Positions 1-64,000 of a DNA stretch of 64,000 nucleotides are shown in pieces (within the stretch, counting starts at the first letter, position 1; every line of letters starts with the position of its first letter). The notes beneath the pieces are model-generated. The model was given only the letters and a program-made list of their open reading frames with translations, was not told the DNA's origin and made no database searches. The position numbers were made by a program, and so were the translations under genes. Source of the stretch: an uncultured Thermoplasmata archaeon (GTDB taxonomy: Archaea; Thermoplasmatota; Thermoplasmata; Lutacidiplasmatales; UBA184); NCBI GenBank assembly GCA_963749195.1, contig CAVVLX010000006.1, forward strand, positions 862,722 to 926,721. Reading direction: 5' to 3'.

Positions 1-485
1 AACGCCGCAATCGTCAGGACGGCCGCGCCCAAGGAGGTGAATAGACCGGGCGGAACCACTCCCCATATCGAAAGGGCCAGCACACCGGCACCGACATAAA
101 GGACGAGAATCGCAATGAACGTGACGGCGCTCGCCGCCACGAACCGGCCGAGCAGGAGCACCGAACGGCGGACCGGCAGCACGAGGGTGTAATAGCCGCT
201 CGCCGTGCCGGTATCGATCGAGGTGGCATCACCGCCGAGTAGCGCCGCTCCGATCAGGATGATGAAATAAGCTAAGCCGATGGGCAGTCCCAGGGCCACG
301 GTCACGGGGGTCTGTCGAAGCGTGGCCGTCCCAAAGTACAGGATCGCGGCCACAATCACCGCCAGCACGAAGACGGCGATGATCAGGATCGTCAGGAAGC
401 GATACGACCGGAGATAGAATCGGAGGGCGAACTTCACGGACGTTCGAAACTGCTCCGCATCCGTCGCGGCCGAGCCTAGCGTCAA
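1..485 (-). CDS. Polytopic membrane protein, ABC-2-type permease-like; C-terminal part lies outside the window
   Basis: Own translation of a minus-strand frame absent from the ORF track (no stop in window). TTG at 485, then TLGSAATDAEQFRTSVKFALRFYLRSYRFLTILIIAVFVLAVIVAAILYFG...GLPIGLAYFIILIGAALLGG...VLLLGRFVAASAVTFIAILVLYVGAGVLALSIWG. Open to nt 1, with an in-frame TAA 10 codons upstream of the TTG. Several hydrophobic helices. Family assignment is by appearance only. Confidence 0.6.
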   Translation of the reverse strand, partial: MTLGSAATDAEQFRTSVKFALRFYLRSYRFLTILIIAVFVLAVIVAAILYFGTATLRQTPVTVALGLPIGLAYFIILIGAALLGGDATSIDTGTASGYYTLVLPVRRSVLLLGRFVAASAVTFIAILVLYVGAGVLALSIWGVVPPGLFTSLGAAVLTIAA

Positions 486-510
486 TTCGTATTTCGAAAC
501 GCCCTCCGCC

Positions 511-562
511 GGTTATTAACAGTTGCATCGGGCCGCATCCGACGGGTCGAGTCGTTTAAAAC
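511..562. promoter_or_regulatory. Divergent promoter region with two TATA-box-like elements
   Basis: AT-rich patch in a GC-rich divergent intergenic region. TTTAAAA (555-561) lies 28 nt upstream of ATG 583. TTAATAA on the minus strand (513-519) lies about 30 nt upstream of TTG 485. The spacing fits archaeal TATA boxes driving leaderless mRNAs. Confidence 0.4.
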
Positions 563-582
563 GCGACCGTGTTCCGGGGATA

Positions 583-1557
583 ATGGGATTCCCTCTCGGA
601 GACTGGATCGACGATCACGCGGCGTGTCGCTACGACCTTGGCCGAAGCGGCATGCGCGGATCGATCCGATTACCTCGGTTGCCCGTCCGAGGGAATCTCG
701 AGGTCGACCTTCCGGAATTGCGGATGCGGGCCGGTCGATTGAGTGGCGTGACGGCCGATCGTGTCTTTTTGACGCACGGGGCTTCGGAAGGGAATGCTCT
801 CGCATTGCTCTATCTCGCTCGGCGATGGACGACGCGATCCTCCCGAGTACCCAGGTGCTGGGTTCAGCCGCCCGAATATCCTCCGATCTTCGATGTGGCT
901 CGGGCCGTTGGGTTCCGGGTTTCATTTCGTCCCGGGCCCCATGAGGTCCGGGCGCTTTCTCGTCCGAACAATCCCACCGGAACTTCGGCCGATCTCGAAC
1001 AGGTTCGTGCGTGGCCGGAAACTTCCCCGTCGATCCTCGTCGACGAGACTTTCCGGGAATTTACCGCCGCCCGCTCGCTCCAGAGATCGCGAATCCCCGG
1101 CCTTTGGACCGTAGGTACGTTCACGAAAGCCTACGGCGGCGACGCGCTGCGCGTCGGCTTTGTCATTCCTCCTCCGGAGGAAACTGAATCGTTTCGGCGC
1201 CTCCATGGAATGTTCCTGGACGAACTTCCGCCGGCGTCTGCTGCGGGAGCGCTGACCCTCCTACGTCATCGGAGGACCATCCTTGCCGAAAGTCAACGGT
1301 TGCTCGCTCGGAATCTCCGGATTCTCCAGAACGCGCTCCCGGGCGTCCCTTCGCTGACCGCCCCGGTCTGGTTCGATCGCGGAGAAGGAAAATTGGACGG
1401 GGAGCAACTGGCCCGGGCCTGCCTTCGGGCCAGCGTCCTCGTCTGCCCCGGAGGTTTCTTTGGCGAGCCCGGGGGCGTTCGATTGTGTCTCACCCGAAGA
1501 TCCTTCCGCCGGGACCTGGCCCATTATCTTGCCGTCCGGGAACGATATCTCTGCTGA
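583..1557 (+). CDS. PLP-dependent aminotransferase, class I/II (HisC/CobD-like)
   Basis: ORF 523-1557. Motifs LTHGASEGNALALL, SRPNNPTGT, ILVDETFREF and GTFTKAYGGDALRVGF (PLP-lysine context). ATG 583 is preferred over TTG 523 because of the TATA spacing. Confidence 0.8.
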   Translation: MGFPLGDWIDDHAACRYDLGRSGMRGSIRLPRLPVRGNLEVDLPELRMRAGRLSGVTADRVFLTHGASEGNALALLYLARRWTTRSSRVPRCWVQPPEYPPIFDVARAVGFRVSFRPGPHEVRALSRPNNPTGTSADLEQVRAWPETSPSILVDETFREFTAARSLQRSRIPGLWTVGTFTKAYGGDALRVGFVIPPPEETESFRRLHGMFLDELPPASAAGALTLLRHRRTILAESQRLLARNLRILQNALPGVPSLTAPVWFDRGEGKLDGEQLARACLRASVLVCPGGFFGEPGGVRLCLTRRSFRRDLAHYLAVRERYLC

Positions 1558-1575
1558 CGCGGACGGCGTCGCACC

Positions 1576-2001
1576 CTAACGATCTCTCGCAGTCGCTTCC
1601 GTGCGGCTCCCGGAGGGTTCCGGAAGGGATCGGGCCAGCCCGCGTCGTAGATAGGCCGCCCGGGGTTGCGGTACCCCGCGCGAGGGAGTTGGAGCACCCA
1701 CATACTCCTGAAGAAACGTAATTGCGAATTGCGTCGCCCGTTGCCGGCTCGTGTCTTGCGAGAGGAGGAAACCGCGAGCGAGCTCCGTCAGTACCGCCCG
1801 TGCCGGTACCACACCCTCGAAGGGGAGGGGACGAAACCCCCGCGCTCGGCGGGCTTTTTCCTCCCGTTCGTCCATTCGGGGTCGGCGACCTCGGTTGGTG
1901 GCATAAAGCGTGAGGCTCCAGTCGGTGACGCCGGCCCCGTTCATTTGACCCCACCGCGAAGGCTTTACCCCCGTGATTCCGTGCTCCAGCGAGGTACTCA
2001 T
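1576..2001 (-). CDS. Hypothetical protein (weak call)
   Basis: 141-aa minus-strand ORF filling the roughly 440-nt gap between two plus-strand aminotransferase genes. Third-position GC looks similar to neighbouring real genes. No recognisable motif; it could equally be a GC-driven spurious ORF. Confidence 0.3.
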   Translation of the reverse strand: MSTSLEHGITGVKPSRWGQMNGAGVTDWSLTLYATNRGRRPRMDEREEKARRARGFRPLPFEGVVPARAVLTELARGFLLSQDTSRQRATQFAITFLQEYVGAPTPSRGVPQPRAAYLRRGLARSLPEPSGSRTEATARDR

Positions 2002-3394
2002 GGTTCAGAGCACGCCCCCGCCCGTCAGCGAGTCACCGACTGAGACTCGAACCCGAAGCCCGAGCCGAGGCGTCGTGCTCCGCACCCCGATTCCCGGACC
2101 CAACGCTCAGCGGGTCATTGCCGCAGATCACCGCTTCCTCATGACCAGCACGAAGACATCCCCCGTCGTCGCGGCTACTGGAAGCGGAGTCTGGATCACC
2201 GACGTCGATGGGAATCGACTCCTAGATTTCTCCGCCGGCGTCGCCGTGCTGAACACCGGCCATTGTCACCCCGCGGTCGTGCAGGCCATCCGGGAGCAGG
2301 CCGGCAAGTTGACCCATTTCGCCGGGACCGATTTTTACTACGAGAACCAAACCCGACTGGCGCAAAAGATCACTGAGATCACGCCCGGGGAGTTTCCGAA
2401 AAAAGTCTTTTTCACGAACAGCGGGACCGAAAGCGCCGAAGCTGCACTCAAAATGGCCCGATGGAATCGACGCCGACCGATCACGATTGGCCTCTTGGGT
2501 GCGTTTCACGGCCGTTCGATGGGCTCGCTCACGATGACCGCCTCGAAACCGGTCCAGCGCGGACGGTTTCAGGCCTATAGCGGCGGAGGACACCACATCC
2601 CCGCCCCCAACTGCTATCGCTGCCCGTACAAGCTCGAATATCCGAGCTGCGACCTGTACTGCGCCAAGATTCTCAAGGAACTGTACTTTGAAACGTCGAT
2701 TCCCCCGGACGATGTCGCGGCGTTCATCGCGGAGCCGGTCATGGGCGAGGGAGGTTACATCGTCCCGCCTCCCGGATGGCATAAGGAGATCAAATCGATC
2801 CTCGATCCACACGGAATTCTCTTCATCGACGACGAAGTACAATCCGGAATCGGTCGGACGGGGAAGTGGTTCGCGATCGAACATCACGGGATCGTCCCCG
2901 ACATCGTGACGATGGCGAAAGCGCTCGGCGGCGGCGTGCCGATCGGCGCGATCGCCTTCCGCTCGGAGCTCGACTTTTCGGCGGCGGGCGTCCACTCGAA
3001 CACCTTCGGGGGAAATCTCGTATCGGTCTCCGCCGCGCTGGCCACTTTGGACGTCATCGAACGCGAGCAACTGCTAGAAAACGCTCGCGTGCAAGGCAAC
3101 TACCTCCTCCAGCGGCTCCGCGAGTTGCAGCAGAAGTTCGAGGAGATCGGCGACGTGCGGGGGCTGGGATTGATGACCGCGACGGAGATCGTCGAGGATC
3201 GCCGCACCAAGTCCCCCGCCATTCGGCTGCGCGATGCCATCATCGAGGAAAGCTATCGCCAAGGATTGATCCTCCTTCCCTGCGGTAAATCGTCGATCCG
3301 CTACATTCCCCCGCTCATCGTGCAGCGCGAACACATCGACGAGGGGATCGAGATTCTCGACGCCGCGATCGTTAAGGCCCGCGGCGCGCGATGA
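2000..3394 (+). CDS. Class III PLP aminotransferase (4-aminobutyrate / acetylornithine aminotransferase family)
   Basis: ORF 1973-3394. Motifs IPGPNAQRV, GHCHPAVVQAIREQ, FTNSGTESAEAALKMAR, DEVQSGIGRTGKWFA and TMAKALGGG (PLP Lys). ATG 2000 taken as the start. Confidence 0.88.
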   Translation: MVQSTPPPVSESPTETRTRSPSRGVVLRTPIPGPNAQRVIAADHRFLMTSTKTSPVVAATGSGVWITDVDGNRLLDFSAGVAVLNTGHCHPAVVQAIREQAGKLTHFAGTDFYYENQTRLAQKITEITPGEFPKKVFFTNSGTESAEAALKMARWNRRRPITIGLLGAFHGRSMGSLTMTASKPVQRGRFQAYSGGGHHIPAPNCYRCPYKLEYPSCDLYCAKILKELYFETSIPPDDVAAFIAEPVMGEGGYIVPPPGWHKEIKSILDPHGILFIDDEVQSGIGRTGKWFAIEHHGIVPDIVTMAKALGGGVPIGAIAFRSELDFSAAGVHSNTFGGNLVSVSAALATLDVIEREQLLENARVQGNYLLQRLRELQQKFEEIGDVRGLGLMTATEIVEDRRTKSPAIRLRDAIIEESYRQGLILLPCGKSSIRYIPPLIVQREHIDEGIEILDAAIVKARGAR

Positions 3395-4431
3395 AGGTCG
3401 GTCGGCTCACCGGACCCGGTCAACTGGCGATCGAAGAACGTCCTCCGCCGTCCATTGGTCCGGGGGAGGTTCTCGTGTCGCTAGCCGGCTGCGGTATTTG
3501 CGGTACCGACCTCGAGAAGCTTCGGGGGAACTACGCTTCGGCCGGGGTCTTAGGGCATGAACCGGTGGGCGTCGTTGCCCAGGTAGGCGCCGGGGTGCGG
3601 AGCGTCGTGCCGGGCGACCGGGCCTTCGTCCACCACCACGTCCCGTGCTACGCGTGCGAGATCTGTCGACGCGGCGACTTCACGTTCTGCCCCACCTACT
3701 CCAAGACGAACCTCGATCCGGGCGGCTTCGCGGAGCAGTTTCGGGTTCCCGAAGAGAATGTTCGTCGGGGCGCGATCCTACCCCTTTCCCCCCGGATCGA
3801 TTGGGCCACTGGCACGTTGCTCGAACCGGCGGGCTGCGCGCTCACCGCGCTCCGTCGGGTCGGTTTTCAGCCGGGGTGGTCGGTTTTCGTGGTCGGATTG
3901 GGACCGGTTGGCCTACTGTATGCGCGACTATCGAAGGCCCTCGGGGCGAGTTGGGTCGGCGGTGCCGAGATGGCCCCTCTGCGTCGATCCGCCGCGGAGC
4001 GGGGACGGATCGACCGCACCGTCGATCCGCGGAATCCCCCCGAGGTCATCGAGCTGGTCCGGTCGATCTCGGACGGGCGGGGGGTCGACCTCGCGGTCGT
4101 CGCCACCGGCGCTCCGGAGGCGGTGCGCTTAGGGGCCTCCTTAACGCGTCGGGGCGGCACCTTGAATCTGTTCGGATTGCCCGAGGCGGGGAGCCGGTTG
4201 GACGTCGATCTTCAAGAACTCTACCTCCGGGGCACCCGGGTGATCCCCTCCTATGCCACGACCGAGCCCGATATTGCGGAGGTTCACGCGATGGTGGTCG
4301 CCGGACGTCTCTCCCTCGCCGATCTCGTTTCGCATCGACTTCCGCTGTCGGACCTCCAAGAAGCCTTTCGACTGGCGCAACGACCGACCGAATCGCTCAA
4401 GGTGGTCGTAACCGGTCCGGCGATTGGCTAG
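3391..4431 (+). CDS. Zinc-dependent alcohol/threonine dehydrogenase family (MDR) oxidoreductase
   Basis: GICGTDLEKLRG...GHEPVGVV catalytic-zinc motif. CYACEICRRGDFTFC structural-zinc Cys cluster. GLGPVGLL Rossmann motif. The ATG overlaps the upstream stop (ATGA). Confidence 0.85.
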   Translation: MKVGRLTGPGQLAIEERPPPSIGPGEVLVSLAGCGICGTDLEKLRGNYASAGVLGHEPVGVVAQVGAGVRSVVPGDRAFVHHHVPCYACEICRRGDFTFCPTYSKTNLDPGGFAEQFRVPEENVRRGAILPLSPRIDWATGTLLEPAGCALTALRRVGFQPGWSVFVVGLGPVGLLYARLSKALGASWVGGAEMAPLRRSAAERGRIDRTVDPRNPPEVIELVRSISDGRGVDLAVVATGAPEAVRLGASLTRRGGTLNLFGLPEAGSRLDVDLQELYLRGTRVIPSYATTEPDIAEVHAMVVAGRLSLADLVSHRLPLSDLQEAFRLAQRPTESLKVVVTGPAIG

Positions 4432-5403
4432 GCCTCTCCGGCTTCCCCGGTCACCGCTCCTGAGACTCGGTGGCCTGCACGCACCCGCGCTTTGGGACCG
4501 AGGAGGGACCCGACCACAACGGCTTCGCGCTCGATCGTCGCGCCCGACATGACGATCGAATTCTCGACGTGCGCTCCGGGCTCGACCGTGACGTCATCCT
4601 CCAGCGTCACGTAGGGACCGAAGGAAGCCCCCGAAGCGGTCACGTCGACTCCGTAGGCCACGGGTCCCTGGCCCACCGATCCTTTCGGAAGGACTCCGCG
4701 ACCTCCTCGACCAGCGTCAAACAGGAGACGTTGAGAGCGTAGGAGCCGCTCGGGGGTGCCGGCATCGTCCCAGAATCCCTGGAATCGGAAACCGAAGACC
4801 CGACGCGCCAGCAGGCCGGGCACGGTATCCCTTTCGAAGTTCGTGGGAACTCCCTCGGGCAATCGATCCAACACCTCCCGGGACCAAACCGCGAGGCCGG
4901 CGTTGATCCAATGGGACGGTGCGTCCTGGGGATCTGGTTTCTCGACGAACCCCGTGATCCGGTCCTGATCATCGAGCGCGGCGACGCCGTAGGGTCGAGT
5001 ATCTTCGACTTCGGTCAGCGCCATGGTCCCGATCCCCCCATGCCTTCGGTGCGCCCCGATCAGTGCCGGCACGTCGAGCGATGCGATGACGTCGGAATTC
5101 ATCAGCAGGAACGGGTCACTGATTCCCTTCTCGGCGTTCTTCATCCCGCCCCCCGTTCCGAGGGGCTCTCGTTCGGGAACCGAACGGATCGGGACTCGGA
5201 ACGGGTGCGCTCGAACGTAGGCTTCGATCATTTCGGACTTGTATCCGGTTGCGAGGACGATCTCTTCGAGGTCCGGCGGAACGAGGTCGAGCACGTGGTA
5301 GAGCATCGATTTGCCGGCGATCGGAATGAGCTGTTTCGGCACGGAGTAGGTGACCGGTCGCAGGCGCGTTCCAAAACCTCCGATCAAGACGATGGCTTTC
5401 ACG
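4428..5403 (-). CDS. Sugar-1-phosphate nucleotidyltransferase (NDP-sugar pyrophosphorylase) with C-terminal left-handed beta-helix
   Basis: ORF 4428-5444. VKAIVLIGGFGTRLRPVTYSVPKQLIPIAGKSML is the classic G-x-G-T-R-L NTP-transferase N-terminus. The C-terminal hexapeptide-like repeats resemble GlmU / GDP-mannose pyrophosphorylase-type enzymes. GTG 5403 (GGAG 8 nt upstream) fits the family N-terminus better than ATG 5444. Confidence 0.8.
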
Positions 5404-5468
5404 TGGCATGCTCCGAACGCTTTGAGGGTGGGACCGCTTCCCACCCATCGACGGCCTCCCTCATGAAT

Positions 5469-6668
5469 TTACAACACCCGGGTTTCAGCCCCTTGCGCCG
5501 TCGCTCGGGCGTATTCCCGTTGCACGAGCCGCTTCAGCAGTGCGGCAGGGCTCCCCCAGATCGAAACCGGTCCAATTTTTCCCGCCCCTTTTCCGATTCC
5601 GACCGCGACGATCGACCCTTTCTCCTGATACCGGAAGTTTTCTAACGGCTCGCCCTTGGATTGATGGACGATATTGCGGCCGGCGATGCGGGCCTCGGCG
5701 ATCGCCGCCTGAGCGGTACCGGGGACGAACACGCCCGTTTGAGGATCTCGGAGCTCGATCACATCGCCGACGCCATAGACTCCCGAGTGCCCGGGGATCT
5801 CGAGGGATTCGGTTACGGCTAGTCGCCCGCCCCGGCCGTGAGGAACGGGTAGCTCCTTCACGATCGGGGGGGCTTGGAGTCCCGCACACCAGACGATCAA
5901 GTCCGCCACGAGCAGACTTCCGTCCTCCAGGAAGACCTTGCCGGATTCAATCTTCGCCACGTTGACGCCCTCGAATAGCAGCACCCCGGTCCGACGCAAC
6001 AGCTGACGCGCTCGGGCGACTAACTCGGGACGGAAGCCTGTGAGGAACGGGAGCGCTCCACCGAGGAGCACCACTTCGGGGGAACGGGCGGACGGTACGG
6101 TCAATTTCCTCCAATCGGTGGTCGCGATCTCCGCGGCGAGCTCCGTGCCAGTCGATCCGCCCCCGATCACGGCAATCCGGGGCCGTCGTTCGGGAGGGAG
6201 CCGGGGAGAACCGCGTTCGACCTCGCGAACTGCTTTCGCCAATCCGAGGGCATTCGGAAGCCGGTAAATCTGGTGTGTGAACTCCTCGGCGCCCGGCACT
6301 CCGTAGTAGGCGGCCACGCTCCCGAGGCAGATCGCGAGCGAGCGGTACGACAAGGCAGATCCGGACTCGAAGGTTATCCTTTGGGCGACCAAGTCGATCG
6401 CGCGAACCGAATCCGTTCTCCAAGTGACGGAGGTTCGGGCCAACACCTTTTCGATGGGGACGGAGAACGACGAGGTTTCGTCGTCGGTCGCGAGACGACC
6501 GACCTCATACAGTTCGGTCCGCAACACGTGGGAAGGGTGACGATCGACCATGACGATCGGCAACCGACCTCTCGATCGCCGGGCCACCTCGTGCGCCACC
6601 ATTACGCCGGCATAGCCGGCGCCCAGGATCACGACCGGATCCGTGGAACCCGGCGAGGGAGTGGACAT
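5469..6668 (-). CDS. FAD-dependent pyridine nucleotide-disulfide oxidoreductase, type II NADH dehydrogenase (NDH-2)-like
   Basis: Two dinucleotide-binding motifs (VVILGAGYAGV; IAVIGGGSTGTELAAE) and GVYGVGDV near the C-terminus. 399 aa. Confidence 0.8.
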   Translation of the reverse strand: MSTPSPGSTDPVVILGAGYAGVMVAHEVARRSRGRLPIVMVDRHPSHVLRTELYEVGRLATDDETSSFSVPIEKVLARTSVTWRTDSVRAIDLVAQRITFESGSALSYRSLAICLGSVAAYYGVPGAEEFTHQIYRLPNALGLAKAVREVERGSPRLPPERRPRIAVIGGGSTGTELAAEIATTDWRKLTVPSARSPEVVLLGGALPFLTGFRPELVARARQLLRRTGVLLFEGVNVAKIESGKVFLEDGSLLVADLIVWCAGLQAPPIVKELPVPHGRGGRLAVTESLEIPGHSGVYGVGDVIELRDPQTGVFVPGTAQAAIAEARIAGRNIVHQSKGEPLENFRYQEKGSIVAVGIGKGAGKIGPVSIWGSPAALLKRLVQREYARATAQGAETRVL

Positions 6669-6834
6669 CGGTGCCCCGCGACGCTTGGGGGGACTTTAGG
6701 CGTTCGGCCCCCTCCCACGGGCCCCCCGGACGGTGAACCTCTGAATGCCCTCTTCGATCCTGTTCAGGGGACGGTAGCTGGATGGGGTCGAGACCGGGAA
6801 GACGTTCGTCCGGTCGTGCCCATCGAACGAACGA

Positions 6835-7839
6835 TCAGGGCGAATTTGGGATCTTGTGGGGCAGGGTCGGCGGAGCGGGGCTGGCCGTGGATTGGCGTTG
6901 AGGCCCGGCGCGATAGCGCCGGGGGAGTTGAACGAGATACACCCCGAGAGCGACTCCGACCGCGCTGAGGGAGAGGGCGAGCAATACGAGAATCCCAAAG
7001 GAGTAGCTGATCCAAGTCAGCAGGACGATCGCGAGTGCGGCGACGATCAGGGGAGTGGCTCCGGGAAACGCTCGCGCGGGCGGCCGATGGACTTGCGGGC
7101 CCCTCTGAAGATTTGACAGGAGCTCCGGGTGACGGGCCAGCAGGGCCTGGTTCGAAGCGGAAAGAGACGCCCGATCGTTCGACTCCGTCAGAGGGAGTTG
7201 CGCGCCCGAGACGGTGATGGGCCGGAGCAACGGGGACAAGGTTCCGAAAAGGGCGAGCGCGGCGAGCGGAACGACGGCGGGTTGCGGAAACTGGGACAGC
7301 GGAAGGTCGCTCGGAACATAGGAACCCTGGGCGAGTTCGATCACTCCGCGGAACTGGGTGACGAGCAGGGTCCGAAGATTCGTGGCGACCGTCGAGGCGT
7401 TGATCGAGCTGAGCGAGGAGAACGTACCCACGAGGACGAGCAGCAGTACGAGGTCTACGAGGAGCAGTTGGAACGAAAAGATCTGCCAGCCGATCCCTTC
7501 CTCTTCTACGAACATCCACGCGGCCGCGACCAACGGAGAGATGAGGATCGTCCCGACGGAAAGCTCCAGGAGCCCCGAAAGAGTCCCGGAGGATACGGAG
7601 ATCGCCCCGCTTTGAGCCAGCAGGTAGAAGGCCCCGGGGAGACCGCCGAGGATCACGGAGGGAGCAATCCGATCGAATCGGTAACGGCGCGACAGTGGAA
7701 GCACAGCGGCCGCCAAGATGATCCCCGCGCCGACCACCGTCCAACCCCCGATCGCGGCGATCCACGGGGCCACGACGACGAAGCAGTAGCCCACTAACGG
7801 GAGCAAACAGGCCGCTTTCAGGAGGCGTCGCTCGATCAT
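6835..7839 (-). CDS. Polytopic membrane protein of unknown function (about 8 predicted TM helices), last gene of the MoxR/DUF58 cluster
   Basis: ORF 6835-7851. Hydrophobic segments include LLKAACLLPLVGYCFVVVAPWIAAI, WQIFSFQLLLVDLVLLLVLVGTF and GILVLLALSLSAVGVALGVYLV. ATG 7839 overlaps the DUF58 stop (ATGA), suggesting translational coupling. No catalytic motif recognised. Confidence 0.7.
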   Translation of the reverse strand: MIERRLLKAACLLPLVGYCFVVVAPWIAAIGGWTVVGAGIILAAAVLPLSRRYRFDRIAPSVILGGLPGAFYLLAQSGAISVSSGTLSGLLELSVGTILISPLVAAAWMFVEEEGIGWQIFSFQLLLVDLVLLLVLVGTFSSLSSINASTVATNLRTLLVTQFRGVIELAQGSYVPSDLPLSQFPQPAVVPLAALALFGTLSPLLRPITVSGAQLPLTESNDRASLSASNQALLARHPELLSNLQRGPQVHRPPARAFPGATPLIVAALAIVLLTWISYSFGILVLLALSLSAVGVALGVYLVQLPRRYRAGPQRQSTASPAPPTLPHKIPNSP

Positions 7840-9146
7840 CCCGCCCCCCACGTGCGGATGCGCGAGTACACCGTCAGAACGCGGGAAACGGCCCCTCGCC
7901 GATCGTAGGGGACGGTCGGGACTCCCTCGGTGCGCAAGTACGCCATCGCTGCTTGGATTCGTTGCGTTTCCGCCTCTTCGGGCAATCGCAACAACGATTG
8001 GGCCACCGGACCGACCGGGACGGGGTAGAACGACGGAAGTTGGGGAACGAAGGCGTGGAGGCGATGCCCTCGAGCGAAGAGGCCGGCCGCGCGGGAATGG
8101 AAGGTCGAGAAGTTCGTGGAGAGCGCGCTGAAGAGCAAGAGATGGGCGCGCGCGCTCAAGTCGTGCCCCAGCCGTTCGATCGCGCCGGAGAGGTTGAACG
8201 ATTGCATGGTCGGTCCAATCGAACAGAGCGCATTGGTGAGCAGCGAGCGATGCGTGGCTCCGTGATCGGGAGGAAGGTAGACGACGGGTCGTTGATCGTA
8301 GGCGAGGACCCCGATCCGGTCATCCTGCCGCCCCACGAAGGCGACGAGGACGAGGGCCGCTTCCACGGCTCGATCGAGCGCCGTTTGACCCACCATCCCC
8401 GCATTCATCGCCCGTCCGACGTCGAATAGGAGAACGAAATCTTGTCGACTCTCTTGTTCGTACTCGCGAATGAAGAGCTTCCCTTGGCCGGATCGCTTCC
8501 AGGCGATGGAGCGAATATCGTCGAAGGGAAGATACGGTCGGATCGACCGGAACTCGGTCCCATATCCTCGGTGGCGCAGCGTGCTCGCGCCCATCCACCG
8601 GGTGCGGAGCCTTTGACCCACCTGCCCTCCGGTACTTCCCGGCAGCGGCGAGACGACGGTGAATTCTTGCCTCGTGTCGAGCGCCAGCGTCTCGAAGGCT
8701 AGGCCGGCGGGGTCGTGAGCCACGACGATCGTCGGTCCCAACGTAAAGGAACCCCGTAACGAGGGGCGGATCAGGTAGTTCAAATCGAGCGATTCGGAAG
8801 GAGGCCACCAGGAGAGCACGCGCGGCGAGCCGAGCAGAACCTCACAACTTTCGGGCGTCGAGTCGAAGACCTCGGCCCAAAACCCCTTTCCGGTCGGGTT
8901 CGACACGTGGACGGACGTACCCGCCGTGCCGTTAAGCGCGATGCGCGGCGGCGGCCCCTCCCGCGCGCGTTCGAAGTAGAACCGCCGCAGGCGGCGCGTC
9001 GTCCATGAAAAAATCCCAATCTCCGCCGCCGCAAAGACGACGAAGGCCCATCCGGCCAAGAGGACGAGCAGATTGACCGTAAGAAATCCGAGGAGCAGCG
9101 ACCCAAACCCGGCCGCGAGCAATCCCCAGCCTCGCTGACTGATCAT
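7836..9146 (-). CDS. DUF58 family protein (vWA-like fold, two N-terminal TM helices)
   Basis: Hallmark DUF58 core FDDIRSIAWKRSGQGKLFIREYEQESRQDFVLLFDVGRAMNAG. N-terminal TM hairpin WGLLAAGFGSLLLGFLTVNLLVLLAGWAFVVFAAA. Sits directly downstream of MoxR, as is typical. Confidence 0.88.
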   Translation of the reverse strand: MISQRGWGLLAAGFGSLLLGFLTVNLLVLLAGWAFVVFAAAEIGIFSWTTRRLRRFYFERAREGPPPRIALNGTAGTSVHVSNPTGKGFWAEVFDSTPESCEVLLGSPRVLSWWPPSESLDLNYLIRPSLRGSFTLGPTIVVAHDPAGLAFETLALDTRQEFTVVSPLPGSTGGQVGQRLRTRWMGASTLRHRGYGTEFRSIRPYLPFDDIRSIAWKRSGQGKLFIREYEQESRQDFVLLFDVGRAMNAGMVGQTALDRAVEAALVLVAFVGRQDDRIGVLAYDQRPVVYLPPDHGATHRSLLTNALCSIGPTMQSFNLSGAIERLGHDLSARAHLLLFSALSTNFSTFHSRAAGLFARGHRLHAFVPQLPSFYPVPVGPVAQSLLRLPEEAETQRIQAAMAYLRTEGVPTVPYDRRGAVSRVLTVYSRIRTWGAG

Positions 9147-9204
9147 CTCGCAACTCCCGTTGACGACCTCGAGCCCGTCCGTGCTGCGCAGCCGGAGATG
9201 GGGG

Positions 9205-10290
9205 CTAGCGTGGGGGCGGGACCCGGGCCACGAGGGCCGAAATCACCTCGCCGAGGAGTTCTTCGCTCTGGACCTGAGTGGACGTAATCTGTTGGGCCAT
9301 CACCTCGGGGTGAATGACCACCCGATGATTCAGGACCGCAAACGCGAGGGATTTGACATCGTCCGGAATGACATACCCTCGCCCATCGAACAAGACGCTC
9401 GCTTTGACTGAACGGAGGAACTGGACTCCCGAGCGCGGGGAGGCGCCGATCAGTAGACGCGGTTCCTTCCGCGTTTCCCGTACGACATTCGTGAGGTACT
9501 GAAGCACCTCATCAGCGACAAAGATGGCTTTGGAGCGTTCGGCGAAGGATTGGAGGAGCTCGATGGAGACCAACCCTCGCGTGGGATAGATATCTCCCGC
9601 GTCCGAACGCGATCGGAGAATGCGGAATTCCTCATCGACCGTGGGATAGGTCAACAGGATGCGGAAGAGAAATCGATCGAGCTCCGCTTCGGGAAGTGGA
9701 TACGTACCCTCCTGCTCAACCGGATTCTGCGTCGCAATGACCATGAACGGGTCGGGTAGCGGGTACGCCTTGCCTTCCATGGTCACCTGGCGCTCTTGCA
9801 TCGCCTCGAGCAAGGCCGACTGCACTTTGGGCGGGGCCCGGTTGATCTCATCGGCGAGCACAATGTTCGCGAAGATCGGTCCGGGTCGGAACTCGAACGT
9901 CTGGCTCTTCGGATTGATGATGATCGACCCCATGATATCCGACGGGAGCATATCGGGAGTGAACTGGATCCGTTTGAACGATAGATTGAGGCAGGTCGCG
10001 AACGACCGCACGAGGTACGTTTTGGCGAGTCCGGGAACCCCTTCGACGAGGACGTGTCCGTCCGAGCAGAGCGCCACGGTCAGGAGGCGCACGATCGACT
10101 CCGATCCGATGACCGCCTGCCCGATCGACTCCTGCAGGCGGCGCAGCACTCGGCGCGGGTCCGAATCCGATCCTCCTACTTCGTCTCCGGGCCCGACTCC
10201 GCTTCCCGGGCCGGCAGCCCCCACCACTCCCTCGGTCGTTCCATGGGGTCGCGCGGGAAGCGCGCTCGAAGTGTTGGGTTGAGCGCCCAT
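9205..10290 (-). CDS. MoxR-family AAA+ ATPase
   Basis: Walker A VLVEGVPGLAKT. RIQFTPDMLPSDIMG. Walker B / sensor region GPIFANIVLADEINRAPPKVQSALLEAMQERQVT. VIATQNPVEQEGTYPLPEAELDRF. The ATG lies 1 nt after the upstream stop. Confidence 0.95.
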   Translation of the reverse strand: MGAQPNTSSALPARPHGTTEGVVGAAGPGSGVGPGDEVGGSDSDPRRVLRRLQESIGQAVIGSESIVRLLTVALCSDGHVLVEGVPGLAKTYLVRSFATCLNLSFKRIQFTPDMLPSDIMGSIIINPKSQTFEFRPGPIFANIVLADEINRAPPKVQSALLEAMQERQVTMEGKAYPLPDPFMVIATQNPVEQEGTYPLPEAELDRFLFRILLTYPTVDEEFRILRSRSDAGDIYPTRGLVSIELLQSFAERSKAIFVADEVLQYLTNVVRETRKEPRLLIGASPRSGVQFLRSVKASVLFDGRGYVIPDDVKSLAFAVLNHRVVIHPEVMAQQITSTQVQSEELLGEVISALVARVPPPR

Positions 10291-10291
10291 T

Positions 10292-10855
10292 TCAGAGGCC
10301 CCCCGAGGCGGCGAGAGCGGTGGAGTGGTCCCGACCCAGTTCGGCCAGCAGGGCTTCGGTCTCTTCCACGAGCTTTGGGACCCGACGTCGGAGGCGACCG
10401 CTCAACCGCCGGATCTCGCGTTTCGGGATCGGAATCGAGGTCCGTAACGCTTCGAGTCGAAGCGCGGTTCGATACGTTTGGTCGATCTCGTCGTTGAGAT
10501 GCTTGATCGTCCCGGCTTCGTCAATCTCCTCGTCGCCAAACAGGCGAGCGGTGAACGTGTGCACTTGACTGGCATGGCGTCCCGTCCGGCTGAACACCGC
10601 TGAATCCAGTCGGTAGCTCAGATAGGCGAGTCCCATGGACGACCTCTCTTGGTTGAGAGCCGAGTAGACACGCGAGTAGGCATCACCGTCCGGATCGGGA
10701 CGGCTTCGCACCGGCCGCATCACCGGAGGCTGGTGACGGGGATACCAGAAAATCCATCCGATAACGACCCCGATCAGAATGATCGCTGAAACGAAGTAGG
10801 CGCCGGGCGCCGAGAGAAGATTCCCGACGTCCGAGAGGAGAGAAGCGTACGGCAC
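10292..10855 (-). CDS. Hypothetical single-pass membrane protein with helical C-terminal domain
   Basis: ORF 10292-10972. The long form overlaps the upstream gene by 112 nt. GTG 10855 lies 6 nt after the upstream stop and follows GAGGAGG. TM segment YFVSAIILIGVVIGWIFWY. No known motif. Confidence 0.6.
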   Translation of the reverse strand: MPYASLLSDVGNLLSAPGAYFVSAIILIGVVIGWIFWYPRHQPPVMRPVRSRPDPDGDAYSRVYSALNQERSSMGLAYLSYRLDSAVFSRTGRHASQVHTFTARLFGDEEIDEAGTIKHLNDEIDQTYRTALRLEALRTSIPIPKREIRRLSGRLRRRVPKLVEETEALLAELGRDHSTALAASGGL

Positions 10856-10860
10856 GAGGG

Positions 10861-11367
10861 CTAGTCCGCCTCCTCTTCCGCTTCCCAGCCGGAGCCATCT
10901 CCGGCAGTTCCCGGCGATTGACCCTCGGCCGAGGGATCCTGAGGCGCGAGATGGCCCAGGTAGAGTCCCCACATCGGTCGATACGCGTAGATCGATTGGA
11001 GGATCGCGACGGGATCCCCTCGGAGCGGCGTCCCGGGCGGACCGAAGCGGACGGGCTCATACACGGCGTAGAACCGTCGCACGACGTCGCGAAGCTCCCC
11101 GGGGACATACGATCCGGTGACCGACAGCGTCATCGTGCCCACTGCCCCCCAACGAGTGACGATCTCCCGGTCGGTCCAACCCGCCGGGATCGAGAGGCCG
11201 AAGGCGCGTTCCATATCTCGGACGACCGCCCGAAACGCGAGACTCAGGGCCGTCGGAGTGTCTCCTGTCGCCAACTGATTCTTCAACATGGTGATCGTGG
11301 GAATCTCGACGGAGCGAATCGTCTGCACCACCACAGGCTCCGCCTTCTTCCGTTGAAACAACGTCAT
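10861..11367 (-). CDS. DUF4129-like protein (soluble, acidic C-terminal tail)
   Basis: GWTDREIVTRW...ELRDVVRRFYAVYEPVRFGP resembles the DUF4129 pattern (T-x-x-E ... Y-E-x-x-R-F/Y-G) usually found at the C-terminus of MoxR/DUF58-associated transglutaminase-like proteins. The assignment needs an HMM check. Confidence 0.55.
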   Translation of the reverse strand: MTLFQRKKAEPVVVQTIRSVEIPTITMLKNQLATGDTPTALSLAFRAVVRDMERAFGLSIPAGWTDREIVTRWGAVGTMTLSVTGSYVPGELRDVVRRFYAVYEPVRFGPPGTPLRGDPVAILQSIYAYRPMWGLYLGHLAPQDPSAEGQSPGTAGDGSGWEAEEEAD

Positions 11368-11449
11368 CGGCCAGCAATCCCTCCGTCTGGTTGAGAAGCA
11401 CCTGCGGAGCTATAACTCCATTTTTACGCTCCGGCAGCAACTCCCGCGG

Positions 11450-14400
11450 CTACGGAGAGGGCGGTCGACCCTTCGAGTTCACCGATTGGGGAGCAAGGGC
11501 CGAGGCACGATCCGGATCTCGCATCCAGACGAGGTAGGCGAGCGCCGCCAGTAGAATCACGACCGGAACTGCGAGGAAGAACCCGACGGCTGTCGCGCTG
11601 TGAGGAAGCAGGATGAGGTTCCACGCTGATTGGCTGCCCCCCGGAGTCGATCCCCCGCCCCCGGGGCTCTGGCCGCGCTCCGGGGTCAGGTACACCTCGA
11701 CCGCCACGTGCGTCACTCCGAAGGGCACGATGAGTGCCGAAGTATTGGTGAGGTAGCCGGTCGCGGACCCGTACAATTCGAAGCGGGCCGGATAGACGTT
11801 CAACGTCAAATTCGCCCAACCGGAGTCGTTCGAGAATGCTTCGGCTATCTCCACGCCCTGGAACTCGAGCACGGCCAAACCTCCGTCAATCGAAAGGTGA
11901 GTGCGGTCGTCGACGAGTTGGACGTCCACGGGGGTCAGATTTGCATTGCGAAGCGTTAGGTTGACCGACTCCGGTGAATAGTCTCCTAGTGTGAAATTGG
12001 TAGAATTCTGTAGATAGCCGTAGGCGACCGCGGTGACGAGGTACAGATACGATCCAACGGGGAGAACAAACACCGCCGATCCATCGCTGGAAGTGTCTTC
12101 GGAATAGGAACCGGTGGGGCCCGAGACATTCACCATTGCGGTAGCGATCGGGAAGCTCCCGAGACTCGAGACATTGACGAACAGCACGATCTGAGTGGGA
12201 GGAGGCAGGATTTGCAGCGTCAGATTGGCGTACGCGAGGACTCCCTGCGTAAGATTGACCATGACGGAATCGGATTGATACCCCGTCTTCGAGGCGGTGA
12301 CAATGCCCGTTCCATCTCCGACGGGAATGGTCGAAAACAGCGTCATCCCGGTTGCGTTGGTCAATTGCCCCGCGGTAACATTCACGTAGGCGATGGCGAC
12401 GTCGACGGTCGCGTTGTCGATATTGTCGTTTGGCCCTCCCATCACGTGGGCGAGCACCTTCGTGGTCGGGCCCGACCCGTTGGACCCCTCGGAGATGTTG
12501 ACCCACGCCTCCCCGGTCAGACCCGGTGGAAGAGAAACCATCACGGAGGAGCTCCCGTAAATTCCGGCCGTGGCACTCACGTTGAGGAGTCCCGCTGGCT
12601 CGTGGGAAAGCGCGACCACTCCGAGATAATTCGTGACCCCCGCCGCCCCTGGCACCGAGACCGCGACGCCATCGCCGAAAGAAACGAAGGAGGGCGGCGC
12701 CACCGCCTCCACGACCACATTCAGCGTGCTCGTGTGGGAAAGCCACCATCCGGAAGTCGGATCGGACGCGAGGTTCCCGCTCCCCCCGATCGCAAACATG
12801 GTGTCGTTCATCGGCTCATCCGAAATGGCGGCCGGATCGTCAAATCCATAACCGGGCCCACTCGCGCTCTGCTGAATCCATTCGCCACCGCTGGGGCTAG
12901 AAAGGTTGAGTTCCCACGTATCCGGATAGACGGTACCGGACGCGCCAGAGGTTGGATCCAGACCTCCGTGGAGCAGGAATCGGTTCGAACCCAGGTCGTA
13001 CAGGAAGTCGGGGGCTTCTCGGGGAGACGGTTGCGATCCTGCCACGCTCACGGCGGACCAGGACGCCGCTCCGGGCCGATAGGTGTACAGCGACGAGCTC
13101 GGTCGGCCTCCATCGATCGGTCCGCCTCCGAAGAGTACGAAGGACCCCACAGCGAGGTCCCAGGCGAGCGCCGCCCCGCCCACCGCTTCGGGGAGCGTAA
13201 CGGGCAATCGCGTCCAATTGTAGGTCGTGAGATTGATCTCCCAGACATCCTGGAACGTGATCGGGCCCGACCCCTGGTAGTCCGGATTCCAACCCCCTGC
13301 GAGGAGCCCGACATCGAGCGTCGGGTCAATAGCAAACGCCGCGTCCTCGCGGGCCGGGGGAGCGACCGCGTGGGTAACGTTGATCCAGGCAGCCCCCTCG
13401 TTCCCCGAGGCGGCTTGAGTGAAATTGAGGGTCCAAGTAGAGGAATCGAGCGTCGGAGTGGACGCGTTGATCAACCCGCCGAACAGGACTCCGGTATCGG
13501 TCGTCGTATCCGTCGCGAACGAGAAATTGTCGCGTGGACTGGGTGCGGGATAGGGTACGCCTAATCCATCGGCCCAACATTTCCACGTCCCGGCATTTCG
13601 AGCCAGAACGCAGCTCGAGTTTTCGAGCGTCGAACCGAATTCTCCACCGAAGAGGACTCCCGTCGAACCATTCGCGTCGAAGGCGAACCCCGCCCCAAAC
13701 GTCGCGACGTCGGATCCGTTGGTGACGGATGGATGGGGAACGAGTGGGCTGGAGCTCCAGCCATAGTCTACCGCCGACAGCGGCAGTTCGTCCGGATTCT
13801 CTGTCGCCGGGAAGAAATAGTAGGCGAGTCCCGTCGTCGACGAGTAAACTTGGACCGCGAAGCCGCCCTCGCAGAACGCCGCCGAGGCCGTGGGCTGGTG
13901 CGTCGCGAAATCGAACGGGACGGAGTACGAAAGAGCCGTGACCTTTCCCGAACCCACGTCGAAAGACGCCAGCCAAAAGCGCTTCGAATCAGAAAGACCC
14001 AGCACGGGACCGCTGGGACCCGCGACCACGAACGATGCCGTCGCGGGCAAGGGGAAAGCCACGAGGGTCGACGGAGATTGCAGCGAGATCTCGAAGAGGG
14101 TTTTTTGGGAGCCGCTCAACAGGAAATAATCGCCATTCGATGCCACCGCCCCGTTGGGGAAGCGGGTCGGAGAGGTCGAGAGCGAGACGTTGGTAAGCGA
14201 CGGAACAGGGACGATAGGAATCGCGGAACAGGCTCCGGATAGTGGACCCACCAGGTCGACCGACGAGGAGCCGGCCACGAGAAAGATTCCTTCGGTCCCC
14301 CCCAGGATAGTTGGGGGGATCGTGGCGCCAAAAAGGTCGGCCAAGCTGCAGACTTGGGGAACGACCGTGCCCGTGAGCAAGGTCACGTTGTTTCCGATAC

Positions 14401-15007
14401 CGCTGCCATTCTCTTCCGCGATCGCAATGGTTCCTGCCGAAACGGCCCCGGACGTCAGGCTCACACCCGAGCCAAAGGGCTGCCACGCCGCCGGTAGGGC
14501 GGGGGCATAGTCCAGGAAACCGCCGGTCGATGGGGTGTACTCCTCAAGAATTGGCGTCCCCCCCCCGGGGAGGTAGCTGCTCCCAAAGATCAAGGCGCTC
14601 GAGCCTGCGGATACGGTGCCGTCCAGGTCCCCATCCCAGTTGTATGGGAGCATACGTTGCAGCCCGTCGCTCGCATTCAATGTTTGAAAAATCTGGCTCC
14701 CCGTGTAAACGGCGTACTCCTGCACTCCGCTCGTGCTCCCGAGGCCGCTCGGCGGACTGGCCCGGGTGAACCCGGTAGTGATATTGATCGGGATCAGGGA
14801 AGTACTCGGGGGAGGCGGGGGCAGTCCCGGGGAGGATCCCGCCCCCGTGAAGCCCGATGGCGAGAGATGGATCAGAGAGGCGATCGGACCGGAAGTTCCC
14901 CCGGGAATCATGAGCTGGAGCGCAACGATCAACACCAATATCGAAACAGCCGCTCCGCTACGAAGCGCTGCATTAGGTCCGACGGCTGGACCTCGCCGCG
15001 ATAGCAT
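11450..15007 (-). CDS. Large surface (S-layer-like) glycoprotein: signal/anchor, six Kelch-like propeller blades, three CarboxypepD_reg-like beta-sandwich domains, Gly/Ser/Thr stalk, C-terminal TM anchor
   Basis: 1185-aa ORF. N-terminal hydrophobic segment AAVSILVLIVALQLMIPGG. Repeats GVLFGGEFG / GVLFGGLIN / VGLLAGGWNP / FVLFGGGPIDGG / RFLLHGGLDP / MFAIGGSGN. About 33 N-x-S/T sequons by my count. GGGGSTPGGSQS linker, then AVGFFLAVPVVILLAALAYLVWMRD. Confidence 0.85.
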   Translation of the reverse strand: MLSRRGPAVGPNAALRSGAAVSILVLIVALQLMIPGGTSGPIASLIHLSPSGFTGAGSSPGLPPPPPSTSLIPINITTGFTRASPPSGLGSTSGVQEYAVYTGSQIFQTLNASDGLQRMLPYNWDGDLDGTVSAGSSALIFGSSYLPGGGTPILEEYTPSTGGFLDYAPALPAAWQPFGSGVSLTSGAVSAGTIAIAEENGSGIGNNVTLLTGTVVPQVCSLADLFGATIPPTILGGTEGIFLVAGSSSVDLVGPLSGACSAIPIVPVPSLTNVSLSTSPTRFPNGAVASNGDYFLLSGSQKTLFEISLQSPSTLVAFPLPATASFVVAGPSGPVLGLSDSKRFWLASFDVGSGKVTALSYSVPFDFATHQPTASAAFCEGGFAVQVYSSTTGLAYYFFPATENPDELPLSAVDYGWSSSPLVPHPSVTNGSDVATFGAGFAFDANGSTGVLFGGEFGSTLENSSCVLARNAGTWKCWADGLGVPYPAPSPRDNFSFATDTTTDTGVLFGGLINASTPTLDSSTWTLNFTQAASGNEGAAWINVTHAVAPPAREDAAFAIDPTLDVGLLAGGWNPDYQGSGPITFQDVWEINLTTYNWTRLPVTLPEAVGGAALAWDLAVGSFVLFGGGPIDGGRPSSSLYTYRPGAASWSAVSVAGSQPSPREAPDFLYDLGSNRFLLHGGLDPTSGASGTVYPDTWELNLSSPSGGEWIQQSASGPGYGFDDPAAISDEPMNDTMFAIGGSGNLASDPTSGWWLSHTSTLNVVVEAVAPPSFVSFGDGVAVSVPGAAGVTNYLGVVALSHEPAGLLNVSATAGIYGSSSVMVSLPPGLTGEAWVNISEGSNGSGPTTKVLAHVMGGPNDNIDNATVDVAIAYVNVTAGQLTNATGMTLFSTIPVGDGTGIVTASKTGYQSDSVMVNLTQGVLAYANLTLQILPPPTQIVLFVNVSSLGSFPIATAMVNVSGPTGSYSEDTSSDGSAVFVLPVGSYLYLVTAVAYGYLQNSTNFTLGDYSPESVNLTLRNANLTPVDVQLVDDRTHLSIDGGLAVLEFQGVEIAEAFSNDSGWANLTLNVYPARFELYGSATGYLTNTSALIVPFGVTHVAVEVYLTPERGQSPGGGGSTPGGSQSAWNLILLPHSATAVGFFLAVPVVILLAALAYLVWMRDPDRASALAPQSVNSKGRPPSP

Positions 15008-15174
15008 TGCTCTCCGCTCGGTACCCGGAAGTACGCTTGGGTCGTCTCATTACCCTTCCGGCGCCTCGAAATCCCACTCCCACTGCATATACCCTAGGCG
15101 AGGGAGGGGAGGACCGTGGGCCTCTTTGATTTCAAGTTCAATCCGAACCGAGCGCCGCTCGCCCCCGTCGACGT

Positions 15175-16191
15175 TTACCCCTTGGCGGGCTTCGAAAGGC
15201 GGAGCGCCATCGTGAGCGTCGTGAGCCTCCGCTGGAATCCAATCTCCTCGAGGGCGGCGACCGCGGATCGCGCGGGATCGGGGACCGCCGCCACCACGGA
15301 CGTGCTGCCCTCTGACCGCATCCAGGCAACTCCTTCGGTGACTAAGTCGAGCAGACGTTCTCGCGGGGCTAGTGGATCCACGGCGGGGAGAAACAAGATC
15401 CCCGGAGACGGCGGCGGTCTCCAATAGCCCCTCAGATACGCATGGGTCCCTCCCGGAGGACCAACGGCCCACGCTCGCCGTTTCACCCCCCGCATTTGGG
15501 CGATCACCTCGAGATGGGTCAGTGTACCCGGAGTGGGTGGAACGATCGAGGAAAACGGAGTCGGAATTCGAGCACGGCACCATTCGGCCGCCGCCTTCGC
15601 TTCGGAACGACCGACCAGTCGACTCTCGCTGGGACGCACGGAATGACTCGCGATTTGGGCGAGGTCGTCCCCCCGCAGCCATTCCGTCGTCTGAATCGAT
15701 TCATACCCACGGTGCTGATACAGCTCGATCGCCGGACGGTTCTCCCCTTCCACGTCTAACACGGCCCATGCCTTCCCTCGCGCGCGGGCGACCTCCTCCG
15801 CCCGATCCATCAGCTGCGAGCCGACCTTGCGCCGACGGTGCGTCGTTCGGACCCCGACGCCCGCGACATATCCGTAGGATTTTCGAAAACCGAGTATGGT
15901 CGTCCCCACGCGCTCCGCTCCGTCGGTAGCTACGAAGAAGTCGGCGAGAGGCCGCCCCATGGTTCGCATGAGTCGGAGCAAGAACCAGGTCCCGGGTCGA
16001 AAGAGGAACTCCATCGAGTTAGGCCCGGTATCATCCATCGCGAGCAGGTGTTCAAACGGGCCGGTGCTCTGGGAAAGGATCTCGACGAAGGCGGGCCCAT
16101 CCGACCGCCGCAGCTCCCGAATGCCGATCGTCCCCGGAGCCCGAGCCTCGGTGGCAGAATTGTGGGACTTCTCCGGCGCTATTGAATTCAT
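15175..16191 (-). CDS. GNAT-family N-acetyltransferase (two tandem GNAT-like halves)
   Basis: Acetyl-CoA binding motif VGVRTTHRRRKVGSQLMDRAEEVARARG followed by NRPAIELYQHRGY. A second, degenerate GNAT-like half ends in AVAALEEIGFQ. Confidence 0.8.
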   Translation of the reverse strand: MNSIAPEKSHNSATEARAPGTIGIRELRRSDGPAFVEILSQSTGPFEHLLAMDDTGPNSMEFLFRPGTWFLLRLMRTMGRPLADFFVATDGAERVGTTILGFRKSYGYVAGVGVRTTHRRRKVGSQLMDRAEEVARARGKAWAVLDVEGENRPAIELYQHRGYESIQTTEWLRGDDLAQIASHSVRPSESRLVGRSEAKAAAEWCRARIPTPFSSIVPPTPGTLTHLEVIAQMRGVKRRAWAVGPPGGTHAYLRGYWRPPPSPGILFLPAVDPLAPRERLLDLVTEGVAWMRSEGSTSVVAAVPDPARSAVAALEEIGFQRRLTTLTMALRLSKPAKG

Positions 16192-16359
16192 CGTGGTTCG
16201 ACAGAAGACTCACGGAGAATTCACTTTGGGTCGAATCCGAGCCTTCGTCAAATGCGGGCGGATGGCATCGGCCCGATTGGTGGGGGGACGTCCAGTGCAC
16301 ACTAGAGCGCCCAACGTGTCGAGATGATTCGCTGAAACGTCGCCGAAAGAGCCGGCCGC

Positions 16360-19149
16360 TTAGGTCGATCGTCGTGACGATCGTCCATATAACAAGGCAA
16401 ACGGAAGAGTTTCGAACAACGAGGGCACGGAGAGGTAACGTGATGCCTGCCCGCTCGCGATGAGAGCCGACCGCGAGACCAAGCCGTCCTGCCAAACCGT
16501 GGGCGCCTCATCGGGGAGAACGATCCTCGAGCCCTTCCAGATGGCCCCGCTCGGCGGCGCGAGCTCCGAAACGTTTCGACTGCCCAAACCTCTCCCGATC
16601 GCTACAAGTACCCATTCTGATCCCGCGACGCGGGCGAACGACAAGACCCCGAAGTTTTGGCCACGTTGCTTCCGCAAAGGGGTGTACGCCCCTTCGGTCA
16701 GGAGCTGAAGATGTTCCTTTCGGAAGTGAAGGGAACGCTGAGTGACGTACAGTTTGAGATTCCCGGTCCACCAATAGCGAACGAGACCCCGAATTTTGGA
16801 CCCAGACCATGGACCCGCGGCCGAGGAGACTCGCTCCAACGATCGTTCAAGCCCGGGGAAGTCCACGAGACGCCGGTTGTCGGGGTCGACGAAATGCAAC
16901 GCCGATCGTTCAGATCCCTGATACACGTCGGGGATTCCGGGTACGGTTGCCTTCAGCACGGTGGTTGCGAGCGAGTTCCAGAAACCTAAGTAGGCAATCG
17001 TTCGGCACCACTGATCGAGTTCGTGTCGCAATTCGCTCGGGCTCTGCGTCGTGAGCAGCCAGGTGGCAAGACGGGACACGGCGGCCTCGTACGCGAGGTT
17101 TGGGTGGCGCCAATTCGTCCGTACCTTCGCTTCACGGACGGCCTTGATCGCGTAGGCTCGAAAGCGGTCGGCGAACGTTGCCGCATCCCGCGCGTCGACC
17201 GGACGAACACTCAGGAGTGCCTGGAGCAGTAGGTAGGTATCGGCACGACTCACTCGAGGTTCGTCGGGGCCGGAGCGGGTTCGCTCCTCGATCCAACGGA
17301 ACCAAGTCGGAATGCGCTGGTTCCACTCCTTCGCTCGCTCCGTGAGGGCGGCTAACCGGGCCCGTGCGTCTTCTCCCCATTTCGAATCGTGAGTCGTGGT
17401 CGCGGTGAGCGATCGCGGAGCCGCGGACTGCCGAGCGATCATGAACTCGTGGAACTCAGCGACGGAAGTCCCGTAGTGAGCCGGGTCCGCTCCCACCTCG
17501 TTCAGCGCAAGATAGGGCACGTATCGGTAGAGGGCCGTGTCCTCGATGCCCTTGGCGGCGACCGCAGGAGCCCACTGCTGCCACGGCCCCTGAATACGAA
17601 GTCGCGCTCCGCGCTCGATGGATAACTCCCTTGGGGGTTCGTCGCTTTCGATCCCTCGTCGAATCCGTCGGAGTAGGTGCTTCCGAACGTTCGAATCGTA
17701 ACGGAATCCACGGCGCTCCGCACGCCGAAGGGCGAGAACATCCGGCGTACGAACGCGGCCGGGGCGGAGATATGTCCGATAAACGGTCAACCCCGCCGTG
17801 AATGTATTGAGGGCGGACCCGACCTGACGGACTTCGACCTGTCCGCGGCGAGGGCGGCCGGGGAGTTCACTAAATCGTCGTGCGAGTCGGCGCGTTTCCG
17901 ATCGAAAGAGTTCCCGCTCAATTTTCCGCTTGGCCCGGAAGCCCACTTCGTCGAAGGTCTGCCGGCTCTGGGTCACCCAACGATAGGTCCCAGCCAGCGA
18001 CTTCGCTCCTCGAGGGTCGAGGAAGACCCCAGTGAGTCGGCTCATCGCATCATAGCCCGTCGTCCCGTTGACGGGCCACTCGGCGGGAAGCGTCTCTGAT
18101 GGTGCGAGGATTTTCTCGACCCAGATGGCCTCGGAAACGTGGCCTCGAGGGCCTCCTGCTCGCAGTGCCCGTCGCAACCGTCGGAGGTACGCCGTGGGGT
18201 CGACGATTCCGTCGATGTGATCGATCCGCAGCCCGTCCAAGTAACCCTGATGCACCCAGCTCAAGATTCGTGCATGGCTCTGGCGAAAGACCCTAGGATC
18301 CTCGACTCGAATTCCAATGAGATGGTTCACGTCGAAGAATCGCCGGTAGTTGACCCGTCCGTCGTCCCAATACGGAACGAGGCGATACACCTGGTCGTTC
18401 AGGAGGTCTCGCGCAAACTTGGAGAGGCGTCCACTCGGCCCCGTCCGCCGGAATTCGTCGAGCACCTCCTGAACGACCTTTCGCCGCTCGGGCGGGGCGG
18501 ACATTCCCGTAAGAATCGATCGACGGAAATCTTGCCCCCGCCTTGGTGGGCTGAAGCTCGACGATTTACTCTCGGAGCCGCCCTGGCATCGAAGGCGTAC
18601 TCGTTCGACAAATCGATGCGTACCTCGAGCTCCCACGGGGTAGCGCAACCCCTCGACGTCGAAGTAGAGAGCGTGGGAACCAAGATGTAGGGCGACTCGC
18701 CCGGTTCGGACCGATTGATCGAGCGGGCGCGAGAGTACCGGAAGGACAACGCGCGACGAGTCTCCGGGGTCCGGAGTCCAATCCACGTCGAACGCTCGCG
18801 CGAATTCCGACCGAGGCCCCCGTTGGAGGACATCTCGCCACCAAGGATTCTCGGGTGTCGCGGCGAGGTGGTTGGGGACGATGTCGAGGATCAGGCGCAT
18901 TCCGCGCCGATGGGCCGCGTGCGCGAGCGCACGGACGCCTTGCTCGCCCCCTCGGGCCGGATCGGCCTGGGTTGGGTCGATGACGTCGTACCCATGAGGG
19001 CTCCCGGGCCGGGCGGCGAGGAGGGGGGATAGGTAGAGGGTATCGATCCCCAGCTTCTCCAAGTACGGAAGCGCTCGAACGGCCGACCGCAGATCGAACT
19101 CGGAACGAATCTGCAATCGGTACGTCGCGACGCTCGGTCGCACCGCCAT
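16360..19149 (-). CDS. treY: Malto-oligosyltrehalose synthase (TreY)
   Basis: N-terminus ATYRLQIRSEFDLRSAVRALPYLEKLGIDTLYLSPLLAARPGSPHGYDVIDP and LILDIVPNHL, GLRIDHIDG, TTTHDSKWGED. 929 aa. Confidence 0.92.
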   Translation of the reverse strand: MAVRPSVATYRLQIRSEFDLRSAVRALPYLEKLGIDTLYLSPLLAARPGSPHGYDVIDPTQADPARGGEQGVRALAHAAHRRGMRLILDIVPNHLAATPENPWWRDVLQRGPRSEFARAFDVDWTPDPGDSSRVVLPVLSRPLDQSVRTGRVALHLGSHALYFDVEGLRYPVGARGTHRFVERVRLRCQGGSESKSSSFSPPRRGQDFRRSILTGMSAPPERRKVVQEVLDEFRRTGPSGRLSKFARDLLNDQVYRLVPYWDDGRVNYRRFFDVNHLIGIRVEDPRVFRQSHARILSWVHQGYLDGLRIDHIDGIVDPTAYLRRLRRALRAGGPRGHVSEAIWVEKILAPSETLPAEWPVNGTTGYDAMSRLTGVFLDPRGAKSLAGTYRWVTQSRQTFDEVGFRAKRKIERELFRSETRRLARRFSELPGRPRRGQVEVRQVGSALNTFTAGLTVYRTYLRPGRVRTPDVLALRRAERRGFRYDSNVRKHLLRRIRRGIESDEPPRELSIERGARLRIQGPWQQWAPAVAAKGIEDTALYRYVPYLALNEVGADPAHYGTSVAEFHEFMIARQSAAPRSLTATTTHDSKWGEDARARLAALTERAKEWNQRIPTWFRWIEERTRSGPDEPRVSRADTYLLLQALLSVRPVDARDAATFADRFRAYAIKAVREAKVRTNWRHPNLAYEAAVSRLATWLLTTQSPSELRHELDQWCRTIAYLGFWNSLATTVLKATVPGIPDVYQGSERSALHFVDPDNRRLVDFPGLERSLERVSSAAGPWSGSKIRGLVRYWWTGNLKLYVTQRSLHFRKEHLQLLTEGAYTPLRKQRGQNFGVLSFARVAGSEWVLVAIGRGLGSRNVSELAPPSGAIWKGSRIVLPDEAPTVWQDGLVSRSALIASGQASRYLSVPSLFETLPFALLYGRSSRRST

Positions 19150-21602
19150 CTACCCAACTCGGACTCGGAGGCGGTCGCCCAGCTGCCGAAAATCTGCCCA
19201 CCACGCGCGGGCGGTTTCGTCCCCTCCCGCCGAGGCCATCTGGAGGGTGCCGAGGGGGCGGTGGAGCAGCTCATAGTACCGGTTTTGCACTCGAGAGAGG
19301 TCGACGTCCATGGCCGCGTCGTCCAGCAAGCCCGTGAGATCATTCAAAAGATGGAGCGTCGCCACCTCGTTGGGATGAGCCGCGAGCTTGTCAATCAGCC
19401 GCTCCGCCGCCCGTGACCAGGCGAATCCCAACGCGCGGGCATCGGGGGGAAGGCGCATGCGCGCGAGCTCCGCGAGCCAACTGGCCGCCTGGGCCGGCTC
19501 CGGCGGGTCTCGCTCCAGCGCGTGCTGCGCTTCGAGGTTCAAGAAGAACTCGGTGACGGCCCGAAGGGATCGGGGAGCCGGAGAATTGGAGTATCCGAGG
19601 TAGCGAAGGGCGGGCGCCGTGGCCTCGTAGATCTGGCGGAACGAGTTCTCGACACCGAGGCGCGTTGCCTCCAACATTCGCCCGATGATGCGTCGCTGCT
19701 CGTCCCCGAAGAGGTACCGGAGGGAGTACGTCCCGTACCGAAATGCTGATCGACGAGTCGGATGGATTCGGCGATATCGCCTCGCTCAAACGCAGCGACC
19801 AGGGCCCCGATACTCGCCGCGTACGCCTCGTTTCCCTGGAACGGACGCACGCCCCCGTAGAGATTGTACCCCCCGATATGGAGCGCGCCGTAGGTAAAGT
19901 GCCCTCGCTCGCGCGTTAGCTCCGAGACGACCGAGGCCTGGCCGACGGCGAGCCGCGCCGAACCGACGACGTGCAGCTCCCGTTCGAGCCGCTCGACGGT
20001 GTAGCAGAAGAGTCGGGCTCGTTCGTCATATTCTTCGAACAGCGAGCTCAACGCGTAGTGAACGCAAACCCCCTGCAGGTCCACGCGATTGGACGCGACG
20101 GATCGTTCATAGATCGCCGCGCCATCTCCATCCGTGGGAACGTTTCCGTGGGCGACGGCGAGCCGACGTTTGAACTCGGTCTCGAAACTTTCCCCGAAGA
20201 GACGTTCGGCTAGTTGGACCGCCCGACTTGCGTACCGAAGCACCTGGACGGTTTCGATCCCGCCCAGGTCATCGAAGAACCAACCGCAGCTCGTGTACAT
20301 TTGCTGGAGATGGCGCTGCAGCTCGAGCAGTTCGAGTACGGTCACGACCTCGGATTCGAGAAGCGGGCGACGCCGGTGTTCGGCGAGAAATCGTTCGACG
20401 CGTTCGCGAGTTCGCTCGCCGACGACTTCCACATAATCGTCCCTCGCCTGCCAAGGGTCCGTCAGGAATTCCGCAAGCCGCGCTTCGTACTTCGGGTTCA
20501 AGGAGTCGCGCAGCCAATCGAGCGTCCCGCGCAGTGGAGTCCGCCACTCCTGTTGCCAGCCGGGATGGATGAGGGAATTGCAGCCGCAGTTGGACCGCCA
20601 CCGTTCGACGCCGTGCGCACAGCTCCACGAGGTGTTCTCTTTGATCTCCGCCTCCCACTCAGCGGGGTGACGATTGAGGAACTCGCCGTAATTCGTGAGC
20701 TTCGCCGCCCCGTCATGCTCGATTTTCTGGAGGGCAAAGGCAAGCGCCATATCGCCGAGGCGATGATGATGGCCATACGTCTCGCCATCGGTGGCGATGT
20801 GGCTCAGTTGACCTTCCTCGGGTGGAAGGTCGGAGGAAAATCCCCCGAGCAGCCGATCGGCGAATGCTCGACCGTCGTGGAGAAGCCCCTCGAATGCGAG
20901 GGCATGCGACGTCGGTCCGTCGTAAAAGAATACGGCGATCGAGCGATCCCCCGGAGGAACGCGGACGTCGTAGGCGCGAGTGGTCGGGATCGCTGAGGAA
21001 TCGGTGGTGATCCACTCGACCGATCCTCGACGGCGGTAGCGGAGCGCCTGATTCGGCGCCAGGATCGTGAATCGGATCCCCTCGTCGACGAGCAGCCCGA
21101 GCGTCTCGTTGTCCACCGCCGTTTCCGGGAGCCACATTCCCTCGGGCGCTCGTCCGAAGCGGCGTTGGAAATCTCGAACGCCCCAGCGGATTTGCGTACG
21201 CCGATCGCGACTGTTCGCCAACGGAAGGATCTGATGATGGTACGCCTGCGCGAGCGCGCTTCCGTGGCCGGAGAAGCGTTCTTGACTCTCTCGATCTGCG
21301 TGGAGTATCGCCGCGTAGACCTCAGGGGCTTGGGTTTCGAGCCACCGAAGCAGGGTCGGTCCAAAGTCGAAACTGATCCGGGAGTAGTTGTTCCGGATCT
21401 CGGTAATGAATCCCTCTTTGTCGACCACCCGGGACCACGCGTTGGGTCGGTAACATTCCGCCGTGATCCGTTCGTTCCAATCGTGATACGGCTCCGCCGA
21501 TTCCTGGGTCTCGACCACTTCGAGCCAGGCGTTCTCCCGCGGAGGCTGGTAGAAGTGCCCATGGACACCGATGTAGTGCAACGAATCACCGGCTCCGGTC
21601 AA
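19150..21602 (-). CDS. Glycoside hydrolase family 57 protein with C-terminal DUF3536-type domain; reading frame broken by one nucleotide near 19729-19740
   Basis: ORF 19539-21602 begins HYIGVHGHFYQPPRENAWLE...YHDWNERITAECYRPN (GH57). ORF 19150-19677 (another frame) continues the same family. Its frame, read upstream, gives YGTYSLRYLFGDEQRRIIGRMLEATR, directly after ...VDQHFG of the first ORF. The two parts join into about 817 aa if one nt is restored. Confidence 0.85.
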
Positions 21603-23439
21603 ACACGCCGAAGGAAAACGGGTTCAGTTCGAGCCGTTGCGCGGATCCTGAGTCCACGAGGTCTGGGAGGCGACTCCCCGGTCCTGCCCATCGTCGGTCT
21701 GAAGAATCGAGTCGACGTTGCCACGTACCTTCCGGAAAAGGAAGGAGTTGCGACCCGAGAGTCGTCCCGAAGTGATAGATCACGACGACGGCCGGTCGAG
21801 CCCCCGGCGCCGGGAAGGTGACGACCACGGAGTTCTCGGGGCCCAAGGAACGAATGTCCTCGGGCCGCCATCGGGCACGCGCTCCCAGCGCCCGGCGCAG
21901 CGAGAGCAGGTGGCGATAGAGGTCGAGGAGCTCCCGATGACCGGGTCGTTCCCTACGATCGAAGTCGATGCGGGATCTCTCGAAGGTGGTGAGGGACTGA
22001 GGGTCGGGGATTTTCTCGGGGTTGGGGTGCCCGGGAAACCCCGCGCGCCGTCCTTCGCGGACCCGAATCCCGAGCTGGGGGTCGTGATGGCTCGTAAAGT
22101 ACAGGAACGGGGCCGTTTCTCCGTACTCCTCGCCCATGAAGAGCAGCGGTAGGTAGGGAGAAAGGAGGAGGAACCCGGCGGCGAGCTTGAGCGGTTCGAA
22201 AGGGACGAGGGCGCTCAATCGTTCTCCGAACGGCCGATTCCCGATCTGATCATGGTTTTGGACGCAAACGACGAAGTGATCAGGTCCGAGGTCGCCCGCG
22301 GACGCGCCGTGCCGTCGACCTCGGTATGCCGAATACTGTCCGGTCAACACGAAAGCGTCCCGCAATGCCGCGGGAATCGACTCCGGCGACACAAAGTCCG
22401 CGTAGTACCCATCTCGTTCCCCCGTCACCCGACTGTGGAAGGCGTGGTGGAAGTCGTCGTTCCACAGCGCATCGAATCCAAGCCCGCCGCGAACCCGCGG
22501 GAGCACCACCCGTGGATCGTTGAGGGAGCTTTCCGCAATCATGTGCACGAGTCGCCCTTGCTCCGTGCCGATGGCGTGAATCCTATCGGCGAGTTCGGCC
22601 AGAAACGGTTGGGCGGTAGGGTCGATGATCGCGTGAATCGCATCGACGCGGAGACCGTCAAGGTGCCCCTCCCGCACGAGATACGCGGCGCTTTCGAGAA
22701 AGTATCGGCGGACGTGGTCGCTGCCCGCGCCATCGAAGTTGAGCGCGGCTCCCCAGGGAGTCCGATAGCCCGCGGTGAAATACGGCCCGAACTCCTCCAG
22801 GTGGCTTCCCTCCGGTCCGACGTGATTGTACACGACGTCGACGATCAGGGCGAGCTCGCGCGCATGGCAGGCGTCCGAGAGTTGCTGGAGCCCCGCGATT
22901 CCCCCGTAGGAATGCTGCACGGCAAACGGGAAGACCCCGTCATAGCCCCAGTTGCGCGTTCCGGGGAAGGCCGCGACCGGGAGCAGTTCGATCGCGGAAA
23001 TTCCGAGGTCATGTAACGCATCGAGGCGATCCGCGACGCCCGCGAACGTTCCGCTCGACGAGAACGTGCCTACGTGGAGCTCGTAGAACACCAGCTGCTC
23101 CCGCGCGATCCCGGCCCATCCGTGGTCCGACCAAACGAACTGCTCGGGGGCAACGATCGCCGAAGGACCCTCCACATCGGCGGGCTGACTTCGGGACGCC
23201 GGATCGGCGCGGAGAGGTCCTCCGTCGAGTCGATAGCCGTATCGACTTCCCGGAGGAACGTCGCCGACGTCGACGCCCACATATCCTTCTCCGAGCGGGG
23301 TCATCGTTGTGCGACGCTTCGCGTCGCCCAAAAGGTCGAGCTCGACGACCTTAGGGGTTGGTGCCCACACGCGAAATCGAACGGTGCGGTCAGAGGTTCG
23401 CGTGGCGCCGAGCGGTTCGGAGAGGTCCAGAGACGTCAC
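21586..23439 (-). CDS. treZ: Malto-oligosyltrehalose trehalohydrolase (TreZ)
   Basis: ORF 21586-23886. VRFRVWAPTPKVVELDL, GISAIELLPVAAFPGTRNWGYDGVFPFAVQHSYGG, VDVVYNHVGPEG, GLRVDAIHAI. GTG 23439 overlaps the glgB stop (GTGA) and gives a family-typical 617 aa. The 149-aa upstream extension overlaps glgB and is Arg-rich. Confidence 0.9.
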   Translation of the reverse strand: MTSLDLSEPLGATRTSDRTVRFRVWAPTPKVVELDLLGDAKRRTTMTPLGEGYVGVDVGDVPPGSRYGYRLDGGPLRADPASRSQPADVEGPSAIVAPEQFVWSDHGWAGIAREQLVFYELHVGTFSSSGTFAGVADRLDALHDLGISAIELLPVAAFPGTRNWGYDGVFPFAVQHSYGGIAGLQQLSDACHARELALIVDVVYNHVGPEGSHLEEFGPYFTAGYRTPWGAALNFDGAGSDHVRRYFLESAAYLVREGHLDGLRVDAIHAIIDPTAQPFLAELADRIHAIGTEQGRLVHMIAESSLNDPRVVLPRVRGGLGFDALWNDDFHHAFHSRVTGERDGYYADFVSPESIPAALRDAFVLTGQYSAYRGRRHGASAGDLGPDHFVVCVQNHDQIGNRPFGERLSALVPFEPLKLAAGFLLLSPYLPLLFMGEEYGETAPFLYFTSHHDPQLGIRVREGRRAGFPGHPNPEKIPDPQSLTTFERSRIDFDRRERPGHRELLDLYRHLLSLRRALGARARWRPEDIRSLGPENSVVVTFPAPGARPAVVVIYHFGTTLGSQLLPFPEGTWQRRLDSSDRRWAGPGSRLPDLVDSGSAQRLELNPFSFGVFDRSR

Positions 23440-25379
23440 CTCCCCGCGCGGAGCAAGAGAGCCCCGAGGGGAGGCAGGTCGAGCACCACGGAATCCGGGA
23501 GTCCGTGCAGTGGCGTAGCGGTCGCCTCGGCGACGCCGGTGCTTCCCGCCCCGCTCCCTCCGAACTCGGTCGCATCGCTGTTGGCGGCGATCGTCCAACT
23601 GCCCTCGATCGGGACTCCGATCCGAAATGCCGCTCGGGGGACTGGGGTGAAATTCAGGACGGCCAGCAAAGCCTCCGAAGCCCCAGATCCACGTCGGAGC
23701 AACGACAGCACGCTCTGTGCCGCGTCCTTCGGCTCGACCCAGGCGAATCCGCTGGGGTCGTAGTCGCGCGCGTACAGTGCGGGGGTCGATCGATAGATTT
23801 CGTTCAATCGTCGAACCCACGCTTGCATACCGGCATGGGGCGCTGACTGCAGCAAGTGCCAGTCGAGGCTCCGGTCGTGCTCCCACTCCCGCTCTTGGCC
23901 GAACTCGTCTCCCATGAACAGCAGCTTCTTCCCGGGCATCACGAACATGTACGCGTACAGCAATCGAAGATTGGCGCGCCGCTGCCAGAAGTCTCCCGGC
24001 ATTTTCCCGAGGAGCGATCCCTTCCCGTAGACGACCTCATCGTGGGAAAGGGGGAGAATGAAGTTCTCGTGGTAGGCATACACCATTCGGAATGTTAGTT
24101 CATCGTGATGCCAGCGCCGATACGCCGGATCCCGACCAAAATACTCGAGCGTATCATGCATCCAACCCATGTCCCACTTGTAGCCGAACCCGAGTCCCCC
24201 CACGGTCGTGGGTCGAGAGACCATCGGCCACGCCGTCGACTCTTCGGCGATCGTCTGCGTGCCGGGAAACTGTCCGTACAGGGATTCGTTCAACCAGCGA
24301 AGAAAGTGGATCGCGTCGAGATTCTCGCGACCCCCTTGTTCGTTCGCCAGCCACGCACCCGGCGCCCGGGAGTAGTCCAGGTAGAGCATCGATGCAACCC
24401 CATCCACTCGAATTCCGTCGCCGTGGTACCGATCCAGCCAGAACGCCGCGCTGCTGCCGAGGAAGCTGCGGACCTCGTGGCGACCGTAGTTGAAGAGAAA
24501 CGTGTTCCAATCCGGATGATATCCCCGCCGGGGGTCCGCATGCTCGAAGAGGTGCGTTCCATCGAAGTACGCGAGTCCGTGCTCGTCACGGGGAAAGTGC
24601 GACGGAACCCAATCGAAGATCACGCCCACGCCCGCTTGATGGAGCGCGTCGACCAGGCCCATCAGTTCCTGGGGCGTGCCGTAGCGTGCGGTCGGGGCGA
24701 ACAAACCGATCGGCTCGTAGCCCCAGGATCCGTAGAAGGGATGTTCCATTAGCGGGAGGAACTCGACATGCGTGAAGCCCATCTCCTGCGCATACTCGAC
24801 CAACTTCGGTGCGGCCTCCCGATAGGTCAGCGATCGATTCTCCTCCTCGGGAACCCGACGCCAGGAACCGAGGTGAACCTCGTAAATCGACACGGGGGCG
24901 TCCAGGCGGAACCGATCGCCCCGCTGCGACATCCATCGGGCGTCGTGCCATTCATAGTCCAGATCCCAGACGACCGAAGCCGTTCCCGGAGGTCGCTCGT
25001 GGAGAAAACCGAAAGGATCAGCCTTGTCCACTCGGAAGCCCGCATAGCGCGATTCGATGTGGTACTTGTAGAGCGCTCCCCGGTGCGCCGACGAGAGCGT
25101 TCCTTGGAAGATTCCCGAACTGCCCTCCTCCCGCAACGAGTCCCGCCGAGGAGTCCACTCGTTGAATTCCCCCACCACGCTCACTCGTTCGGCGTTGGGA
25201 GCCCAGACGGCGAAATGCGTCCCCTGCGACTCCGAGCTTCCCGCCGGATGTGCCCCCATGCGCTCGTACAAGCGCAAATGAGTTCCTTCGTTGAACAGAT
25301 ACACGTCCAGATCGGAGAGCGTCGAAGTGGAAGGTCGCGAGGCGGTGTGAGCGCGCGCTCGCGTCGAGCCTACGGTCAT
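23436..25379 (-). CDS. glgB: 1,4-alpha-glucan branching enzyme (GH13 GlgB)
   Basis: ORF 23436-25643. HFAVWAPNAERVSVVGEFNEW, HPFYGSWGYEPIGLFAPTARYGTPQE, VIFDWVPSHFPRDEHGL, GIRVDGVASMLY, IAEESTAWP. ATG 25379 overlaps the malQ stop (ATGA). Confidence 0.92.
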   Translation of the reverse strand: MTVGSTRARAHTASRPSTSTLSDLDVYLFNEGTHLRLYERMGAHPAGSSESQGTHFAVWAPNAERVSVVGEFNEWTPRRDSLREEGSSGIFQGTLSSAHRGALYKYHIESRYAGFRVDKADPFGFLHERPPGTASVVWDLDYEWHDARWMSQRGDRFRLDAPVSIYEVHLGSWRRVPEEENRSLTYREAAPKLVEYAQEMGFTHVEFLPLMEHPFYGSWGYEPIGLFAPTARYGTPQELMGLVDALHQAGVGVIFDWVPSHFPRDEHGLAYFDGTHLFEHADPRRGYHPDWNTFLFNYGRHEVRSFLGSSAAFWLDRYHGDGIRVDGVASMLYLDYSRAPGAWLANEQGGRENLDAIHFLRWLNESLYGQFPGTQTIAEESTAWPMVSRPTTVGGLGFGYKWDMGWMHDTLEYFGRDPAYRRWHHDELTFRMVYAYHENFILPLSHDEVVYGKGSLLGKMPGDFWQRRANLRLLYAYMFVMPGKKLLFMGDEFGQEREWEHDRSLDWHLLQSAPHAGMQAWVRRLNEIYRSTPALYARDYDPSGFAWVEPKDAAQSVLSLLRRGSGASEALLAVLNFTPVPRAAFRIGVPIEGSWTIAANSDATEFGGSGAGSTGVAEATATPLHGLPDSVVLDLPPLGALLLRAGR

Positions 25380-27400
25380 GATGCTTCCTTTCCTCGGCGG
25401 AGTGAGTCGACCCTGCGAAGAGTTTCCAGGGTTGGAGGATCCTTTTCGAAGTCTCCCCATTCGGTACGCATTCGACGGGCGAAGTTCCGCCGACGGCGGC
25501 CGGCGTATCCCGGAACATTCTGCGGAACGGTCGACCCCTCGAGATCTTCCACGTTCACGAGTACGATACGGGCCGGGGAATCGGCGAGCGCGACGAGCGC
25601 GTTCCGATACGCTTCCCGGGCCGATGCGCTGGGGGCGAGCCAAGGTCCCTTCTCCTGGTCAGCTGTCGCGTCGCGGGTTCTCTCGCGACGATCTTTCCAG
25701 TAGGCCGCAAAGGGAAGCATGTCGTGGGTGTTCATGGACGCGAGCGAGTCTCGAGGGACTCGGCGGAACCGTCCCTCCGGCCCCGGCGCGTCCCACTCCA
25801 GTTGCGCCACGAACGATCGGAGTAGTCCGTGGGTGCGGAGTGCGGTGCGGACTTCCGGCGGAACCGTCCCCAGATCTTCCCCGATGAGGGCGGCGTGGGC
25901 GCGCGACGCCTCGATCAACAGGATCGCGTAGAATTCTTCGGAGTGGTATCGAACATACGCCCCATCCCGAGCCGAGAAGCCCGCGGGGACCCAGAAGAGA
26001 CGGTGGAATCCCATAACATGGTCGATCCGGAGGTATCGGCCCATCGCTAAGTGCGCCCGCAAGGCTGCGCGGTACGATCGATAAGCTTGCTCGCGAATCC
26101 GTACGGGATGTGGCGGAGGCAGGCCCCATTGCTGCCCATCGGGAGCCCCGGGGTCGGGCGGAGAACCGATCTCGGCCCCCGGGACGTAGGCTTCCGGGTC
26201 CTCGAACACATCGAACCCTGCGGGGTGCACGCCGATGGGTAGATCCAGATAGAGCTCGACTCCCAGCCCCTGACCTTCCGCTACGACGCGGCGGAGTTGA
26301 CGATGAGCGACCCACTGGACGTAGCGGTGATACAGCGCGTGCGTGGGGCTCGATGCTCGTCCGTCGGCGGATTGGTCCCCCGAGCGCGCGTACTCCCCTT
26401 CGCGGGACGGCCGTTCTGCCCGAGCGCGAAATCGGGCATATCGGTCGAGCGCCGTCGCTCGAGCGGCAAATCGATGGAACGACGCCCGCCGGCGACTAGG
26501 GGACGCCTCGAGATCGCGCGCCATTTGAGTGAACACCCGGCGACGGAGCCGGGCCACGGCTCGGAAATCGATCACGGTCCGGCGCTCGAGTCGCGCGACG
26601 TCTTTTCGGAATGAGGGAGAATGAACGAGCGTTCGAACCCGTCGGCTATGGTGAAATTCGGGTTCGACGGTCGGGTCGGCATAGACCTCGTTCCAGAAGC
26701 GACGGCTCACCGGACGGTACGGGCTCGGGTCGTAAGGATGGTCGAGAAAGCTCGAGAGCATCGGAAGCGCTCCGACCAGGGACGCGCCGCGATGGCCCGC
26801 CCATCGGACGACTCGTCGTAGCGCGGAGAGATCCCCGCAGCCCCAATTACCCGGCGAACGAAGAGCGTATGTGGGGACGAAGATCCCCCACGACCTTTTC
26901 GAAACAGAGGGGGGGGCGAGCGCGCTCGGCGCGACGAAAAGAGTGGTCGTGACGTGCCAGCGATCGGCGTTCAGTTCGAGCAAGTGGTATCCGATCGGGA
27001 GACGGAACGGGAGGTGCAGCGACCGTCGGGCCCTTCCCCGAGGGCCGCTTCCCGTTCGGACGGACAGGTCCGCCCGACCCTTTCGGCCATCTTCTCGAGT
27101 CAACAGGGCGGTCACCGTCGTCCCCTCCCGGTGGTCGTCGGGGAGGTTGAGCACGAGCCGATGTTCGAGGTTCGGGTGCAGGACGCAGACCGGCGGCACG
27201 ATCGGCGGGGGAGCAGAATCGGCCCGGAGGACTTCCGGCGCATCTTGCGGCCGATCAATCGGAACCCCGAGCAGCCGCAACACGGCACAAAGGGCGGCCC
27301 CGGCAACCGAGCGACGGTGGCCGCCGGTGTCGATGTACACCGGTAGAACTCCATGCTGTTCGGCGAGTTGTGCGAGAGCCCGGGGGCGGTGCCGGGTCAT
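25376..27400 (-). CDS. malQ: 4-alpha-glucanotransferase (amylomaltase, GH77 MalQ), long-N-terminus type
   Basis: WGIFVPTYALRSPGNWGCGDLSALRRVVRWAG, IDHVMGFHRLFWVP, IGEDLGTVPPEV, NTHDMLPFAAYW. 674 aa. Confidence 0.92.
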   Translation of the reverse strand: MTRHRPRALAQLAEQHGVLPVYIDTGGHRRSVAGAALCAVLRLLGVPIDRPQDAPEVLRADSAPPPIVPPVCVLHPNLEHRLVLNLPDDHREGTTVTALLTREDGRKGRADLSVRTGSGPRGRARRSLHLPFRLPIGYHLLELNADRWHVTTTLFVAPSALAPPSVSKRSWGIFVPTYALRSPGNWGCGDLSALRRVVRWAGHRGASLVGALPMLSSFLDHPYDPSPYRPVSRRFWNEVYADPTVEPEFHHSRRVRTLVHSPSFRKDVARLERRTVIDFRAVARLRRRVFTQMARDLEASPSRRRASFHRFAARATALDRYARFRARAERPSREGEYARSGDQSADGRASSPTHALYHRYVQWVAHRQLRRVVAEGQGLGVELYLDLPIGVHPAGFDVFEDPEAYVPGAEIGSPPDPGAPDGQQWGLPPPHPVRIREQAYRSYRAALRAHLAMGRYLRIDHVMGFHRLFWVPAGFSARDGAYVRYHSEEFYAILLIEASRAHAALIGEDLGTVPPEVRTALRTHGLLRSFVAQLEWDAPGPEGRFRRVPRDSLASMNTHDMLPFAAYWKDRRERTRDATADQEKGPWLAPSASAREAYRNALVALADSPARIVLVNVEDLEGSTVPQNVPGYAGRRRRNFARRMRTEWGDFEKDPPTLETLRRVDSLRRGKEAS

Positions 27401-30400
27401 GGCGTCGGCCTGGCCGGACCGAGGATGTAATCGATCCCTCGAAGGGGAACCTCGACCCAGTCTGGGCGGTTCTGGAACTCGTACGCGAGTTCGTAAACCA
27501 CTTTCTCCGCCACGTAGGCTTCGAGCAACAGGTCAAACTCCGCGCGCTCCTTGGGTAGGAACGTGCAGTCCGCCGTTGCGGCACGATATGAACGCAGGTA
27601 CTCCGCACAGACCCATTGGACCCACAAGCGCGCGGCGGGAGCGAGTTCGGAACGCGCGCCGGCGGCGGCCGGGGACGGAACGACGAGCTGCCGCAGGGCG
27701 GCGTTCGCGGCATAATCGAACGACCGGAGCATCCCCGCGACGTCGCGGAGCGGCGAGCGCTTGATCCGACGCTCGCTCACGGGGCGAGAAGGTTCGCCCT
27801 CGAAATCAATGATGATGAACTCCTTCCCGGTCCAGAGGACTTGTCCCAGGTGGAAATCCCCATGGATCCGCGTTCGCTTCGCCGACAGTCGCCGGCCGAG
27901 CAGGGCGCGAAACCGAGCGTCGACCTCCGCTTCGCGAGGCAGGACGCTATCGGCGAGGGTCGCCACCAGACCGGTGAGCGACGACCGATGCTCGCGCAGG
28001 ATCTCGAACGCTTGACGGCGATACGACTGCATCGTTTGATAGATCGAGCGGACATAGAGCGGATCGAAGGGTTCGGGCGCGAACGCGGGATCGACTGAAT
28101 CGCCGGCGAGGGCGCGATGCAGCTCTGCCGTCCGTTGGCCCAAGAGGCGGGCCAATTCGAGATACGGACCGATCAGATCGGCCACCTCCGAGGGCGGCGC
28201 CCCCGAACGGATCTCAAAGCGAGTGGCGGCCCCGTCCGGAAGGGGCCGGCCCGCGGGAAAGCGCGCTCGAACGCGGTCGAAGTAGGCCGACAGATTTCGA
28301 AGCGTCATATCCCACGCGTCGCCCTCATTGGCGACAAATCGATGGACGGTGACGAGCGTCTCCTCCGATCCATGCTCGGGGATCAGTTCGAGCGTCCCGG
28401 CGAGGGCCGCGGTATGCGGAAATCGGTTCCCCGTGGTCAGAAATCGCCCGATCTCGGCCTCGGGGTTGATCCCCGATTCGATCGTGCGGAACAACTTGAC
28501 GATGTATCGGTCCCCAACCCGCGCCGACGAATTCGATTGTTCGACGCGCACGGGCTCCACCGGCAGAGCCAGGTCCTCGAGGAGCGTCTCCCGGTGAAAG
28601 GCGTCGGTGTGGAGGGCGACCAATTCCCCTGCCGACGAATGCTGGCGGGTGCCGTGGGCCATGTGCTCGAGGAGCGCTCGGACGAAGACGGGCTCCTGCG
28701 CCGCATCGTAGAGCACGCTCTTTCCCTCCGGGCCCCCGGGGGCAAAGATGGCCAGCACCGAGGCGGGTGCGGTCTTGAGGATCTCTTCGCCGCGAGGCCC
28801 GTCGGCGAAACCGAGGGGGAGAAGGTACCGCTGGGGATCGCCCGTCGCAAACTCGACCTCCACGACGACGAGTTGGAACGACGCTTCGCCATGGCCCATC
28901 GGGGTCTCCTGACGCCAGTGGACGGCGGTCGGCGTCTGTCCCTTCCCTCGAAACCAGCGCCGTCCCCAGATGAATCCCGGGAGCGCCGCCTGGAGCTTCG
29001 CTCGAACGTCATAATGTTCCACCGTCTCCCAGCCCGGTGGCTCGGCGACCTCGAGCGGCTGCCAGCGTGTGGTCGGCGCCAGGCCGTTTCCGGGGGCCGT
29101 TCGCTCGAGACGGAACCAGAGAAAGTCGTACGGCCCGAGGGAGAGTCGGTAGGGGGACGCTTCGATCTTCGGGAAGACCGTCAACCCCGCCAATTCGACC
29201 GGGACCGCACCCTCATAGGCGCGCAAATCGAGTTCCACGCTTTGCGCGAACCGAGAGAGATTCGCCACAACGAGCACGTTCTGGGTTCCGTCCGTCCGTA
29301 TGTAGGCGAGCGTCCGCGCGTTCTCGGGCCGCAGAAAAATGATCGAACCGCGACCGAAGACTCGGTTCTGCTTGCGGAGCGCGATCAGTCGTTTCGTGTG
29401 CCAGAGCAAGGAACGCGGATTGGCCTGTTGAATCTCGACGTTCACGGCTTCGAAGTGATATTCGGGATCGACGATCACGGGGAGATACAGGCTCTGCGGG
29501 TTCGCCCGGGAGAAGCCCGCATTCCGGTCGGAGCTCCACTGCATGGGGCTCCGAACGCCGTTCCGGTCGCCGAGGAAGATGTTGTCCCCCATGCCGATTT
29601 CGTCCCCATAGTAGAGGACCGGGGTTCCTGGAAGCGAAAGGAGGAGGCCGTTCATCAGCTCGATCAGCCGCCGGTCGTTGTTGAGCAACGGAGCAAGACG
29701 ACGGCGGATCCCGAGATTGACTCGCGCTCGGGGATCGGCTGCGTAGACGCGATACATGTAATCGCGCTCCTCGTCCGAGACCATTTCGAGCGTGAGCTCG
29801 TCGTGGTTCCGTAGAAAGAGCACCCATTGAGCGTCCGCCGGGATCGCCGGAGTCTGTTCCAAGATGTCGACTATCGGAAAACGGCTCTCGGTTCGGGTCG
29901 CCATGAAGAGTCGAGGCATCAGTGGAAAGTGGAACGCGGTGTGGCATTCGTCGCCTCGGCCGGTCCCAAAGTATTGGGCGGCGTCTTCTGGCCACTGGTT
30001 CGCCTCGGCGAGCAGCATTCGACCGGTGAATTTCGAGTCGATGTGCGCGCGCAGCTTTTTCAGAAAGGCGTGGGTTTCGGGAAGGTTCTCGCAGGTCGTG
30101 CCTTCCCGCTTGAAGAGATAGGGCACGGCGTCGAGCCGGAGTCCATCCACCCCCAGGTTCAGCCAGAAGTCGAGGACGTCAAGGACGGAGCGTTGCACCT
30201 CGGGATTGTCGTAGTTTAAGTCCGGTTGATGGAAGTAGAATCGGTGGAAGTAGTACGCGCGCGCGACATCATCCCAGGCCCAATTCGACGTCTCGAAGTC
30301 CTTAAAGATCAGGCGTACGCCGGCGAAGCGGTCGGGCGAATCGCTCCAGATGTAGAAGTCCCGTTCCACCGAGCCGGGGGCCGCGCGTCGCGCGCGTTGG

Positions 30401-30795
30401 AACCAAGGATGTTGGTTCGAGGTGTGGTTGAGGACGAGCTCGGTGATCACCCGGATTCCATGATCGTGGGCGCGTCGTAGAAACCCGCGAAAGTCGCGGA
30501 GGGTTCCGAAACTCGGCTGGACATTGCAGTAGTCGGAGATATCGTAGCCGTCATCGCGCATCGGCGACGGGTAGAAGGGGAGCAGCCAGATCGCGGTCAC
30601 TCCGAGGTCGCGCAGGTAATCGAGCTTCCCGGTGAGCCCGACAAAATCCCCCTGTCCATCGCCGGAACTGTCGGCGTAGGCGCGGACGTGGAGCTCGTAC
30701 ACGAGCGCGTCCTTGTACCACGTCGCCTCATCTTCGCCGGCCACGAATTGGTCGGAGGCGGAGTCGTCGTCGGCGGAGGAACTCTTCACTTTCAT
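27397..30795 (-). CDS. treS: Trehalose synthase fused to maltokinase (TreS-Pep2/Mak)
   Basis: N-terminal GH13 TreS: [85 protein letters not shown]. C-terminal ~450 aa is kinase-like ([27 protein letters not shown]). 1132 aa. Confidence 0.92.
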   Translation of the reverse strand: [1132 protein letters not shown]

Positions 30796-32831
30796 GGAGC
30801 GGCTCTCTGCGGCTCGAACGCGAGAATGTGGGCCGGGATCTCTTGGGGGCGCAGCTCCACGAAATTACGGCGCCCTTGCCACAGCCATCGACCGCCGGTC
30901 AGGAGGTCGTGAACCTCGAACGGTTGGTCGGAACCCAGCCCGATGGAACCCAAGTCGAGATCGGTCCACCCCGCTTGGACGTGCGTCGGGTCGAGGTTCA
31001 CAAAGATTAGCAACCGGTCCCTCCCATCGGCGGTCGATCGGGAGTAGCCGAGGATCCGGTCGTTATCGACCGATTGGAAGTGAAGAGTTCCGGCCTCGCG
31101 GAGGGCTCGATGGTCGTGACGGAGTTGATTCACTCGAGTGACGACGTTGGCGATTGAGCGGGGTGCGTCTCGGTCCCAGACGCGCAGCTGATACTTTTCG
31201 GAATCGAGGTACTCCTCCGAACCCGGGTGTAGCGGTCGAGACTCGGTGAGCTCGAATGCCGGCCCATAGATGCCGTAGTTGGGAGAGAGCGTCGCGGCCA
31301 GTACGAGTCGGGCCACGAACGCGGGTCGACCTCCTTGTTGCAGATACTCGGTAAGGATATCGGGGGTGTTCGGCCAAAGATGCGGGCGAAAGTACTCTCG
31401 CACGACTGGACTGTTGATCTCCTCAACGTAATCCTGGAGCTCCGTCTTGGAATTCCTCCAGGCAAAGTAAGTGTATGAGTGCGTAAAACCGACTTTCGCT
31501 AAGTTGTACATGACCTTCGGACGCGTGAACGCTTCCGCGAGGAACATGACTTCAGGATGCTTCGAGCGGACCGTCGCGATCAGCCACTCCCAAAATGGGA
31601 ATGGCTTGGTGTGGGGATTGTCCACGCGAAAGCGTCGAACTCCCTGATCGATCCAGAAATCAACGACCTCGCGAAGCGCCTCCCACAATTCGGGCCACGC
31701 GGCAGACTCGAAATCAAATGGGTAGATGTCGTCGTACTTCTTTGGGGGATTCTCCGCCGGGCGAATGGAGCCATCCGCCCGGTGGCGGAACCAGTTGGGG
31801 TGCTCCGATACCCAAGGATGATCGGGCGAACATTGAAAGGCGAGGTCGAGAGCGACATCCAGCCCCTGAGCCCGGGCCGACGCCAACAGGTGTTGGAACT
31901 CTTCCAGGGTGCCTAAGTCGGGGTGAATGGCAGTGTGTCCACCGACGGCCGAGCCAATCGCCCACGGGCTGCCGGGATCCGAATCGGTCGCGATGGGGTC
32001 GTTGTTCGGCCCGCGACGATGCTCGATGCCGATGGGGTGGATCGGGGAGAGATAGACCACGTCGAACCCAAGGCCCGCGATGTACGGGAGCCATTGTTCG
32101 ACGTCGGCGAATGTTCCGGATCGGCCCCGAACATTGGCGGTGGAGCGCGGAAACAACTCGTACCAAGCGCTACATCCCGCATCCGCAGGGTCGACCGTCA
32201 CTCGAAGGTTATGCCGCTCGATCGTGACCCGGGCAGGCTCGGGTTCTACGGAGAGTTCCTCGGGGGATAGCGCAAGCGCCCGCGCCACGGCCGCTGCGGC
32301 GTCGCTTTCGACAAGGTGCTCCAGCTCGGTGGCGGCCTGGCGGATCCGCCGAGCCATCGATCCCCGGGCACTTTCCAGCAGGGTCCGAAGAATCGCAACT
32401 CCCTCGGACAGATCGGCCGGTTGCCAGGACCGGTTGACGGTTCGCTTTCTCAGCTCCTCGCGCCAAGTACTTAGGGGATCCACCCAAGCACGGACGCCGT
32501 ACTCGAAGGTGCCCATCTCCGGCAGCGGGAAGCTTGCCTGCCAGCGATCGTTGTTCAGCGGTCGCATCCGCACCCTCGACCAGAAGCGCGTTCCGAGGCG
32601 GCGGTACTCGAGGAAGGCGGTGATCGCGTCCGTGCCGTCGACGAAAATGTCCGCCTCTACTCTTACCGAATCCCCGGCCAGTCGACGAATGGGGTATCGT
32701 CCTCCGTCGACCGCTGGAGTCACGTTCTCAATCGCGACTCGCCTTCGGCCATCGGGTAGTTTCGTCAGATCCTCGCTCCGATCTCCACAGGCTTCGGCGG
32801 GACAAGCTCTGACGGAGATGCGACCGTTCAA
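30792..32831 (-). CDS. glgE: Alpha-1,4-glucan:maltose-1-phosphate maltosyltransferase (GlgE)
   Basis: GlgE-specific N-terminus IENVTPAVDGGRYPIRRLAGDSVRVEADIFVDGTDAITAFLEYRR...NNDRWQASFPLPEMGTFEYGVRAWVD. Catalytic region FRVDNPHTKPF, LAEAFTRP. Confidence 0.92.
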   Translation of the reverse strand: MNGRISVRACPAEACGDRSEDLTKLPDGRRRVAIENVTPAVDGGRYPIRRLAGDSVRVEADIFVDGTDAITAFLEYRRLGTRFWSRVRMRPLNNDRWQASFPLPEMGTFEYGVRAWVDPLSTWREELRKRTVNRSWQPADLSEGVAILRTLLESARGSMARRIRQAATELEHLVESDAAAAVARALALSPEELSVEPEPARVTIERHNLRVTVDPADAGCSAWYELFPRSTANVRGRSGTFADVEQWLPYIAGLGFDVVYLSPIHPIGIEHRRGPNNDPIATDSDPGSPWAIGSAVGGHTAIHPDLGTLEEFQHLLASARAQGLDVALDLAFQCSPDHPWVSEHPNWFRHRADGSIRPAENPPKKYDDIYPFDFESAAWPELWEALREVVDFWIDQGVRRFRVDNPHTKPFPFWEWLIATVRSKHPEVMFLAEAFTRPKVMYNLAKVGFTHSYTYFAWRNSKTELQDYVEEINSPVVREYFRPHLWPNTPDILTEYLQQGGRPAFVARLVLAATLSPNYGIYGPAFELTESRPLHPGSEEYLDSEKYQLRVWDRDAPRSIANVVTRVNQLRHDHRALREAGTLHFQSVDNDRILGYSRSTADGRDRLLIFVNLDPTHVQAGWTDLDLGSIGLGSDQPFEVHDLLTGGRWLWQGRRNFVELRPQEIPAHILAFEPQRAAP

Positions 32832-32949
32832 CGCACGGCCCTTGAAACTTGTTTCGGGTCGACAAGAAACCCAGCCTTTTCACACAAGCGCCAGGTCACA
32901 TTGTTTGCATGAGCGATCTCGGGTGAGCACCGAGCCCATTCAGCAGTCG

Positions 32950-33732
32950 CTACAATCCTGGGGCTCTCGGGTTTTCCATGGACCTGGTTTGAGGAGGGCG
33001 GGGAAACAACAGCCTTCCCCACTGGAATCGCGGGCGGTTGAGCCGCTCCAAGAGCGGTGGGAGTTCGGCGAGCGTGCGAATCGTAGGAACCTCCGCAACG
33101 CGCGCTTGATCGTCGCGGTTAACCCAGACCGGTTGCAAACCGCTCCGCCGCGCGCCCTCTACGTCCGCCGAGAGGGAATTCCCTACATGCATCGCCTCGC
33201 CTGGGGCGCAACCGGCCCGTTCTAGCGCGCGAGTGAAAACTTCCCGAGCGGGTTTCTCGGCCCCCACCTCTTGTGAATAGGTGACACTCCCGAAGAAACG
33301 GTCGATCCGATGGACCTTTAGCTCCGACAATAACCTGTCATTGTGATTCGATATTACTCCCAATCGATAACCCTGAGCGGTCAGCTTAGTGAGAACGGTC
33401 CTAGTTTCCGGATATAGCCGGACGTTGGATGGGTCGTCGAATACCTGCTGCACTGCGGCTCTGATTTCGTCTCTCCGCCTTCGTATTCGCAAGTGGTCCA
33501 TAACGCAATCATCGTACAGGCGCCAATACTCATCCATCCGTCCCACAAAGGAATAGATTAGGCTGCCCAGTTCCTGATCGACTTGCGAGAGCGCCTCCTC
33601 GAATCGAACTTCGACTATCGGTAATCCAAGCCTCTCAAAGGTCGCCGTCCACACTACCGCGGGACGACTCACGGACGGGGGCGTCCATGCCAATGTCCCT
33701 CCGAAATCGAAGAAGACTGCTCGAAGACTCAT
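32950..33732 (-). CDS. HAD-superfamily hydrolase (COG1011-like)
   Basis: ORF 32950-33903. HAD motif I at the N-terminus (MSLRAVFFDFGGTLAW), VISNHN (motif II), GAEKP and VGNSLSADVEGARRSG (motifs III/IV). ATG 33732 is chosen because HAD proteins start just before motif I. Confidence 0.75.
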   Translation of the reverse strand: MSLRAVFFDFGGTLAWTPPSVSRPAVVWTATFERLGLPIVEVRFEEALSQVDQELGSLIYSFVGRMDEYWRLYDDCVMDHLRIRRRRDEIRAAVQQVFDDPSNVRLYPETRTVLTKLTAQGYRLGVISNHNDRLLSELKVHRIDRFFGSVTYSQEVGAEKPAREVFTRALERAGCAPGEAMHVGNSLSADVEGARRSGLQPVWVNRDDQARVAEVPTIRTLAELPPLLERLNRPRFQWGRLLFPRPPQTRSMENPRAPGL

Positions 33733-33975
33733 TGACTCGGTGGGAGGCGGGTTGCCGTTTGCCCAAATAGCTTTTTGAACGCAGGTACCGACTTGCCCTG
33801 CGATTTGGAAGCTACTTCGGGAAAGCCCAGCCGAGGGAGGGGATCTTCGAAAAGTTCGGTACCTAATCCGGTCCATACCCTTGTCAAGGGGCCGTAGCGC
33901 CATTGGGCGGAAGGAGACATCTCATCACAACCCCCTGCTTAGCGAACGGTGCGCGCAGTCCTCCACGATGACTAT

Positions 33976-34008
33976 CGATAAAAAGGAGCCCGTTTCGAAC
34001 TTTTATCG
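33976..34008. promoter_or_regulatory. AT-rich 8-bp inverted repeat (CGATAAAA ... TTTTATCG) in the divergent HAD/cyclase intergenic region
   Basis: CGATAAAA (33976-33983) and TTTTATCG (34001-34008), separated by 17 nt. These are the only AT-rich elements in the 33.9-34.06 kb gap. They could be two opposed TATA-like boxes or an operator. Confidence 0.35.
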
Positions 34009-34059
34009 CGGGCAATTCCAACAGGAGGGACCTTAATCTAACCGAGCGGTTTTCGAGCC

Positions 34060-36009
34060 GTGGCTTCGGTCCGACGGCTCGCTGCCATCATGTTCACCGA
34101 CATGGTCGGTTACACCGCCGCGACTCAGATCGATGAAACCAGCACCCTGAAGTTACTCCAGGAAGAGGAGGAACTCGTTCGTCCCCTCTTTGTAGTCCAT
34201 CACGGACGCGAGATCAAGTCGACGGGCGACGGGTTCCTGGTCGAGTTCGACAGTGCCCTCCGAGCAGTCCAGTGTGCGATTGACATCCATCAACACCTCC
34301 AAGAGCGCAACGCGCAGAGAGGGGTCAACCCGATCAAGCTCCGGATCGGTGTCCACCTCGGGGATGTTGAGGAGCGGGGGAGCGATGTTTTCGGCGACGC
34401 GGTGAACATCGCCTCCCGTATCCAGCCTCTTGCTTCTCCGGGAGGAGTCTGCATCTCGGGAGAGGTATTCAATCAGATCCGAAACAAGCTCCCGAACCGG
34501 TTCGACAAGCTCGAGCCGATGGCCCTGAAGGGCATCCGCTTGCCCATGGATGTTTACCGAGTCGCGTTACCTTGGGAGGCCGCCGAGCCACAGTCGGGGA
34601 GCGCCGTTCGGCCTCGCCTCGCGGTCCTTCCCCTCGCCAACATCAGTCCCGACCCGAAGGACGAATACTTCGCAGATGGCCTCACGGAGGAACTGATTGG
34701 CGCACTCTCCAAGATCCGAGAGCTCAGAGTTATCGCCCGCACATCGGTGGGCCAGTACAAGTCCACCTCGAAGACCGTCGCTCAGATTGGCGCCGAGCTC
34801 GACGTCACTTCCGTCCTGGAAGGGAGCGTGCGGAAGGCAGGCAATCGGTTGCGGATCACTCTGCAACTGATCGACGCAGGTACTCAAGAACACATCTGGG
34901 CCAACAACTACGACCGCGAACTCGACGATGTGTTCGCGATTCAGACCGAGATTGCGGAGAGGACCGCGGGAGCTCTCCGGCTCGAACTGCTCGGTCCCGA
35001 GCGAGAATCAATCCAGAAGAAGCCCACGTCCAACATCGCCGCCTACAACTTCTACTTGAAAGGAATCCATTCCGCTCGCCAAGCGACGATCGGAGGACCC
35101 ACTGAATCACTCAAGTTCTTTGAGGCGGCGATACGAGAAGATCCAGGCTTTTCCCTCGCCTACTCCCACCTTGCGAACACCTATCTTGCTCTCGGTGGGA
35201 GCACGCTCGCGCCTCGCGACGCTTTCCCCCGGGCCGCGGAGTTGGTCGCCAAAGCGCTTGAGCTCGACCCAAATTCGTCCGACGCGCACACCGCTCGCGG
35301 CAACCTCGCCCTCCAGTACGATCGGGACTGGGGAATCTCCGAGACCGAGTTCAAGCAGGCGATCTCGCGGAACCCGAGCAACGCCAACGCTCACTTCTGG
35401 TACGCGATGCTACTGGTGGTGGTCAAGAGGTTCGACGAAGCCGCAGAGGAACTCGGCACGGCGATCGAGCTCGACCCCCTATGGGAATGGCCGAGATTCT
35501 GGCTGATGCTGACTTATCTCTTCCGCGGAGATTTCGCGGCGGCGATCGCATCGGCTGAAGAGACGCGGGATAGGCACTCCGACGACCTCTGGCCGCACAC
35601 CTTCCTCGGCATTATTTACGCCCGCGAGGGCCGGACGGAAGAGGCGTGGAAAGAAGTGGAGCTCTCGACTGGCTCCCAGCCGTGGTTGGGTCGATTGCTT
35701 AGGGCTGTCCTCTTGGCCTCGCTCGGAAAACCGGAGGAAGCCCGACGATTGTTGGGCGAGTTGGAGGAAGCCTCCAAGACTCGCTACGTCAGCCTGCCGG
35801 AGATTGCCCAGCTTTACGCCGTGCTCGGAGAAAAAGAGAGGGCGCTGGAATGGTTGGAGCGAGATTACCAATCTGGAGACCGAACTCTTTGGTTCAGCTA
35901 TCAAAGCCCGGCCTTCGACTCCCTCCGAAAAGATCCAAGGTTCCGGTCGATGCTCCGACGGATGAACCTTCCGACAGACCGGGAGGGAGCGATGAGGAAC
36001 GTGGAGTGA
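34060..36009 (+). CDS. Class III adenylate/guanylate cyclase domain protein with TolB-N-like module and C-terminal TPR repeats
   Basis: Cyclase core AAIMFTDMVGYT...IKSTGDGFLVEF...LRIGVHLGDV...GDAVNIASRIQ, with metal Asp, substrate Lys and transition-state Asn/Arg all present. Then RLAVLPLANISPDPKDEYFADGLTEELIGALSKIRELRVIARTS. Then TPR-like helices through the C-terminus. GTG start. Confidence 0.85.
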   Translation: MASVRRLAAIMFTDMVGYTAATQIDETSTLKLLQEEEELVRPLFVVHHGREIKSTGDGFLVEFDSALRAVQCAIDIHQHLQERNAQRGVNPIKLRIGVHLGDVEERGSDVFGDAVNIASRIQPLASPGGVCISGEVFNQIRNKLPNRFDKLEPMALKGIRLPMDVYRVALPWEAAEPQSGSAVRPRLAVLPLANISPDPKDEYFADGLTEELIGALSKIRELRVIARTSVGQYKSTSKTVAQIGAELDVTSVLEGSVRKAGNRLRITLQLIDAGTQEHIWANNYDRELDDVFAIQTEIAERTAGALRLELLGPERESIQKKPTSNIAAYNFYLKGIHSARQATIGGPTESLKFFEAAIREDPGFSLAYSHLANTYLALGGSTLAPRDAFPRAAELVAKALELDPNSSDAHTARGNLALQYDRDWGISETEFKQAISRNPSNANAHFWYAMLLVVVKRFDEAAEELGTAIELDPLWEWPRFWLMLTYLFRGDFAAAIASAEETRDRHSDDLWPHTFLGIIYAREGRTEEAWKEVELSTGSQPWLGRLLRAVLLASLGKPEEARRLLGELEEASKTRYVSLPEIAQLYAVLGEKERALEWLERDYQSGDRTLWFSYQSPAFDSLRKDPRFRSMLRRMNLPTDREGAMRNVE

Positions 36010-36304
36010 GGCGTTGATCGTGCGAACGGGTCGCGCAGCCGGTTCACCGGGATCTTCATCTGACCAACGCGTCACCGACCGTTCTGTAGACTCGATTTAC
36101 GAGGGTCGAACGCCCTTGATGTCGACGGGACTTCCCGGCACCGGGATACGTTGAGAAACCACCCCTTTCACGACGCGGTGCTCAATCCTTTACCGATCAA
36201 CGGCACGTAAGCGCGGCTGGGTCGAGCGCGAAGCCTGCGCTCGGTCCGCGGCCAGACATCGAACTGTTCGTCGATGTTGCAACGACATCCCGCATAGAAA
36301 CGTC

Positions 36305-36377
36305 AGCCGAGGGAGGGAATCGAACCCCCAGGAAACGGATCTGCAGTCCGTCGCATTAACCATTCTGCCACCTCGGC
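36305..36377 (-). tRNA. tRNA-Cys (anticodon GCA)
   Basis: Manual fold of the reverse complement: acceptor GCCGAGG/CCTCGGC, 3-bp D stem GCA/TGC, anticodon arm ACGGA-CTGCAGA-TCCGT (GCA), variable TTCCT, T arm GGGGG-TTCGATT-CCCTC, discriminator U73 (the Cys identity base). No encoded CCA. 73 nt. Confidence 0.9.
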
Positions 36378-36401
36378 GCGGTCGGTGGGGAGGTCGACCT
36401 A

Positions 36402-36409
36402 CCTTAAAG
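36402..36409 (-). promoter_or_regulatory. TATA-box-like element upstream of tRNA-Cys
   Basis: CTTTAAGG on the minus strand, ending 25 nt upstream of the tRNA 5' end (36377). It is the only AT-rich element between the PHP gene stop and the tRNA. Confidence 0.45.
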
Positions 36410-36427
36410 CCGTCGAGGCGAGCGGAG

Positions 36428-37108
36428 TTAGATTGGGCGAAGACCGCGTCCGAGGCGTCGCAGCGTGGTTCGGACGAAAAGCCGGGCCCGAGCGAATCCC
36501 GCCAACGAATCTCCAACTCCGCTTACCTTGCCTTGGCGGATGGCCTCCACGAGGTCCTCGAGCGACGCGATCGCCGGAGGGAACTCGGTATACGCCCGTC
36601 CAAGGTCCCTCAAATCGTGGGCGTCACTCCCCCCCGTCGTCCCCAGTGCTCGACGCGTCGCGATGACCTCGGCGTGCGCGTTCGCGAGGGCGGAATTGTG
36701 CCCATTCACGGCCTCGATCGCCGTCACCGCGGCAGTCTCCGCCAGCCGCGGGCCCACTCCATGAGCCAAACGCATCGGGTGGGCTAAGATCGAGATGCCG
36801 CCATGAGTTCGGACCCAATCGAGGGTTTCATCCAGGGGATGATAGATCGGCGGAAGCTCGGACACTCCGTAAACGAGGAGGTGACCCTCGACGGTGGAGA
36901 CCTCGATTCCCGGAAGGAACCAGAGCTTGGGATATTGTCGATTCAGGTCGCGGAGGGCGGCATGGCTGACGATCGTATTGTGATCCGTCAGCCCGAACCC
37001 CTGTAGGCCCAGCACGCCGAGCTGATCGGCGATCGCGGGGAGAGACATCACCGAATCCGGAGACGACCGACTGTGAACGTGAAGGTCCAGCCGAAGTTGT
37101 CCGTTCAT
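36428..37108 (-). CDS. PHP-domain metal-dependent phosphoesterase
   Basis: ORF 36428-37237. LDLHVHSRSSPDS, GLTDHNT, GIEVSTVEGHLLVYG, LAHP, GGSDAH. ATG 37108 overlaps the metG stop (ATGA). Confidence 0.85.
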   Translation of the reverse strand: MNGQLRLDLHVHSRSSPDSVMSLPAIADQLGVLGLQGFGLTDHNTIVSHAALRDLNRQYPKLWFLPGIEVSTVEGHLLVYGVSELPPIYHPLDETLDWVRTHGGISILAHPMRLAHGVGPRLAETAAVTAIEAVNGHNSALANAHAEVIATRRALGTTGGSDAHDLRDLGRAYTEFPPAIASLEDLVEAIRQGKVSGVGDSLAGFARARLFVRTTLRRLGRGLRPI

Positions 37109-39365
37109 CGGACCCGCACCCCTCGCGTCGGACCCTGCGGCACCAGCACGGGAGCCTCGGGGCCGAACGCTAGCAGTTCCCCGTCGGCGTCCGGGAGTAG
37201 CGGGACACGAACCACCCCGCGCGTGCCAATCGGCCACCGCCCCGCTACCGACACGGAACGTTCGCCGATGTCGACGAGCGACCGCTGGGGATCCATCGTC
37301 TGCACGACCTCGCCGACGACCAGGGGGTTGAGATCGAACTGCTCGTAGCTGATGGTGGGGGGACCCTCGGGGACTCCGACAACGGACTGCCCATTAGCCA
37401 CCGTCGGGGGGGGCGCGAGAAGAACGACCCGACCACCGGAATCCGCAGCGAGAAGCATCCCTTGCGAGGTGATGCGTCGGATCGTCCGGGGCGCGAGGTT
37501 CGCGAGAATGACGATTCGCTGTCCGATCAGATCTTCCGGAGTGAAGAACGGGCGGACGCCGGCGACGACGGTCCGGGGTCGAGATTCTCCAAGATCCACG
37601 GAGAGAATGTAGAGCTTGTCGGCCGAAGGGTGCGGCTCCACCCGGACGATCTGGCCTGCCCGAACGCCGAGGGGGACGGACTCGACGCCGGCTGGGGATT
37701 CCCTCGTGCGGTCGGAGGATTTGCGTTCGGGGGTTTCCTTGCGCGGGAACAGAGGACGAATCTCCCCGAGCTCTTGGCCGGGGGGCGGGGGCACCAATAC
37801 CTGATCCCAATCGCCCGAGGACGGGGGAGCCGGAAACCCGAGCATTCTCCAGAGCTCGGCGGATGAAAAGGGAAGAACAGGGGCTAGCCAGATGGCCACG
37901 GCCTTCAGCAACCACAACCCTTCGTACAGCGTCTCTCGGCGCGCCGCCTCCGAGGATTGCCACGGTCGCGCCTCGTGGATTCGTCGGTTCGCCTCTCGAA
38001 TCTCCTCGAGCACGAGGTCCAGGGCCTCCTTCAGATGGACCGCTTCGTACTCGGCGGTAATCCGATCGTGTTGCGCACGAATGCGAAGACCGACTCCACC
38101 GGCTCGCTGGGAATCCCACTCCGCCGGCGGTACCGGTACGCGGCCATGCTCCCGGTCGCGAACCAGGGCCAGAATCCTTTGGGCGAGGTTGCCGTACTGA
38201 TTCGAAAGTACCTCTTCACTGAGCTGCTCGAGCTCCTTTCGATCAAAGTTCGTGTCGTGGTTCTGCGGAGCTAGGTGCGTCGCATAAAATCGGATCACAT
38301 CCGGAGCGAATCGTCCCAAGAGAGACGGAATGAAGGCCTCCTCGTCCTCCGTCCGAGACTTGGAGATCTTCTCTCCGCCGATGTTCATCCATTCGTTGGC
38401 GGGCACATCATAGGGGAGCTGGAAACCCCCCGCTCCGAGCAGCAGTCCGGGGAGAATGATTGTATGGTGGAAGATGTTGTCCTTTCCCACGAAATAGTAC
38501 TGCCGGACCCGCTCGCCCGGATCCCAATACCGCTTCCATGCAGCCTCGCGACCGGCGCGGATCGCCCACTCCCGAGACGCCGACAGGTATCCAATCAGCG
38601 CCTCGAACCAGACGTAGAATCGCTTGGAGTCGTAGCCTTCGAGGGGGATCGGAACCCCCCAACTCAGATCTCGGGTGATCGGGGTGGGGCGTAGTCCCGT
38701 TTCCAGAAAATTGCGGGCCGTTCCGCGAACATTGGCGCGCCAATGTTCCTGACGGGCCACATATTCGGAAAGTTGCGAAGCCAGTTTGTCGAGCTCGAGA
38801 TAAAAATGTTCGGAAGGTCGGAAAATCGCCGGCGTGCCGTCGAGACTACATTTGGGGTCGCCCAGTTCCCGCGGGGTCACGACGCGGCCGCAATTGGGGC
38901 ATTCGTCCCCACGCGCATTTGGGAACGCGCAGTGCGGGCAGGTCCCCGTGAGATACCGATCCGGCAGGAAGCGTTGATGCGTCGGGCAAAACGCATTCTC
39001 CTCCGTCTTTCGACGAATAAATCCGTGCTCCAAGAGCGCGAGGAAGACTTCTTTGACGGTCCGTTCGTGTACGACGGTATGCGTGTCCGTATAGAGGTCA
39101 AAGGAGACCCCCAACTGCTGGAAGGCCGCTCGATTGATCTCATGATACCGGTTCGCGGTGACGTCGGGAGTCGTCCCCTCTTTTCGGCCCGGATGAGCGT
39201 GGGAGTGCCGTGCATGTCGGAGCCGGACACCATGAGTACCTCGTCGCCGCGCAGTCGATGGAATCGAGCGAATACATCGCCGGGCAGGTAGGCGCCCGCG
39301 AGGTGACCGATGTGGAAGGGGCCGTTGGCATACGGCCACGCGACTCCGACAAAGATGCGGGACAT
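37105..39365 (-). CDS. metG: Methionyl-tRNA synthetase with C-terminal Trbp111/EMAP-type tRNA-binding domain; frame broken by one nucleotide near 39176-39186
   Basis: ORF 38877-39365 gives [62 protein letters not shown], then goes out of frame. ORF 37105-39546 continues in another frame with [28 protein letters not shown]...CPHC...CPNCG...KISKSR. C-terminal OB domain [22 protein letters not shown]...[19 protein letters not shown]. Confidence 0.92.
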
Positions 39366-39444
39366 CTATCGCCCTTCGAATTCTTTGACCGGATTGAGTG
39401 GCTATAGGCTTTCGCCGAGGTGTTTCATACGCTCTCGGTGCGCC

Positions 39445-39452
39445 TTTTATCC
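39445..39452 (+). promoter_or_regulatory. TATA-box-like element upstream of thyX
   Basis: TTTTATCC starts 30 nt upstream of GTG 39475, compatible with a leaderless thyX mRNA. An alternative start, ATG 39496, would give a short leader. Confidence 0.4.
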
Positions 39453-39474
39453 TTGAAGTCCCCCTCCCCCCGGC

Positions 39475-41777
39475 GTGCCGTCCGAGGACGCTCCTATGAC
39501 CCGCTCTTCGGTCCGAGCCGCGGATCAGGAGATTGGGGTCAAGCATTCGGTTCTAGGCCACGGGTACGTCGTGTTGGTCGACTACATGGGTGAGGATGCT
39601 TCTATCGTTCAGGCGGCTCGAGTCTCGTATGGTGCCGGCACGAAAACTGTTCGGGATGACCGAAGCCTGATCCGTTATCTCCTCCGCCACCGCCATACGA
39701 CCCCTTTCGAGATGGTGGAATTCAAGTTTCTCGTCCGGCTACCAATCTTTGTCGCTCGACAGTGGGTTCGCCACCGTACGGCGTGCCTCGCCGAGGGCAC
39801 TCAGGTTTACTTCGACCTTCCAAGCGGAGTTCGGAGAAAGGGAAACCAGTTGTATCCTCTCAGAGTGGAGGAAATCTGGCGAAAGTTCCAACCCACGCGG
39901 AATCGAGATGTCAACAAACAACGCAACCCACACTTTCGCCGAGACAGGGTGCGAGCCATGTTGCTTCGACAGCTGGACGAGGAGACGCGTGCAGTTCGTC
40001 ACACGCACATCATTGGTGTGACCCAAAACGGTCCGAAGCCGGTGTTCAGGGTCACGCTGGACGATGGTAAACAGATCGATTGCACTTCTGATCACCGCTT
40101 CCTCTTCGAGGAAGGCTGGCACACGCTGGCGGACCGAACCGGCTTACGCGAAGAGAAGGGCCGGGCAGTTTGGGATAAGGGAGTCTATCGGCTGACCGTG
40201 AATGGCGAGCAAATCGTCCGGCCGGCTCTCTATCAAGACCGAGAGTGGCTCGAGCGAGAATATCTCCTAGACCGGCGGCCAATCCGCGATCTTGCGGAGG
40301 CGTGCGGTGTGGGGCCCGGGACCGTTAGGTCGTGGATTCGACGGTTCGATCTTCCCTTATCACCAATCGCAAAAGCGTTTGAACCTGGTAATCACTACGC
40401 ATCACTCCGGCCTAGCAGTCGGGGTATTCCTCGTCCTCGGGCCGTGCCGGGAACGGGTCAGGAAGCCTACACTTCTAAATCGTGGCTCACCGCGAAATGG
40501 GTTAGCGAGGGTCTTTCCGCGAGCCAGATTGCACGAGAATGCGGCGCCAGCATGAACACGGTGCGGAAGTGGCTTCTGGTACACGGCCTTACGAATCATC
40601 CGGCCCATCCTCTTCACCCCGCCCTGGGGCAAGGTCGTGTTCCGTGGAATCGCGGAAAGACCTACAGGTTCGGACCTCATCCACTTGATCCCACTCACCT
40701 GGCCATTTTGCGGGCGGCCCGCGCCGGACCTGCTTCGAACTTCTGGAAGGGTGGGGTGTCCACTGACCGGGAAGGCATTGGTCGATGGACTACACAGATC
40801 GCATCCACAATCCACGAACGGAATCATTGGACCTGCCAACTCTGCTATCATCGCAAGTCCAATCTGCACGCTCACCACATAATCCCGGTCTGGGCAGATC
40901 TTTCGAGGGCTCGGGATCCGCTAAATCTCACCACGCTCTGCGACGCCTGTCACCGGGAGGTACACAAGAACGAGCGGGACTATGTCGAGCGGCTCGGGGG
41001 TTCCCCTGTCGAGGGAACTTGGATCAAGAAAGTTCGAGTTGGATGGAACCGACTGTGCGTGGCCCGTCTCTCCAGAATCGTGAGGATCGAATTTCTGGGT
41101 AAGAGGATGACCTACGACCTGGAAGTGGAGGGACCGTTCCACAATTTCGTCGCTAATGGAATCGTCACCCACAACTCGGTGAACGAGTATTCGGCGCGGT
41201 ATTCTATCGTGCCTGACGAGTACGAAGTCCCCCGGCCCAAGAAATACGTCATCAGTCGACTCGAAACCGGCAGGGAAGAGGCGATCCGCTTCCGTCGGAG
41301 TTAGTCGAACGATTCCGATCGGACCTCGACCGGATTTCAAAGGAGGCGTATGCGGCCTACACGGAAGCCTTGGAGGCCGGCGTCGCTCGTGAGACGGCTC
41401 GCCTCCTATTGCCGGTTTCGTTCTACACGCAATGGTATTGGAAGATCGACCTCTGGAATCTCTTCCATTTCCTATCTCTTCGTCTGGATCCTCATGCTCA
41501 AGAAGAAATCCGCCTCTATGCGGCGGAACTTGCGGCCCTGGTCCGACTCGTTTGCCCTGTCGCCTATGAGGCGTTCGAGGAGTTTGCTTTGCAAGGCTTG
41601 AACTTGAGTCGCCGGGAACAACGAGCGGTCCGAGCTTTACTCGAAGGCGCCACACCCGAGTCGGCCTGTGCTACCGCCGGTCTCCCGCTGCAGCGGGAAG
41701 ATGGGCGACCGATGACGACCGGGGAAGGCGTGGAGTTCTTGGAGAAGCTCGAGCGACTACGCCACTCGGAACTCTGA
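39475..41777 (+). CDS. thyX: Flavin-dependent thymidylate synthase ThyX, interrupted by an intein (39784-41175) and carrying a one-nucleotide frame break near 41229-41240
   Basis: N-extein VLGHGYVVLVDYMGEDASIVQAARVSYG...HTTPFEMVEFKFLVRLPIFVARQWVRHRTA. After the intein, SVNEYSARYS completes the ThyX motif RHRxxSxNExSxRY. The third frame is open from 41223 and reads QEIRHQSTRNRQG...EAYAAYTEALEAGVARETARLLLPVSFYTQWYWKIDLWNLFHFLSLRLDPHAQEEIR (ORF 41370-41777 is its tail). Confidence 0.9.
39784..41175 (+). mobile_element. Intein (464 aa) with HNH homing-endonuclease domain and two HTH modules, inserted in the ThyX signature motif
   Basis: Starts CLAEGTQVYF (block A). CTSDHRF (block B, T-x-x-H). 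Ends MTYDLEVEGPFHNFVANGIVTHN followed by +1 Ser. Internal HNH motif CQLCYHRKSNLHAHHIIPVW...LTTLCDACHREVH. Repeated HTH-like modules (IRDLAEACGVGPGTVRSWIRR; ASQIARECGASMNTVRKWLL). Visibly lower GC than the flanking exteins. Confidence 0.9.
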
Positions 41778-41820
41778 TCAGGCCCCGGGAAATTATCAAT
41801 CCCTGCGGTCTTCGCCGCGT

Positions 41821-43311
41821 ATGACCTCCGCCAGTACTCCTGGAATCTTCATCGATAACAGGGCGGTCGCTTCGCGCGGACGAGACTTTTTCGAGGTCCA
41901 CGATCCCTCCGACGGATCCCTTGTCGGCCGTGTTGTGAAAGGCACGTCGGATGACGCCAAAGCGGCGATCGAATCCTCGGCCAGTGCGCAACCGAAATGG
42001 GAGGCGATCGGCGCCGACGCGCGCGGTCGGATCCTGATGAAGGCCGGCGACCGTCTGAAGGCTCGGGCCGAAGAGCTCGCCCGTTTGATCACGCGGGAAA
42101 TGGGAAAGGTCCTCTTTGAGAGTCGGTCCGAAGCCCAAGGGGCGATCGACAACTTTGATTATTACGCGAACTTCGCCCGCACCCTCACGGGAGACGAAGT
42201 CTCGGGACTCCCGACGGGAGAAACGATGCGCCTCATCTGGGTCCCCCGCGGGGTAGTGGTCGGGATCACTCCATGGAACTTTCCCGCCGCGACGGTGACC
42301 CGGAAGATCGCCCCGGCGCTGCTCGGAGGCAACACGATGGTTCTCAAACCGTCGAGTGCGACCCCCTTCAGCTCGCTCCTGATCGCCGAAGCGCTCAAGG
42401 AGGCTGGACTTCCCCCGGGGGTCCTCAACGTGGTCTGCGGCCCCGGTGCCGAGCTTGGCCGTGCACTAATCCAGCACCCCCAGTGCTCGACCGTGACGCT
42501 CACGGGTTCCACGGCGAGTGGCATCGAAGTGCTCAAACTCGCCGCACCCGGGGTTGTGAAGTGCTTGCTCGAGCTGGGCGGCAAAGCGCCCGTCATCGTC
42601 TGGCACGACGCGGACCTTGCTTGGGCCGCTCGAGCGACAACGTGGGCTCGGTTCTGGAACGCGGGTCAAGCATGTATCGCGGCCGAGCGATGCTACGTCC
42701 AGCAAAAGATCGCCCCCGAGTTCTCTCGAGAGCTCGCGAAGCTGGCCGGGAAGCTTCGGGTGGGCCCAGGGCTCTCTAAAGGAGTCGATATGGGGCCGCT
42801 CTACGCGACGTCGGCACGCGATCAGGTCGCCCACGACGTGACCGAGGCGCTGGACGACGGCGCCACGGTCATTACCGGCGGGGACCGCCCGAAGGATCCC
42901 AAACTAGCAAAGGGCGCGTTCTATCTTCCGACCATCCTTTCCGACGTTGACGAGCAGAATCCGATTGCCCGCGAGGAGGTTTTTGGCCCCGTACTTCCCC
43001 TCCTGACCTTCGATGATTTTGATGAAGCGATCCAGAGAGCCAACCGGTCAAGGTACGGTCTCTCGAGTTATGTCTTCACGCGAAATCTCTCGCTCGCCGA
43101 GAAAGCGATCCGCGAGATCCGCTTCGGAGAGACCTACGTGAATCGGGTGGGACCTGAGACTCCTCAGGGCTACCACACTGGCTTTCGCCAGAGCGGGCTC
43201 GGAGGCGAGGGCTCTCGCTGGGGCGTTCAGGACTACCTCCAGATGAAGACCGTCTACATCGATTGGAAAGAACCCCACGAAGCGAATTACTTTCTACCGT
43301 ACCGGGATTGA
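41821..43311 (+). CDS. NAD(P)+-dependent aldehyde dehydrogenase
   Basis: ITPWNFPAATVTRKIAPALLGGNTMVLKPSSATP, LELGGKAP (Glu), catalytic-Cys context NAGQACIAAER, EEVFGPVLPL. 496 aa. Confidence 0.9.
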   Translation: MTSASTPGIFIDNRAVASRGRDFFEVHDPSDGSLVGRVVKGTSDDAKAAIESSASAQPKWEAIGADARGRILMKAGDRLKARAEELARLITREMGKVLFESRSEAQGAIDNFDYYANFARTLTGDEVSGLPTGETMRLIWVPRGVVVGITPWNFPAATVTRKIAPALLGGNTMVLKPSSATPFSSLLIAEALKEAGLPPGVLNVVCGPGAELGRALIQHPQCSTVTLTGSTASGIEVLKLAAPGVVKCLLELGGKAPVIVWHDADLAWAARATTWARFWNAGQACIAAERCYVQQKIAPEFSRELAKLAGKLRVGPGLSKGVDMGPLYATSARDQVAHDVTEALDDGATVITGGDRPKDPKLAKGAFYLPTILSDVDEQNPIAREEVFGPVLPLLTFDDFDEAIQRANRSRYGLSSYVFTRNLSLAEKAIREIRFGETYVNRVGPETPQGYHTGFRQSGLGGEGSRWGVQDYLQMKTVYIDWKEPHEANYFLPYRD

Positions 43312-44639
43312 GGCGCGACTCCGGCGAGGGCGACGTGCAGGTCCATGACGTTCGTGCCGGTAGGCCCGGTGCGGACCAATTGACCTAATCGACGGAACGC
43401 GTCGTACGCCGCGTGGCGTTCGAGGACCACCCCCAAGTCTAAATGTCGCCGATGGGCCCGTTCCAGCGTCCTTCCATCGACCCAGGCGCCCGCTGCATCG
43501 GTCGAGCCGTCAATCCCATCGGTGCCGAGCGACATCAACACAACCCGAGGAATCCCGGCTAAGCTCCGGGCGCCGCTCAAGGCAAACTCCTGGTTCCTTC
43601 CCCCGCGTCCCGGATGTGGGGGGAGGGTCACCGTAGTCTCGCCTCCCGATAAGAAACAAAATGGCCGACGTACCGGTCCGCGACCGTTAGCCAGTTGGCC
43701 GAGGATGCCCGCATGAAGTCGGCCGATGTCGCGCGTTTCCCCTACGACGTCGCTCGAGAGAATCCAGGACGCGTATCCCCGCCGACGAGCCTCGACGGCC
43801 GCCGCGGCCAACGCGGTTCGATTCGTCGCGGCCAGAACGAAAGGAGAACGCACGAGTCGAGGATTACTCGGCTTTGGGGTCTCCATCGATGCGTGGTGAA
43901 GTCCGGCGCGCAAAACTCGGAGCACCGAGGAAGGCAAGCGTCGTTCGAGACGGAATTGCTGCACCGTGGTCCAGGCATCGCGAAAAGTAGTCGGGTCGGG
44001 AACCGTGGGACCGGAGCCGATGTCCCAAGGCGTGTCGCCGACGACATCCGAGATCGCGACGGTTGCCCACTGACGGGCACGCGTCGCCTGGGCCAATCGG
44101 CCGCCCTTCAGGCGGGATAGGTGGCGTCGCAGCACATTGAGTCCCTGGATCGGGGCTCCCGAGGTGAGCAAAACTTGCGTCGTGTGTCGGAGATCGGTCA
44201 ACGAGATTGGGGCGACCGGCACTTCGGCGATCGCCGAAGCTCCTCCGGAGAGAAGGAACAGGACGAAATCCCGGGGCTCGGTTCGAGCCACGTAATCGAG
44301 CAGTGCTTTTCCGGCGCGGAGGCTCCCTCGACCGGGAACCGGATGTTCGCCCGAGTACTTCGAGACGGCAGCGCGAGGCAACGGATTGCCCTTTCGAGTA
44401 ACGGCGATCCCTTGGGTCGATTTCGCCCCGAAGATCGCCGAAGCCGCATCCGTCATTGCGGCCGCGGCCTTTCCGATCGCGACCAAATGGACGGCGGCGC
44501 CTGACTCCAACGTCACATGGATGTTTCTGATCGTGACCGAACGTCCCTTCCGCCGAACCGTGATTCGAACGGCGCGCGCCGGGTCGACCGCCGCGATTCC
44601 GGCGCGTGCAATCGCAACGGCGTCAGAAACGAGGGGCAT
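43287..44639 (-). CDS. Glycerate 2-kinase / hydroxypyruvate reductase family protein (DUF4147 + MOFRL domains)
   Basis: LVAIGKAAAAM, FLLSGGASA, FLSGGETTVTL...GRGGRNQEFAL, LGTDGIDGSTDAAGAWVDG. Its 3' end overlaps the convergent ALDH gene by 25 nt. Confidence 0.85.
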   Translation of the reverse strand: MPLVSDAVAIARAGIAAVDPARAVRITVRRKGRSVTIRNIHVTLESGAAVHLVAIGKAAAAMTDAASAIFGAKSTQGIAVTRKGNPLPRAAVSKYSGEHPVPGRGSLRAGKALLDYVARTEPRDFVLFLLSGGASAIAEVPVAPISLTDLRHTTQVLLTSGAPIQGLNVLRRHLSRLKGGRLAQATRARQWATVAISDVVGDTPWDIGSGPTVPDPTTFRDAWTTVQQFRLERRLPSSVLRVLRAGLHHASMETPKPSNPRLVRSPFVLAATNRTALAAAAVEARRRGYASWILSSDVVGETRDIGRLHAGILGQLANGRGPVRRPFCFLSGGETTVTLPPHPGRGGRNQEFALSGARSLAGIPRVVLMSLGTDGIDGSTDAAGAWVDGRTLERAHRRHLDLGVVLERHAAYDAFRRLGQLVRTGPTGTNVMDLHVALAGVAPQSRYGRK

Positions 44640-45825
44640 CTCCGCCTTCGAGCGTGAATCCCGGGCGAGGAGGGAAGTCCGGTAATCGGACCGGGAATCG
44701 TCCGGGCCAGACGGGCCGTAGAGCTTCCCGGGCGGAGTTGGAATCGGGTCCTTCCGCGATCAAGTCCGCTAGTCGACGCGACGCGCCGCCGGCCCGCATG
44801 ACCCCGAATCCGTTGAATCCCGCGATGACGAAGAGATCCGGGGCGCCCGGAACGGGCCCGATGAGCGGGTGACGGTCGTAGGTCGACGAGCAGACTCCCG
44901 CCCAGGAGGAGATCAGCTCGCTATCGGCCCAACCGGGAAACCGAGCCGTCAAGCTCTCCGCGAGATGAGTGACGAATCCCTCGTCTCCGCCGGACTGAAA
45001 CCTCTCCGGATTGGCCTCGGTCTTTTCGGTCCCGTCTCCGCCGAGAATCCGATCGGGGCCCTCGGGACGAACATACACGTCGAGGTCGATGTCGTGACCG
45101 GAAGGGAACGGATCGGCTGGCAGGGCTGGGGGTCGGAGGAGCGCTGCCTGGGTCCGATACGGGGTCAGCGGGATCGGATGACGGAGGTCGATGAGCAAAC
45201 GTTTGCTCCACGCGCCCGCCGCGATCACCAGCCGGTCGGCACGAAACTCGCGATCCGCCGTACGGAGCCCGTACCCACCCTCCGGATGAGCTCGAACTGA
45301 TTCCATGGGCTGCCCGAAATCGAAGGTAGCGCCGGCCTGGCGCGCGCCTTCGGCATAGATCGTCGCGATCGCGCTCGGAGTTACACACGCGTCATGTCGG
45401 CTGCGGATCGCCGCCCGAACGTCCTCGAACCTCCCTTGAGGGAGCCACCGGGCGAGCTCGGCGGGATTCGCCTCTTCCACGTCGACCCCCCAGGCCTTGA
45501 GACGCTCGAGCGCCTCCCAAACCACCGGCTCGGCGACCGGATCGTTGGTCCAGCGAACAAAGCCATTCTGAAGATACGCCGTGGGGTCCCAGCGATTGGC
45601 CAGATCGGCGTATTCGCGATGTGATTCCCGCGTTACCAGCACATCCCAGTGGTCCCACAGTTGCTCGGTCACAATACCAGCGGCTCGGCCGGTCGCACCG
45701 GCGGCCGGCGTGCGAGGATCATAGACCAGCACCGGTCCTGCGTTCCGACGCATGAGATGATAGGCAAGCGCCGTCCCGCAGATTCCGGCTCCCAGGACCA
45801 GAACGGCGAATCGCGTCGCACCCAC
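44623..45825 (-). CDS. FAD-dependent oxidoreductase (DAO / glycine-sarcosine oxidase family)
   Basis: ORF 44623-45939. FAVLVLGAGICGTALAYHL dinucleotide-binding motif near the N-terminus. GTG 45825 removes an Arg-rich 38-aa extension that overlaps the recombinase gene. Confidence 0.8.
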   Translation of the reverse strand: MGATRFAVLVLGAGICGTALAYHLMRRNAGPVLVYDPRTPAAGATGRAAGIVTEQLWDHWDVLVTRESHREYADLANRWDPTAYLQNGFVRWTNDPVAEPVVWEALERLKAWGVDVEEANPAELARWLPQGRFEDVRAAIRSRHDACVTPSAIATIYAEGARQAGATFDFGQPMESVRAHPEGGYGLRTADREFRADRLVIAAGAWSKRLLIDLRHPIPLTPYRTQAALLRPPALPADPFPSGHDIDLDVYVRPEGPDRILGGDGTEKTEANPERFQSGGDEGFVTHLAESLTARFPGWADSELISSWAGVCSSTYDRHPLIGPVPGAPDLFVIAGFNGFGVMRAGGASRRLADLIAEGPDSNSAREALRPVWPGRFPVRLPDFPPRPGFTLEGGDAPRF

Positions 45826-45850
45826 GGCCCGGCGGGAACGGGAACGCAGA

Positions 45851-46774
45851 TTAATACTGCGGCTTCGCGCGCGTGTACGCGTTGCGGAGCGCCTGCGTGT
45901 CGACGTGCGTGTAGATTTGGGTCGTCGCGACCGAGGCATGCCCGAGCAATTTCTGAATGTAGCGAATATCGCAGCCTCGACTCAGCAAGGCCGTGGCCAG
46001 GGTGTGGCGCAGCATGTGCGGGGTCACGCGCCGGGGAATCGCGGCGTCCTGCGCCGCCCGTCGGATCAACCGCTCCACCGTCACTGGCCCGACCGGGAAG
46101 AGTCGCGGAGTCGATTCCCCGGCCAACGTGCGTTCGGTGAGGTATCGGTCGATCGCCGCCCGGGTCCGGTCTTCGAGAACGACTTCCCGGTCCTTGTCGC
46201 CCTTTCCCGAGCGGACGTGAAGGACGTTGCGTTCAAATTCGAGGTCTTCGAGCTGCAGATGACACAATTCGCCCACCCGCAGCCCGCAGAAGGCGAGCAC
46301 GTGAACGATCGCGGAATCGCGGGGAGATGCCCGGACCGCCTCGAACAGGCGATGCATTTCCTCCTCCGTCAGGTAGTGCGGGAGGCGTTCGGGCCGCCGG
46401 GGCGGTTCTAACCGATCAGCGGTCGTAAGTCCGACGGATCGGAAGAAGCACGCTAGGCCCCGAACGGTCGTGTAGACCGAGTTCTTCGAGTAATGGCGCT
46501 GGAGGACGAGATACTCTCGGAAGGATTCCAGGTCGGCGAGCGTCACATCTTCGGGAGACTTTTGGGCGTAGGAGAGAAACGTCCGCGCGATGTGTCCGTA
46601 CTGTTTCACCGTACACGGGCTTCGCTCCAAGGCCTGAAGCGAGCGTTGGAAACGGTCGACCAAGGCCGGCACGGAGAACGTAGGCCCCGACGGCTCTGCA
46701 TCGGATCCATTGGGGAGAGCCTCCGCACGCCTCCGAGGGGTGCTGCGAGGATGGGGGACGGGATCTGCCGCCAT
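45851..46774 (-). CDS. xerA: Tyrosine recombinase, XerA/XerC/XerD family
   Basis: C-terminal catalytic region GLRVGELCHL..., HMLRHTLATALLSRGCDIRYIQKLLGHASVATTQIYTHV (R..H-x-x-R..Y). N-terminal SAM-like domain. 307 aa. Confidence 0.9.
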   Translation of the reverse strand: MAADPVPHPRSTPRRRAEALPNGSDAEPSGPTFSVPALVDRFQRSLQALERSPCTVKQYGHIARTFLSYAQKSPEDVTLADLESFREYLVLQRHYSKNSVYTTVRGLACFFRSVGLTTADRLEPPRRPERLPHYLTEEEMHRLFEAVRASPRDSAIVHVLAFCGLRVGELCHLQLEDLEFERNVLHVRSGKGDKDREVVLEDRTRAAIDRYLTERTLAGESTPRLFPVGPVTVERLIRRAAQDAAIPRRVTPHMLRHTLATALLSRGCDIRYIQKLLGHASVATTQIYTHVDTQALRNAYTRAKPQY

Positions 46775-46874
46775 GCATCCGTCTCTTCCTCGGGCTGAGC
46801 TAGTTAATCGTTGTCCCCGAGTGGAAGCTTCTACGACGCTCGTCGCTCAAATACGCGGGAACCGTGAGTCCGAC

Positions 46875-47813
46875 GTGCGTTGCTCTCAGTGCGACGACGA
46901 GGCGATCCTCGATCAGCCGTACGCGAATCGACACCTGTGCGACCCTCACTTTCGAGAGTCCGTCCGTGAACGCGTACGCCGAGAATTACACCGCCAGCTC
47001 CCTCGATTCCGCGGCGGAACGATCGCCGTGGCGCTTTCCGGAGGCAAAGACTCAGCGGTTGCGTTGGCTTTGACTCAAAGGTACTTCCTGCGACGCCCGA
47101 CCATTCGACTGTTGGCGATCACCGTGGACGAGGGGATCGCAGGATACCGGCCCGCCACGATCGACGCCGCTCGTCGGCTCACGCGTTCGTTAGGCGTGGA
47201 ACACATGGTCGTCCGCGCCGAGGAAGAACTCGGTGTGACGACGGATTCGACCGCCTTGCGCCTGGTGGCCACCATTCCCTGTTCCTATTGCGGGGTCTGG
47301 CGTCGCCAGCTGCTCAATCGAACCGCTCGGACCGTAGGGGCGGACGCGCTGGTGTTGGGTTTCAATCTGGATGACCTCGCCCAAACGATCCTGATGAATG
47401 TTGCGCGGGCGGAACTTCCCCGCCTCGCGCGCATGGCCCCGCATCGACACAAGCAACCGGGATTGGTCCCCCGCTTAGCTCCGCTCGCACCGATCCCGGA
47501 ACGCGAAGTCTATCTTTTTGCTCGTCTCGAAGGGTTCCCGTTCGATCACGGAGAGTGTCCCCACGCGCGAGGGGCCGCGCGCAACGTTTTCCGCGAGGTC
47601 GTCTGGCAACTCGAAGATGCGATCCCCGGAACCCGGCATTCTCTGCTGCGCACCCAGGAGCAACTCGCCGAACTGTTGACCGGCACCGACCCCGAAACGT
47701 CCTCCCCGGGGCGTTGTGGAGCGTGTGGAGAGCCCACGGCCGCCCGGCTCTGTCGCGCGTGTGAGTATCTCCGGGTCGCTCAGCGTCCGGTTGCTTCCGA
47801 GGTCGGGGAATGA
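46875..47813 (+). CDS. PP-loop tRNA 2-thiolation protein, TtuA/NcsA family
   Basis: ORF 46710-47813. GTG 46875 gives (M)RCSQCDDEAILDQPYANRHLCDPHF, the family-typical N-terminal zinc finger. PP-loop VALSGGKDS. Fe-S Cys PCSYCGVWRR and ECPH. C-terminal CGACGEPTAARLCRAC. The longer form would overlap the xerA start. Confidence 0.8.
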   Translation: MRCSQCDDEAILDQPYANRHLCDPHFRESVRERVRRELHRQLPRFRGGTIAVALSGGKDSAVALALTQRYFLRRPTIRLLAITVDEGIAGYRPATIDAARRLTRSLGVEHMVVRAEEELGVTTDSTALRLVATIPCSYCGVWRRQLLNRTARTVGADALVLGFNLDDLAQTILMNVARAELPRLARMAPHRHKQPGLVPRLAPLAPIPEREVYLFARLEGFPFDHGECPHARGAARNVFREVVWQLEDAIPGTRHSLLRTQEQLAELLTGTDPETSSPGRCGACGEPTAARLCRACEYLRVAQRPVASEVGE

Positions 47814-48730
47814 GCGGAGATGCCGCTTCCTTGGCCGAGGGGAGCGATCCGCGACGGTCGGTCTTAAAACGCGTATTCGTCGCCGGGGCAGGGATCATGG
47901 GAAGCGGCATCGCGGCCCAATGCGCGCTCGCGGGGTTCCCCGTGACCTTAGAGGATGTGGACGAGGAAAGATCCCAACTGGGGCGTCGGAACGCCCAACG
48001 GGCGCTCGAGAAAGCGGTGACCCGATCCAAAGTGAGCCCCTCGGACAAGGACGCGGCCCTGGGCCGCATCGATTCGGCGATCGGGCTCCGGCGTGCCGAA
48101 GGCGCCGCGATCGTTATCGAAGCCGCCCCGGAAGTCATCGAGATCAAGCGTCAGCTCTTCCAGGAGCTGGAGCAGATCGTCTCGTCCACCACGCTGCTCG
48201 CCTCGAACACGTCGTCCCTACCCATCACCTCGATCGCATCCTCTCTCAAGGACCCCGGCCGGGTCGTGGGGATCCACTTTTTCAACCCGGTGCTGCAGAT
48301 GCAGCTGGTCGAGATCATTCCGGGCCACCGGACTCGGCCGGAGACGGTGGCCGCGGCACGGGAGTTCGCCCAGCGGCTGGGGAAGACGGTCGTTCTGTCG
48401 AAGGATACTCCCGGCTTCGTGACGACCCGCGCCCTTGCGGTGCTCGTTAACGAGGCGGCGTGGATGCTGTACGAGGGTATCGCGACCAAAGAGGACATCG
48501 ACACTGCGTATCGCCTCGGCTTCCATCACCCCATGGGGCCGTTCGAACTGGTCGATCTGGTCGGTCTCGATACGGCGCTCTCCATCTTGGATGTGCTCTG
48601 GGACGGGTACCGGGACTCGAAATATCGGGCGTGCCCTCTCCTGCGCACGATGGTGCAGGCGGGAAAATTGGGACGCAAGACCGGGGAGGGATTCTATTCC
48701 TATCCCGCGGAGCCGAAGGTACCGGCATGA
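47810..48730 (+). CDS. 3-hydroxyacyl-CoA (3-hydroxybutyryl-CoA) dehydrogenase
   Basis: VFVAGAGIMGSGIAAQCALAGFPVTLEDV, SNTSSLPITSIA, GIHFFNPVLQMQLVEIIPG, KDTPGFVTTR, PMGPFELVDLVGLD. The ATG overlaps the upstream stop (ATGA). Confidence 0.9.
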   Translation: MSGDAASLAEGSDPRRSVLKRVFVAGAGIMGSGIAAQCALAGFPVTLEDVDEERSQLGRRNAQRALEKAVTRSKVSPSDKDAALGRIDSAIGLRRAEGAAIVIEAAPEVIEIKRQLFQELEQIVSSTTLLASNTSSLPITSIASSLKDPGRVVGIHFFNPVLQMQLVEIIPGHRTRPETVAAAREFAQRLGKTVVLSKDTPGFVTTRALAVLVNEAAWMLYEGIATKEDIDTAYRLGFHHPMGPFELVDLVGLDTALSILDVLWDGYRDSKYRACPLLRTMVQAGKLGRKTGEGFYSYPAEPKVPA

Positions 48731-49572
48731 GCGGCGTCGAAGATTTTCTCATCCTGGTCCTGGTGGCTTTGATCCCGGCCCTGATCTACTTGATCTGGGT
48801 CCGGCAGACCGAGCGTTACAATCGCCAAGCGTGGGGAGGTCTCCTCGGGTCGTTCGTCTTCGGTGCGGTCGTAGCGACGATCGTCGCCGCGATTCTCGAA
48901 CTCGTGATCGTCGAAGTGGGCACCTCGGTCTCGCAACACTATCCCGGCCCGGAATTTCTGTTCCTCAACGGAAATTCGACCGCCGGCGTCTTCTTTCTCG
49001 TCCTGGTCGTGGCCCCGTTCATCGAAGAGGGACTGAAAGCGAGCGGAGTCGTGCGGGCGAGCTCCTCGCTCAATGTCGTCGCCGACGGCCTGGTGTTCGG
49101 CGCTTCGGTGGGGCTCGGTTTCGGGTTCTTTGAGACGTTCCTGTACGGGGTGAGCGCCTACGCGGTGGGTGGCCTGACGGCGGGGGTGACCCTGATCGTC
49201 ATTCGCAGCCTCTCGAGCGTTCTCCTGCACGGGAGCTCCACGGCGATGTTCGGCTACGGCTATGCCAAGAACAAGGTCGGAGGCCAATCCGGGGCGACCG
49301 GCGCCTACTATCTGCTCGCGGTCCTGATGCATGCCAGTTTCAACGCGCTCGCTTCGCTCGGGGCGATCCTCGCCGCCTTCGGCGTTTCGAGCGTCTTCGC
49401 GGATTATGGCGATTTGATCGGCCTGCTCCTCGCCTTCGTTTTCGCGTGGACCGCGATCGAATACGCGCGCGGGATCATTCAACAGAGCGACTTTCCAGGG
49501 GCGATGGGCCTGTCCAGCCGGTACCGCCCTCCGCCCGTGAAGCCGAAGACCCCCTCTCGGCCCTCGTCCTAG
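48727..49572 (+). CDS. PrsW-family intramembrane metalloprotease
   Basis: ORF 48460-49572. ATG 48727 overlaps the upstream stop (ATGA). FLILVLVALIPALIYLIWVRQTERY, APFIEEGLKA (E-E-x-x-K), LHGSSTAMFGYGY, MHASFNALA (H-x-x-x-N). Confidence 0.8.
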   Translation: MSGVEDFLILVLVALIPALIYLIWVRQTERYNRQAWGGLLGSFVFGAVVATIVAAILELVIVEVGTSVSQHYPGPEFLFLNGNSTAGVFFLVLVVAPFIEEGLKASGVVRASSSLNVVADGLVFGASVGLGFGFFETFLYGVSAYAVGGLTAGVTLIVIRSLSSVLLHGSSTAMFGYGYAKNKVGGQSGATGAYYLLAVLMHASFNALASLGAILAAFGVSSVFADYGDLIGLLLAFVFAWTAIEYARGIIQQSDFPGAMGLSSRYRPPPVKPKTPSRPSS

Positions 49573-49581
49573 GGGCGAGGA

Positions 49582-49995
49582 CTAGGTGGTCCGAGGTGCG
49601 GTGGGGGTCCGCGAGGATTCCTTGGTCCGTTTCCATTCCGTATCCCCGATCGATCGATAGATCGCTTCCGCATCGGATTCGGTGCTTCCTTCGCCGCGTT
49701 GGCCGACATCCCGAATCCGAGATTTCTTGAGCAGCCAGTAATGGATCCGCCACGTCTTCCCCCGAGAGACGGTCGCATCCTCCTCTTCGCTCGTCAACAA
49801 CCCTTCTTCCTCGAGCCGATAGAATCGGTCCCGGTCCTCGCTCGAGAGCTTGTTGTCGAGGACGGCGTCATCGAGTCCGAAGTAACCGAGCACCATCTGG
49901 GCCGTTTGACGCGCCTCGGCCGGCTCGATTTTTCCGTGGACCACCAGCGTGCGCTCGATCGCCCTCGTCAGTTCCTCTTCTGTGATCGACGCCAT
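49582..49995 (-). CDS. Hypothetical protein (small, charged, soluble)
   Basis: ORF 49582-50049. ATG 49995 gives MASITEEELTRAIERTLVVHGKIEPAEARQTAQMVLGYFGL...GKTWRIHYWLLKK. Balanced composition and coding-like codon use. No family recognised with certainty. Confidence 0.6.
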   Translation of the reverse strand: MASITEEELTRAIERTLVVHGKIEPAEARQTAQMVLGYFGLDDAVLDNKLSSEDRDRFYRLEEEGLLTSEEEDATVSRGKTWRIHYWLLKKSRIRDVGQRGEGSTESDAEAIYRSIGDTEWKRTKESSRTPTAPRTT

Positions 49996-50099
49996 AGGTC
50001 CGATTCTCAGAATCCGTCGGAGAGTAAGAAGTTTCCAGTGGAGGTGCATCGGCCGGCCGCGACGAACTCATCTGTCCAAGACGGCCTCCCCGGGGTCCA

Positions 50100-51353
50100 A
50101 TGACCGATTTGATCGAAACATCCACCCCTACCTTCGACCTCACTCCCGAGGTTTGCGCCTCTGCCCAACGGGCGCTTGGCCGGGGACTCTGCCCCGAATG
50201 TTTTGGCCGTCTCTTCGGACGCTGGGGGCACGGCCTTTCGAACCCCGAACGTGCCACTCGTTTATCGGGCGCGTTGGGGTCGCCGATCCCCTCCGAGGAC
50301 GGAACATGTTCCCTCTGCGGAGACCTATTCCGCCGTTGGGGAACCTGGGTGAACCGATCGCGGACGGCGGTGGAGGGTTTCGAATGGCATCGGTTCACCT
50401 GCGGGTCTCGGTGGGAACCTGAGATTCTCGCCCGGGAGGAGGCTCTTTGGCAGGAGGTGGGCACCGCGTGGGGCGAGAGCGCTCGGGGAGCGTTCAACCG
50501 GGAGCTCGGCAAGCGGTTGGAGGCCGCTACGGGCGCCGTCGGGGGAACGCAACGAGCCGACGTGGTCTTCCTGGCGGACCTGGCGGTCGGCCGGGTCGAG
50601 GTCACGGTCCTGTCGCTCTATCTCCGAGGTCGCTACCGGAAGTTCGATCGAACCCTGCCCCAGACCAAGTGGCCGTGCCGCCACTGTGACGGGAGGGGTT
50701 GTGATATTTGTTCGATGACGGGGAAGACGTATCCAACGAGCGTCGAAGAACTCGTAGCAGAACCCGCTCTTGCGGCCAGTCAGGCGGTGGGCAGCCGTTT
50801 TCACGGGATGGGAAGGGAAGACATCGATGCGAGGATGCTGGGACGCGGGCGGCCGTTCGTATTGGAGCTGCTTCGGCCTCGGGTCCGAACGATCGATCTA
50901 GGACGCGTTGTCGAGGAAATTCGCAGGCTCCACGGCGATCAGGTGGAGGTCGACGGGCTCGTCGTGACGGATCCGCAGGACGTCGTTCGGATCAAGGAAG
51001 CCTCCCCCGAGAAGAGCTATCGAGTGGGCGTGATCGGCGACGCCCCCGTGGAAAAGGTTAATGAGGCCTTGGAGTTCGTGCACGGCCGAGCGATCGCCCA
51101 GCGAACGCCGACGCGGGTCGCCCACCGACGCTCCGACCGGATTCGAACCCGGCGGATCGTGGCCGGGAGCGTCGTGAAGGTCGGCGAAGGGCGATTCACG
51201 CTCGATCTCAGGACCGAAGCAGGTACGTACGTCAAGGAGTGGGTCGAAGGAGATGGGGGCCGAACGAATCCGAGCCTATCCCAGCTCCTGGGAGCTCCGC
51301 TGAAAGTGGAGTATCTCGACGTATTGGAGATCCACGACTCGGAGGTACCATAG
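50100..51353 (+). CDS. pus10: tRNA pseudouridine(54/55) synthase Pus10
   Basis: N-terminal zinc ribbon CPECFGRLFG...CSLCGDLF. RGRYRKFDRTLPQTKWPCRHCDGRGC. FHGMGREDIDARMLGRGRPFVLEL. RTPTRVAHRRSDRIRTRRI. GTYVKEWVEGDGGRTNPSLSQLLG. Confidence 0.92.
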   Translation: MTDLIETSTPTFDLTPEVCASAQRALGRGLCPECFGRLFGRWGHGLSNPERATRLSGALGSPIPSEDGTCSLCGDLFRRWGTWVNRSRTAVEGFEWHRFTCGSRWEPEILAREEALWQEVGTAWGESARGAFNRELGKRLEAATGAVGGTQRADVVFLADLAVGRVEVTVLSLYLRGRYRKFDRTLPQTKWPCRHCDGRGCDICSMTGKTYPTSVEELVAEPALAASQAVGSRFHGMGREDIDARMLGRGRPFVLELLRPRVRTIDLGRVVEEIRRLHGDQVEVDGLVVTDPQDVVRIKEASPEKSYRVGVIGDAPVEKVNEALEFVHGRAIAQRTPTRVAHRRSDRIRTRRIVAGSVVKVGEGRFTLDLRTEAGTYVKEWVEGDGGRTNPSLSQLLGAPLKVEYLDVLEIHDSEVP

Positions 51354-51669
51354 ATGGTCAAGAGCTCGAAGGGATTCCGCTCCCGCACCCGGGGCACGTT
51401 CACCAAGGCGGTCCGAGACCGGGGACTTCCTCCGGTTCAGCCGGTTTATGCAAACGTTCGAGGTCGGCGACCAAGTGGTCGTCCGTCTCGAGGCCTCCGA
51501 CCCCCACGGGATGCCGCACCCTCGATATCAGGGTCGAACGTGTACGGTCGTCGCGCGGGTCGGTCGCGCGTATCGGATTCAGTTCCTTGATGGCGGGAAA
51601 CCCAAAGAACTGATCGCCAATCCGATCCATCTGGCGCCGGCGGCTCATACGGAGGCGGCGCATGCCTGA
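51354..51669 (+). CDS. rpl21e: 50S ribosomal protein L21e; frame broken by one nucleotide near 51430-51441
   Basis: ORF 51354-51590 starts MVKSSKGFRSRTRGTFTKAVRDRGLPPV (L21e N-terminus), then drifts. ORF 51448-51669, in another frame, gives (SRF)MQTFEVGDQVVVRLEASDPHGMPHPRYQGRTCTVVARVGRAYRIQFLDGGKPKELIANPIHL (L21e C-terminus). Removing one nt yields about 104 aa. Confidence 0.88.
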
Positions 51670-51976
51670 TCCGGTTCCCCTCGCGACGGTCCGGCAGCTG
51701 CTGACCGAGGAGTCCGCTCGGAGAACGCTCCCTCGGGAGGCGATGCTTGCCGAACAACATACCGAGGGTTTCGTCCGTCTGTCGGTTGAACAGACCCAGA
51801 AACTGATCGACGAGCTCCGGACGCTACCGTTCGTCGACGCGGCGATCGCCGTCAAGCTGGCCGACGTCCTCCCGCAGTACCCCGAAGAAGTCCGTCTCCT
51901 GTTCTCCAAGGAGCGGGTCGTCCTCGACGAGGCGCAAATCCAGCGCCTGTTGGAGATCGTGGCCCAGCACAAATGA
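51662..51976 (+). CDS. rpoF: DNA-directed RNA polymerase subunit F (Rpo4)
   Basis: 104 aa. LPFVDAAIAVKLADVLPQYPEEVRLLFSKERVVLDEAQIQRLLEIV matches the RpoF C-terminal HRDC-like region. Conserved position between rpl21e and DUF655. The ATG overlaps the rpl21e stop. Confidence 0.8.
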   Translation: MPDPVPLATVRQLLTEESARRTLPREAMLAEQHTEGFVRLSVEQTQKLIDELRTLPFVDAAIAVKLADVLPQYPEEVRLLFSKERVVLDEAQIQRLLEIVAQHK

Positions 51977-51991
51977 ACGGGGGGATAGCCT

Positions 51992-52537
51992 TTGGAAAGT
52001 TACGCGTACGTCCTGGACTATCTGCCCAACGGCCGTCAGACCGAGCGCGGATTTCATCGAGAACCCCTAGCGCTTGGGGTCGGTGAATCCGAGCTCAAGT
52101 TACTCGAGCTCGTTCCCCGCTCTGGGGCCAAACTCACGGTCGGCGCTCGGATCCCGCTCCTTCCGATGGCCAACGTACCCCCGCCGATCGACCACGTGCG
52201 TCGCCGCGTCGGCTACGAGGAGTTGACGACCACGGCTCGAGGCGAGCTGTCCGTGGCGCTCGAGAAGATCGTCCGCTCGAACAGCGCGAAGTATCTCCGC
52301 TTCTTCAACGAGTCGCCGGCGGTCTCACGTCGGTTCCATCTCCTGGAACTCCTCCCCGGCATCGGAAAGAAGACCATGCAATCGATCGTGGAGGAGCGGA
52401 AGCGAGCGCCGTTCCAAAGCTTCGAAGAGATCGAACAGCGTCTTCACGTGAAGAACCCCGAGCGACTGATTGTTGGCCGGATCGAGCAGGAATTGAGCGG
52501 TGTCGAGGACAAGTACCGGCTCTTTGTCGCGCCCTAA
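51992..52537 (+). CDS. DUF655 family protein (archaeal, OB-like N-terminus plus helix-hairpin-helix)
   Basis: TTG start, then ESYAYVLDYLPNGR...LLELLPGIGKKTMQSIVEERKRAPFQSFEEIEQR. Canonical position upstream of ksgA in archaea. Confidence 0.8.
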   Translation: MESYAYVLDYLPNGRQTERGFHREPLALGVGESELKLLELVPRSGAKLTVGARIPLLPMANVPPPIDHVRRRVGYEELTTTARGELSVALEKIVRSNSAKYLRFFNESPAVSRRFHLLELLPGIGKKTMQSIVEERKRAPFQSFEEIEQRLHVKNPERLIVGRIEQELSGVEDKYRLFVAP

Positions 52538-52610
52538 AGCGCGGCGAAAGAACCCCGAGCTACCGGCGGGGCGAGCCGAAGTCGAGCGGACGCTCGAGGC
52601 GTTGCGCCTG

Positions 52611-53385
52611 GTGCCCTCCAAGCGTCTCGGACAATCGTTCCTTTCGGATCCGTTCGTGGCGGACGCCGAAGCCGCCCTCCTTACTCCCCAATCCGGCGCC
52701 GGTCGTGGAGGTCGGGGGAGGCTTGGGCATTTTAACGGAGGCACTACTGCGACGCGGCCTCGCGCCTATCACCGTCATCGAGCGGGATGCCCGTCTCGCA
52801 ACGTTTTTGCGGGGAAAGTTCGGGAATCGTGTCACGATCGTCGAAGGGGATGCTCGGACGACGGAGCTTCCGCCCGACGCCGTGGTCGTGGGAAACCTTC
52901 CGTTCAGTATCGCCACGCCGCTCCTCGTGCGGCTCATCTACGCTCGTGTTCCGCAGGTCGTCGCGCTCATCCAGCGAGAAGTTGCGGAGAGACTAGCCGC
53001 CGGCCCCGGTTCCCGTGTTTACGGACGCCTTTCGATCCTGGCCCAGGCGTTCGGATCCGTCGAGCTCTTCCAGGTCGTACCCGCGGACTCCTTTACCCCG
53101 ACACCCGCCGTGGACGGTAGAATCGTTGCGTTGACCGCACGCATCGGCCCCCTTCCCGTAGAATCCGTCGAGCGGCTCGAATCGGTCGTTCGAACCTTGT
53201 TTTCCGCACGTCGCAAGCAACTTGGGAATCTCCTACCGAAGGTCGCCCGCCTTCCCGCCGATCCCGATTCGGTCGCGCGCCAAGTCGGGTGGCCCGCGGG
53301 TTGGGCTCGGCTCCGTCCGGAGAATCTTCCCCCCGAGGCGTTCTTCCGACTCGCGAATCTCTTGGTCGAATCTTCATCCCGTTAG
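52611..53385 (+). CDS. ksgA: 16S rRNA (adenine1518/1519-N6)-dimethyltransferase KsgA/Dim1; frame broken by one nucleotide near 52680-52700
   Basis: ORF 52500-53120 contains ...VPSKRLGQSFLSDPFVADAEAALL (KsgA N-terminus). ORF 52705-53385, in another frame, gives (PAPV)VEVGGGLGILTEALL...VVGNLPFSIATPLL...YGRLSILAQ...F(T)PTPAVDG. GTG 52611 chosen as the start (7 aa before LGQSFL). Confidence 0.88.
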
Positions 53386-53395
53386 GTTCGACCAG

Positions 53396-55036
53396 CTACC
53401 TGAGGCTCGAAGACTCCGTTACGTTGGAGACCCCTGCGGCAGGCGAAGCCACTTCGACCGGGGACGACGTTCTAGCTGCCACTCCAGCGGGCGAGAAGGT
53501 GTAGTTCTTCAGGAAGATGGCGAGAATTCCACAAGCTAACGAGAGGATGGCCCCGACGCCGAAGAGCCATTGAAACGCTGTGGAGGTTGGTAGAATGACC
53601 AACACTGGTCCGTTGGGACCCATGATCCCGGTCGCATAGGCGCCGGTGAAGCTTGCCAGGATGGTGGCCACCAAGACTGGCCCGATGCTGGCGCCGAGAT
53701 CTTGGAACATTTCCGCCATTCCGGTTTGAATTCCGGTTTCCCCCATTCGAGAGGATAGTACGACCATATTCAGGATCGCGATGAGCATCATCACCAGTCC
53801 CACGAACGTCGGGACGGGGGTGATGAAGAGCTCAGTGTAGGTATGATCGAACGTCAAAATGAGGAGAAATCCCGCCGTCGCCAAGGCGGATCCCAACATC
53901 ATAACCGGCCTCGGCCCGAATCGGGCAATCCCTCGGCCCACAATCGGGGCGGCCACCAGCATCGACATGGTGGTGGGAAGGCTGAGCACTCCGAACTCGA
54001 ACACGGTTCGGCCCAGTCCGACGATCGGTGTTTCGACGAGGATTGTCAGGCCGACGAAGCCGAGAAAGAGACTCGTCCCGACGAGCAACGCCGCGAAGTA
54101 GCTGATGCCGAGATTCCTCTGAAGAAATCGTTCGAGGTGAATGATCGGGTCGGCCGCGGTCCGTTCTCGCAAGTAAAAGAGAGTCGCGAAAACGACTGAT
54201 AGGACGAACAACTCCGGAACGCCAAACGATAACGCGCCAAACCGGACCGCAGCCCACTGGCCCCAACCCCACGCGGGTCCCTGGGACAGCGCCACTAAGA
54301 AAGAGGCGAGCGCCGCACCGAGCAACGTCGCACCGGGAACATCGAGTCGAACTTTGAGCCGGTGGCGGGACTCCGGGAGGGTCAAGTACGTCAGCGCGAG
54401 AATGACGGCCGCGAACGGAATGACGACGTGGTAAGCATCCTGCCAGCCGTAGGTTTGGATCACCCATGCGCCCCCAAAGAGGCCTAGGGCGGCTCCAATC
54501 GCGAACATCGCGGCAATGAGTCCCTGGGCCTGCGCGACGTTCGACGGAGGCAGCTCTTCGCCGATCATGGCGAAGGCGAGCGGAAACATCGCGAGACCGA
54601 CCCCCTGAAGGCCACGGACACCGATGAGGAGGTAGACCGCGTTGAATCGGCTCAGACCGAAGTCCGATGCGATTTGAGGCGTGAACCCTGTGACCGATAC
54701 CGCAAGGGCATAGATGCCGAGTACCACCACGAGCATCCGTTTTTTTCCGTAGATGTCTCCTAGTTTCGCGAACAGCGGAGTCGTCGAAACGCCCACGAGG
54801 AGGTATGCCGAGACGACCCATGCGATCGTCGTGTAGGGCACGCCGCCGAAAAACGCGACGAGCGTCGGCAGCGCCGGCACCAACATCGTCTCAACATAAT
54901 TGACCATCAAGGCCGCGGACGCCAAGAGCAAAAGGATCCTCGTCGCGCGACGAGCGTCGGACTCGACCGTAGAATCTGGAGATGCAACGGTCGCGACGCC
55001 CTCCCCCATGCTGGTCCCCGAAGTCTGCGAGACCAA
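53396..55036 (-). CDS. MFS transporter, 14-TM drug:H+ antiporter (DHA2/EmrB-like)
   Basis: 546-aa ORF. About 14 hydrophobic segments. MFS motif LGDIYGKKRMLVV between TM2 and TM3. TTG 55036 or ATG 55009 as the start. Confidence 0.85.
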   Translation of the reverse strand: MVSQTSGTSMGEGVATVASPDSTVESDARRATRILLLLASAALMVNYVETMLVPALPTLVAFFGGVPYTTIAWVVSAYLLVGVSTTPLFAKLGDIYGKKRMLVVVLGIYALAVSVTGFTPQIASDFGLSRFNAVYLLIGVRGLQGVGLAMFPLAFAMIGEELPPSNVAQAQGLIAAMFAIGAALGLFGGAWVIQTYGWQDAYHVVIPFAAVILALTYLTLPESRHRLKVRLDVPGATLLGAALASFLVALSQGPAWGWGQWAAVRFGALSFGVPELFVLSVVFATLFYLRERTAADPIIHLERFLQRNLGISYFAALLVGTSLFLGFVGLTILVETPIVGLGRTVFEFGVLSLPTTMSMLVAAPIVGRGIARFGPRPVMMLGSALATAGFLLILTFDHTYTELFITPVPTFVGLVMMLIAILNMVVLSSRMGETGIQTGMAEMFQDLGASIGPVLVATILASFTGAYATGIMGPNGPVLVILPTSTAFQWLFGVGAILSLACGILAIFLKNYTFSPAGVAARTSSPVEVASPAAGVSNVTESSSLR

Positions 55037-55478
55037 GGAAGGGTCAATCCCCCCGCATTTTCGATTTTGCCATCGGAGACCAGGGCATTACCCACATTTT
55101 CAAATTCGTCCTCCAATCAAAGTCGAGTTCTTAACCCGACCGGGATTGCCACATCGAAAACATCATTGATCGGTAGGGTAGAATCCCTCGTGGCCCCGTA
55201 GCGATGTATTCCTCGAATGGAGTCTGGGGTACCGGTTCGAACCACAAACTGTCATGAGATCTATCAAAATCCCAACGCCCCTCGGGCCAGAGAATTCCGG
55301 AGGAAGAGCGCAACCTAGCCGAATTGGGGAGAATCCCTCCACTACCTCCCAAGCAGGTCGCGATCTCCATGGACGCACCCAGGGACCAAAAGTCACCGCC
55401 AACAGCAAAGTGGAAAGAACTCGACGCGCTCGGCGAGTCACTCGAAGAGCCCTTTTGACGAGCACCGACCGACGCGAA

Positions 55479-56075
55479 GTGGACGCTGGAATCGCTCCAC
55501 CGAAGGAATACTTGCGCCGTTGTGCGTGGGCCGAGAGCGACCCGATTCTCCGTCCGTACCATGACGGAGAGTGGGGAGTCCCGGAACATGACGGCCGCCG
55601 GCTTTGGGAGAAGCTGATGCTCGACGGATTCCAGGCGGGCCTCTCTTGGACGATCATCCTTCGAAAGCGCGAGGCCTTTCGGAGAGCGTTTCGGAACTTC
55701 GATCCCCAACGGGTGGCACGCTTTCGAGAAGCAGATGTGTTGCGCCTGCTCAAGGACCCAGCGATCGTTCGGTCCCGCGCCAAGATCGAAGCGACGATCG
55801 GCGGAGCTCGAGCCTACCTGGCCATGGAGAACGCCGGCGAGGACTTCTCGACGTTCGTTTGGGACCGCGTCGGCGGAAAGCCGATTCAGCACCTTGGCCC
55901 TATCCAGCCTAAGACGCCCCTATCGGAGGAGATTTCCACGCTCTTGAAAAAGCGGGGATTCAAATTCGTCGGACCCGTCATCGTGTATGCTTGGATGCAA
56001 GCAATTGGGTTGGTGAATGATCACTCGGTGAACTGCTTTCGACGCGACGTGGTTCGGACATTGGGTGGCGCCTAA
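55479..56075 (+). CDS. tag: DNA-3-methyladenine glycosylase I (Tag)
   Basis: ORF 55254-56075. RRCAWAESDPILRPYHDGEWGVPEHDGRRLWEKLMLDGFQAGLSWTIILRKREAFR...KKRGFKFVGPVIVYAWMQAIGLVNDH is collinear with bacterial Tag. GTG 55479 (or TTG 55455) gives the family-typical ~200 aa. Confidence 0.88.
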   Translation: MDAGIAPPKEYLRRCAWAESDPILRPYHDGEWGVPEHDGRRLWEKLMLDGFQAGLSWTIILRKREAFRRAFRNFDPQRVARFREADVLRLLKDPAIVRSRAKIEATIGGARAYLAMENAGEDFSTFVWDRVGGKPIQHLGPIQPKTPLSEEISTLLKKRGFKFVGPVIVYAWMQAIGLVNDHSVNCFRRDVVRTLGGA

Positions 56076-56150
56076 GCGCGGATTGAGGGGGCCCGGCAAA
56101 CGAGCTGCGCCAGAAGTCCGCCACCACGAATGATTTGTCCGATCGAACCG

Positions 56151-56182
56151 AATAAAATCACACACACCCCAATAAAATCACA
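56151..56182 (+). repeat. Two exact 12-nt direct repeats AATAAAATCACA with 20-nt periodicity, upstream of the thermosome promoter
   Basis: Copies at 56151-56162 and 56171-56182, read directly from the sequence. They lie about 50 nt upstream of the TATA box at 56231 and are not seen elsewhere in the window on my reading. Confidence 0.7.
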
Positions 56183-56230
56183 GGGGGGGCTGGAAAGCGA
56201 ATAGAATCCCAAAGCCCAATTTTGAGGTAG

Positions 56231-56239
56231 TATTATATA
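56231..56239 (+). promoter_or_regulatory. TATA box of the thermosome gene
   Basis: TATTATATA is the strongest TATA-like element in the window. It sits 33-41 nt upstream of ATG 56272, implying a ~10-nt leader. Confidence 0.6.
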
Positions 56240-56271
56240 GAAGTGCTCGTCTCCCAGCATTGGTGGACACC

Positions 56272-57891
56272 ATGATGCAAGGGACTCCGATCCTCATCTT
56301 GAAAGAAGGGACTGAGCGGGCACGCGACAAGAGCGCGACGCAGAGCAATATTGCCGCGGCGCGAGCGATCGCCGACGCGGTCCGCACGACGCTCGGACCC
56401 CGTGGGATGGACAAGATGCTCGTGGATTCTATGGGCGACATCACCATCACGAACGATGGCGTCACGATCCTGAAGGAAGTCGACGTCGAGCACCCCGCCG
56501 GGAAGATGTTGGTCGAGGTCGCCAAGACTCAAGACCAGCAGTGCGGCGATGGGACCACCACGGCCGTCGTGCTCGCGGGCGAACTACTGAAGCGCGCCGA
56601 ATACCTACTGGAACAGAATATCCACCCCACCGTCATCACCCGCGGATTCCAAATCGGAGCTGCGGAAGGACGACGCCTACTCGATTCCGAAATCGGAACC
56701 ACGGTAAACCCGAAAGATGAGCAGATCCTCATCGACGTCGCGACGACCGCGATGGGATCCAAGGGCGTCTATGGCTCTCGAGACAAACTCGCGAAAATCG
56801 CCGTCGAAGCGGTCCAGAAGATCGCCGAGACTCGGGGCGGGAAGGTCCTGGCCGATGTCGACCAGATCAAAGTCGAAAAGCGACATGGCGGCACGATTGC
56901 CGATACGTCCCTGATCGAGGGCATCATCCTCGACAAAGAACGCGGACACCCCCGGATGCCTTCGGAAGTGAAGGACGCCAAGATCGCGCTCCTCAACTCC
57001 GCGCTGGAGATCAAGAAGACCGAGATCGAGAGCAAAATCAACATCAAGAATCCCAATCAGATCCAGAGCTTCCTCGACGAGGAAGACAAGACGTTCCGAC
57101 GCATGGTGGACGCGATCAAAGCGTCCGGCGCGAACGTCGTAGTGGCCCAGAAGGGCATCGACGATGTGGTGCTCCACTACCTCGCTAAGGCGGGGATCTA
57201 CGCTGTGAAACAGGTCAAGGAAAGCGATCTTCAGAAACTGGCGCGCGCGACCGGTGGGAAGATCGTCAACGGCATCAAGGAGCTCAGCAGCAGCGACCTC
57301 GGTTCGGCTAGCTTGGTCGAGGAACGCAAGGTGGGCGAAGACGACATGACCTTTGTCACGGGATGCAAGAATCCCCGCTCCGTCTCGATCCTGATTCGCG
57401 GAGGGAGCGAACACGTGACGCAAGAAGTTGAACGATCCCTCAATGATGCTCTCAAAGTCGTTTCGAGCGTCCTCGAGGATGGCGTGGTCTGCCCCGGAGG
57501 GGGAGCGACGGAAATCGATCTCGCCGTGAAGCTTCGAAAGTTCGCGCCCACCGTTGGTGGCCGGGAACAACTCGCCGTAGAGGCCTTCGCTCAATCCTTG
57601 GAATGCATTCCCTGGGCCCTCGCCGAGAATGGGGGATTCGATTCGATCAACACCCTGATCGAACTGCGGGGAGCCCACGAAGGGCCGAACGCCAACCGCA
57701 ACGTCGGGGTCAATCTCGCCGATGGCAAAGCCGCGGACATGTGGAAGCTCCATGTGGTCGAACCATCTCGCGTGAAGCGCCAAGCGTTGTCCAGTGCCGT
57801 CGAGGTCGCGAACATGGTCCTCCGAATCGATGACATCATCGCGTCGAAGAAGTCGAGCCCCACCCCGCCGGGTGGCGGTCACGACCACTGA
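56272..57891 (+). CDS. ths: Thermosome subunit (group II chaperonin)
   Basis: ORF 56260-57891 (TTG). ATG 56272 gives [16 protein letters not shown].... Motifs [43 protein letters not shown]. Lower GC and biased codon use, consistent with high expression. Confidence 0.97.
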
Positions 57892-58003
57892 AGCGACCGA
57901 TCGCCCAACCCCTTCCTCTCGCTCGCCCAACCCGGACCGTGTTCGACTTTGCGCAGCTCGTTGCGAAGCCTTCTTAACGAGGAGCGAGTAGGCGGCGACT
58001 ACC

Positions 58004-58405
58004 ATGCGCACCAAGCAGGTCGAAGGCGTCTTGCGACTCGACGTCGTCGCTCTGGATCCACGGCCGGCCGTGTATCTCGCGTACGACGGTTTGGGAGGAC
58101 TTTCTCAACGGCCGCTGCTTCGCGACTTGATCGAAGAGCTCCAGCGAAAGGGGCCGGAGGCCCTGCGATCGTTTCTCGACGCGCTTCGGCGCCATCACTC
58201 AGGTCAAGTTCACGTCTATTTCGCCGATTATGTGAGCTACGGAATCGGCGGAGGGGACGCCACCGCCGAGTTCTTCTTCGGTACGTTCCTGTTACTCCAC
58301 GAACCGGCGCAGATCGCCGGCACCGAGCCGGGGCACCCGGAAGAGCTCGTGCTGATGCGTCCGATTGGAACCGAGCGACTGTCACTCGAAGGACTGGCGA
58401 GCTAA
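58004..58405 (+). CDS. Hypothetical protein
   Basis: 133-aa ATG-initiated ORF between the thermosome and lysS genes. Coding-like codon use and balanced composition (…LLRDLIEELQRKGPEALRSFLDALRRHH…). Competing ORFs in the region are Arg/Pro-rich. No family recognised. Confidence 0.55.
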   Translation: MRTKQVEGVLRLDVVALDPRPAVYLAYDGLGGLSQRPLLRDLIEELQRKGPEALRSFLDALRRHHSGQVHVYFADYVSYGIGGGDATAEFFFGTFLLLHEPAQIAGTEPGHPEELVLMRPIGTERLSLEGLAS

Positions 58406-58460
58406 GCTCGCTCGACGACACGCTTTTTCCCTCGAGTGTCTCCCAGATCGGGGGAGGGGC

Positions 58461-59948
58461 ATGCCCGTCGGAGAGGAATCGCATCTTGTCGCGGAGCGGC
58501 GCCAGAAGGTGGCCCGACTCCGACGCGAGGGCCGCGAACCGTATCCGTGGACCTTTCCCGATAGAGTCCCGATCTCCGACGCGCTCGCTCGTTGTGCTGT
58601 CCTTTCGCCAGGAGCCCAGGAGGAAGGAGCGGTCCTCCGGGTCGCGGGCCGGCTGAAGGCCGTTCGCTCGCACGGGAAGAGCTCGTTTCTGGACCTCGAG
58701 GATCTGTCAGGGCCCCTGCAGTTGTTCCTTCGAGTGAACGAACTTGGAGAAGAGACCTACACTCGCTGGCTATCGGATATCGATCCGGGGGACCTCTTGG
58801 GGGCCGAAGGGGCTCCGATGGTCACGCGGCGGGGCGAACCTTCGTTACTCGTGCGCCAGCTGTTCCTGCTGAGCAAGGCGCTAACCCCCCCGCCGGAGAA
58901 GTTTCACGGGCTTCAGGACCCCGAGGAACGGCTCCGACATCGCCATGTCGATCTTCTATCCTCGGCGGAAACTCGAGGGCGATTTCGATTCCGATCGCTT
59001 CTGGTGTCCGAACTGCGTCGCTACTTGGACCAACACGGCTTTCTCGAGGTCGAAACCCCTATCTTGGTACAGATTGCGAGTGGCGCCGCCGCGCAACCGT
59101 TCGTCACGCGCTCGCACTTTCTCGACGCGGATCTCCAGCTCCGTATTGCCGAGGAACTCCCGCTCAAGCGATTGCTCGTGGGAGGACTCGAACGGGTCTA
59201 TGAGGTGGGGCGCTGCTTCCGCAATGAGGACGGAGATACGACTCACAGTCCGGAGTTCACGATGTTCGAACTCTATTGGGCGTATGCCGACTACCACGAT
59301 ATGCGCGCGCTCGTGGAGGGGCTCCTTCGTCACTTGGCCAACCAGTTGCGGTCGTGGGCGCCCGACGACCCAAAAATCCATGCCTCGACCGAACGATTTC
59401 AGGCGCCATTCGCCACGATCGACTTCGTCGACGAACTCGAGCGGCGCTCCGGTATTCCAGACGTCCTCGAGAAGGATCGAGACCAGCTCCGGGAACTTGC
59501 CCGATCGATCGGATCCACCGTGCCCGACGACTCTCCCGCCGGTACGTTTCTCGACAAGCTCTTCGAGCACTACGTGGAGCCGACCATCGATCGACCAACC
59601 TTTGTTCTTGATCATCCGCAGTCCACTACTCCTCTGGCGAAACGGCATCGGTCGCGGCCCGGTCGAGTCGAGCGTTTCGAGTTGTTCTGCCAGGGTTTCG
59701 AATTGGGCAACGCGTACACCGAGCTCAATGATCCTGAGGAGCAGGAGCGTCGATTTCGCGAGCAGCTCGCGGCGCGTGGGATCGATCACTATGCCTACGA
59801 CGCAGAGTTCGTGGAGGCGCTACGGTACGGAATGCCCCCGGCGACTGGAGTGGGCTTGGGTGTCGATCGGATCGTAATGGCACTGATGGATCTCCCCTCG
59901 ATCAAGGACGTGATCCTGTTCCCCCAGCTTCGCCGTCGGGTAGTCTAG
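58461..59948 (+). CDS. lysS: Lysyl-tRNA synthetase, class II type
   Basis: ORF 58365-59948. ATG 58461 gives MPVGEESHLVAERRQKVARLR.... OB anticodon-binding domain. Class II motifs FLEVETPIL, YEVGRCFRNED, ERFELFCQGFELGNAYTELNDPEEQ, GMPPATGVGLGVDR. Confidence 0.92.
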   Translation: MPVGEESHLVAERRQKVARLRREGREPYPWTFPDRVPISDALARCAVLSPGAQEEGAVLRVAGRLKAVRSHGKSSFLDLEDLSGPLQLFLRVNELGEETYTRWLSDIDPGDLLGAEGAPMVTRRGEPSLLVRQLFLLSKALTPPPEKFHGLQDPEERLRHRHVDLLSSAETRGRFRFRSLLVSELRRYLDQHGFLEVETPILVQIASGAAAQPFVTRSHFLDADLQLRIAEELPLKRLLVGGLERVYEVGRCFRNEDGDTTHSPEFTMFELYWAYADYHDMRALVEGLLRHLANQLRSWAPDDPKIHASTERFQAPFATIDFVDELERRSGIPDVLEKDRDQLRELARSIGSTVPDDSPAGTFLDKLFEHYVEPTIDRPTFVLDHPQSTTPLAKRHRSRPGRVERFELFCQGFELGNAYTELNDPEEQERRFREQLAARGIDHYAYDAEFVEALRYGMPPATGVGLGVDRIVMALMDLPSIKDVILFPQLRRRVV

Positions 59949-59990
59949 CGGACTGCTCGACTCTGGCCGCGCGCGCAGGGCGATTCCCCC

Positions 59991-59998
59991 TTAATACC
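59991..59998 (+). promoter_or_regulatory. TATA-box-like element upstream of the ABC transporter operon
   Basis: TTAATACC starts 32 nt upstream of ATG 60023, with no Shine-Dalgarno-like purine run in between. Compatible with a leaderless transcript. Confidence 0.35.
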
Positions 59999-60022
59999 TC
60001 GAAAAGTCATCGAACGGCCGCG

Positions 60023-60835
60023 ATGAGGCACGGGGTACCGACTCCAGCACGAGACGCGGTCCCGCTGCTCATCGATCGGCTCGTCGTCGCCTACGGCGCC
60101 CATCGCGCCGTCGACGAACTGTCATTGACCGTTCGTTCGGGGGAGATCTATGGACTCTTGGGGTCGAACGGGGCCGGGAAATCGAGTACGATCAAGACGG
60201 TAGTGGGGCTGGTCACTCCAGCCGCCGGTCGTCTCCGCGTGTTTGGATTTGACCCGGTCTCGGAAGGACTAAGCGCAAAGCGATTGATCGGTTACGTGCC
60301 CGAGACCGCACTCCTCTTCGATTCGCTGACGCCACGCGAGTTTCTCGAATTCGTGGCCAGCGTTCGCCGGTTAGACGCTCAGGCAGCGACCGAGCGCGCC
60401 GCCACGTACGCCACCGCCTTCCAGCTCGAACCGGACTTCGAACGACCGATCTCCACGCTCTCGAACGGGACGAAGCAGAAGGTGTTGCTCATCGCGGCGT
60501 TCCTGCACCAGCCGCCGCTGCTCGTCCTTGACGAACCACTCAACAATCTCGATCCCCGCTCCGTCCGCATCATGAAGGAACTCCTTCGAACGTATGTCCA
60601 AAATGGACGTCACGGAGTGTTGTTCTCGACCCACACGATGGAGGTCGCTCAGCAGTTGTGCGACCGGGTCGGAATCCTCGATTCCGGAGTTTTGCGAGGC
60701 GAAGGAACGCTGGCCACGCTCCAGGAAAAGGTCGCCTCCGGCGACGCCACGTTGGAAGAGATCTTTCTTCGATTGACCCACGAGGAGGAAGGGGTGCGCG
60801 AAGCCGTCCGAGCGATCCAGGAGGCCGGTCGTTGA
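60023..60835 (+). CDS. ABC transporter ATP-binding protein (ABC-2 / DrrA-like)
   Basis: Walker A GSNGAGKSST, Q-loop, signature LSNGTKQKV, Walker B LLVLDEPLNNLD, H-loop STHTM. Confidence 0.92.
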   Translation: MRHGVPTPARDAVPLLIDRLVVAYGAHRAVDELSLTVRSGEIYGLLGSNGAGKSSTIKTVVGLVTPAAGRLRVFGFDPVSEGLSAKRLIGYVPETALLFDSLTPREFLEFVASVRRLDAQAATERAATYATAFQLEPDFERPISTLSNGTKQKVLLIAAFLHQPPLLVLDEPLNNLDPRSVRIMKELLRTYVQNGRHGVLFSTHTMEVAQQLCDRVGILDSGVLRGEGTLATLQEKVASGDATLEEIFLRLTHEEEGVREAVRAIQEAGR

Positions 60836-62499
60836 GCTGGCGCGAGGCGTGGCGCCTTTCGACGATCGGGTTTACGGAACTCTCCGTCCAAGCCATCTAC
60901 GCGTTTCGGCAGGGGGATCTTCCGCCCCCGTCGGAGGCGCTCACCTTGGTCCCCCGAGCTCGGCGACGCGTGCGTCAGAGCAAGGCCCTGGTCGGTCTGA
61001 TCATGGGAGTGCTAGCGCTCGGAGCGCTGGCGTTGCTTCGGTTTCCGTTGACGCGGCACCTATCGGTGGCGCTACCCTTTAGCTACTATGTCGGGGGCGT
61101 GCTGGGGGCACTGTTCATCATCCAGATCGCGCTGCTATGGTGGACCGGACTGCAGATCCTCCCGACGTATCTGGGTTCCGGGATCGTCGAGCTGCTCGAG
61201 ACGTTGCCCCTCGATGATACCACCTTGGACCGAGCCACTCTGCTCCTCTTCCTGCGACTCTTCGATGCCCCGGCCCTGGTCTCTTTGACGCTCTTTCCAT
61301 TGGCCGTGGGACTCGCACTTGGATCGGTCTTCGCCGGATTGGCCGCGCTGTTGGGGATCGCCGTGGCCGTCACGTTCGCGCTCGTACTCGCGCTGCTCAC
61401 CGGCAGATTTTTCCTACATCGGGTCCAGAATGCCGAAAGCCGTCCCGGCCACACCGCATTGCGTTGGGCCTACCTGGTCCTCTGGGCCATCCCCGCGTTC
61501 GCGATGTATGGATTTGTCGCCGCCGCGCCTGGCTTTTTCACCTTTCTTGGAGGCTTGGTCGCGCATGGACCTAACGCCGACCTTCTGCTGCTGGAAGCGA
61601 CGTATCCGTTTCCGCTGGGATTTCTTCCTGCCCTGGCAGCTCACGTCGGGCTGTCCAGCTGGAGCGGCCTAGAGCTGGGGGTGGCCATTGGGGCCTCCGT
61701 CGGCTATGTCGCCGTTTTCGTATTGGCCGCACGATGGCTCGCAAGCGCGCCGCGTCGACTCGCACGCGTGCCTGCGGCGGCGACGCGCGACCGCTCCATC
61801 CGGGCGCACCGAATTCGAACGGGGGGCGTCAGCTGGGCCGTCCTGACCAAAGATCTTCGAACCGCCTCTCGAACACCGGGCTACGCCTTCCTGATCCTCC
61901 TCCCGCTCCTAGACGCGGTTGCCATCGGTCTCTGGACGTATGTTTCGTCACCCGCGCCGACGGACGCTCTGAATCTCGCTCTGGCGGCGGTGGCCACCGC
62001 CGCCTTGCTCGCAACCTTCTTTGGCCCCGCGTTCTTCGCGATCGAAGTGATGGGCTACTCGTACTCCCGCAGCCTGCCGCTCGCAGAGCGGTCGCTGCTG
62101 CTCGGAAAGGTTTCCCTTGTGGCGCTCATCTATCTCCTCGCATCGGGGATGGTGCTCGGACTGACGCTTTTGAGGGTGTTTGCGCCGGCCCTTTTCGTGA
62201 TCTTCTTGCTGGCGGAGCTCCCGGGAATCCTCGCCGCCGCGTTTCTGGAGCTCGGAATCCTCTTCCGACGCGCGCGCCGCGCGGGGCTCCCCATCGTCAA
62301 CCTATATGCCGGGGCCTGGTGGGTCGCCGCCGTCTCGATCCCAGGACTGATCGTCGCGGGCGCTCCGCTCATCGTGTTTGACTACTTCCGGGCGTTCCCC
62401 TTTTCGCAAGCCCTTCCTGCCATGGGAGGTCTGGCCCTCGCAGAACTCGCTGTTTGCGCGTCGTTTGGGCTCGGCCTGGGGAGCGGTGCAAATCGGTGA
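60832..62499 (+). CDS. Large polytopic membrane protein, putative permease partner of the ABC ATPase
   Basis: ORF 60658-62499. TTG 60832 overlaps the ATPase stop (TTGA), and the upstream part of the ORF is Arg-rich. At least 12 hydrophobic segments. No conserved motif recognised. Confidence 0.7.
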   Translation: MSWREAWRLSTIGFTELSVQAIYAFRQGDLPPPSEALTLVPRARRRVRQSKALVGLIMGVLALGALALLRFPLTRHLSVALPFSYYVGGVLGALFIIQIALLWWTGLQILPTYLGSGIVELLETLPLDDTTLDRATLLLFLRLFDAPALVSLTLFPLAVGLALGSVFAGLAALLGIAVAVTFALVLALLTGRFFLHRVQNAESRPGHTALRWAYLVLWAIPAFAMYGFVAAAPGFFTFLGGLVAHGPNADLLLLEATYPFPLGFLPALAAHVGLSSWSGLELGVAIGASVGYVAVFVLAARWLASAPRRLARVPAAATRDRSIRAHRIRTGGVSWAVLTKDLRTASRTPGYAFLILLPLLDAVAIGLWTYVSSPAPTDALNLALAAVATAALLATFFGPAFFAIEVMGYSYSRSLPLAERSLLLGKVSLVALIYLLASGMVLGLTLLRVFAPALFVIFLLAELPGILAAAFLELGILFRRARRAGLPIVNLYAGAWWVAAVSIPGLIVAGAPLIVFDYFRAFPFSQALPAMGGLALAELAVCASFGLGLGSGANR

Positions 62500-64000
62500 C
62501 GGCGACGACGCTGCCCTCTCGCCCCGATTTCGGAGCGATCGAAGCTCGTTGGCAAGCCGAATGGAAGCGGCAGGGCTACGCCCACGGTCCGGACTCTCCT
62601 CGTGGTGTCCCCTACTCGATCATCCTTCCCCCTCCGAATGTCACGGGGGTCTTGCACCTAGGTCACATGCTCGGAAACACCGTTCAGGACCTACTGATTC
62701 GCTATCACCGGATGCGAGGTCGCCCCACCGCGTGGATCGCGGGATTGGACCATGCAGGTCTATCGACCCAAGTCGAGGTCCGCCGACGACTGGCCAAGCA
62801 GGGAGTGGAACTCGAACGACTACCGCGCGAAGAGATCCTCGCGCACATTGAATCCTGGCGGCGCGAGCACGAAGCGCGGATCCGAGCGCAGCTCGAAGCC
62901 GGGGGATTTTCCTTGGATTGGAGTCGCTTCCGCTACACCCTCGACGATCGCGCGGTCCGCGCAACGCGCGAGGTTTTCGTGCGCCTGCACCAGGATGGCC
63001 TCGTCTACCGAGGCGAGCGGATCGTGAACTGGGACCCCAAGCTCGAGACGGCCGTGTCCGACTTGGAGGTGATCCATTCGGACGAAGAAGGAACTCTCCT
63101 CTACATCCGATACCCTTGGGCCGATGGAACCGCGGGCGGGATTGTGGTAGCGACCGTGCGCCCGGAGACGATCTTTGGCGATGTCGCAGTCGCCGTGAAC
63201 CCGACCGATCGACGATATACCGCTTCGATCGGGAAATCGGTGGTCGTGCCGTTGACCGGCCGGGTCGTGCCGATTGTCGCTGACTCGGCGGTGGATCCTG
63301 AATTTGGCAATGGCGCACTCAAGATCACGCCCCGCCACGACCTCGTGGATTACGAGATATTTCGTCGGAACGGTAGATTGCCGCTTCCCCCGAGCATCCT
63401 CGATGCGCGGGCGCATCTCGAAGGGGAGTGGGTACCTGCGGAGTTCCGAGGAATGGACCGAGACGAGGCTCGGCCCCGTGTGGCGGAGGCGCTAGCCGCG
63501 GCAGGGTTCGTCGAGCGGAGCGAACCGTATCGACATTCGGTGGGCCGATCCGAGCGCTCCGATGCGGTCATCGAGCCTCGACTTTCGACCCAGTGGTTCG
63601 TGCGACTGGCCCGGCTGGCAGTTCCGGCGGTCGAAGCCGTCCGCAACGGGTCGATTCAGATCTTTCCGGAACGATGGAATCTCACGTTTTTCCGGTGGAT
63701 GGAGAATCTCCAGGACTGGTGCATCTCCCGACAAATCGTGTGGGGCCATCCGATCCCCGTGTACTACTGTGATACCTGCCACGCCGAGTTGGCTTCGGTC
63801 GAGCCGCCCGCGCGCTGTCCGAAATGCGAGGGCACGTCGCTCACCTCGGACCCCGACGTGCTCGATACGTGGTTCACGAGCTGGTTGTGGCCGTTCCATG
63901 CCCTCGGTTGGCCGGAGGCGACCGCGGATCTGGCCCACTACTATCCGAACAGCGTCCTCGTCACCGGCCGGGATATCATGTTCTTCTGGGTTGCTCGCAT
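62496..64000 (+). CDS. valS: Valyl-tRNA synthetase, N-terminal ~500 aa (continues beyond the window)
   Basis: Own translation; not in the ORF track because there is no stop in the window. GTG 62496 overlaps the upstream stop (GTGA). ...YSIILPPPNVTGVLHLGH (HIGH), GLDHAGLSTQVEV, VNWDPKLETAVSDLEV, IEPRLSTQWFV, CISRQIVWGHPIPVYYC, DVLDTWFTSWLWPF. Confidence 0.95.
   Translation, partial: MTATTLPSRPDFGAIEARWQAEWKRQGYAHGPDSPRGVPYSIILPPPNVTGVLHLGHMLGNTVQDLLIRYHRMRGRPTAWIAGLDHAGLSTQVEVRRRLAKQGVELERLPREEILAHIESWRREHEARIRAQLEAGGFSLDWSRFRYTLDDRAVRATREVFVRLHQDGLVYRGERIVNWDPKLETAVSDLEVIHSDEEGTLLYIRYPWADGTAGGIVVATVRPETIFGDVAVAVNPTDRRYTASIGKSVVVPLTGRVVPIVADSAVDPEFGNGALKITPRHDLVDYEIFRRNGRLPLPPSILDARAHLEGEWVPAEFRGMDRDEARPRVAEALAAAGFVERSEPYRHSVGRSERSDAVIEPRLSTQWFVRLARLAVPAVEAVRNGSIQIFPERWNLTFFRWMENLQDWCISRQIVWGHPIPVYYCDTCHAELASVEPPARCPKCEGTSLTSDPDVLDTWFTSWLWPFHALGWPEATADLAHYYPNSVLVTGRDIMFFWVAR

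Follow-up and report, generated by a model that had tools for sequence, protein, structure and literature searches.

The window, by which we mean the whole 64,000-nucleotide stretch of DNA that was analyzed, comes from an uncultured Thermoplasmata archaeon and contains a locus of six co-oriented minus-strand genes, all of whose open reading frames were found where the original prediction had placed them. The first gene encodes a surface glycoprotein of 1185 aa (K; 11450 to 15007) and is followed by those for a 168-aa DUF4129-family protein (A; 10861 to 11367), a 187-aa protein with one transmembrane (TM) segment (B; 10292 to 10855), a 361-aa MoxR (MRP-type) AAA+ ATPase (9205 to 10290), a 436-aa DUF58 protein (7836 to 9146), and a 334-aa polytopic membrane protein (M; 6835 to 7839). 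From here on, the five genes A-B-MoxR-DUF58-M will be referred to as the module. The junctions were as predicted, with 6 nt between the stop of A and the start of B, 1 nt between the stop of B and the start of MoxR, and an ATGA overlap of DUF58 and M. The starts picked for B (GTG at 10855) and M (ATG at 7839) give exactly the products listed in a public set of proteins. The ATG at 10290 proposed for MoxR fits the 1-nt junction after B but is ambiguous: its product is absent from that set, and in a Logan assembly of the same sequence MoxR starts ~66 nt downstream with a GTG, the alternative start here being the GTG at 10224. The genes flanking the locus are unrelated to it (GNAT at 15175 to 16191 and Pyr_redox_2 at 5469 to 6668).

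K matched the Kelch families PF24681 (63 bits; cut-off 50) and PF13415 (42.6 bits) of Pfam and carries 33 N-x-S/T sequons, compared with 9.5 expected from its composition. Hydrophobic segments lie at residues 18-36 (an N-terminal signal or anchor) and 1141-1159 (a C-terminal TM helix), and, judged by hydropathy and the positive-inside rule, K would be a type-I surface glycoprotein. The description of K as a giant Kelch-propeller glycoprotein was right about the Kelch families, but the β-propeller occupies only residues ~417-760, and the N-terminal ~400 residues (~40-416) are specific to one subclade. The propeller is followed by three Ig-like repeats of the CarboxypepD_reg type, which end at GYQS 909, GYLQN 997, and GYLTN 1084, by a juxtamembrane motif (WNLILLP at residue 1129), and, beyond the TM helix, by a basic tail of 23 aa that is predicted to be cytoplasmic. 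The propeller core is well conserved among orthologues, the repeat number and the N-terminal region differ among lineages, and nearly all orthologues keep the tripartite C terminus, with the consensus [FW]-x-[LY]-L-(L)-P, TM helix, and basic cluster.

Profile searches bore out the assignments of MoxR to AAA_3, of DUF58 to PF01882, and of the free-standing A to DUF4129 (PF13559; E=3.8e-7, 30.5 bits, cut-off 24.8). A has no TM segment and is soluble, and its predicted structure is a confident all-α bundle (pLDDT 85.7) that gave no significant match in a PDB search; its conserved residues are Y103-x-P105-x-R107-x-G109 and Y127. B has a single N-terminal TM segment (~21-39) followed by a helical domain predicted to be cytoplasmic, and its gene takes the slot that DUF4350 occupies in bacteria. 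No Pfam family was found for B in a scan of 56 members. Comparisons of B with A by hhalign (P=2e-4, 46% probability; P=8.9e-5, 59.6% probability) gave an identical register but are no more than suggestive of homology, which we count against the model preferred below; the helical domain of B is possibly a divergent DUF4129-like domain.

M has ~7-8 hydrophobic segments and belongs to a clade-specific family for which no consistent Pfam family emerged from 53 scanned orthologues. Only Q162 and P180 are invariant across the 53 sequences, so M has no catalytic-looking set of residues, and we count this near-absence of invariant residues against the model preferred below. It also bears on the idea that the motif, TM helix, and basic tail of K form a C-terminal sorting signal, with M acting as an archaeosortase-type enzyme that cleaves and re-anchors K with help from the ATPase. 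The conserved tripartite C terminus of K and the archaeosortase-like size of M (~300 aa, polytopic) would suit such an arrangement, which we nevertheless consider very unlikely: M lacks conserved Cys, Arg, or His residues and has no exosortase or archaeosortase match in Pfam or NCBIfam, and the tails of K orthologues, often of 20-40 residues, are longer than typical sorting signals.

In MoxR, the AAA_3 domain (E=4e-66, 221 bits) is accompanied by AAA_lid_2 (271-343), and the motifs are intact (Walker A GVPGLAKT at 84, Walker B LADEINR at 145, sensor-1 ATQNP at 186, and ELDRF at 203). DUF58 (E=1e-21) consists of a TM hairpin (4-54), an Ig/MG-like β-sandwich (59-165), a disordered linker (170-200), and a VWA domain (~200-431) with a degenerate MIDAS (DVGRAM, 242-247); the signature RGYGTEFRS...DDIRSIAWKRS spans residues 193-219. 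The VWA domain is present in the AF2 model (pLDDT 83.8) and matches Rpn10, BatB (3ibs), 4jdu, TFIIH p44, and Ku80 in structure, and the β-sandwich matches TRAP-β and the MG domains of C3. As modeled, DUF58 is itself a VWA-fold partner of MoxR. The earlier statement that a VWA partner was missing thus holds for a separate protein, of which there was none among A, B, and M, including 53-56 orthologues of M and B, but not for DUF58, which also scores 29 bits on VWA_2 (cut-off 27). We note, against the model preferred below, that in this clade DUF58 has not conserved the MIDAS motif DxSxS, so the canonical mode of peptide or metal capture may not apply. The MoxR score on PF20030 (bpMoxR; 46 bits) and the linked β-propeller protein recall the β-propeller ternary type of MoxR-vWA conflict or defense system. 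However, AAA_3 scores far higher, the P-loop is an ordinary GVPGLAKT and not GXXXTAKS, the propeller is predicted to be extracellular and is separate from the vWA protein, PADLOC returned no matches, and neither effector domains nor a hypervariable component were seen. These features largely refute a role in conflict or defense, which we regard as extremely improbable.

The absence of a transglutaminase (TGase) core from A, B, and M was confirmed, orthologues of M and B (53-56) having been scanned: PF01841 and DUF3488 (PF11992) were absent from all six proteins and from the 53 M orthologues. The original prediction had allowed for two bacterial classes of MoxR-DUF58 partner and had missed a third, in which DUF4129, DUF4350, MoxR, DUF58, and a polytopic protein occur together, as in Arthrobacter sp. 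AD-310. There, the order DUF4129, TM protein, MoxR, DUF58 is the same, a polytopic protein belongs to the cluster, DUF4129 is free-standing, and a transglutaminase is lacking. This actinobacterial operon is the closest known layout, nearer in gene order than a TGase operon minus its core. The archaeal cluster departs from it in several ways: A has lost the TM anchor of its bacterial DUF4129 counterpart; B is without a DUF4350 ectodomain, and no similarity to DUF4350 proteins could be detected; the polytopic proteins, between which no homology was detected, are encoded at opposite cluster ends; and a giant Kelch glycoprotein is added as an obligate neighbor. The Bacteroides aerotolerance (Bat) operon shares the MoxR-DUF58 core, and the DUF58 VWA domain resembles BatB (3ibs) and 4jdu, but the archaeal cluster has neither a separate BatA/BatB-type VWA protein nor a TPR protein. 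In Pseudomonas aeruginosa, PA2875 and PA2874 are presumably MoxR and DUF58, and we take the C terminus of TgpA to be DUF4129; the archaeal locus differs from operons of this type in having a separate gene for its ectodomain, a Kelch/Ig array that does not look enzymatic. PA2875-PA2874-tgpA is a co-transcribed three-gene unit, and in TgpA an N-terminal polytopic region of DUF3488 TM helices precedes a TGase domain (PMC3507681). In the bifidobacterial PFNA cluster (pkb2-fn3-MoxR-duf58-tgm), the gene for a large secreted or surface glycoprotein likewise adjoins MoxR and DUF58 (PMC8430577), but that protein is of the FN3 and not the Kelch type, and PFNA includes a Ser/Thr kinase and a TM transglutaminase, whereas the archaeal cluster has neither and has a free DUF4129 protein, B, and M.

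A second Thermoplasmata locus, from a distant relative (L077, SG225.bin14), encodes a surface protein with TSP3 and CarboxypepD_reg domains that is fused to DUF4129 and is at least 2145 aa long. Its C terminus reads ...YWYLP-TM-RWRKRH-DUF4129, and the next genes encode DUF4350, DUF58, and a polytopic protein. L077 thus shares with our locus the CarboxypepD_reg-type Ig domains, the juxtamembrane motif-TM-basic cluster, DUF4129, DUF58, and the polytopic protein; it differs in having DUF4350, in lacking Kelch repeats, in a DUF58 that is only 25% identical, and in the lack of MoxR within 17 kb of sequence. Because K ends in motif, TM helix, and basic cluster without DUF4129 and A adjoins it, K and A look like a split ectodomain-TM-DUF4129 unit. 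It is in this sense that the locus is a split variant, as had been proposed; its gene order is nearer to the Arthrobacter class than to a TGase operon without its catalytic core.

The linkage of the glycoprotein to MoxR-DUF58, which had been set as a test across related archaeal genomes, proved strongly conserved. A K-family gene abuts the module in 52 of the 54 Thermoplasmata genome loci that were decidable. Conversely, where a metagenome locus encoded a K-family protein (HMM E<1e-100) and was decidable, the module was always present (22 of 22); it was not found at metagenome loci with more distant Kelch proteins. In 29 of the 52 genome loci, K is upstream and co-oriented with the module (in nine of these its stop overlaps the start of A); in 3 it is upstream and divergent, and in 20 downstream and convergent. 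As these arrangements fall in different DUF58 clades, adjacency has been kept through at least three rearrangements. Where a genome has two modules, each has its own K (L012/L073 and L016/L044). Of the two loci without K, which we count against the model preferred below, one (L025) is flanked by IS transposases and the other (L043) has a different ORF of 1376 aa in the convergent position. The module has no other conserved neighbor, its flanks varying from locus to locus. This near-exceptionless adjacency in soil Thermoplasmata points to K as a working partner of the module.

Co-regulation in the absence of any contact could also account for the conserved adjacency, in which case K would share an envelope regulon with a module that targets another membrane or envelope component (e.g. 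in general quality control, or a respiratory or transport complex). The intergenic region between K and A speaks for this. A block conserved in an alignment of four genomes (11378 to 11433, minus strand; partners L001, L010, and L011, whose proteins are only 60-78% identical) contains the invariant elements ATGGAGTTATAGC (11409-11421) and GTGCTTCTC (11393-11401), followed by a Shine-Dalgarno-like GAGGGA (11378-11383); the window contains a single exact copy of the motif. The block is probably an archaeal TATA/BRE-type promoter with a ribosome-binding site for the five-gene module. The caveat that K may be its own transcription unit was well placed: the AT-rich patch that prompted it lies within the invariant block, and 23 of the 52 loci have K and the module on different strands. 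An apparent promoter for the module, K on the opposite strand, and the minimal cytoplasmic tail of K all favor mere co-regulation. We think it quite unlikely, however, as adjacency outlasts the rearrangements and is one-to-one in both directions, including in the two-module genomes, no alternative neighbor is conserved, and L077 joins a surface protein covalently to DUF4129.

We therefore favor, at about an even chance, a model in which the module is a membrane-attached AAA+ remodeling machine of the DUF4129/MoxR/DUF58 class and K its dedicated partner, whether as a client or as an ectodomain subunit. Hydropathy and the positive-inside rule predict that A, the C terminus of B, MoxR, and the body of DUF58 are cytoplasmic and the bulk of K is outside. 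MoxR would form the usual hexameric ATPase on the cytoplasmic face of the membrane. DUF58 would be tethered by its TM hairpin, and its VWA domain and β-sandwich would serve as an adaptor, like VWA partners elsewhere among MoxR systems. A and the TM-anchored, possibly DUF4129-like B would link this adaptor to the juxtamembrane motif, TM helix, and basic tail of K, with M as a membrane scaffold, and ATP hydrolysis, acting from inside, would change how K is assembled or anchored, or its conformational state. The extracellular propeller would be neither folded nor metal-loaded directly. Of the chaperone role first proposed, anchoring or remodeling through the membrane thus survives, but direct maturation or metal loading is topologically unlikely, since the soluble domains of the module would be cytoplasmic and the propeller extracellular; action via the TM helix and tail of K is more plausible. 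The FN3 glycoprotein beside MoxR-DUF58 in PFNA and the co-transcribed PA2875-PA2874-tgpA are analogues that we count in favor of the remodeling model. Against it, a cytoplasmic machine would have little to grip, since the short tail of K shows no conservation beyond a basic cluster.

The linkage and the topology would also fit a flow of information from the outside in: the propeller of K, a receptor or lectin on this reading, would bind a ligand outside the cell, the TM helix would signal to A and B, and MoxR-DUF58 would act as a cytoplasmic output or reset device; PFNA has been proposed to work in this direction. The authors of the PFNA study read FN3, TGase, and MoxR as a signal-recognition module and also raised the possibility that MoxR chaperones the FN3 protein (PMC8430577), and the variation of K in repeat number and N-terminal region is as for a surface-exposed recognition protein. 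On the other hand, the propeller core is well conserved and not hypervariable, none of the six gene products is a kinase, a response regulator, or a DNA-binding protein or has any other output domain, and the AAA+ MoxR proteins characterized to date are assembly or remodeling chaperones (Kaur et al., PMC7159879), so that we judge sensing of this kind to be on the unlikely side. Under the remodeling model, K is a concrete candidate target for MoxR-DUF58, a widespread ATPase family otherwise without one.

All six co-oriented minus-strand ORFs predicted at 6835-15007 of the window (G+C ~63%) were present in our ORF calls and translations. They encode an 1185-amino acid Kelch surface glycoprotein (K; 11450-15007), a 168-amino acid DUF4129 protein (A; 10861-11367), a 187-amino acid protein with one transmembrane (TM) segment (B; GTG start at 10855), a MoxR ATPase (9205-10290), a DUF58 protein (7836-9146), and a 334-amino acid polytopic membrane protein (M; ATG start at 7839); we refer to the five genes from A to M as the module. 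Pfam assigned four of the six proteins, namely K (Kelch families), A (DUF4129), MoxR (AAA_3 and AAA_lid_2), and DUF58 (PF01882, with the VWA_2 cut-off also passed), and neither Pfam nor NCBIfam placed B or M in a family. The starts originally chosen for B and M give products that match entries of a public protein collection exactly. MoxR has two candidate starts, ATG at 10290 and GTG at 10224; the ATG product is the only one of the six without an exact match in that collection, and a Logan assembly of identical DNA begins MoxR at the GTG, ~66 nt downstream. The first ~45 residues of MoxR, which are of low complexity, may not be translated.

We wanted to establish whether K and the module belong together in related genomes, and ran HMMs of K, A, B, MoxR, DUF58, and M on the six-frame ORFs of all loci. 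A scan that took a single genome for each GTDB species yielded 67 Thermoplasmata loci, with Ca. Lutacidiplasmatales and Ca. Lutacidiplasma silvani among them. In all six annotated neighborhoods, the module (~160 amino acids, ~175 amino acids, MoxR, DUF58, and ~300 amino acids) was present, and a Kelch/CarboxypepD_reg protein of 806-1191 amino acids lay directly beside it in a variable position. Seen from DUF58, a K-family gene abuts the module at 52 of the 54 loci with enough flank to decide, either upstream on the same strand (29), upstream and divergent (3), or downstream and convergent (20). K and A overlap, stop to start, in nine of the 29 same-strand loci, and at convergent loci, the stops of K and the module fall within tens of bases of each other. 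Which arrangement a locus has tracks its DUF58 clade, and at least three rearrangements, all of which left the genes adjacent, are needed to account for the pattern; further, genomes with two modules (L012/L073 and L016/L044) carry one K beside each. Seen from K, using the propeller as a query on JGI metagenome contigs with propeller-only alignment and defining the K family by an HMM E value below 1e-100, the module was found at all 22 decidable loci, with four more truncated by the contig end. Less closely related Kelch proteins (27-30% identity) had no module, and the K HMM matched only this gene in the 64-kb window. The original prediction was to be given up if the linkage of glycoprotein and MoxR-DUF58 proved not to be conserved in related genomes; because it is conserved in both directions, tightly and specifically, this test does not refute it. 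We consider a functional linkage between K and the module highly probable.

The two loci without K are L025 and L043. At L025, IS transposases (rve-type) flank the module on both sides (3042-3878 and 11276-12181), which suggests that K was displaced by transposition. At L043, the convergent position holds a different 1376-amino acid ORF (10334-14464, minus strand) with a weak match to DUF2341, presumably a LamG-like domain, as its sole match; this ORF may be a non-Kelch surface protein standing in for K. We also note several variations at other loci. In L006/L059 (one contig, MFD03399.bin.2.1), the MoxR gene seems broken at about 8950-9983 in an otherwise intact module, as just a 149-amino acid AAA_lid_2 fragment was called and the MoxR HMM matches two different ORFs; the gene could be frameshifted, a pseudogene, or misassembled. 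K is directly preceded, on its own strand, by a further MoxR (E~1e-107 to the module MoxR HMM) and a distant DUF58-like gene (E~1e-10) in L090 (1719-4747) and L111 (2969-6257); because the regular module is convergent on the other side, K is flanked here by two MoxR/DUF58 pairs. A second, more distant Kelch protein occurs beside the first K or across the module in L004 (12216-15374, with PKD repeats), L013-L015 (~14800-17300), L034, and L035. Secreted-protease-type genes lie near the cluster in L001 (Thermopsin, 1116-3968), L004 (Peptidase_M2, 15585-17330), and L006 (Peptidase_M2, 13170-14957), and neither type is present in the window.

The original prediction had cautioned that K might be a transcription unit of its own, and both a conserved AT-rich block in the 82-nt gap between K and A and the 23 loci with K on the opposite strand bear this out. 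The gap contains ATGGAGTTATAGC at 11409-11421 and GTGCTTCTC at 11393-11401, neither of which varies among four genomes that share just 60-78% protein identity and diverge in the neighboring bases. The spacing of these elements fits a putative archaeal TATA/BRE promoter with a short leader, and an SD-like GAGGGA precedes the A start. The gap block and the opposite-strand loci thus point to a module with its own putative promoter. Co-transcription of K and the module is optional and does not account for their linkage; mere co-regulation of the two is a rival explanation.

K scores well against three Pfam Kelch families (PF24681, 63.1 bits with a cut-off of 50; PF13415, 42.6 with 22; PF13418, 23 with 21.6), and its GG/W repeat columns are unchanged across 15 orthologues. 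It has a hydrophobic segment at the N terminus, 33 N-x-S/T sequons (9.5 expected), and a C-terminal TM segment followed by a 23-residue basic tail. Glyoxal_oxid_N and DUF1929, which mark galactose/glyoxal oxidase-type Kelch enzymes, were absent among Pfam hits to K at E≤1, and a PDB sequence search returned only a single Kelch repeat of KLHDC10. K orthologues share a C terminus in which [FW]-x-[LY]-L-(L)-P, often preceded by C-x3-6-C, stands before a TM helix and a basic tail (7-40 residues); this motif is not among the described sorting motifs. We note that, within the C-terminal ~75 residues of most orthologues, the Cys pair precedes a juxtamembrane PF-x-LLP, and that the subclade of the window, L001, and L010 has W-N-L-I-L-L-P-H without the Cys pair (residues 1100-1185 of the window K).

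MoxR-proper and DUF58 pairs are among the most widespread AAA+ systems of bacteria and archaea, and we know of none with an established substrate. The window MoxR matches the whole of PF07726 (AAA_3; E=4e-66, model 1-131/131) as well as PF17863 (AAA_lid_2; E=1.2e-15), with a complete set of motifs (Walker A GVPGLAKT at 84, Walker B LADEINR at 145, and the sensor/Arg-finger motifs ATQNP at 186 and ELDRF at 203). The DUF58 gene begins 58 nt downstream. The original prediction saw no VWA partner for the ATPase, but DUF58 (PF01882, E=1.1e-21) is itself the adjacent VWA-fold partner, as it scores 29 bits against VWA_2 (cut-off 27) and its AF2 model (pLDDT 83.8) matches VWA structures. The model has four parts: a TM hairpin (residues 4-54) followed by a run of arginines; a beta-sandwich (59-165) with structural likeness to TRAP-beta and complement MG domains; a disordered linker (170-200) that leads into the DUF58 signature RGYGTEFRS...DDIRSIAWKRS, invariant or near-invariant in 28 sequences; and a VWA domain (~200-431) similar to those of Rpn10, BatB (3ibs), 4jdu, TFIIH p44, and Ku80. 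We did not find a functional MIDAS (DxSxS) in this VWA domain, which reads DVGRAM in the window, and neither MIDAS Ser is fixed within the clade (DVTPAM, DVSPAM, DLDPSM, and others). A PDB sequence search with DUF58 gave no match. Its ~50 full-length relatives (32-78% identity) are, where labeled by organism, all from Thermoplasmata archaea, and the next match is to Arthrobacter, down to E=1e-17.

A is a separate soluble protein without a TM segment that matches PF13559 (DUF4129) at 30.5 bits (cut-off 24.8) and is modeled as an all-alpha bundle (pLDDT 85.7) with no significant PDB neighbor (best, HEPN, E=0.78). Its family is small, with 63 relatives as 50%-identity clusters in a phmmer search of 1.84 billion representative proteins, and essentially all are stand-alone proteins of ~150-200 amino acids. 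This search revealed no Kelch-DUF4129 fusion, its four long matches (a YadA adhesin, a TPR/NACHT protein, a STAND NTPase protein, and a SpaA-type prealbumin-fold repeat protein) being spurious. A second A-like ORF (DUF4129-like, HMM E~3e-19) lies outside the module in L076, ~2 kb past the convergent K (14859-15269). The single TM segment of B is N-terminal, and its cytoplasmic domain aligns with the DUF4129 core of A in identical register in two independent profile-profile comparisons (P=2e-4, probability 46%; P=8.9e-5, probability 60%); this likeness of B to A is suggestive only. We also considered B as a truncated DUF4350, given a by-eye likeness to the TM segment and helical tail of the DUF4350 proteins of Arthrobacter sp. 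AD-310 (locus L008) and Thermoplasmata SG225.bin14 (L077), and this was unsupported: no Pfam family, PF14258 (DUF4350) included, matched B or its 56 orthologues, the 56-sequence B HMM, run against all locus ORFs, did not match the DUF4350 proteins of L008, L077, and L078, and hhalign of B against DUF4350 proteins was not significant.

M has seven to eight hydrophobic segments, and a single-sequence search found four close relatives only. No Pfam family matched consistently across 53 orthologues, PF11992 (DUF3488) gave no HMM-level match in M or these orthologues, and hhalign against the polytopic protein of L008 was not significant. Candidate identities as DUF3488-like, DUF7847-like, or archaeosortase-like were rejected on the basis of Pfam, hhalign, and residue conservation. 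A rival explanation is that the cluster is a sorting system in which M does the processing. However, only Q162 and P180 of M are invariant among the 53 orthologues, there is no conserved Cys, Arg, or His, and no exosortase family matches; with two invariant residues and no consistent Pfam match, an enzymatic role for M, for example as an archaeosortase, is unlikely.

The earlier reading that the cluster lacks a Cys-His-Asp transglutaminase core agrees with the absence of PF01841 from the six proteins at E≤1, and PF01841 had no match in the 53 M or 56 B orthologues. PA2875 and PA2874 of P. aeruginosa are presumably MoxR and DUF58. PA2875-PA2874-tgpA are co-transcribed (PMC3507681). DUF4129 is common to the TgpA-type operon and the archaeal cluster; in contrast, A is separate and soluble, and the transglutaminase core and DUF3488 were not found. 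The operon of L008, which holds the nearest bacterial DUF58 match, encodes a polytopic DUF7847 protein, a TM-anchored DUF4129 protein, DUF4350, MoxR, and DUF58, so that its core order (DUF4129-DUF4350-MoxR-DUF58) matches that of the window (A-B-MoxR-DUF58), except that B has no DUF4350. In the bifidobacterial PFNA cluster, as here with K, a surface glycoprotein gene, encoding a large FN3 protein, adjoins MoxR and DUF58, together with a TM transglutaminase (PMC8430577), whereas neither its FN3 protein and TM transglutaminase nor its Ser/Thr kinase, Pkb2, was detected in the six genes or their flanks. The separate BatA/BatB VWA and TPR proteins of the Bat (aerotolerance) operon are missing, and Pfam and NCBIfam revealed no additional VWA/Bat protein in the cluster. 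The least likely rival is a MoxR-vWA-beta-propeller conflict system, in which the propeller is fused to the vWA protein and the P-loop reads GXXXTAKS (Kaur et al. 2020; PMC7159879); both defining features are missing, as DUF58 carries no propeller and the P-loop is GVPGLAKT, and PADLOC defense models matched none of the six proteins.

K and A have a parallel at L077, where DUF58 is 25% identical. Its surface protein of at least 2145 amino acids contains TSP3 repeats and CarboxypepD_reg domains and ends in ...YWYLP-TM-RWRKRH and then a DUF4129 domain (29.9 bits), with genes for DUF4350, DUF58, and a polytopic protein next to it. K orthologues end in the same pattern but without DUF4129, which is encoded next door by A. 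By these sequence criteria, K and A together resemble an ectodomain-TM-DUF4129 unit that has been split in two, and the fused form at L077 provides Rosetta-stone evidence for a functional link between them. The original prediction of a split variant, with a free-standing DUF4129 piece and a separate polytopic gene, holds as to the split and needed refining as to its form, which is K plus A relative to the fused L077 protein.

Characterized MoxR ATPases act via a VWA adaptor that holds the client (summarized in PMC7159879). Hydropathy and the positive-inside rule predict a cytoplasmic, membrane-held position for the ATPase, A, the body of DUF58, and the C-terminal domain of B, leaving K and loops of M as the sole outward-facing parts. 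Under this predicted topology, the machine could reach K only by its TM helix, juxtamembrane motif, or short basic tail, which favors an inside-out remodeling or assembly role in which the machine would control K anchoring, oligomerization, or conformation. The juxtamembrane motif might be contacted via M and the basic tail via A/B. Direct folding of the propeller is unlikely for a predicted cytoplasmic module and an outward-facing K, as is its originally proposed maturation or metal loading. A further rival is that K and the module form an outside-in sensor. Because the MIDAS is degenerate, the K tail is minimal, and the contacts are inferred, our confidence in this specific inside-out mechanism is about evenly balanced.

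The components, the MoxR-DUF58-DUF4129 theme, and similar layouts in Actinobacteria are already known. New are a clade-specific variant in archaea whose DUF4129 protein is soluble, a small TM protein (B) occupying the DUF4350 slot, a polytopic protein (M) outside known families, and an obligate 1:1 partnership between the module and a Kelch/Ig surface glycoprotein. Among the papers searched, we found none linking MoxR/DUF58 to Kelch proteins or treating the cluster in Lutacidiplasmatales; the paper describing this order is silent on MoxR, Kelch, and envelope proteins, and a preprint on DUF interactions covers other DUFs. With one module paired with one surface protein in both directions through several rearrangements, the clade is an unusually clean natural experiment and provides a concrete client hypothesis, in uncultured organisms, for an orphan ATPase family. 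The 1:1 pairing and the fused form in a sister lineage suggest a general rule, in which DUF4129 identifies the ectodomain protein that the machine serves and marks its cytoplasmic end, and this is testable in bacteria in the P. aeruginosa tgpA operon, the Bifidobacterium PFNA cluster, and actinobacterial DUF4350 operons. K is a candidate major envelope protein of uncultured, presumably wall-less, soil Thermoplasmata (Lutacidiplasmatales and relatives). A much bolder view, which we hold to be rather improbable, is that DUF4129-MoxR-DUF58 is a general prokaryotic inside-out engine acting on single-pass ectodomain proteins: fueled by ATP, an AAA+/VWA machine in the cytoplasm would hold these proteins by their cytoplasmic DUF4129 end, whether fused or separate, and control their assembly or conformation at the cell surface; one ectodomain could be swapped for another (transglutaminase, DUF4350, FN3, TSP3/Ig arrays, or Kelch); and the Kelch glycoprotein would be a major envelope/glycocalyx protein whose surface organization in wall-less Thermoplasmata depends on the machine.

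The flanks of the cluster are unrelated to it, with GNAT upstream and Pyr_redox_2, NTP-transferase, ADH, and aminotransferases downstream. Just upstream, at 16360-23886 on the minus strand, lie alpha-glucan genes for an alpha-amylase-family protein (929 amino acids), a GH57 plus DUF3536 protein (687 amino acids), and an alpha-amylase plus CBM48 protein (766 amino acids), which look like a glycogen/starch-type metabolism cluster. The sole Rfam family at the gathering threshold in the 64-kb window is one tRNA gene (36305-36377, minus strand). The downstream block at 523-6668 (Pyr_redox_2, NTP_transferase, ADH, and class-III and class-I/II aminotransferases) is syntenic with 12522-18577 of the closest relative, L001, and part of this gene set is found on the opposite side of the cluster in L005 (1-4235), indicating that the six-gene unit moved relative to the block.

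Follow-up and report, generated by a model that had tools for sequence, protein, structure and literature searches.

Comparison with described systems

The cycle linking trehalose and α-glucan through GlgE was presented in an earlier note on this DNA as best known from actinomycetes, but the cycle is not an actinomycete-only trait: fused TreS-Pep2 proteins, the GlgE pathway in Thermoplasmatales and the clustered enzyme set in Pontibacter are already published (PMC11046441, PMC6355812, PMC11206854). The block described here, located in a 64,000 nt stretch of DNA (the window), shares the four biosynthetic enzymes as well as TreY and TreZ with the GlgE pathway of Mycobacterium and Streptomyces (PMC11046441), and its GlgE aligns over the full length to GlgEI of S. 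coelicolor with the catalytic motifs kept. In actinobacteria, however, TreS and Pep2 are separate proteins, while they are fused in the window, as is the rule outside actinobacteria (PMC11046441). Moreover, actinobacteria possess a GH13 debrancher (TreX/GlgX) alongside TreY/TreZ, as well as a second route to maltose-1-phosphate via GlgC-GlgM, whereas the block is without a GH13 debrancher, carries a GH57-DUF3536 gene between treZ and treY, and holds the whole set in one putative operon of an archaeal host.

A similar gene set has been described in PUL18 of Pontibacter sp. SGAir0037, where a single locus comprises GH13_9 GlgB, TreS, GlgE, TreZ, a DUF3536-type GH57, TreY and GH77 MalQ (Bax & Jurak 2024, PMC11206854). 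This locus differs from the window in its Bacteroidota host, in being a SusC/D PUL with extra amylases, and in its gene order, with glgB on the opposite strand (PMC11206854).

Among archaea, the GlgE pathway has been reported for Picrophilus torridus, Acidiplasma cupricumulans and Cuniculiplasma divulgatum (PMC6355812; PMC11046441), which have the archaeal class and the four-enzyme pathway in common with the window; these are low-GC acidophiles, whereas the window lineage is high-GC. Sulfolobus, with TreX-TreY-TreZ, is a further archaeon with the TreY/TreZ glucan-to-trehalose chemistry (PMC11046441), but it uses the GH13 debrancher TreX and is without GlgE, TreS and Pep2, while in the window a GH57-DUF3536 gene adjoins TreY/TreZ. 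The locus extends the trehalose-glucan cycle from a few acidophilic Thermoplasmatales to a high-GC Thermoplasmata lineage with environmental metagenome bins as its named relatives, and is relevant to the carbon-storage and stress-protectant metabolism of uncultured archaea.

Gene content and organization of the block

ORF calls and translations confirmed seven co-directional genes on the minus strand between positions 16360 and 32831, in the order GlgE, fused TreS-Pep2, MalQ, GH13 GlgB, TreZ, GH57-DUF3536 and TreY. Identities were based on Pfam and NCBIfam profile matches scored against curated cutoffs, and these supported both the gene names and the pathway reading of the earlier note, i.e. 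TreS, Pep2, GlgE and GlgB in succession, plus TreY/TreZ, MalQ and GH57.

The product of glgE (30792..32831, minus strand) shows the N/S domains, GH13 core and C domain of GlgE (Pfam GlgE_dom_N_S, Alpha-amylase and GLGE_C) and matches the S. coelicolor GlgEI structures (5vsj/3zss) with 574 bits over residues 28-670, an alignment in which the motifs RVDNPH, LAEAF and NTPDIL and the catalytic Asp/Glu/Asp are conserved. It is 100 % identical to a public 679-aa protein (P0001). The start at TTG 32831 is the longest-ORF choice and agrees with this protein; relatives are annotated with 646-704 aa, and the start is uncertain.

The 1132-aa treS-pep2 product (27397..30795, minus strand) fuses a predicted trehalose synthase (TIGR02456, 879.7 bits against a cutoff of 678.35, residues 26-564; motifs RLDAV, LAEA and NHD) to a maltokinase domain (TIGR02457, 462.3 bits against 375.05, residues 587-1124; Pfam Mak_N_cap and APH; motifs HGDFH and IDFEG), and the two parts were fused in 31 of the 37 loci examined. 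It is followed by malQ (25376..27400, minus strand), which has an ATGA overlap at each end and encodes a GH77 4-alpha-glucanotransferase with MalQ_N (Pfam Glyco_hydro_77, 1.3e-85; TIGR00217, 239.2 bits against 205.65; motifs RIDHVMG, GEDLG and THD). The glgB gene (23436..25379, minus strand) codes for a bacterial-type GH13_9 branching enzyme of 648 aa with CBM_48, Alpha-amylase and Alpha-amylase_C domains (NF003811, 920.3 bits against 741; motifs RVDGV, AEES and SHD), and its start at ATG 25379 is backed by the ATGA overlap and by the length of its relatives (649-654 aa).

Further downstream, treZ (21586..23439, minus strand, start GTG 23439) encodes a malto-oligosyltrehalose trehalohydrolase of 618 aa (TIGR02402, 645.6 bits against 538.8; motifs RVDAIH, IAES and NHD). 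Its relatives measure 615-620 aa, and the nearest ones, at loci L001 and L004, show the identical 4-nt glgB/treZ overlap. The last gene, treY (16360..19149, minus strand), encodes a malto-oligosyltrehalose synthase of 929 aa (TIGR02401, 780.8 bits against 498.65; motifs RIDHIDG, VEK and THD) that is identical to the public protein P0127.

As the earlier note had observed, the profile search found no GlgC, GlgA or GH13 debrancher within 16360-32831; the top score for GlgX/TreX in this region, 72.7 where the cutoff is 640.9, fell on the TreZ ORF itself. Genes for a trehalose or primer-glucan source (OtsAB, TreT, GlgA, GlgM) were absent from the window. An NTP-transferase at 4428-5444 was considered as a hidden GlgC and rejected, scoring 66.9 bits against a cutoff of 424.9.

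The spacings along the block are -4, -4, -4, -4, +4 (or -17) and 0 nt. Read directly, the glgE/treS-pep2, treS-pep2/malQ and malQ/glgB junctions are ATGA overlaps, the glgB/treZ junction is a GTGA overlap, and at GH57/treY a TAG stop is directly followed by the ATG start, all as claimed before; the claimed 17-nt treZ/GH57 overlap, on the other hand, depends on a start at TTG 21602. Since stops and starts overlap, these junctions imply what would be a single transcript with coupled translation. A promoter and terminator scan of 15000-34500 gave fewer matches than shuffled sequences, its promoter model being that of bacterial sigma-70 and uninformative for archaeal promoters, and no convincing TATA/BRE was recognized by eye in the 118-nt stretch upstream of glgE.

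The GH57-DUF3536 gene

Between treZ and treY lies the gene for a putative GH57-DUF3536 glucan hydrolase/transferase (19150..21602, minus strand; Pfam Glyco_hydro_57 and DUF3536, 347 bits). The earlier note had treated it as a single ORF and overlooked a 1-nt frameshift: the span from 21602 to 19150 is 2453 nt, which is not divisible by 3, the N-terminal ORF leaves the frame behind ...VDQHFGTG and reaches a stop codon at 19539, and the true C-terminus (175 aa) sits in a different frame (19677..19150). The alignment with relatives places the lesion within 19731..19743 (minus strand), the interval in which the tblastn frame change also falls, with one base missing in or beside the G run at 19732-19734 (about 19732-19735); here, loci L006 and L007 read GGCAC[C/G]GGGAC where the window has GGTAC-GGGAC (minus strand). 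Adding one base yields an intact GH57 of 817 aa. Homologues of about 808 aa exist in thousands and all relatives are intact, while the window sequence as given has no intact GH57 ORF.

Similar 1-nt homopolymer frameshifts occur elsewhere in the window, in MetRS and ThyX, when these genes are compared with L001. An assembly error is therefore the most likely cause of the GH57 frameshift, and the public annotation (680 aa, P0128), with its out-of-frame tail, is probably wrong. It is unlikely that the gene is instead a true pseudogene and that the operon works without its product. Such a reading would take the frameshift in the given sequence and the shortened public product at face value, but the missing base falls at a homopolymer, the two housekeeping genes with like lesions lie within 22 kb, and neither extra stops nor decay flank the shift. 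If the frameshift were real, the operon would be partly degraded in this strain.

The same public annotation implies a start at TTG 21581, and the TreZ/GH57 spacers of relatives measure 3-4 nt. Since both indicate this codon, GH57 probably starts at TTG 21581, with a 4-nt spacer after treZ in place of the 17-nt overlap.

The translation contains the GH57 motifs WLPETA and TDGETYGHH and carries the subfamily signatures CSR-I HGHFY and CSR-IV ETYGHH, but neither HxHLP nor ELF(Y)GHW, which are fingerprints of branching enzymes. The characterized PoGH57 likewise has HGHFY and ETYGHH, and is hydrolytic with a possible 4-alpha-glucanotransferase activity (PMC11206854). A PDB sequence search with the repaired protein gave 20-bit matches only. 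The AlphaFold model of an 85 %-identical homologue (pLDDT 87.6) matched GH57 folds only, i.e. the maltose-forming amylase 4cmr, amylopullulanases, a 4-alpha-glucanotransferase and branching enzymes, and at TM values of 0.43-0.58 this fold search gave no specific functional assignment for GH57-DUF3536.

Wherever the operon is complete, in bacteria and archaea alike, GH57-DUF3536 is always found between treZ and treY. One might speculate, quite tentatively, that it is the missing non-GH13 partner of TreY/TreZ, which would trim, debranch or release maltose and so replace TreX/GlgX, making the block a self-contained trehalose-glucan cycle able to cross domains as a single unit. GH57-DUF3536 deserves attention as a strongly conserved, abundant and barely characterized component of a very widespread operon.

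Proposed trehalose-glucan cycle

Judged from the sequences, trehalose would be isomerized to maltose by TreS, and the fused Pep2 domain would convert maltose and ATP to maltose-1-phosphate, from which GlgE is predicted to add maltosyl units to alpha-1,4 chains, with branches introduced by the GH13 GlgB. In the reverse route, TreY would act on linear chains, converting their reducing end to a trehalosyl end, and TreZ would free the trehalose. Leftover short malto-oligosaccharides could be disproportionated by MalQ into GlgE acceptors and TreY substrates, while GH57-DUF3536 may trim or rearrange the outer chains. The physiological role of these putative activities would be carbon storage and stress-protectant buffering.

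Distribution and origin of the block

The contig is archaeal, as previously proposed: the window encodes a thermosome (775 bits) and an archaeal Pus10 (401 bits), both above curated cutoffs, along with DUF655 and DUF6015, and the nearest GlgE and GH57 relatives are on records titled ‘Thermoplasmata archaeon’.

A synteny search for the seven-gene order, as suggested in the earlier note, found the full 8-part order in at least three named Thermoplasmata MAGs (L006, L007 and L012) as well as in bacteria, i.e. Dehalococcoidia MAG H68_708 (L062) and Legionella saoudiensis LS-1 (L071), in which GlgE-TreS/Pep2-MalQ-GlgB-TreZ-GH57-TreY are arranged as in the window. The core order GlgE-TreS-Pep2-MalQ-GlgB was present in 29 of 85 fetched loci, including 19 bacterial ones. 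This five-gene core is shared by Thermomicrobium, Acidimicrobiia, Acidobacteriota and Omnitrophota, with Acidimicrobiia lacking GH57 and Thermomicrobium lacking TreZ/TreY. Compared with the window, the bacterial copies have their protein matches spaced more widely (gaps of up to ~670 nt from one to the next), and their proteins are 30-71 % identical to those of the window. On the archaeal side, the arrangement occurs on at least 10 contigs, among which GlgE identity goes down to ~55 %; the distant subgroup (L008-L010 and L012) is called archaeal by the titles of the MAG records, and Pfam searches of its immediate flanks found no domain-diagnostic markers. The seven-gene arrangement is therefore neither special to this contig nor recent, and the block is an old, already-established acquisition and not a new kind of system.

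Phylogenetic analysis supported the archaeal bipartition with 100/100 bootstraps for each of GlgE, TreS, Pep2, MalQ, GlgB, TreZ, GH57 and TreY, and likewise in a concatenate of 2863 columns. In the concatenate, archaeal-bacterial distances (mean 0.70, minimum 0.57) sit inside the range of the bacterial-bacterial ones (mean 0.60, maximum 0.92), i.e. the archaeal clade is nested in bacterial diversity, in neighbour-joining trees built on tblastn HSPs that were unrooted or midpoint-rooted and with a bacterial sample picked by MalQ similarity. With trees of this kind, the direction of transfer rests on the distribution and the distance ranges. According to the earlier note, proteins that fall in long-established archaeal clades sharing this gene order would mean that no transfer took place and that the arrangement is already common. 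This was half borne out: both the clade and the shared order were found, yet the archaeal copies are monophyletic within bacteria while their host contig is archaeal. In addition, GlgB is of the bacterial GH13 type (NF003811) and not of the GH57 type that is the archaeal branching enzyme (PMC12525153).

Taken together with the order seen in Dehalococcoidia and Legionella, these data agree with the previous suggestion that the block is bacterial-type and was passed from one domain to the other as a whole. In this soil-type, high-GC Thermoplasmata archaeon, the super-operon probably goes back to one ancient whole-block acquisition from bacteria, followed by vertical inheritance within a Thermoplasmata lineage. 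A complete seven-gene bacterial operon of 16 kb could accordingly establish itself in the chromosome of an archaeon and keep its gene order through deep divergence, which makes it a tidy case for studies of inter-domain operon transfer.

An origin of the cluster within Archaea, or its passage from Thermoplasmata to bacteria, appears improbable. In its favour, the trees have effectively no root, the archaeal clade reaches deep (distances within it go up to 0.59, comparable to the archaeal-bacterial minimum of 0.57), and PMC6355812 cites an earlier study as having confirmed that the Picrophilus pathway did not arise by horizontal transfer. However, the 80 named-genome loci of the MalQ-based scan included a single archaeal class plus a Bathyarchaeota fragment, but spanned records labelled with many bacterial phyla; bacterial-bacterial distances exceed the archaeal-bacterial ones, and the GH13-type GlgB also argues against it.

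A recent acquisition as a strain- or species-specific genomic island is very unlikely. A tRNA-Cys gene (36305-36377) and a tyrosine recombinase gene (45851-46774) do lie within ~3.5 kb and ~13 kb of the block, respectively, and the block is compact and overlapping. We nevertheless rejected the two genes as island boundaries: L001, a 377-kb contig of an independent JGI assembly, shares the flanks with the window, i.e. the Xer-like recombinase, DAO, ThyX, MetRS, PHP_C, cyclase and HAD genes, so that the recombinase and the intervening genes are syntenic. Neither a compositional anomaly nor mobile-element boundaries, sought as signs of recent transfer, were found. In the recommended codon and tetranucleotide comparison, the block matched its flanks and is thus fully ameliorated, with an RSCU correlation of 0.986 (null mean 0.974) and tetranucleotide correlations of 0.90-0.92 between cluster and flank against 0.92-0.94 from flank to flank. 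Moreover, the order is kept among archaeal homologues diverged to 55 % (GlgE) and 40 % (TreY) identity, and the archaeal clade has full support.

A chimeric join or bin contamination, in which assembly would have wrongly placed a piece of bacterial DNA in an archaeal contig, is effectively refuted: the homologues of all seven proteins are mostly bacterial (55-60 % identity) and the assembly holds indel errors, but the cluster recurs together with its archaeal-side flanks in the independent assembly L001 and partly in L006, which has the tRNA-Cys and HAD genes upstream in common with the window. In addition, tetranucleotide and codon usage do not set it apart from its flanks, GC is uniform along the window, and the closest relatives (69-90 % identity) all come from contigs of 100-377 kb that are labelled Thermoplasmata.

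Finally, a gene for a HAD-IA phosphatase-like protein (32950..33903, minus strand; Pfam HAD_2 and Hydrolase) is found 118 nt upstream of glgE. Its NCBIfam matches are subfamily-level only and all under the cutoffs, and it is a conserved neighbour, at most a candidate member of the operon; a HAD gene also precedes glgE in L001, and the window copy is 58 % identical to its L006 counterpart.

Gene content and organization of the cluster

Based on the ORF reading of the window, positions 16360-32831 harbour seven co-directional genes, all on the minus strand, and Pfam and NCBIfam profiles bore out the names given to them in the earlier note, i.e.: glgE (domains GlgE_dom_N_S, GH13 and GLGE_C), a fused treS-pep2 encoding a TreS-maltokinase of 1132 aa (TIGR02456, 879.7 bits, cutoff 678.35; TIGR02457, 462.3, cutoff 375.05), malQ (GH77 and MalQ_N; TIGR00217, 239.2, cutoff 205.65), a GH13 glgB (NF003811, 920.3, cutoff 741), treZ (TIGR02402, 645.6, cutoff 538.8), a gene for a GH57 protein with DUF3536 (Pfam) and treY (TIGR02401, 780.8, cutoff 498.65). 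GlgE aligned over its full length with the crystal structures of S. coelicolor GlgEI (574 bits) and kept the catalytic motifs RVDNPH, LAEAF and NTPDIL, and catalytic motifs are likewise readable straight from the translations of the remaining GH13, GH77, GH57 and kinase domains. As also claimed earlier, the profile search found no GH13 debrancher, GlgC or GlgA within the block, and the stop/start junctions match the sequence, i.e. ATGA at glgE/treS, treS/malQ and malQ/glgB, GTGA at glgB/treZ, and TAG with ATG immediately after it at GH57/treY. From the gene overlaps only, we infer co-transcription and translational coupling of the block. The observation is real, given corrections to the frame and the start of the GH57 gene.

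Over its span of 2453 nt (21602..19150), the GH57 gene does not read as a single ORF in the window sequence: the N-terminal ORF runs to ...VDQHFGTG, followed by an out-of-frame R/S/P-rich tail and a stop at 19539, and the conserved continuation TYSLRYLFGDEQRR... sits in another frame (19677..19150). Alignment to two Thermoplasmata relatives located one absent base in a G run at around 19732-19735 on the minus strand (GGTAC-GGGAC in the window versus GGCAC[C/G]GGGAC), and a one-base insertion restores an uninterrupted protein of 817 aa; nearly all of the approximately 8000 GH57-DUF3536 homologues found are about 808 aa long. The public record of this protein (P0128, window 19539-21581) is a shortened form of 680 aa with its C-terminal tail out of frame. 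Comparison with the orthologues of L001, a locus from an independent JGI assembly, revealed further homopolymer-associated 1-nt frameshifts in the MetRS (methionyl-tRNA synthetase) gene (minus strand, around 39175-39185) and in the C-extein of ThyX (plus strand, around 41229-41238). Because housekeeping genes are also hit, we argue that all three frameshifts are assembly indels rather than pseudogenes, and leftover indel errors have probably disturbed gene prediction along the contig. Regarding the start of GH57, TTG 21581 is more likely than TTG 21602, because it is the public call and the TreZ/GH57 spacers of relatives measure 3-4 nt; what had been described as a 17-nt treZ/GH57 overlap would then probably be a 4-nt spacer.

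Host assignment and contig integrity

Downstream of the cluster lie genes for a thermosome subunit (775 bits, cutoff 400) and archaeal Pus10 (401 bits, cutoff 200), as well as DUF655 and DUF6015 genes. The GlgE and TreY of the window are 100 % identical to public proteins encoded by a contig of 942,606 bp, and the closest GlgE and GH57 relatives (69-85 % identity) carry the label 'Thermoplasmata archaeon'. A chimeric join to a bacterial contig was rejected: the 377-kb contig of L001 has the cluster in matching flanks, i.e. Xer-like recombinase, DAO, ThyX, MetRS, PHP_C, cyclase and HAD genes. Moreover, GC content is uniform across the window, tetranucleotide usage in the cluster and in the flanks correlates at r=0.90-0.92 (flank versus flank, 0.92-0.94) and RSCU does so at r=0.986 (null mean for flank subsets, 0.974), which therefore speaks against a mis-join. 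The codon-usage and tetranucleotide check proposed earlier thus revealed no foreign composition, and a recent island was rejected on the same composition and the flanks shared with L001. A tyrosine recombinase gene (45851-46774, minus strand) is syntenic in L001 and is therefore probably a housekeeping Xer-type enzyme, not an island integrase.

Distribution of the gene order

A MalQ-alignment scan of one genome per GTDB species yielded 80 loci, onto which, together with five metagenome contigs, the eight protein parts (counting the fused TreS and Pep2 separately) were mapped by tblastn. The synteny search proposed in the earlier note recovered the full order GlgE-TreS/Pep2-MalQ-GlgB-TreZ-GH57-TreY in three Thermoplasmata MAGs (L006, L007 and L012) and also in bacteria, i.e. 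a Dehalococcoidia MAG (L062) and Legionella saoudiensis (L071); a Chloroflexi contig (L033) shows the same order starting at pep2. Thermoplasmata variants include L010 (11214-15579), with treZ and glgB exchanged, and L009 (1449-3464; 18160-21884), with a GH15 gene upstream and no TreY match after GH57 by tblastn; the L008 locus is cut short. Across the scan loci and metagenome contigs, the core GlgE-TreS-Pep2-MalQ-GlgB was found in 29 loci, of which 10 are archaeal; among the other 19, all from bacteria, are those of Thermomicrobium, Acidimicrobiia, Acidobacteriota and Omnitrophota. TreS and Pep2 are fused in 31 of 37 loci, and TreZ-GH57-TreY are adjacent in eight; Acidimicrobiia have TreZ-TreY without GH57.

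The cultured strain L. saoudiensis LS-1 (NZ_LN901322.1, 4825-20241) holds all eight parts of the cluster, in unchanged order and with a GC content of 38.6 %, pointing to block transfer among bacteria as well. A 4.4-kb contig of a Bathyarchaeota-labelled MAG (L015) carries a TreY-MalQ pair, its MalQ being 35 % identical; the pair may reflect a further archaeal lineage with some of the system's genes, or else misbinning of the contig.

Phylogeny and origin

Neighbour-joining trees (100 bootstraps, no outgroup rooting) compared the window, L001, L003, L004, L006-L010 and L012 with a bacterial sample picked via MalQ; the distant archaeal loci bear taxonomic labels from record titles only. In these unrooted trees, the bipartition of all archaeal from all bacterial copies received 100 % bootstrap for each of the eight parts and also in the 2863-column concatenate. 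In the latter, archaeal-bacterial distances (mean 0.70, minimum 0.57) fall inside the range of bacterial-bacterial ones (mean 0.60, maximum 0.92), and those inside the archaeal clade reach 0.59. The GlgB of the window is of the bacterial GH13 type (NF003811), not of the archaeal GH57 type (types after PMC12525153). The simplest reading would be one old bacterial import of the whole operon into an ancestor of this Thermoplasmata group, followed by vertical descent. Of the inter-domain transfer proposed earlier, the bacterial type of the block and its move from one domain to the other stand, but the move is an ancient one and the arrangement is common, and published work had largely foreshadowed the finding.

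About 14 % of the genomes sequenced have the GlgE pathway, and beyond the actinobacteria TreS is commonly fused to Pep2 (PMC11046441). Among archaea, the pathway has been reported in Picrophilus torridus, Acidiplasma cupricumulans and Cuniculiplasma divulgatum (PMC6355812; PMC11046441), all Thermoplasmatales; the window adds a high-GC Thermoplasmata lineage to the known carriers. Pontibacter has GlgB, TreS, GlgE, TreZ, DUF3536-GH57, TreY and MalQ in a single locus, i.e. the same enzyme set in a bacterial host (PMC11206854). The window further adds that the complete seven-gene order is common to both domains.

Proposed trehalose/glucan cycle

Leaning on established family biochemistry (PMC11046441), TreS would turn trehalose into maltose, Pep2 with ATP would turn maltose into maltose-1-phosphate, and GlgE would use the latter to elongate alpha-1,4 chains, to which GlgB would add branches. 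For mobilisation, TreY would act on linear chains, turning the maltosyl unit at the reducing end into a trehalosyl one, and TreZ would free trehalose. MalQ would disproportionate short malto-oligosaccharides and so provide both GlgE acceptors and TreY substrates.

The GH57-DUF3536 protein has the HGHFY and ETYGHH motifs, as in PoGH57 of Pontibacter sp. SGAir0037, the only characterised member. PoGH57 does not belong to the branching enzymes; it shortens branches that exceed DP6 and may also act as a 4-alpha-glucanotransferase (PMC11206854). The AlphaFold model of an 85 %-identical Thermoplasmata homologue (pLDDT 87.6) gave structural matches only to GH57 structures, all weak (TM 0.43-0.58), the top one being 4cmr, a maltose-forming amylase, ahead of amylopullulanases, a 4-alpha-glucanotransferase and branching enzymes. 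That the protein acts as a functional stand-in for TreX/GlgX in a self-contained cycle seems rather unlikely.

Neighbouring genes

A MoxR AAA+/DUF58-VWA/DUF4129 trio (7836-11367, minus strand), followed by a 1185-aa Kelch-repeat protein (11450-15007, minus strand), appears unrelated to the cluster. A HAD-IA phosphatase-like gene (32950-33903, minus strand) lies 118 nt upstream of glgE, as a HAD gene also does in L001, and is 58 % identical to its L006 counterpart; any role in sugar-phosphate metabolism would be speculative. The ThyX of L001 comprises 296 aa without an intein, and the ThyX gene of the window (39475-41777, plus strand) is split by an intein (Pfam Intein_splicing, HNH) that measures about 450 aa, contains HTH and HNH endonuclease domains and ends in ...VTHN, followed by SVNEYSARYS.

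Follow-up and report, generated by a model that had tools for sequence, protein, structure and literature searches.

The closest described systems to the element considered here are the ThyX inteins of C1-cluster mycobacteriophages, such as Gizmo gp97 and ZygoTaiga, and their relatives in Streptomyces, all of which share their host protein with the locus described below. The insertion site has already been published as "TdS-a", with Gizmo assigned to site 'a' (Kelley 2016, PMC5050341). The hosts of TdS-a inteins are phages and Actinobacteria, whereas the host in the present case is an archaeon. An HNH nuclease in the place of a LAGLIDADG endonuclease is also found in the Ssp GyrB intein, where the host protein differs and no orthology is claimed. 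This HNH intein was reportedly described by Dalgaard et al. 1997. Splicing of a ThyX intein has been seen experimentally for Ter ThyX of Trichodesmium (PMC3620165).

Here we analyse an intein in the flavin-dependent thymidylate synthase gene (thyX) of an uncultured Thermoplasmata archaeon, within a stretch of 64,000 nucleotides that is referred to as a whole as the window. A class 1 intein interrupts the ThyX signature motif; it has two helix-turn-helix (HTH) modules and, in the place of LAGLIDADG, an HNH nuclease. Taking all the evidence together, it is very probably a mobile intein at the ThyX-a (TdS-a) site of a Thermoplasmata-lineage thyX, with predicted splicing and homing, an old resident of that lineage, in a gene whose frameshift is most likely an assembly error.

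The split thyX gene and its intein

The open reading frame at 39475-41304 (+) reads ...QWVRHRTA/CLAEGTQVYF...GIVTHN/SVNEYSARYS, where slashes mark the junctions, and the ThyX motif RHRTA/SVNEYSARY is interrupted by an insert that occupies exactly 39784-41175 (Table 1). Pfam and NCBIfam place Thy1/thyX matches on both sides of the insert, and Intein_splicing, intein_Cterm, HTH_28, HTH_23 and HNH PF01844 within it. Candidate starts for the gene are a GTG at 39475 and an ATG at 39496, the latter being where the database protein of this contig (P0001) begins. Scans of the window for tRNAs and Rfam families returned only a tRNA-Cys, which is uninformative on taxonomy, and a scan for sigma-70 promoters and terminators, which is not applicable to an archaeon, gave nothing above shuffles.

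Table 1. Features of the interrupted thyX gene, in positions of the window
Feature	Position	Strand	Basis or remark
thyX N-extein	39475..39783	+	ends ...QWVRHRTA; Pfam Thy1 profile 2-94 and TIGR02170
Class 1 intein, 464 aa, Cys1 to Asn464	39784..41175	+	homologue alignment and Hint fold
N-terminal Hint subdomain	39784..40221	+	invariant C1, T101, H104; pLDDT 80-96
HTH module 1 (REWLEREY...DLAEACGVGPGTVRSWIRRFDL)	40231..40353	+	Pfam HTH_28 E=1.1e-8, ORF aa 263-292
HTH module 2 (KSWLTAKW...QIARECGASMNTVRKWLLVHGL)	40465..40587	+	Pfam HTH_23, ORF aa 340-367
HNH (beta-beta-alpha-metal) nuclease domain with CxxC...CxxC zinc ribbon	40834..40968	+	Pfam PF01844
C-terminal Hint subdomain, blocks F and G (TYDLEVEGPFHNFVANGIVTHN)	41044..41175	+	Intein_splicing 121-155/155, TIGR01443, pLDDT ~90
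C-extein, first part (SVNEYSARYSIVPDEYEVP...), in the intein's frame	41176..41233	+	+1 Ser at 41176-41178
C5 homopolymer, one base short relative to all homologues, giving the frameshift	41229..41233	+	tblastn
C-extein remainder, shifted frame, stop at 41775-41777	41234..41777	+	Pfam Thy1 108-191/191, TIGR02170 106-211

The original prediction of a class 1 intein in the ThyX motif, with its Cys1, T-x-x-H, terminal H-N, +1 Ser and coordinates, was confirmed by every test that was run. The nucleophile Cys1 (39784-39786) is a cysteine in 132/132 homologues, and the T and H of block B (T101-S-D-H104, at 40084-40095) are invariant in alignment A1. The intein ends in ...HNFVANGIVTH463-N464/S, and this HN too is conserved in 132/132 homologues. 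Scores of 28.6 bits on TIGR01443 (cut-off 15.6) and 40.7 bits on Pfam PF14890 (cut-off 35.8) agree with this assignment. The N-terminal Hint subdomain contains block A (Cys1, CLAEGT) and a basic insertion (aa 14-60) that is conserved, and its PDB sequence matches are DnaB and gp41-1 inteins. An AF2 model of the intein has a mean pLDDT of 71, with 80-96 in the Hint parts and low confidence in the linkers (aa 194-225, 279-326 and 404-423), and a Foldseek search with it recovers the Hint fold. The best matches are the Mtu RecA and Ssp DnaB mini-inteins (TM to target ~0.59), and together with the Npu DnaB mini-intein these matches have probability 1.00 and a TM to target of 0.54-0.61.

The junction is seamless when compared with intein-free ThyX. 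Each assembled half scores just below the TIGR02170 cut-off of 87.9 bits (86.3 and 86.7 bits), while removal of the insert in silico, with one C inserted, gives a ThyX that scores 199.2 bits over profile positions 2-211 and aligns without gaps to PDB 6j61 across RHRTASVNE. The same junction is found in nature in an orthologous empty allele (L083), which lies in metG-thyX-Aldedh synteny and has the 72 bp empty site TTCGTCGCTCGTCAGTGGATCCGCCATCGAATGGCC/TCCGTGAACGAGTACAGCGCTCGGTACAGTGTCGTG.

An assembly artefact or chimera, or a non-intein Hint/BIL domain that would not ligate its flanks, can be regarded as effectively refuted. The general error-proneness of the assembly is the one point in favour of an artefact, against which the same architecture recurs at the same codon across many projects, in over 40 independent protein clusters from Archaea and over 80 from Bacteria. 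As for a BIL domain, the +1 Ser, terminal HN and seamless junction found here are absent from such domains.

The frameshift downstream of the intein

The gene had been treated as intact in the original prediction, which has to be corrected, as the assembled C-extein carries a 1-nt deletion in its C5 run. The assembled reading frame stops at 41302-41304, with the last ~180 ThyX residues in another frame. tblastn of intact homologues locates the frame switch at 41229-41232, and insertion of one C restores ...EVPPAQEIRHQSTRNRQG... together with the full-length thyX match. We rejected a programmed frameshift, since the reading frame continues without a break at this point in every intact homologue.

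The frameshift is most likely a homopolymer error of long-read assembly and no biological feature, since the neighbouring metG has a similar lesion, a 1-nt deletion in an A4 run at 39181-39184, which reads as T on the + strand. thyX and metG are the only demonstrably frameshifted genes in the window, where a Pfam search of ten overlapping same-strand ORFs found no split domain. The MFD MAGs were assembled from Nanopore reads only (PMC12313526), and we infer from its length (942,606 bp) and from the sister MAGs that the contig of the window is likewise a Nanopore assembly. In the long-read MAG locus L010 there is one C too many, a 1-nt insertion, when it is compared with a protein of 100% identity from a different assembly.

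It is improbable that thyX is instead a true pseudogene, with a real frameshift, a fossil intein and dTMP made by another route, through thyA or through an additional thyX at a different genomic locus. The assembled frameshift does truncate ThyX after the motif, and P0001 has the identical truncation. However, this is the sole lesion in 2.3 kb, it sits in a homopolymer, all catalytic and splicing residues are intact, and the essential neighbour metG shows the same type of lesion. Moreover, thyX has indels in sister long-read MAGs too, at different positions, while short-read assemblies are intact.

The nuclease cassette

The proposal that an HNH nuclease replaces the usual LAGLIDADG endonuclease is upheld, as the domain scores 26.3 bits on PF01844 (cut-off 21.4) and no LAGLIDADG family (blocks C and E) was found among the Pfam, NCBIfam or PHROG matches. 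The zinc ligands predicted from the motif are C351, C354, C386 and C389, and the predicted catalytic residues are H365, N381 and H390; all seven are invariant in alignment A1. A strict regular expression finds the HNH motif in 129/132 homologues, the remaining 3 differing slightly.

Two similar HTH modules had also been proposed, and they are borne out by the HTH_28 and HTH_23 matches and by the homology of the modules to each other (BLASTP E=6e-7), module 2 being a paralogue of module 1. Module 1 forms three helices in the AF2 model (aa 153-187). The whole HTH-HNH cassette (aa 149-395) is covered by phrog_8446, an HNH endonuclease family, with E=1.5e-26; this match extends to free-standing phage HTH-HNH homing endonucleases such as halovirus HCTV-5 gp108, which contain no intein and for which no orthology is claimed. 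A PDB sequence search with the cassette gave only weak matches (5h0m, E=0.005; IscB, about 0.1). In the Foldseek search with the whole model, Hint matches prevailed, and no structural homologue of the cassette was established.

Distribution and comparison with other ThyX inteins

A search with the intein gave 558 matches, the best 120 of which all carry Thy1. When clustered at 50% identity there are 151 representatives at E<=1e-30, nearly all with Thy1-family hosts. At least 132 database proteins have a homologous intein at the identical position, and all 132 parsed inteins are found at RHR(T/M)A/C...HN/S(V/I)NE. The public intein-bearing sequences are annotated simply as thymidylate synthase.

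The original prediction had left room for the insertion site being new. This is contradicted by the Gizmo ThyX HNH intein, which has the same insertion point, published as TdS-a (PMC5050341), and by the homologues in hundreds of metagenomic ThyX proteins. Because the family to which the intein is assigned by sequence is large and its site is already in the literature, it is an ordinary find. In the literature we found no paper describing the ThyX-a HNH intein family in Archaea (Thermoplasmata) or its environmental size.

In archaeal MAGs of Thermoplasmata the intein occurs in the two-HTH form, at loci that share metG-thyX-aldehyde dehydrogenase synteny with the window. The assignment of the window to this lineage rests on nucleotide-level synteny with such loci and on the source labels of intein-free ThyX proteins. 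Intein-free ThyX alleles, labelled Thermoplasmata and having 77-85% extein identity, are found in the same synteny, and a further allele (P0250) is a mini-intein that contains neither HTH nor HNH. Empty alleles, full inteins and a nuclease-less mini-intein therefore coexist in this clade.

The Gizmo intein and that of the window are both class 1 (Cys1, HN, +1 Ser) with an in-frame zinc-ribbon HNH, and the extein alignment places both directly before the Ser of S-x-N-E-x-S-x-R-Y (RHRSGF/C...VVHN/SYNEESGRY in Gizmo and RHRTA/C...VTHN/SVNEYSARY in the window). They are 36-37% identical over the HNH and C-terminal splicing region (tblastn aa 315/329-464, E=4e-16 to 2e-15), whereas the N-terminal halves are too diverged for tblastn and align only with MAFFT. 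Gizmo has 257 aa and no HTH modules, compared with 464 aa and two modules in the window.

One HTH is present in the ~380-aa ThyX HNH inteins of bacterial MAGs (Gemmatimonadota/Longimicrobiales, Planctomycetota, Fibrobacteraceae, Krumholzibacteriia, Chloroflexia and others). These occupy the same site, have the same blocks and are 57-64% identical to the window's intein over the shared parts, but a segment of ~83 aa, in which HTH module 2 lies, is missing from them. Extein identity to the window is only ~50%, and ThyX is extended at the C-terminus in many of them.

Cyanobacterial ThyX HNH inteins (L066 Xenococcaceae, L055, Cyanobium) have two HTH modules and an HNH in ~451 aa and are homologous throughout to the window's intein at ~35% identity, but their insertion point lies five residues further downstream, immediately ahead of the motif serine (THRVGMSFDVQ/C...HN/SFRY). 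The Ter ThyX intein of Trichodesmium presumably belongs to this group. Another arrangement is seen in vir335 (BK063680), a Methanomassiliicoccales virus with a ThyX intein of 247 aa that contains one HTH and an HNH, is 28% identical to that of the window and is inserted two residues downstream (RHRLASY/C...HN/SQQSQRY).

Age, selection and transfer

A visibly lower GC content of the intein had been taken as a sign of recent invasion, but the values are 0.578 for the intein compared with 0.580 and 0.588 for the N- and C-exteins, and the GC3 values are 0.621, 0.646 and 0.624 respectively. Only at the level of the whole gene is there a difference, thyX having a GC of 0.581, below the window mean of 0.627. 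Recent invasion based on GC was therefore rejected, as intein and extein GC are equal. In the archaeal clade, identity is lower for the intein (66%) than for the exteins (78.5%). Because the composition is the same, the intein is more diverged than the exteins and the locus is syntenic across MAGs, the intein is best read as an old resident of the lineage, sporadically present, and no recent arrival.

By the Nei-Gojobori method dN/dS is 0.10-0.17 in every intein partition and 0.03-0.08 in the exteins, values that are rough because dS is saturated (1.5-2.1) and that serve only as a qualitative sign of constraint. All intein domains thus appear to be under purifying selection. Together with the coexistence of empty alleles, full inteins and a mini-intein, this fits ongoing cycles of homing.

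Purifying selection on all domains in a lineage with vertical inheritance could also be expected of a domesticated intein that no longer homes, in which conditional splicing (responding for example to redox state, zinc or DNA damage) would regulate ThyX post-translationally and the HTH-HNH would be a sensor or would tether DNA, with no part in mobility. With its active-site motif interrupted, the precursor must be inactive, and regulatory roles have been proposed for inteins in active sites (PMC5050341). We nevertheless consider domestication unlikely, as the close intein-free and mini-intein alleles in the clade are the gain and loss pattern expected of a selfish element, the catalytic residues of the nuclease are invariant, and signs of a sensor were absent from this analysis.

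Between the archaeal and bacterial classes the inteins are more similar (60% identity) than the exteins (50%), which we count in favour of horizontal transfer between them, a process inferred for TdS-a inteins as well. It is possible, although rather doubtful, that a single HTH-HNH intein lineage has spread into the ThyX signature motif in Bacteria, in Archaea and in their viruses, repeatedly changing its target inside seven codons, where homologous inteins lie ahead of S83, residue 85 and S88 and also after S88. The two-HTH form of Thermoplasmata would then be actively homing and acquired across domains, possibly via viruses such as vir335, and the HTH copy number (0, 1, 2, or free-standing arrays of 7-10) would be a means of shifting target specificity.

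Proposed mechanism

For the mobile, self-splicing intein that we favour, the gene would be translated as a single precursor with the intein inside the RHRxxSxNExSxRY active-site motif, at the point that corresponds to the A82/S83 boundary in T. maritima. By canonical class 1 chemistry the Hint domain would excise itself through a Cys1 thioester, attack by the +1 Ser, cyclisation of Asn464 aided by His463 and an O-to-N shift, and splicing would restore RHRTASVNEYSARY and with it an active enzyme. The cassette of two HTH modules and zinc-ribbon HNH, which has a Hint half on either side, most likely recognises thyX alleles that have no intein and nicks or cuts them near the insertion point, and repair of the cut allele would copy the intein into the empty one. 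Splicing, nuclease activity and target are all predictions made from the sequence.

Implications

The published ThyX-a HNH intein family extends into the Archaea (Thermoplasmata), and its environmental membership is very large. For annotation, the truncated thyX is most likely due to a homopolymer error and is not to be read as gene loss. Protein engineering or nicking tools could draw on such compact HNH inteins, with their modular HTH units, and on the mini-inteins derived from them, and the related Ter ThyX intein has already been employed in split-intein work. With full, empty and mini alleles in one clade, the Thermoplasmata provide a usable natural system for a non-LAGLIDADG homing cycle.

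Domain architecture of the thyX insert

The interrupted reading frame (609 aa) starts as ThyX, reading ...PIFVARQWVRHRTA up to an insert of 464 residues (CLAEGTQVYF...FVANGIVTHN), and then resumes as SVNEYSARYS, with Thy1/thyX matches from Pfam and NCBIfam flanking the insert on each side. Reading this frame again returned exactly the coordinates of the original prediction, which had placed an intein across the ThyX signature motif. The end of the insert matches Intein_splicing (PF14890, 40.7 bits) and intein_Cterm (TIGR01443). The proposed substitution of an HNH nuclease for LAGLIDADG is borne out by the PF01844 match, while no LAGLIDADG family in Pfam or NCBIfam matches the ThyX reading frame or the insert. 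The two HTH modules, which had been described as similar, are indeed paralogues (E=6e-7).

Coordinates of features in the window and at related loci
Feature	Location	Strand	Details
Interrupted ThyX ORF	39475-41304	+	stop at 41302-41304
Intein insert	39784-41175	+	ORF translation, 464 aa
Basic segment	intein aa 14-60 (39823-39963)		between blocks A and B
HTH matches	intein aa 160-189 and 237-264		Pfam/NCBIfam
HNH PF01844	intein aa 351-395		26.3 bits, over its cut-off
Frame switch in thyX	41229-41232	+	inside C5 run
Stop of remaining ThyX frame	41775-41777	+	
metG	37105-39365	-	divergently transcribed
metG lesion	39181-39184	-	base lacking in A4 run (T4 on +); homologues RAEKEGTT
Tyrosine recombinase	45851-46774	-	Phage_integrase + SAM-like N-terminal domain
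Large alpha-glucan metabolism genes	19539-32831	-	alpha-amylase family; CBM48 + Alpha-amylase_C; 4-alpha-glucanotransferase with MalQ_N
Intein-free thyX	ENA ERZ27256501 k141_2679481 (L083), 4001-4906		orthologous locus
vir335 HTH-HNH intein locus	BK063680 (L082), 1671-3155		Caudoviricetes sp. vir335, host Methanomassiliicoccales
Homologous cyanobacterial HTH-HNH inteins elsewhere in ThyX motif	L066, 2107-4182; L055, 2548-4800		

An AlphaFold2 model of the intein, built from an alignment of 20 sequences, has a mean pLDDT of 71 (Hint halves 80-96, HTH ~80-85, HNH ~71-78, linkers poor), and a Foldseek search of the PDB with this model returned the mini-inteins Mtu RecA, Ssp DnaB and Npu DnaB with probability 1.00. 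In the 20-sequence alignment the HNH domain is invariant at H365, N381, H390 and each of its four zinc-binding cysteines. A basic, partly helical and conserved insertion in the N-terminal Hint half (W32, F35-Q36-P37, N40 and Q46 invariant) has no counterpart in the mini-intein structures; that it forms an extra DNA-contact element is speculation.

Splice junction and empty allele

Deleting the insert in silico and repairing a frameshift in the C-extein gave a 296 aa ThyX that matches the thyX equivalog TIGR02170 at 199 bits over profile positions 2-211 and aligns to the solved ThyX 6j61 without a gap through ...RHRTASVNE.... The exteins are strongly similar to 6j61 (E=2.9e-80). The insertion point lies between A82 and S83, inside RHRxxSxNExSxRY (T. 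maritima residue numbers, obtained by counting along the aligned sequence). A natural empty target allele is found at an orthologous locus (L083) encoding a 301-aa ThyX that reads RHRMA-SVNEYSARYS, in the gene order of the window (metG, thyX, aldehyde dehydrogenase, DUF4147/MOFRL, DAO). The junction is seamless. The empty site is identical to the joined exteins of the window at 54/72 nt, and this 72-nt stretch is a candidate homing site.

Frameshift in the C-extein

The original prediction overlooked that the rest of ThyX (Thy1 profile 108-191) lies in another frame, with the switch located by tblastn using intact homologues as queries. One C added at the C5 run gives ...YEVPPAQEIRHQSTRNRQG..., in agreement with ...EVPPAEEVRHQS... 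in the homologues. The neighboring essential gene metG also carries a 1-nt deletion frameshift, and taken together the two lesions suggest that the assembly contains indel errors at homopolymers. A related thyX (L010, CAVYTM010000003.1, 3385-3425, on a 1.07-Mb contig of an "MFD" bin) has a 1-nt C insertion (CAGTACCCGTATC) when compared with protein P0121, which stems from a different assembly and matches it at 100% identity on either side, and two long-read MFD MAGs (L011 and L026) have 1-nt indels elsewhere in the same intein-containing gene. The MFD bins were assembled from Nanopore reads only and then polished with Medaka (PMC12313526), and the contig of the window (942,606 bp) is presumably a long-read assembly as well. 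Because of the metG lesion, the L010 indel and the Nanopore-only origin of the MFD bins, the thyX frameshift is very probably a homopolymer assembly error. No split domains were found in ten other ORFs checked in the window.

Family membership and insertion points

HNH inteins in ThyX and the ThyX-a insertion site have already been described, as is clear from the mycobacteriophage inteins and three published sources. Kelley et al. 2016 named the site TdS-a, described another site, "c", and inferred transfer between phage and Streptomyces (PMC5050341); in a 2025 preprint, in-frame HNH is counted among the rare non-canonical intein nucleases, and thymidylate synthase among their hosts; and splicing has been demonstrated for the Ter ThyX intein, which was engineered into split inteins (PMC3620165). 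ThyX of C1-cluster mycobacteriophages (Gizmo, ZygoTaiga, Cane17 and others) is 36-37% identical over the HNH and C-terminal splicing region, and the Gizmo intein (RHRSGF|C...VVHN|SYNEESGRY) sits at the same point relative to S-x-N-E-x-S-x-R-Y. The insertion site is therefore already catalogued.

Used by itself as the query, the intein drew 558 matches, with Thy1 present in all of the best 120. All 132 parsed inteins have Cys1 and the terminal HN and lie at RHR(T/M)A|C...HN|S(V/I)NE. Of the clusters in a representative library at 50% identity, 151 reach E<=1e-30 and 785 reach E<=1e-10; nearly all strong matches are in Thy1-family hosts. Two main length classes occur: one of ~462-467 aa that has two HTH modules and comes, in the genome collection, from Thermoplasmata archaeon MAGs (L001-L012), and one of ~378-384 aa with one HTH in Gemmatimonadota/Longimicrobiales, Planctomycetota, Fibrobacteraceae, Krumholzibacteriia, Chloroflexia, Calditrichaceae and others. 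Nucleotide identity between the window and the Thermoplasmata loci is ~67-69% and extends across metG, thyX and the gene for aldehyde dehydrogenase, which places the window in that archaeal lineage. Its intein belongs to the ThyX-a HNH intein family, as an archaeal representative with two HTH modules. Our literature search found no paper on the archaeal host range or environmental family size of these inteins.

The one ThyX motif hosts homologous HNH inteins at several positions: before S83 (the window intein, Gizmo and most representatives), two residues downstream before residue 85 (vir335, a virus of Methanomassiliicoccales, along with several representatives), five residues downstream before S88 (cyanobacteria), and after S88, the motif serine, in a divergent Thy1 group among the representatives.

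Proposed mechanism

The mechanism proposed for the window intein is conventional. Splicing would follow the canonical class 1 route, in which a Cys1 thioester is attacked by the +1 Ser, Asn464 cyclizes with the aid of His463, and an O-to-N shift restores the ThyX motif; since it is splicing that restores the motif, the precursor should stay inactive until then. In homing, the HTH-HTH-HNH cassette would bind intein-less thyX around the insertion point and nick or cut it, starting gene conversion.

Taken as a unit, the cassette (aa 149-395) has a match at E=1.5e-26 in PHROG, to a family made up of HNH endonucleases, and it also matches halovirus HNH proteins; these matches support its derivation from a free-standing endonuclease. 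Both HTH modules pair one-to-one with those of cyanobacterial inteins in a four-way alignment, so the two-HTH state may be old and the one-HTH bacterial form may be a deletion. The same HTH module (KYRDEKWLREQY...IAETCG...T..RW..KHGI) also occurs in free-standing proteins: P0355 (648 aa) is built from ~10 tandem copies and P0403 (574 aa) from ~7, and neither has a Hint or HNH domain.

Evolutionary state

While the core of the original interpretation, an HNH intein in the ThyX motif, stands, its argument for recent invasion from low intein GC does not: GC is 0.578 in the intein against 0.580 and 0.588 in the N- and C-exteins (GC3 0.621, 0.646 and 0.624), and with the window averaging 0.627, only the complete thyX gene (0.581) falls short of this mean. 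The entire gene (39475-41777), exteins included, ranks among the 1.5% of 2.3-kb windows with the lowest GC, and this archaeal lineage may have gained thyX itself by lateral transfer.

In the archaeal class (n=40) mean identity to the window is 78.5% for the exteins versus 65.9% for the intein, as expected under joint vertical descent; in the bacterial class (n=86) the order is reversed, with the intein at 59.7% and the exteins at 50.0%. Nei-Gojobori dN/dS across ten archaeal alleles, which is qualitative only as dS is saturated, is 0.125 for Hint-N, 0.17 for HTH, 0.105 for HNH and 0.16 for Hint-C, and 0.03-0.08 for the exteins; in these qualitative terms every part of the intein appears constrained. 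Many intein-free ThyX proteins labeled Thermoplasmata are 77-85% identical to the exteins of the window, and a close metagenomic relative, P0250 (506 aa), carries at the same site a mini-intein of ~210 aa from which HTH and HNH are deleted; it represents the degenerate phase of homing. A clade that holds full, empty and degenerate alleles side by side bears the classical signature of a homing cycle.
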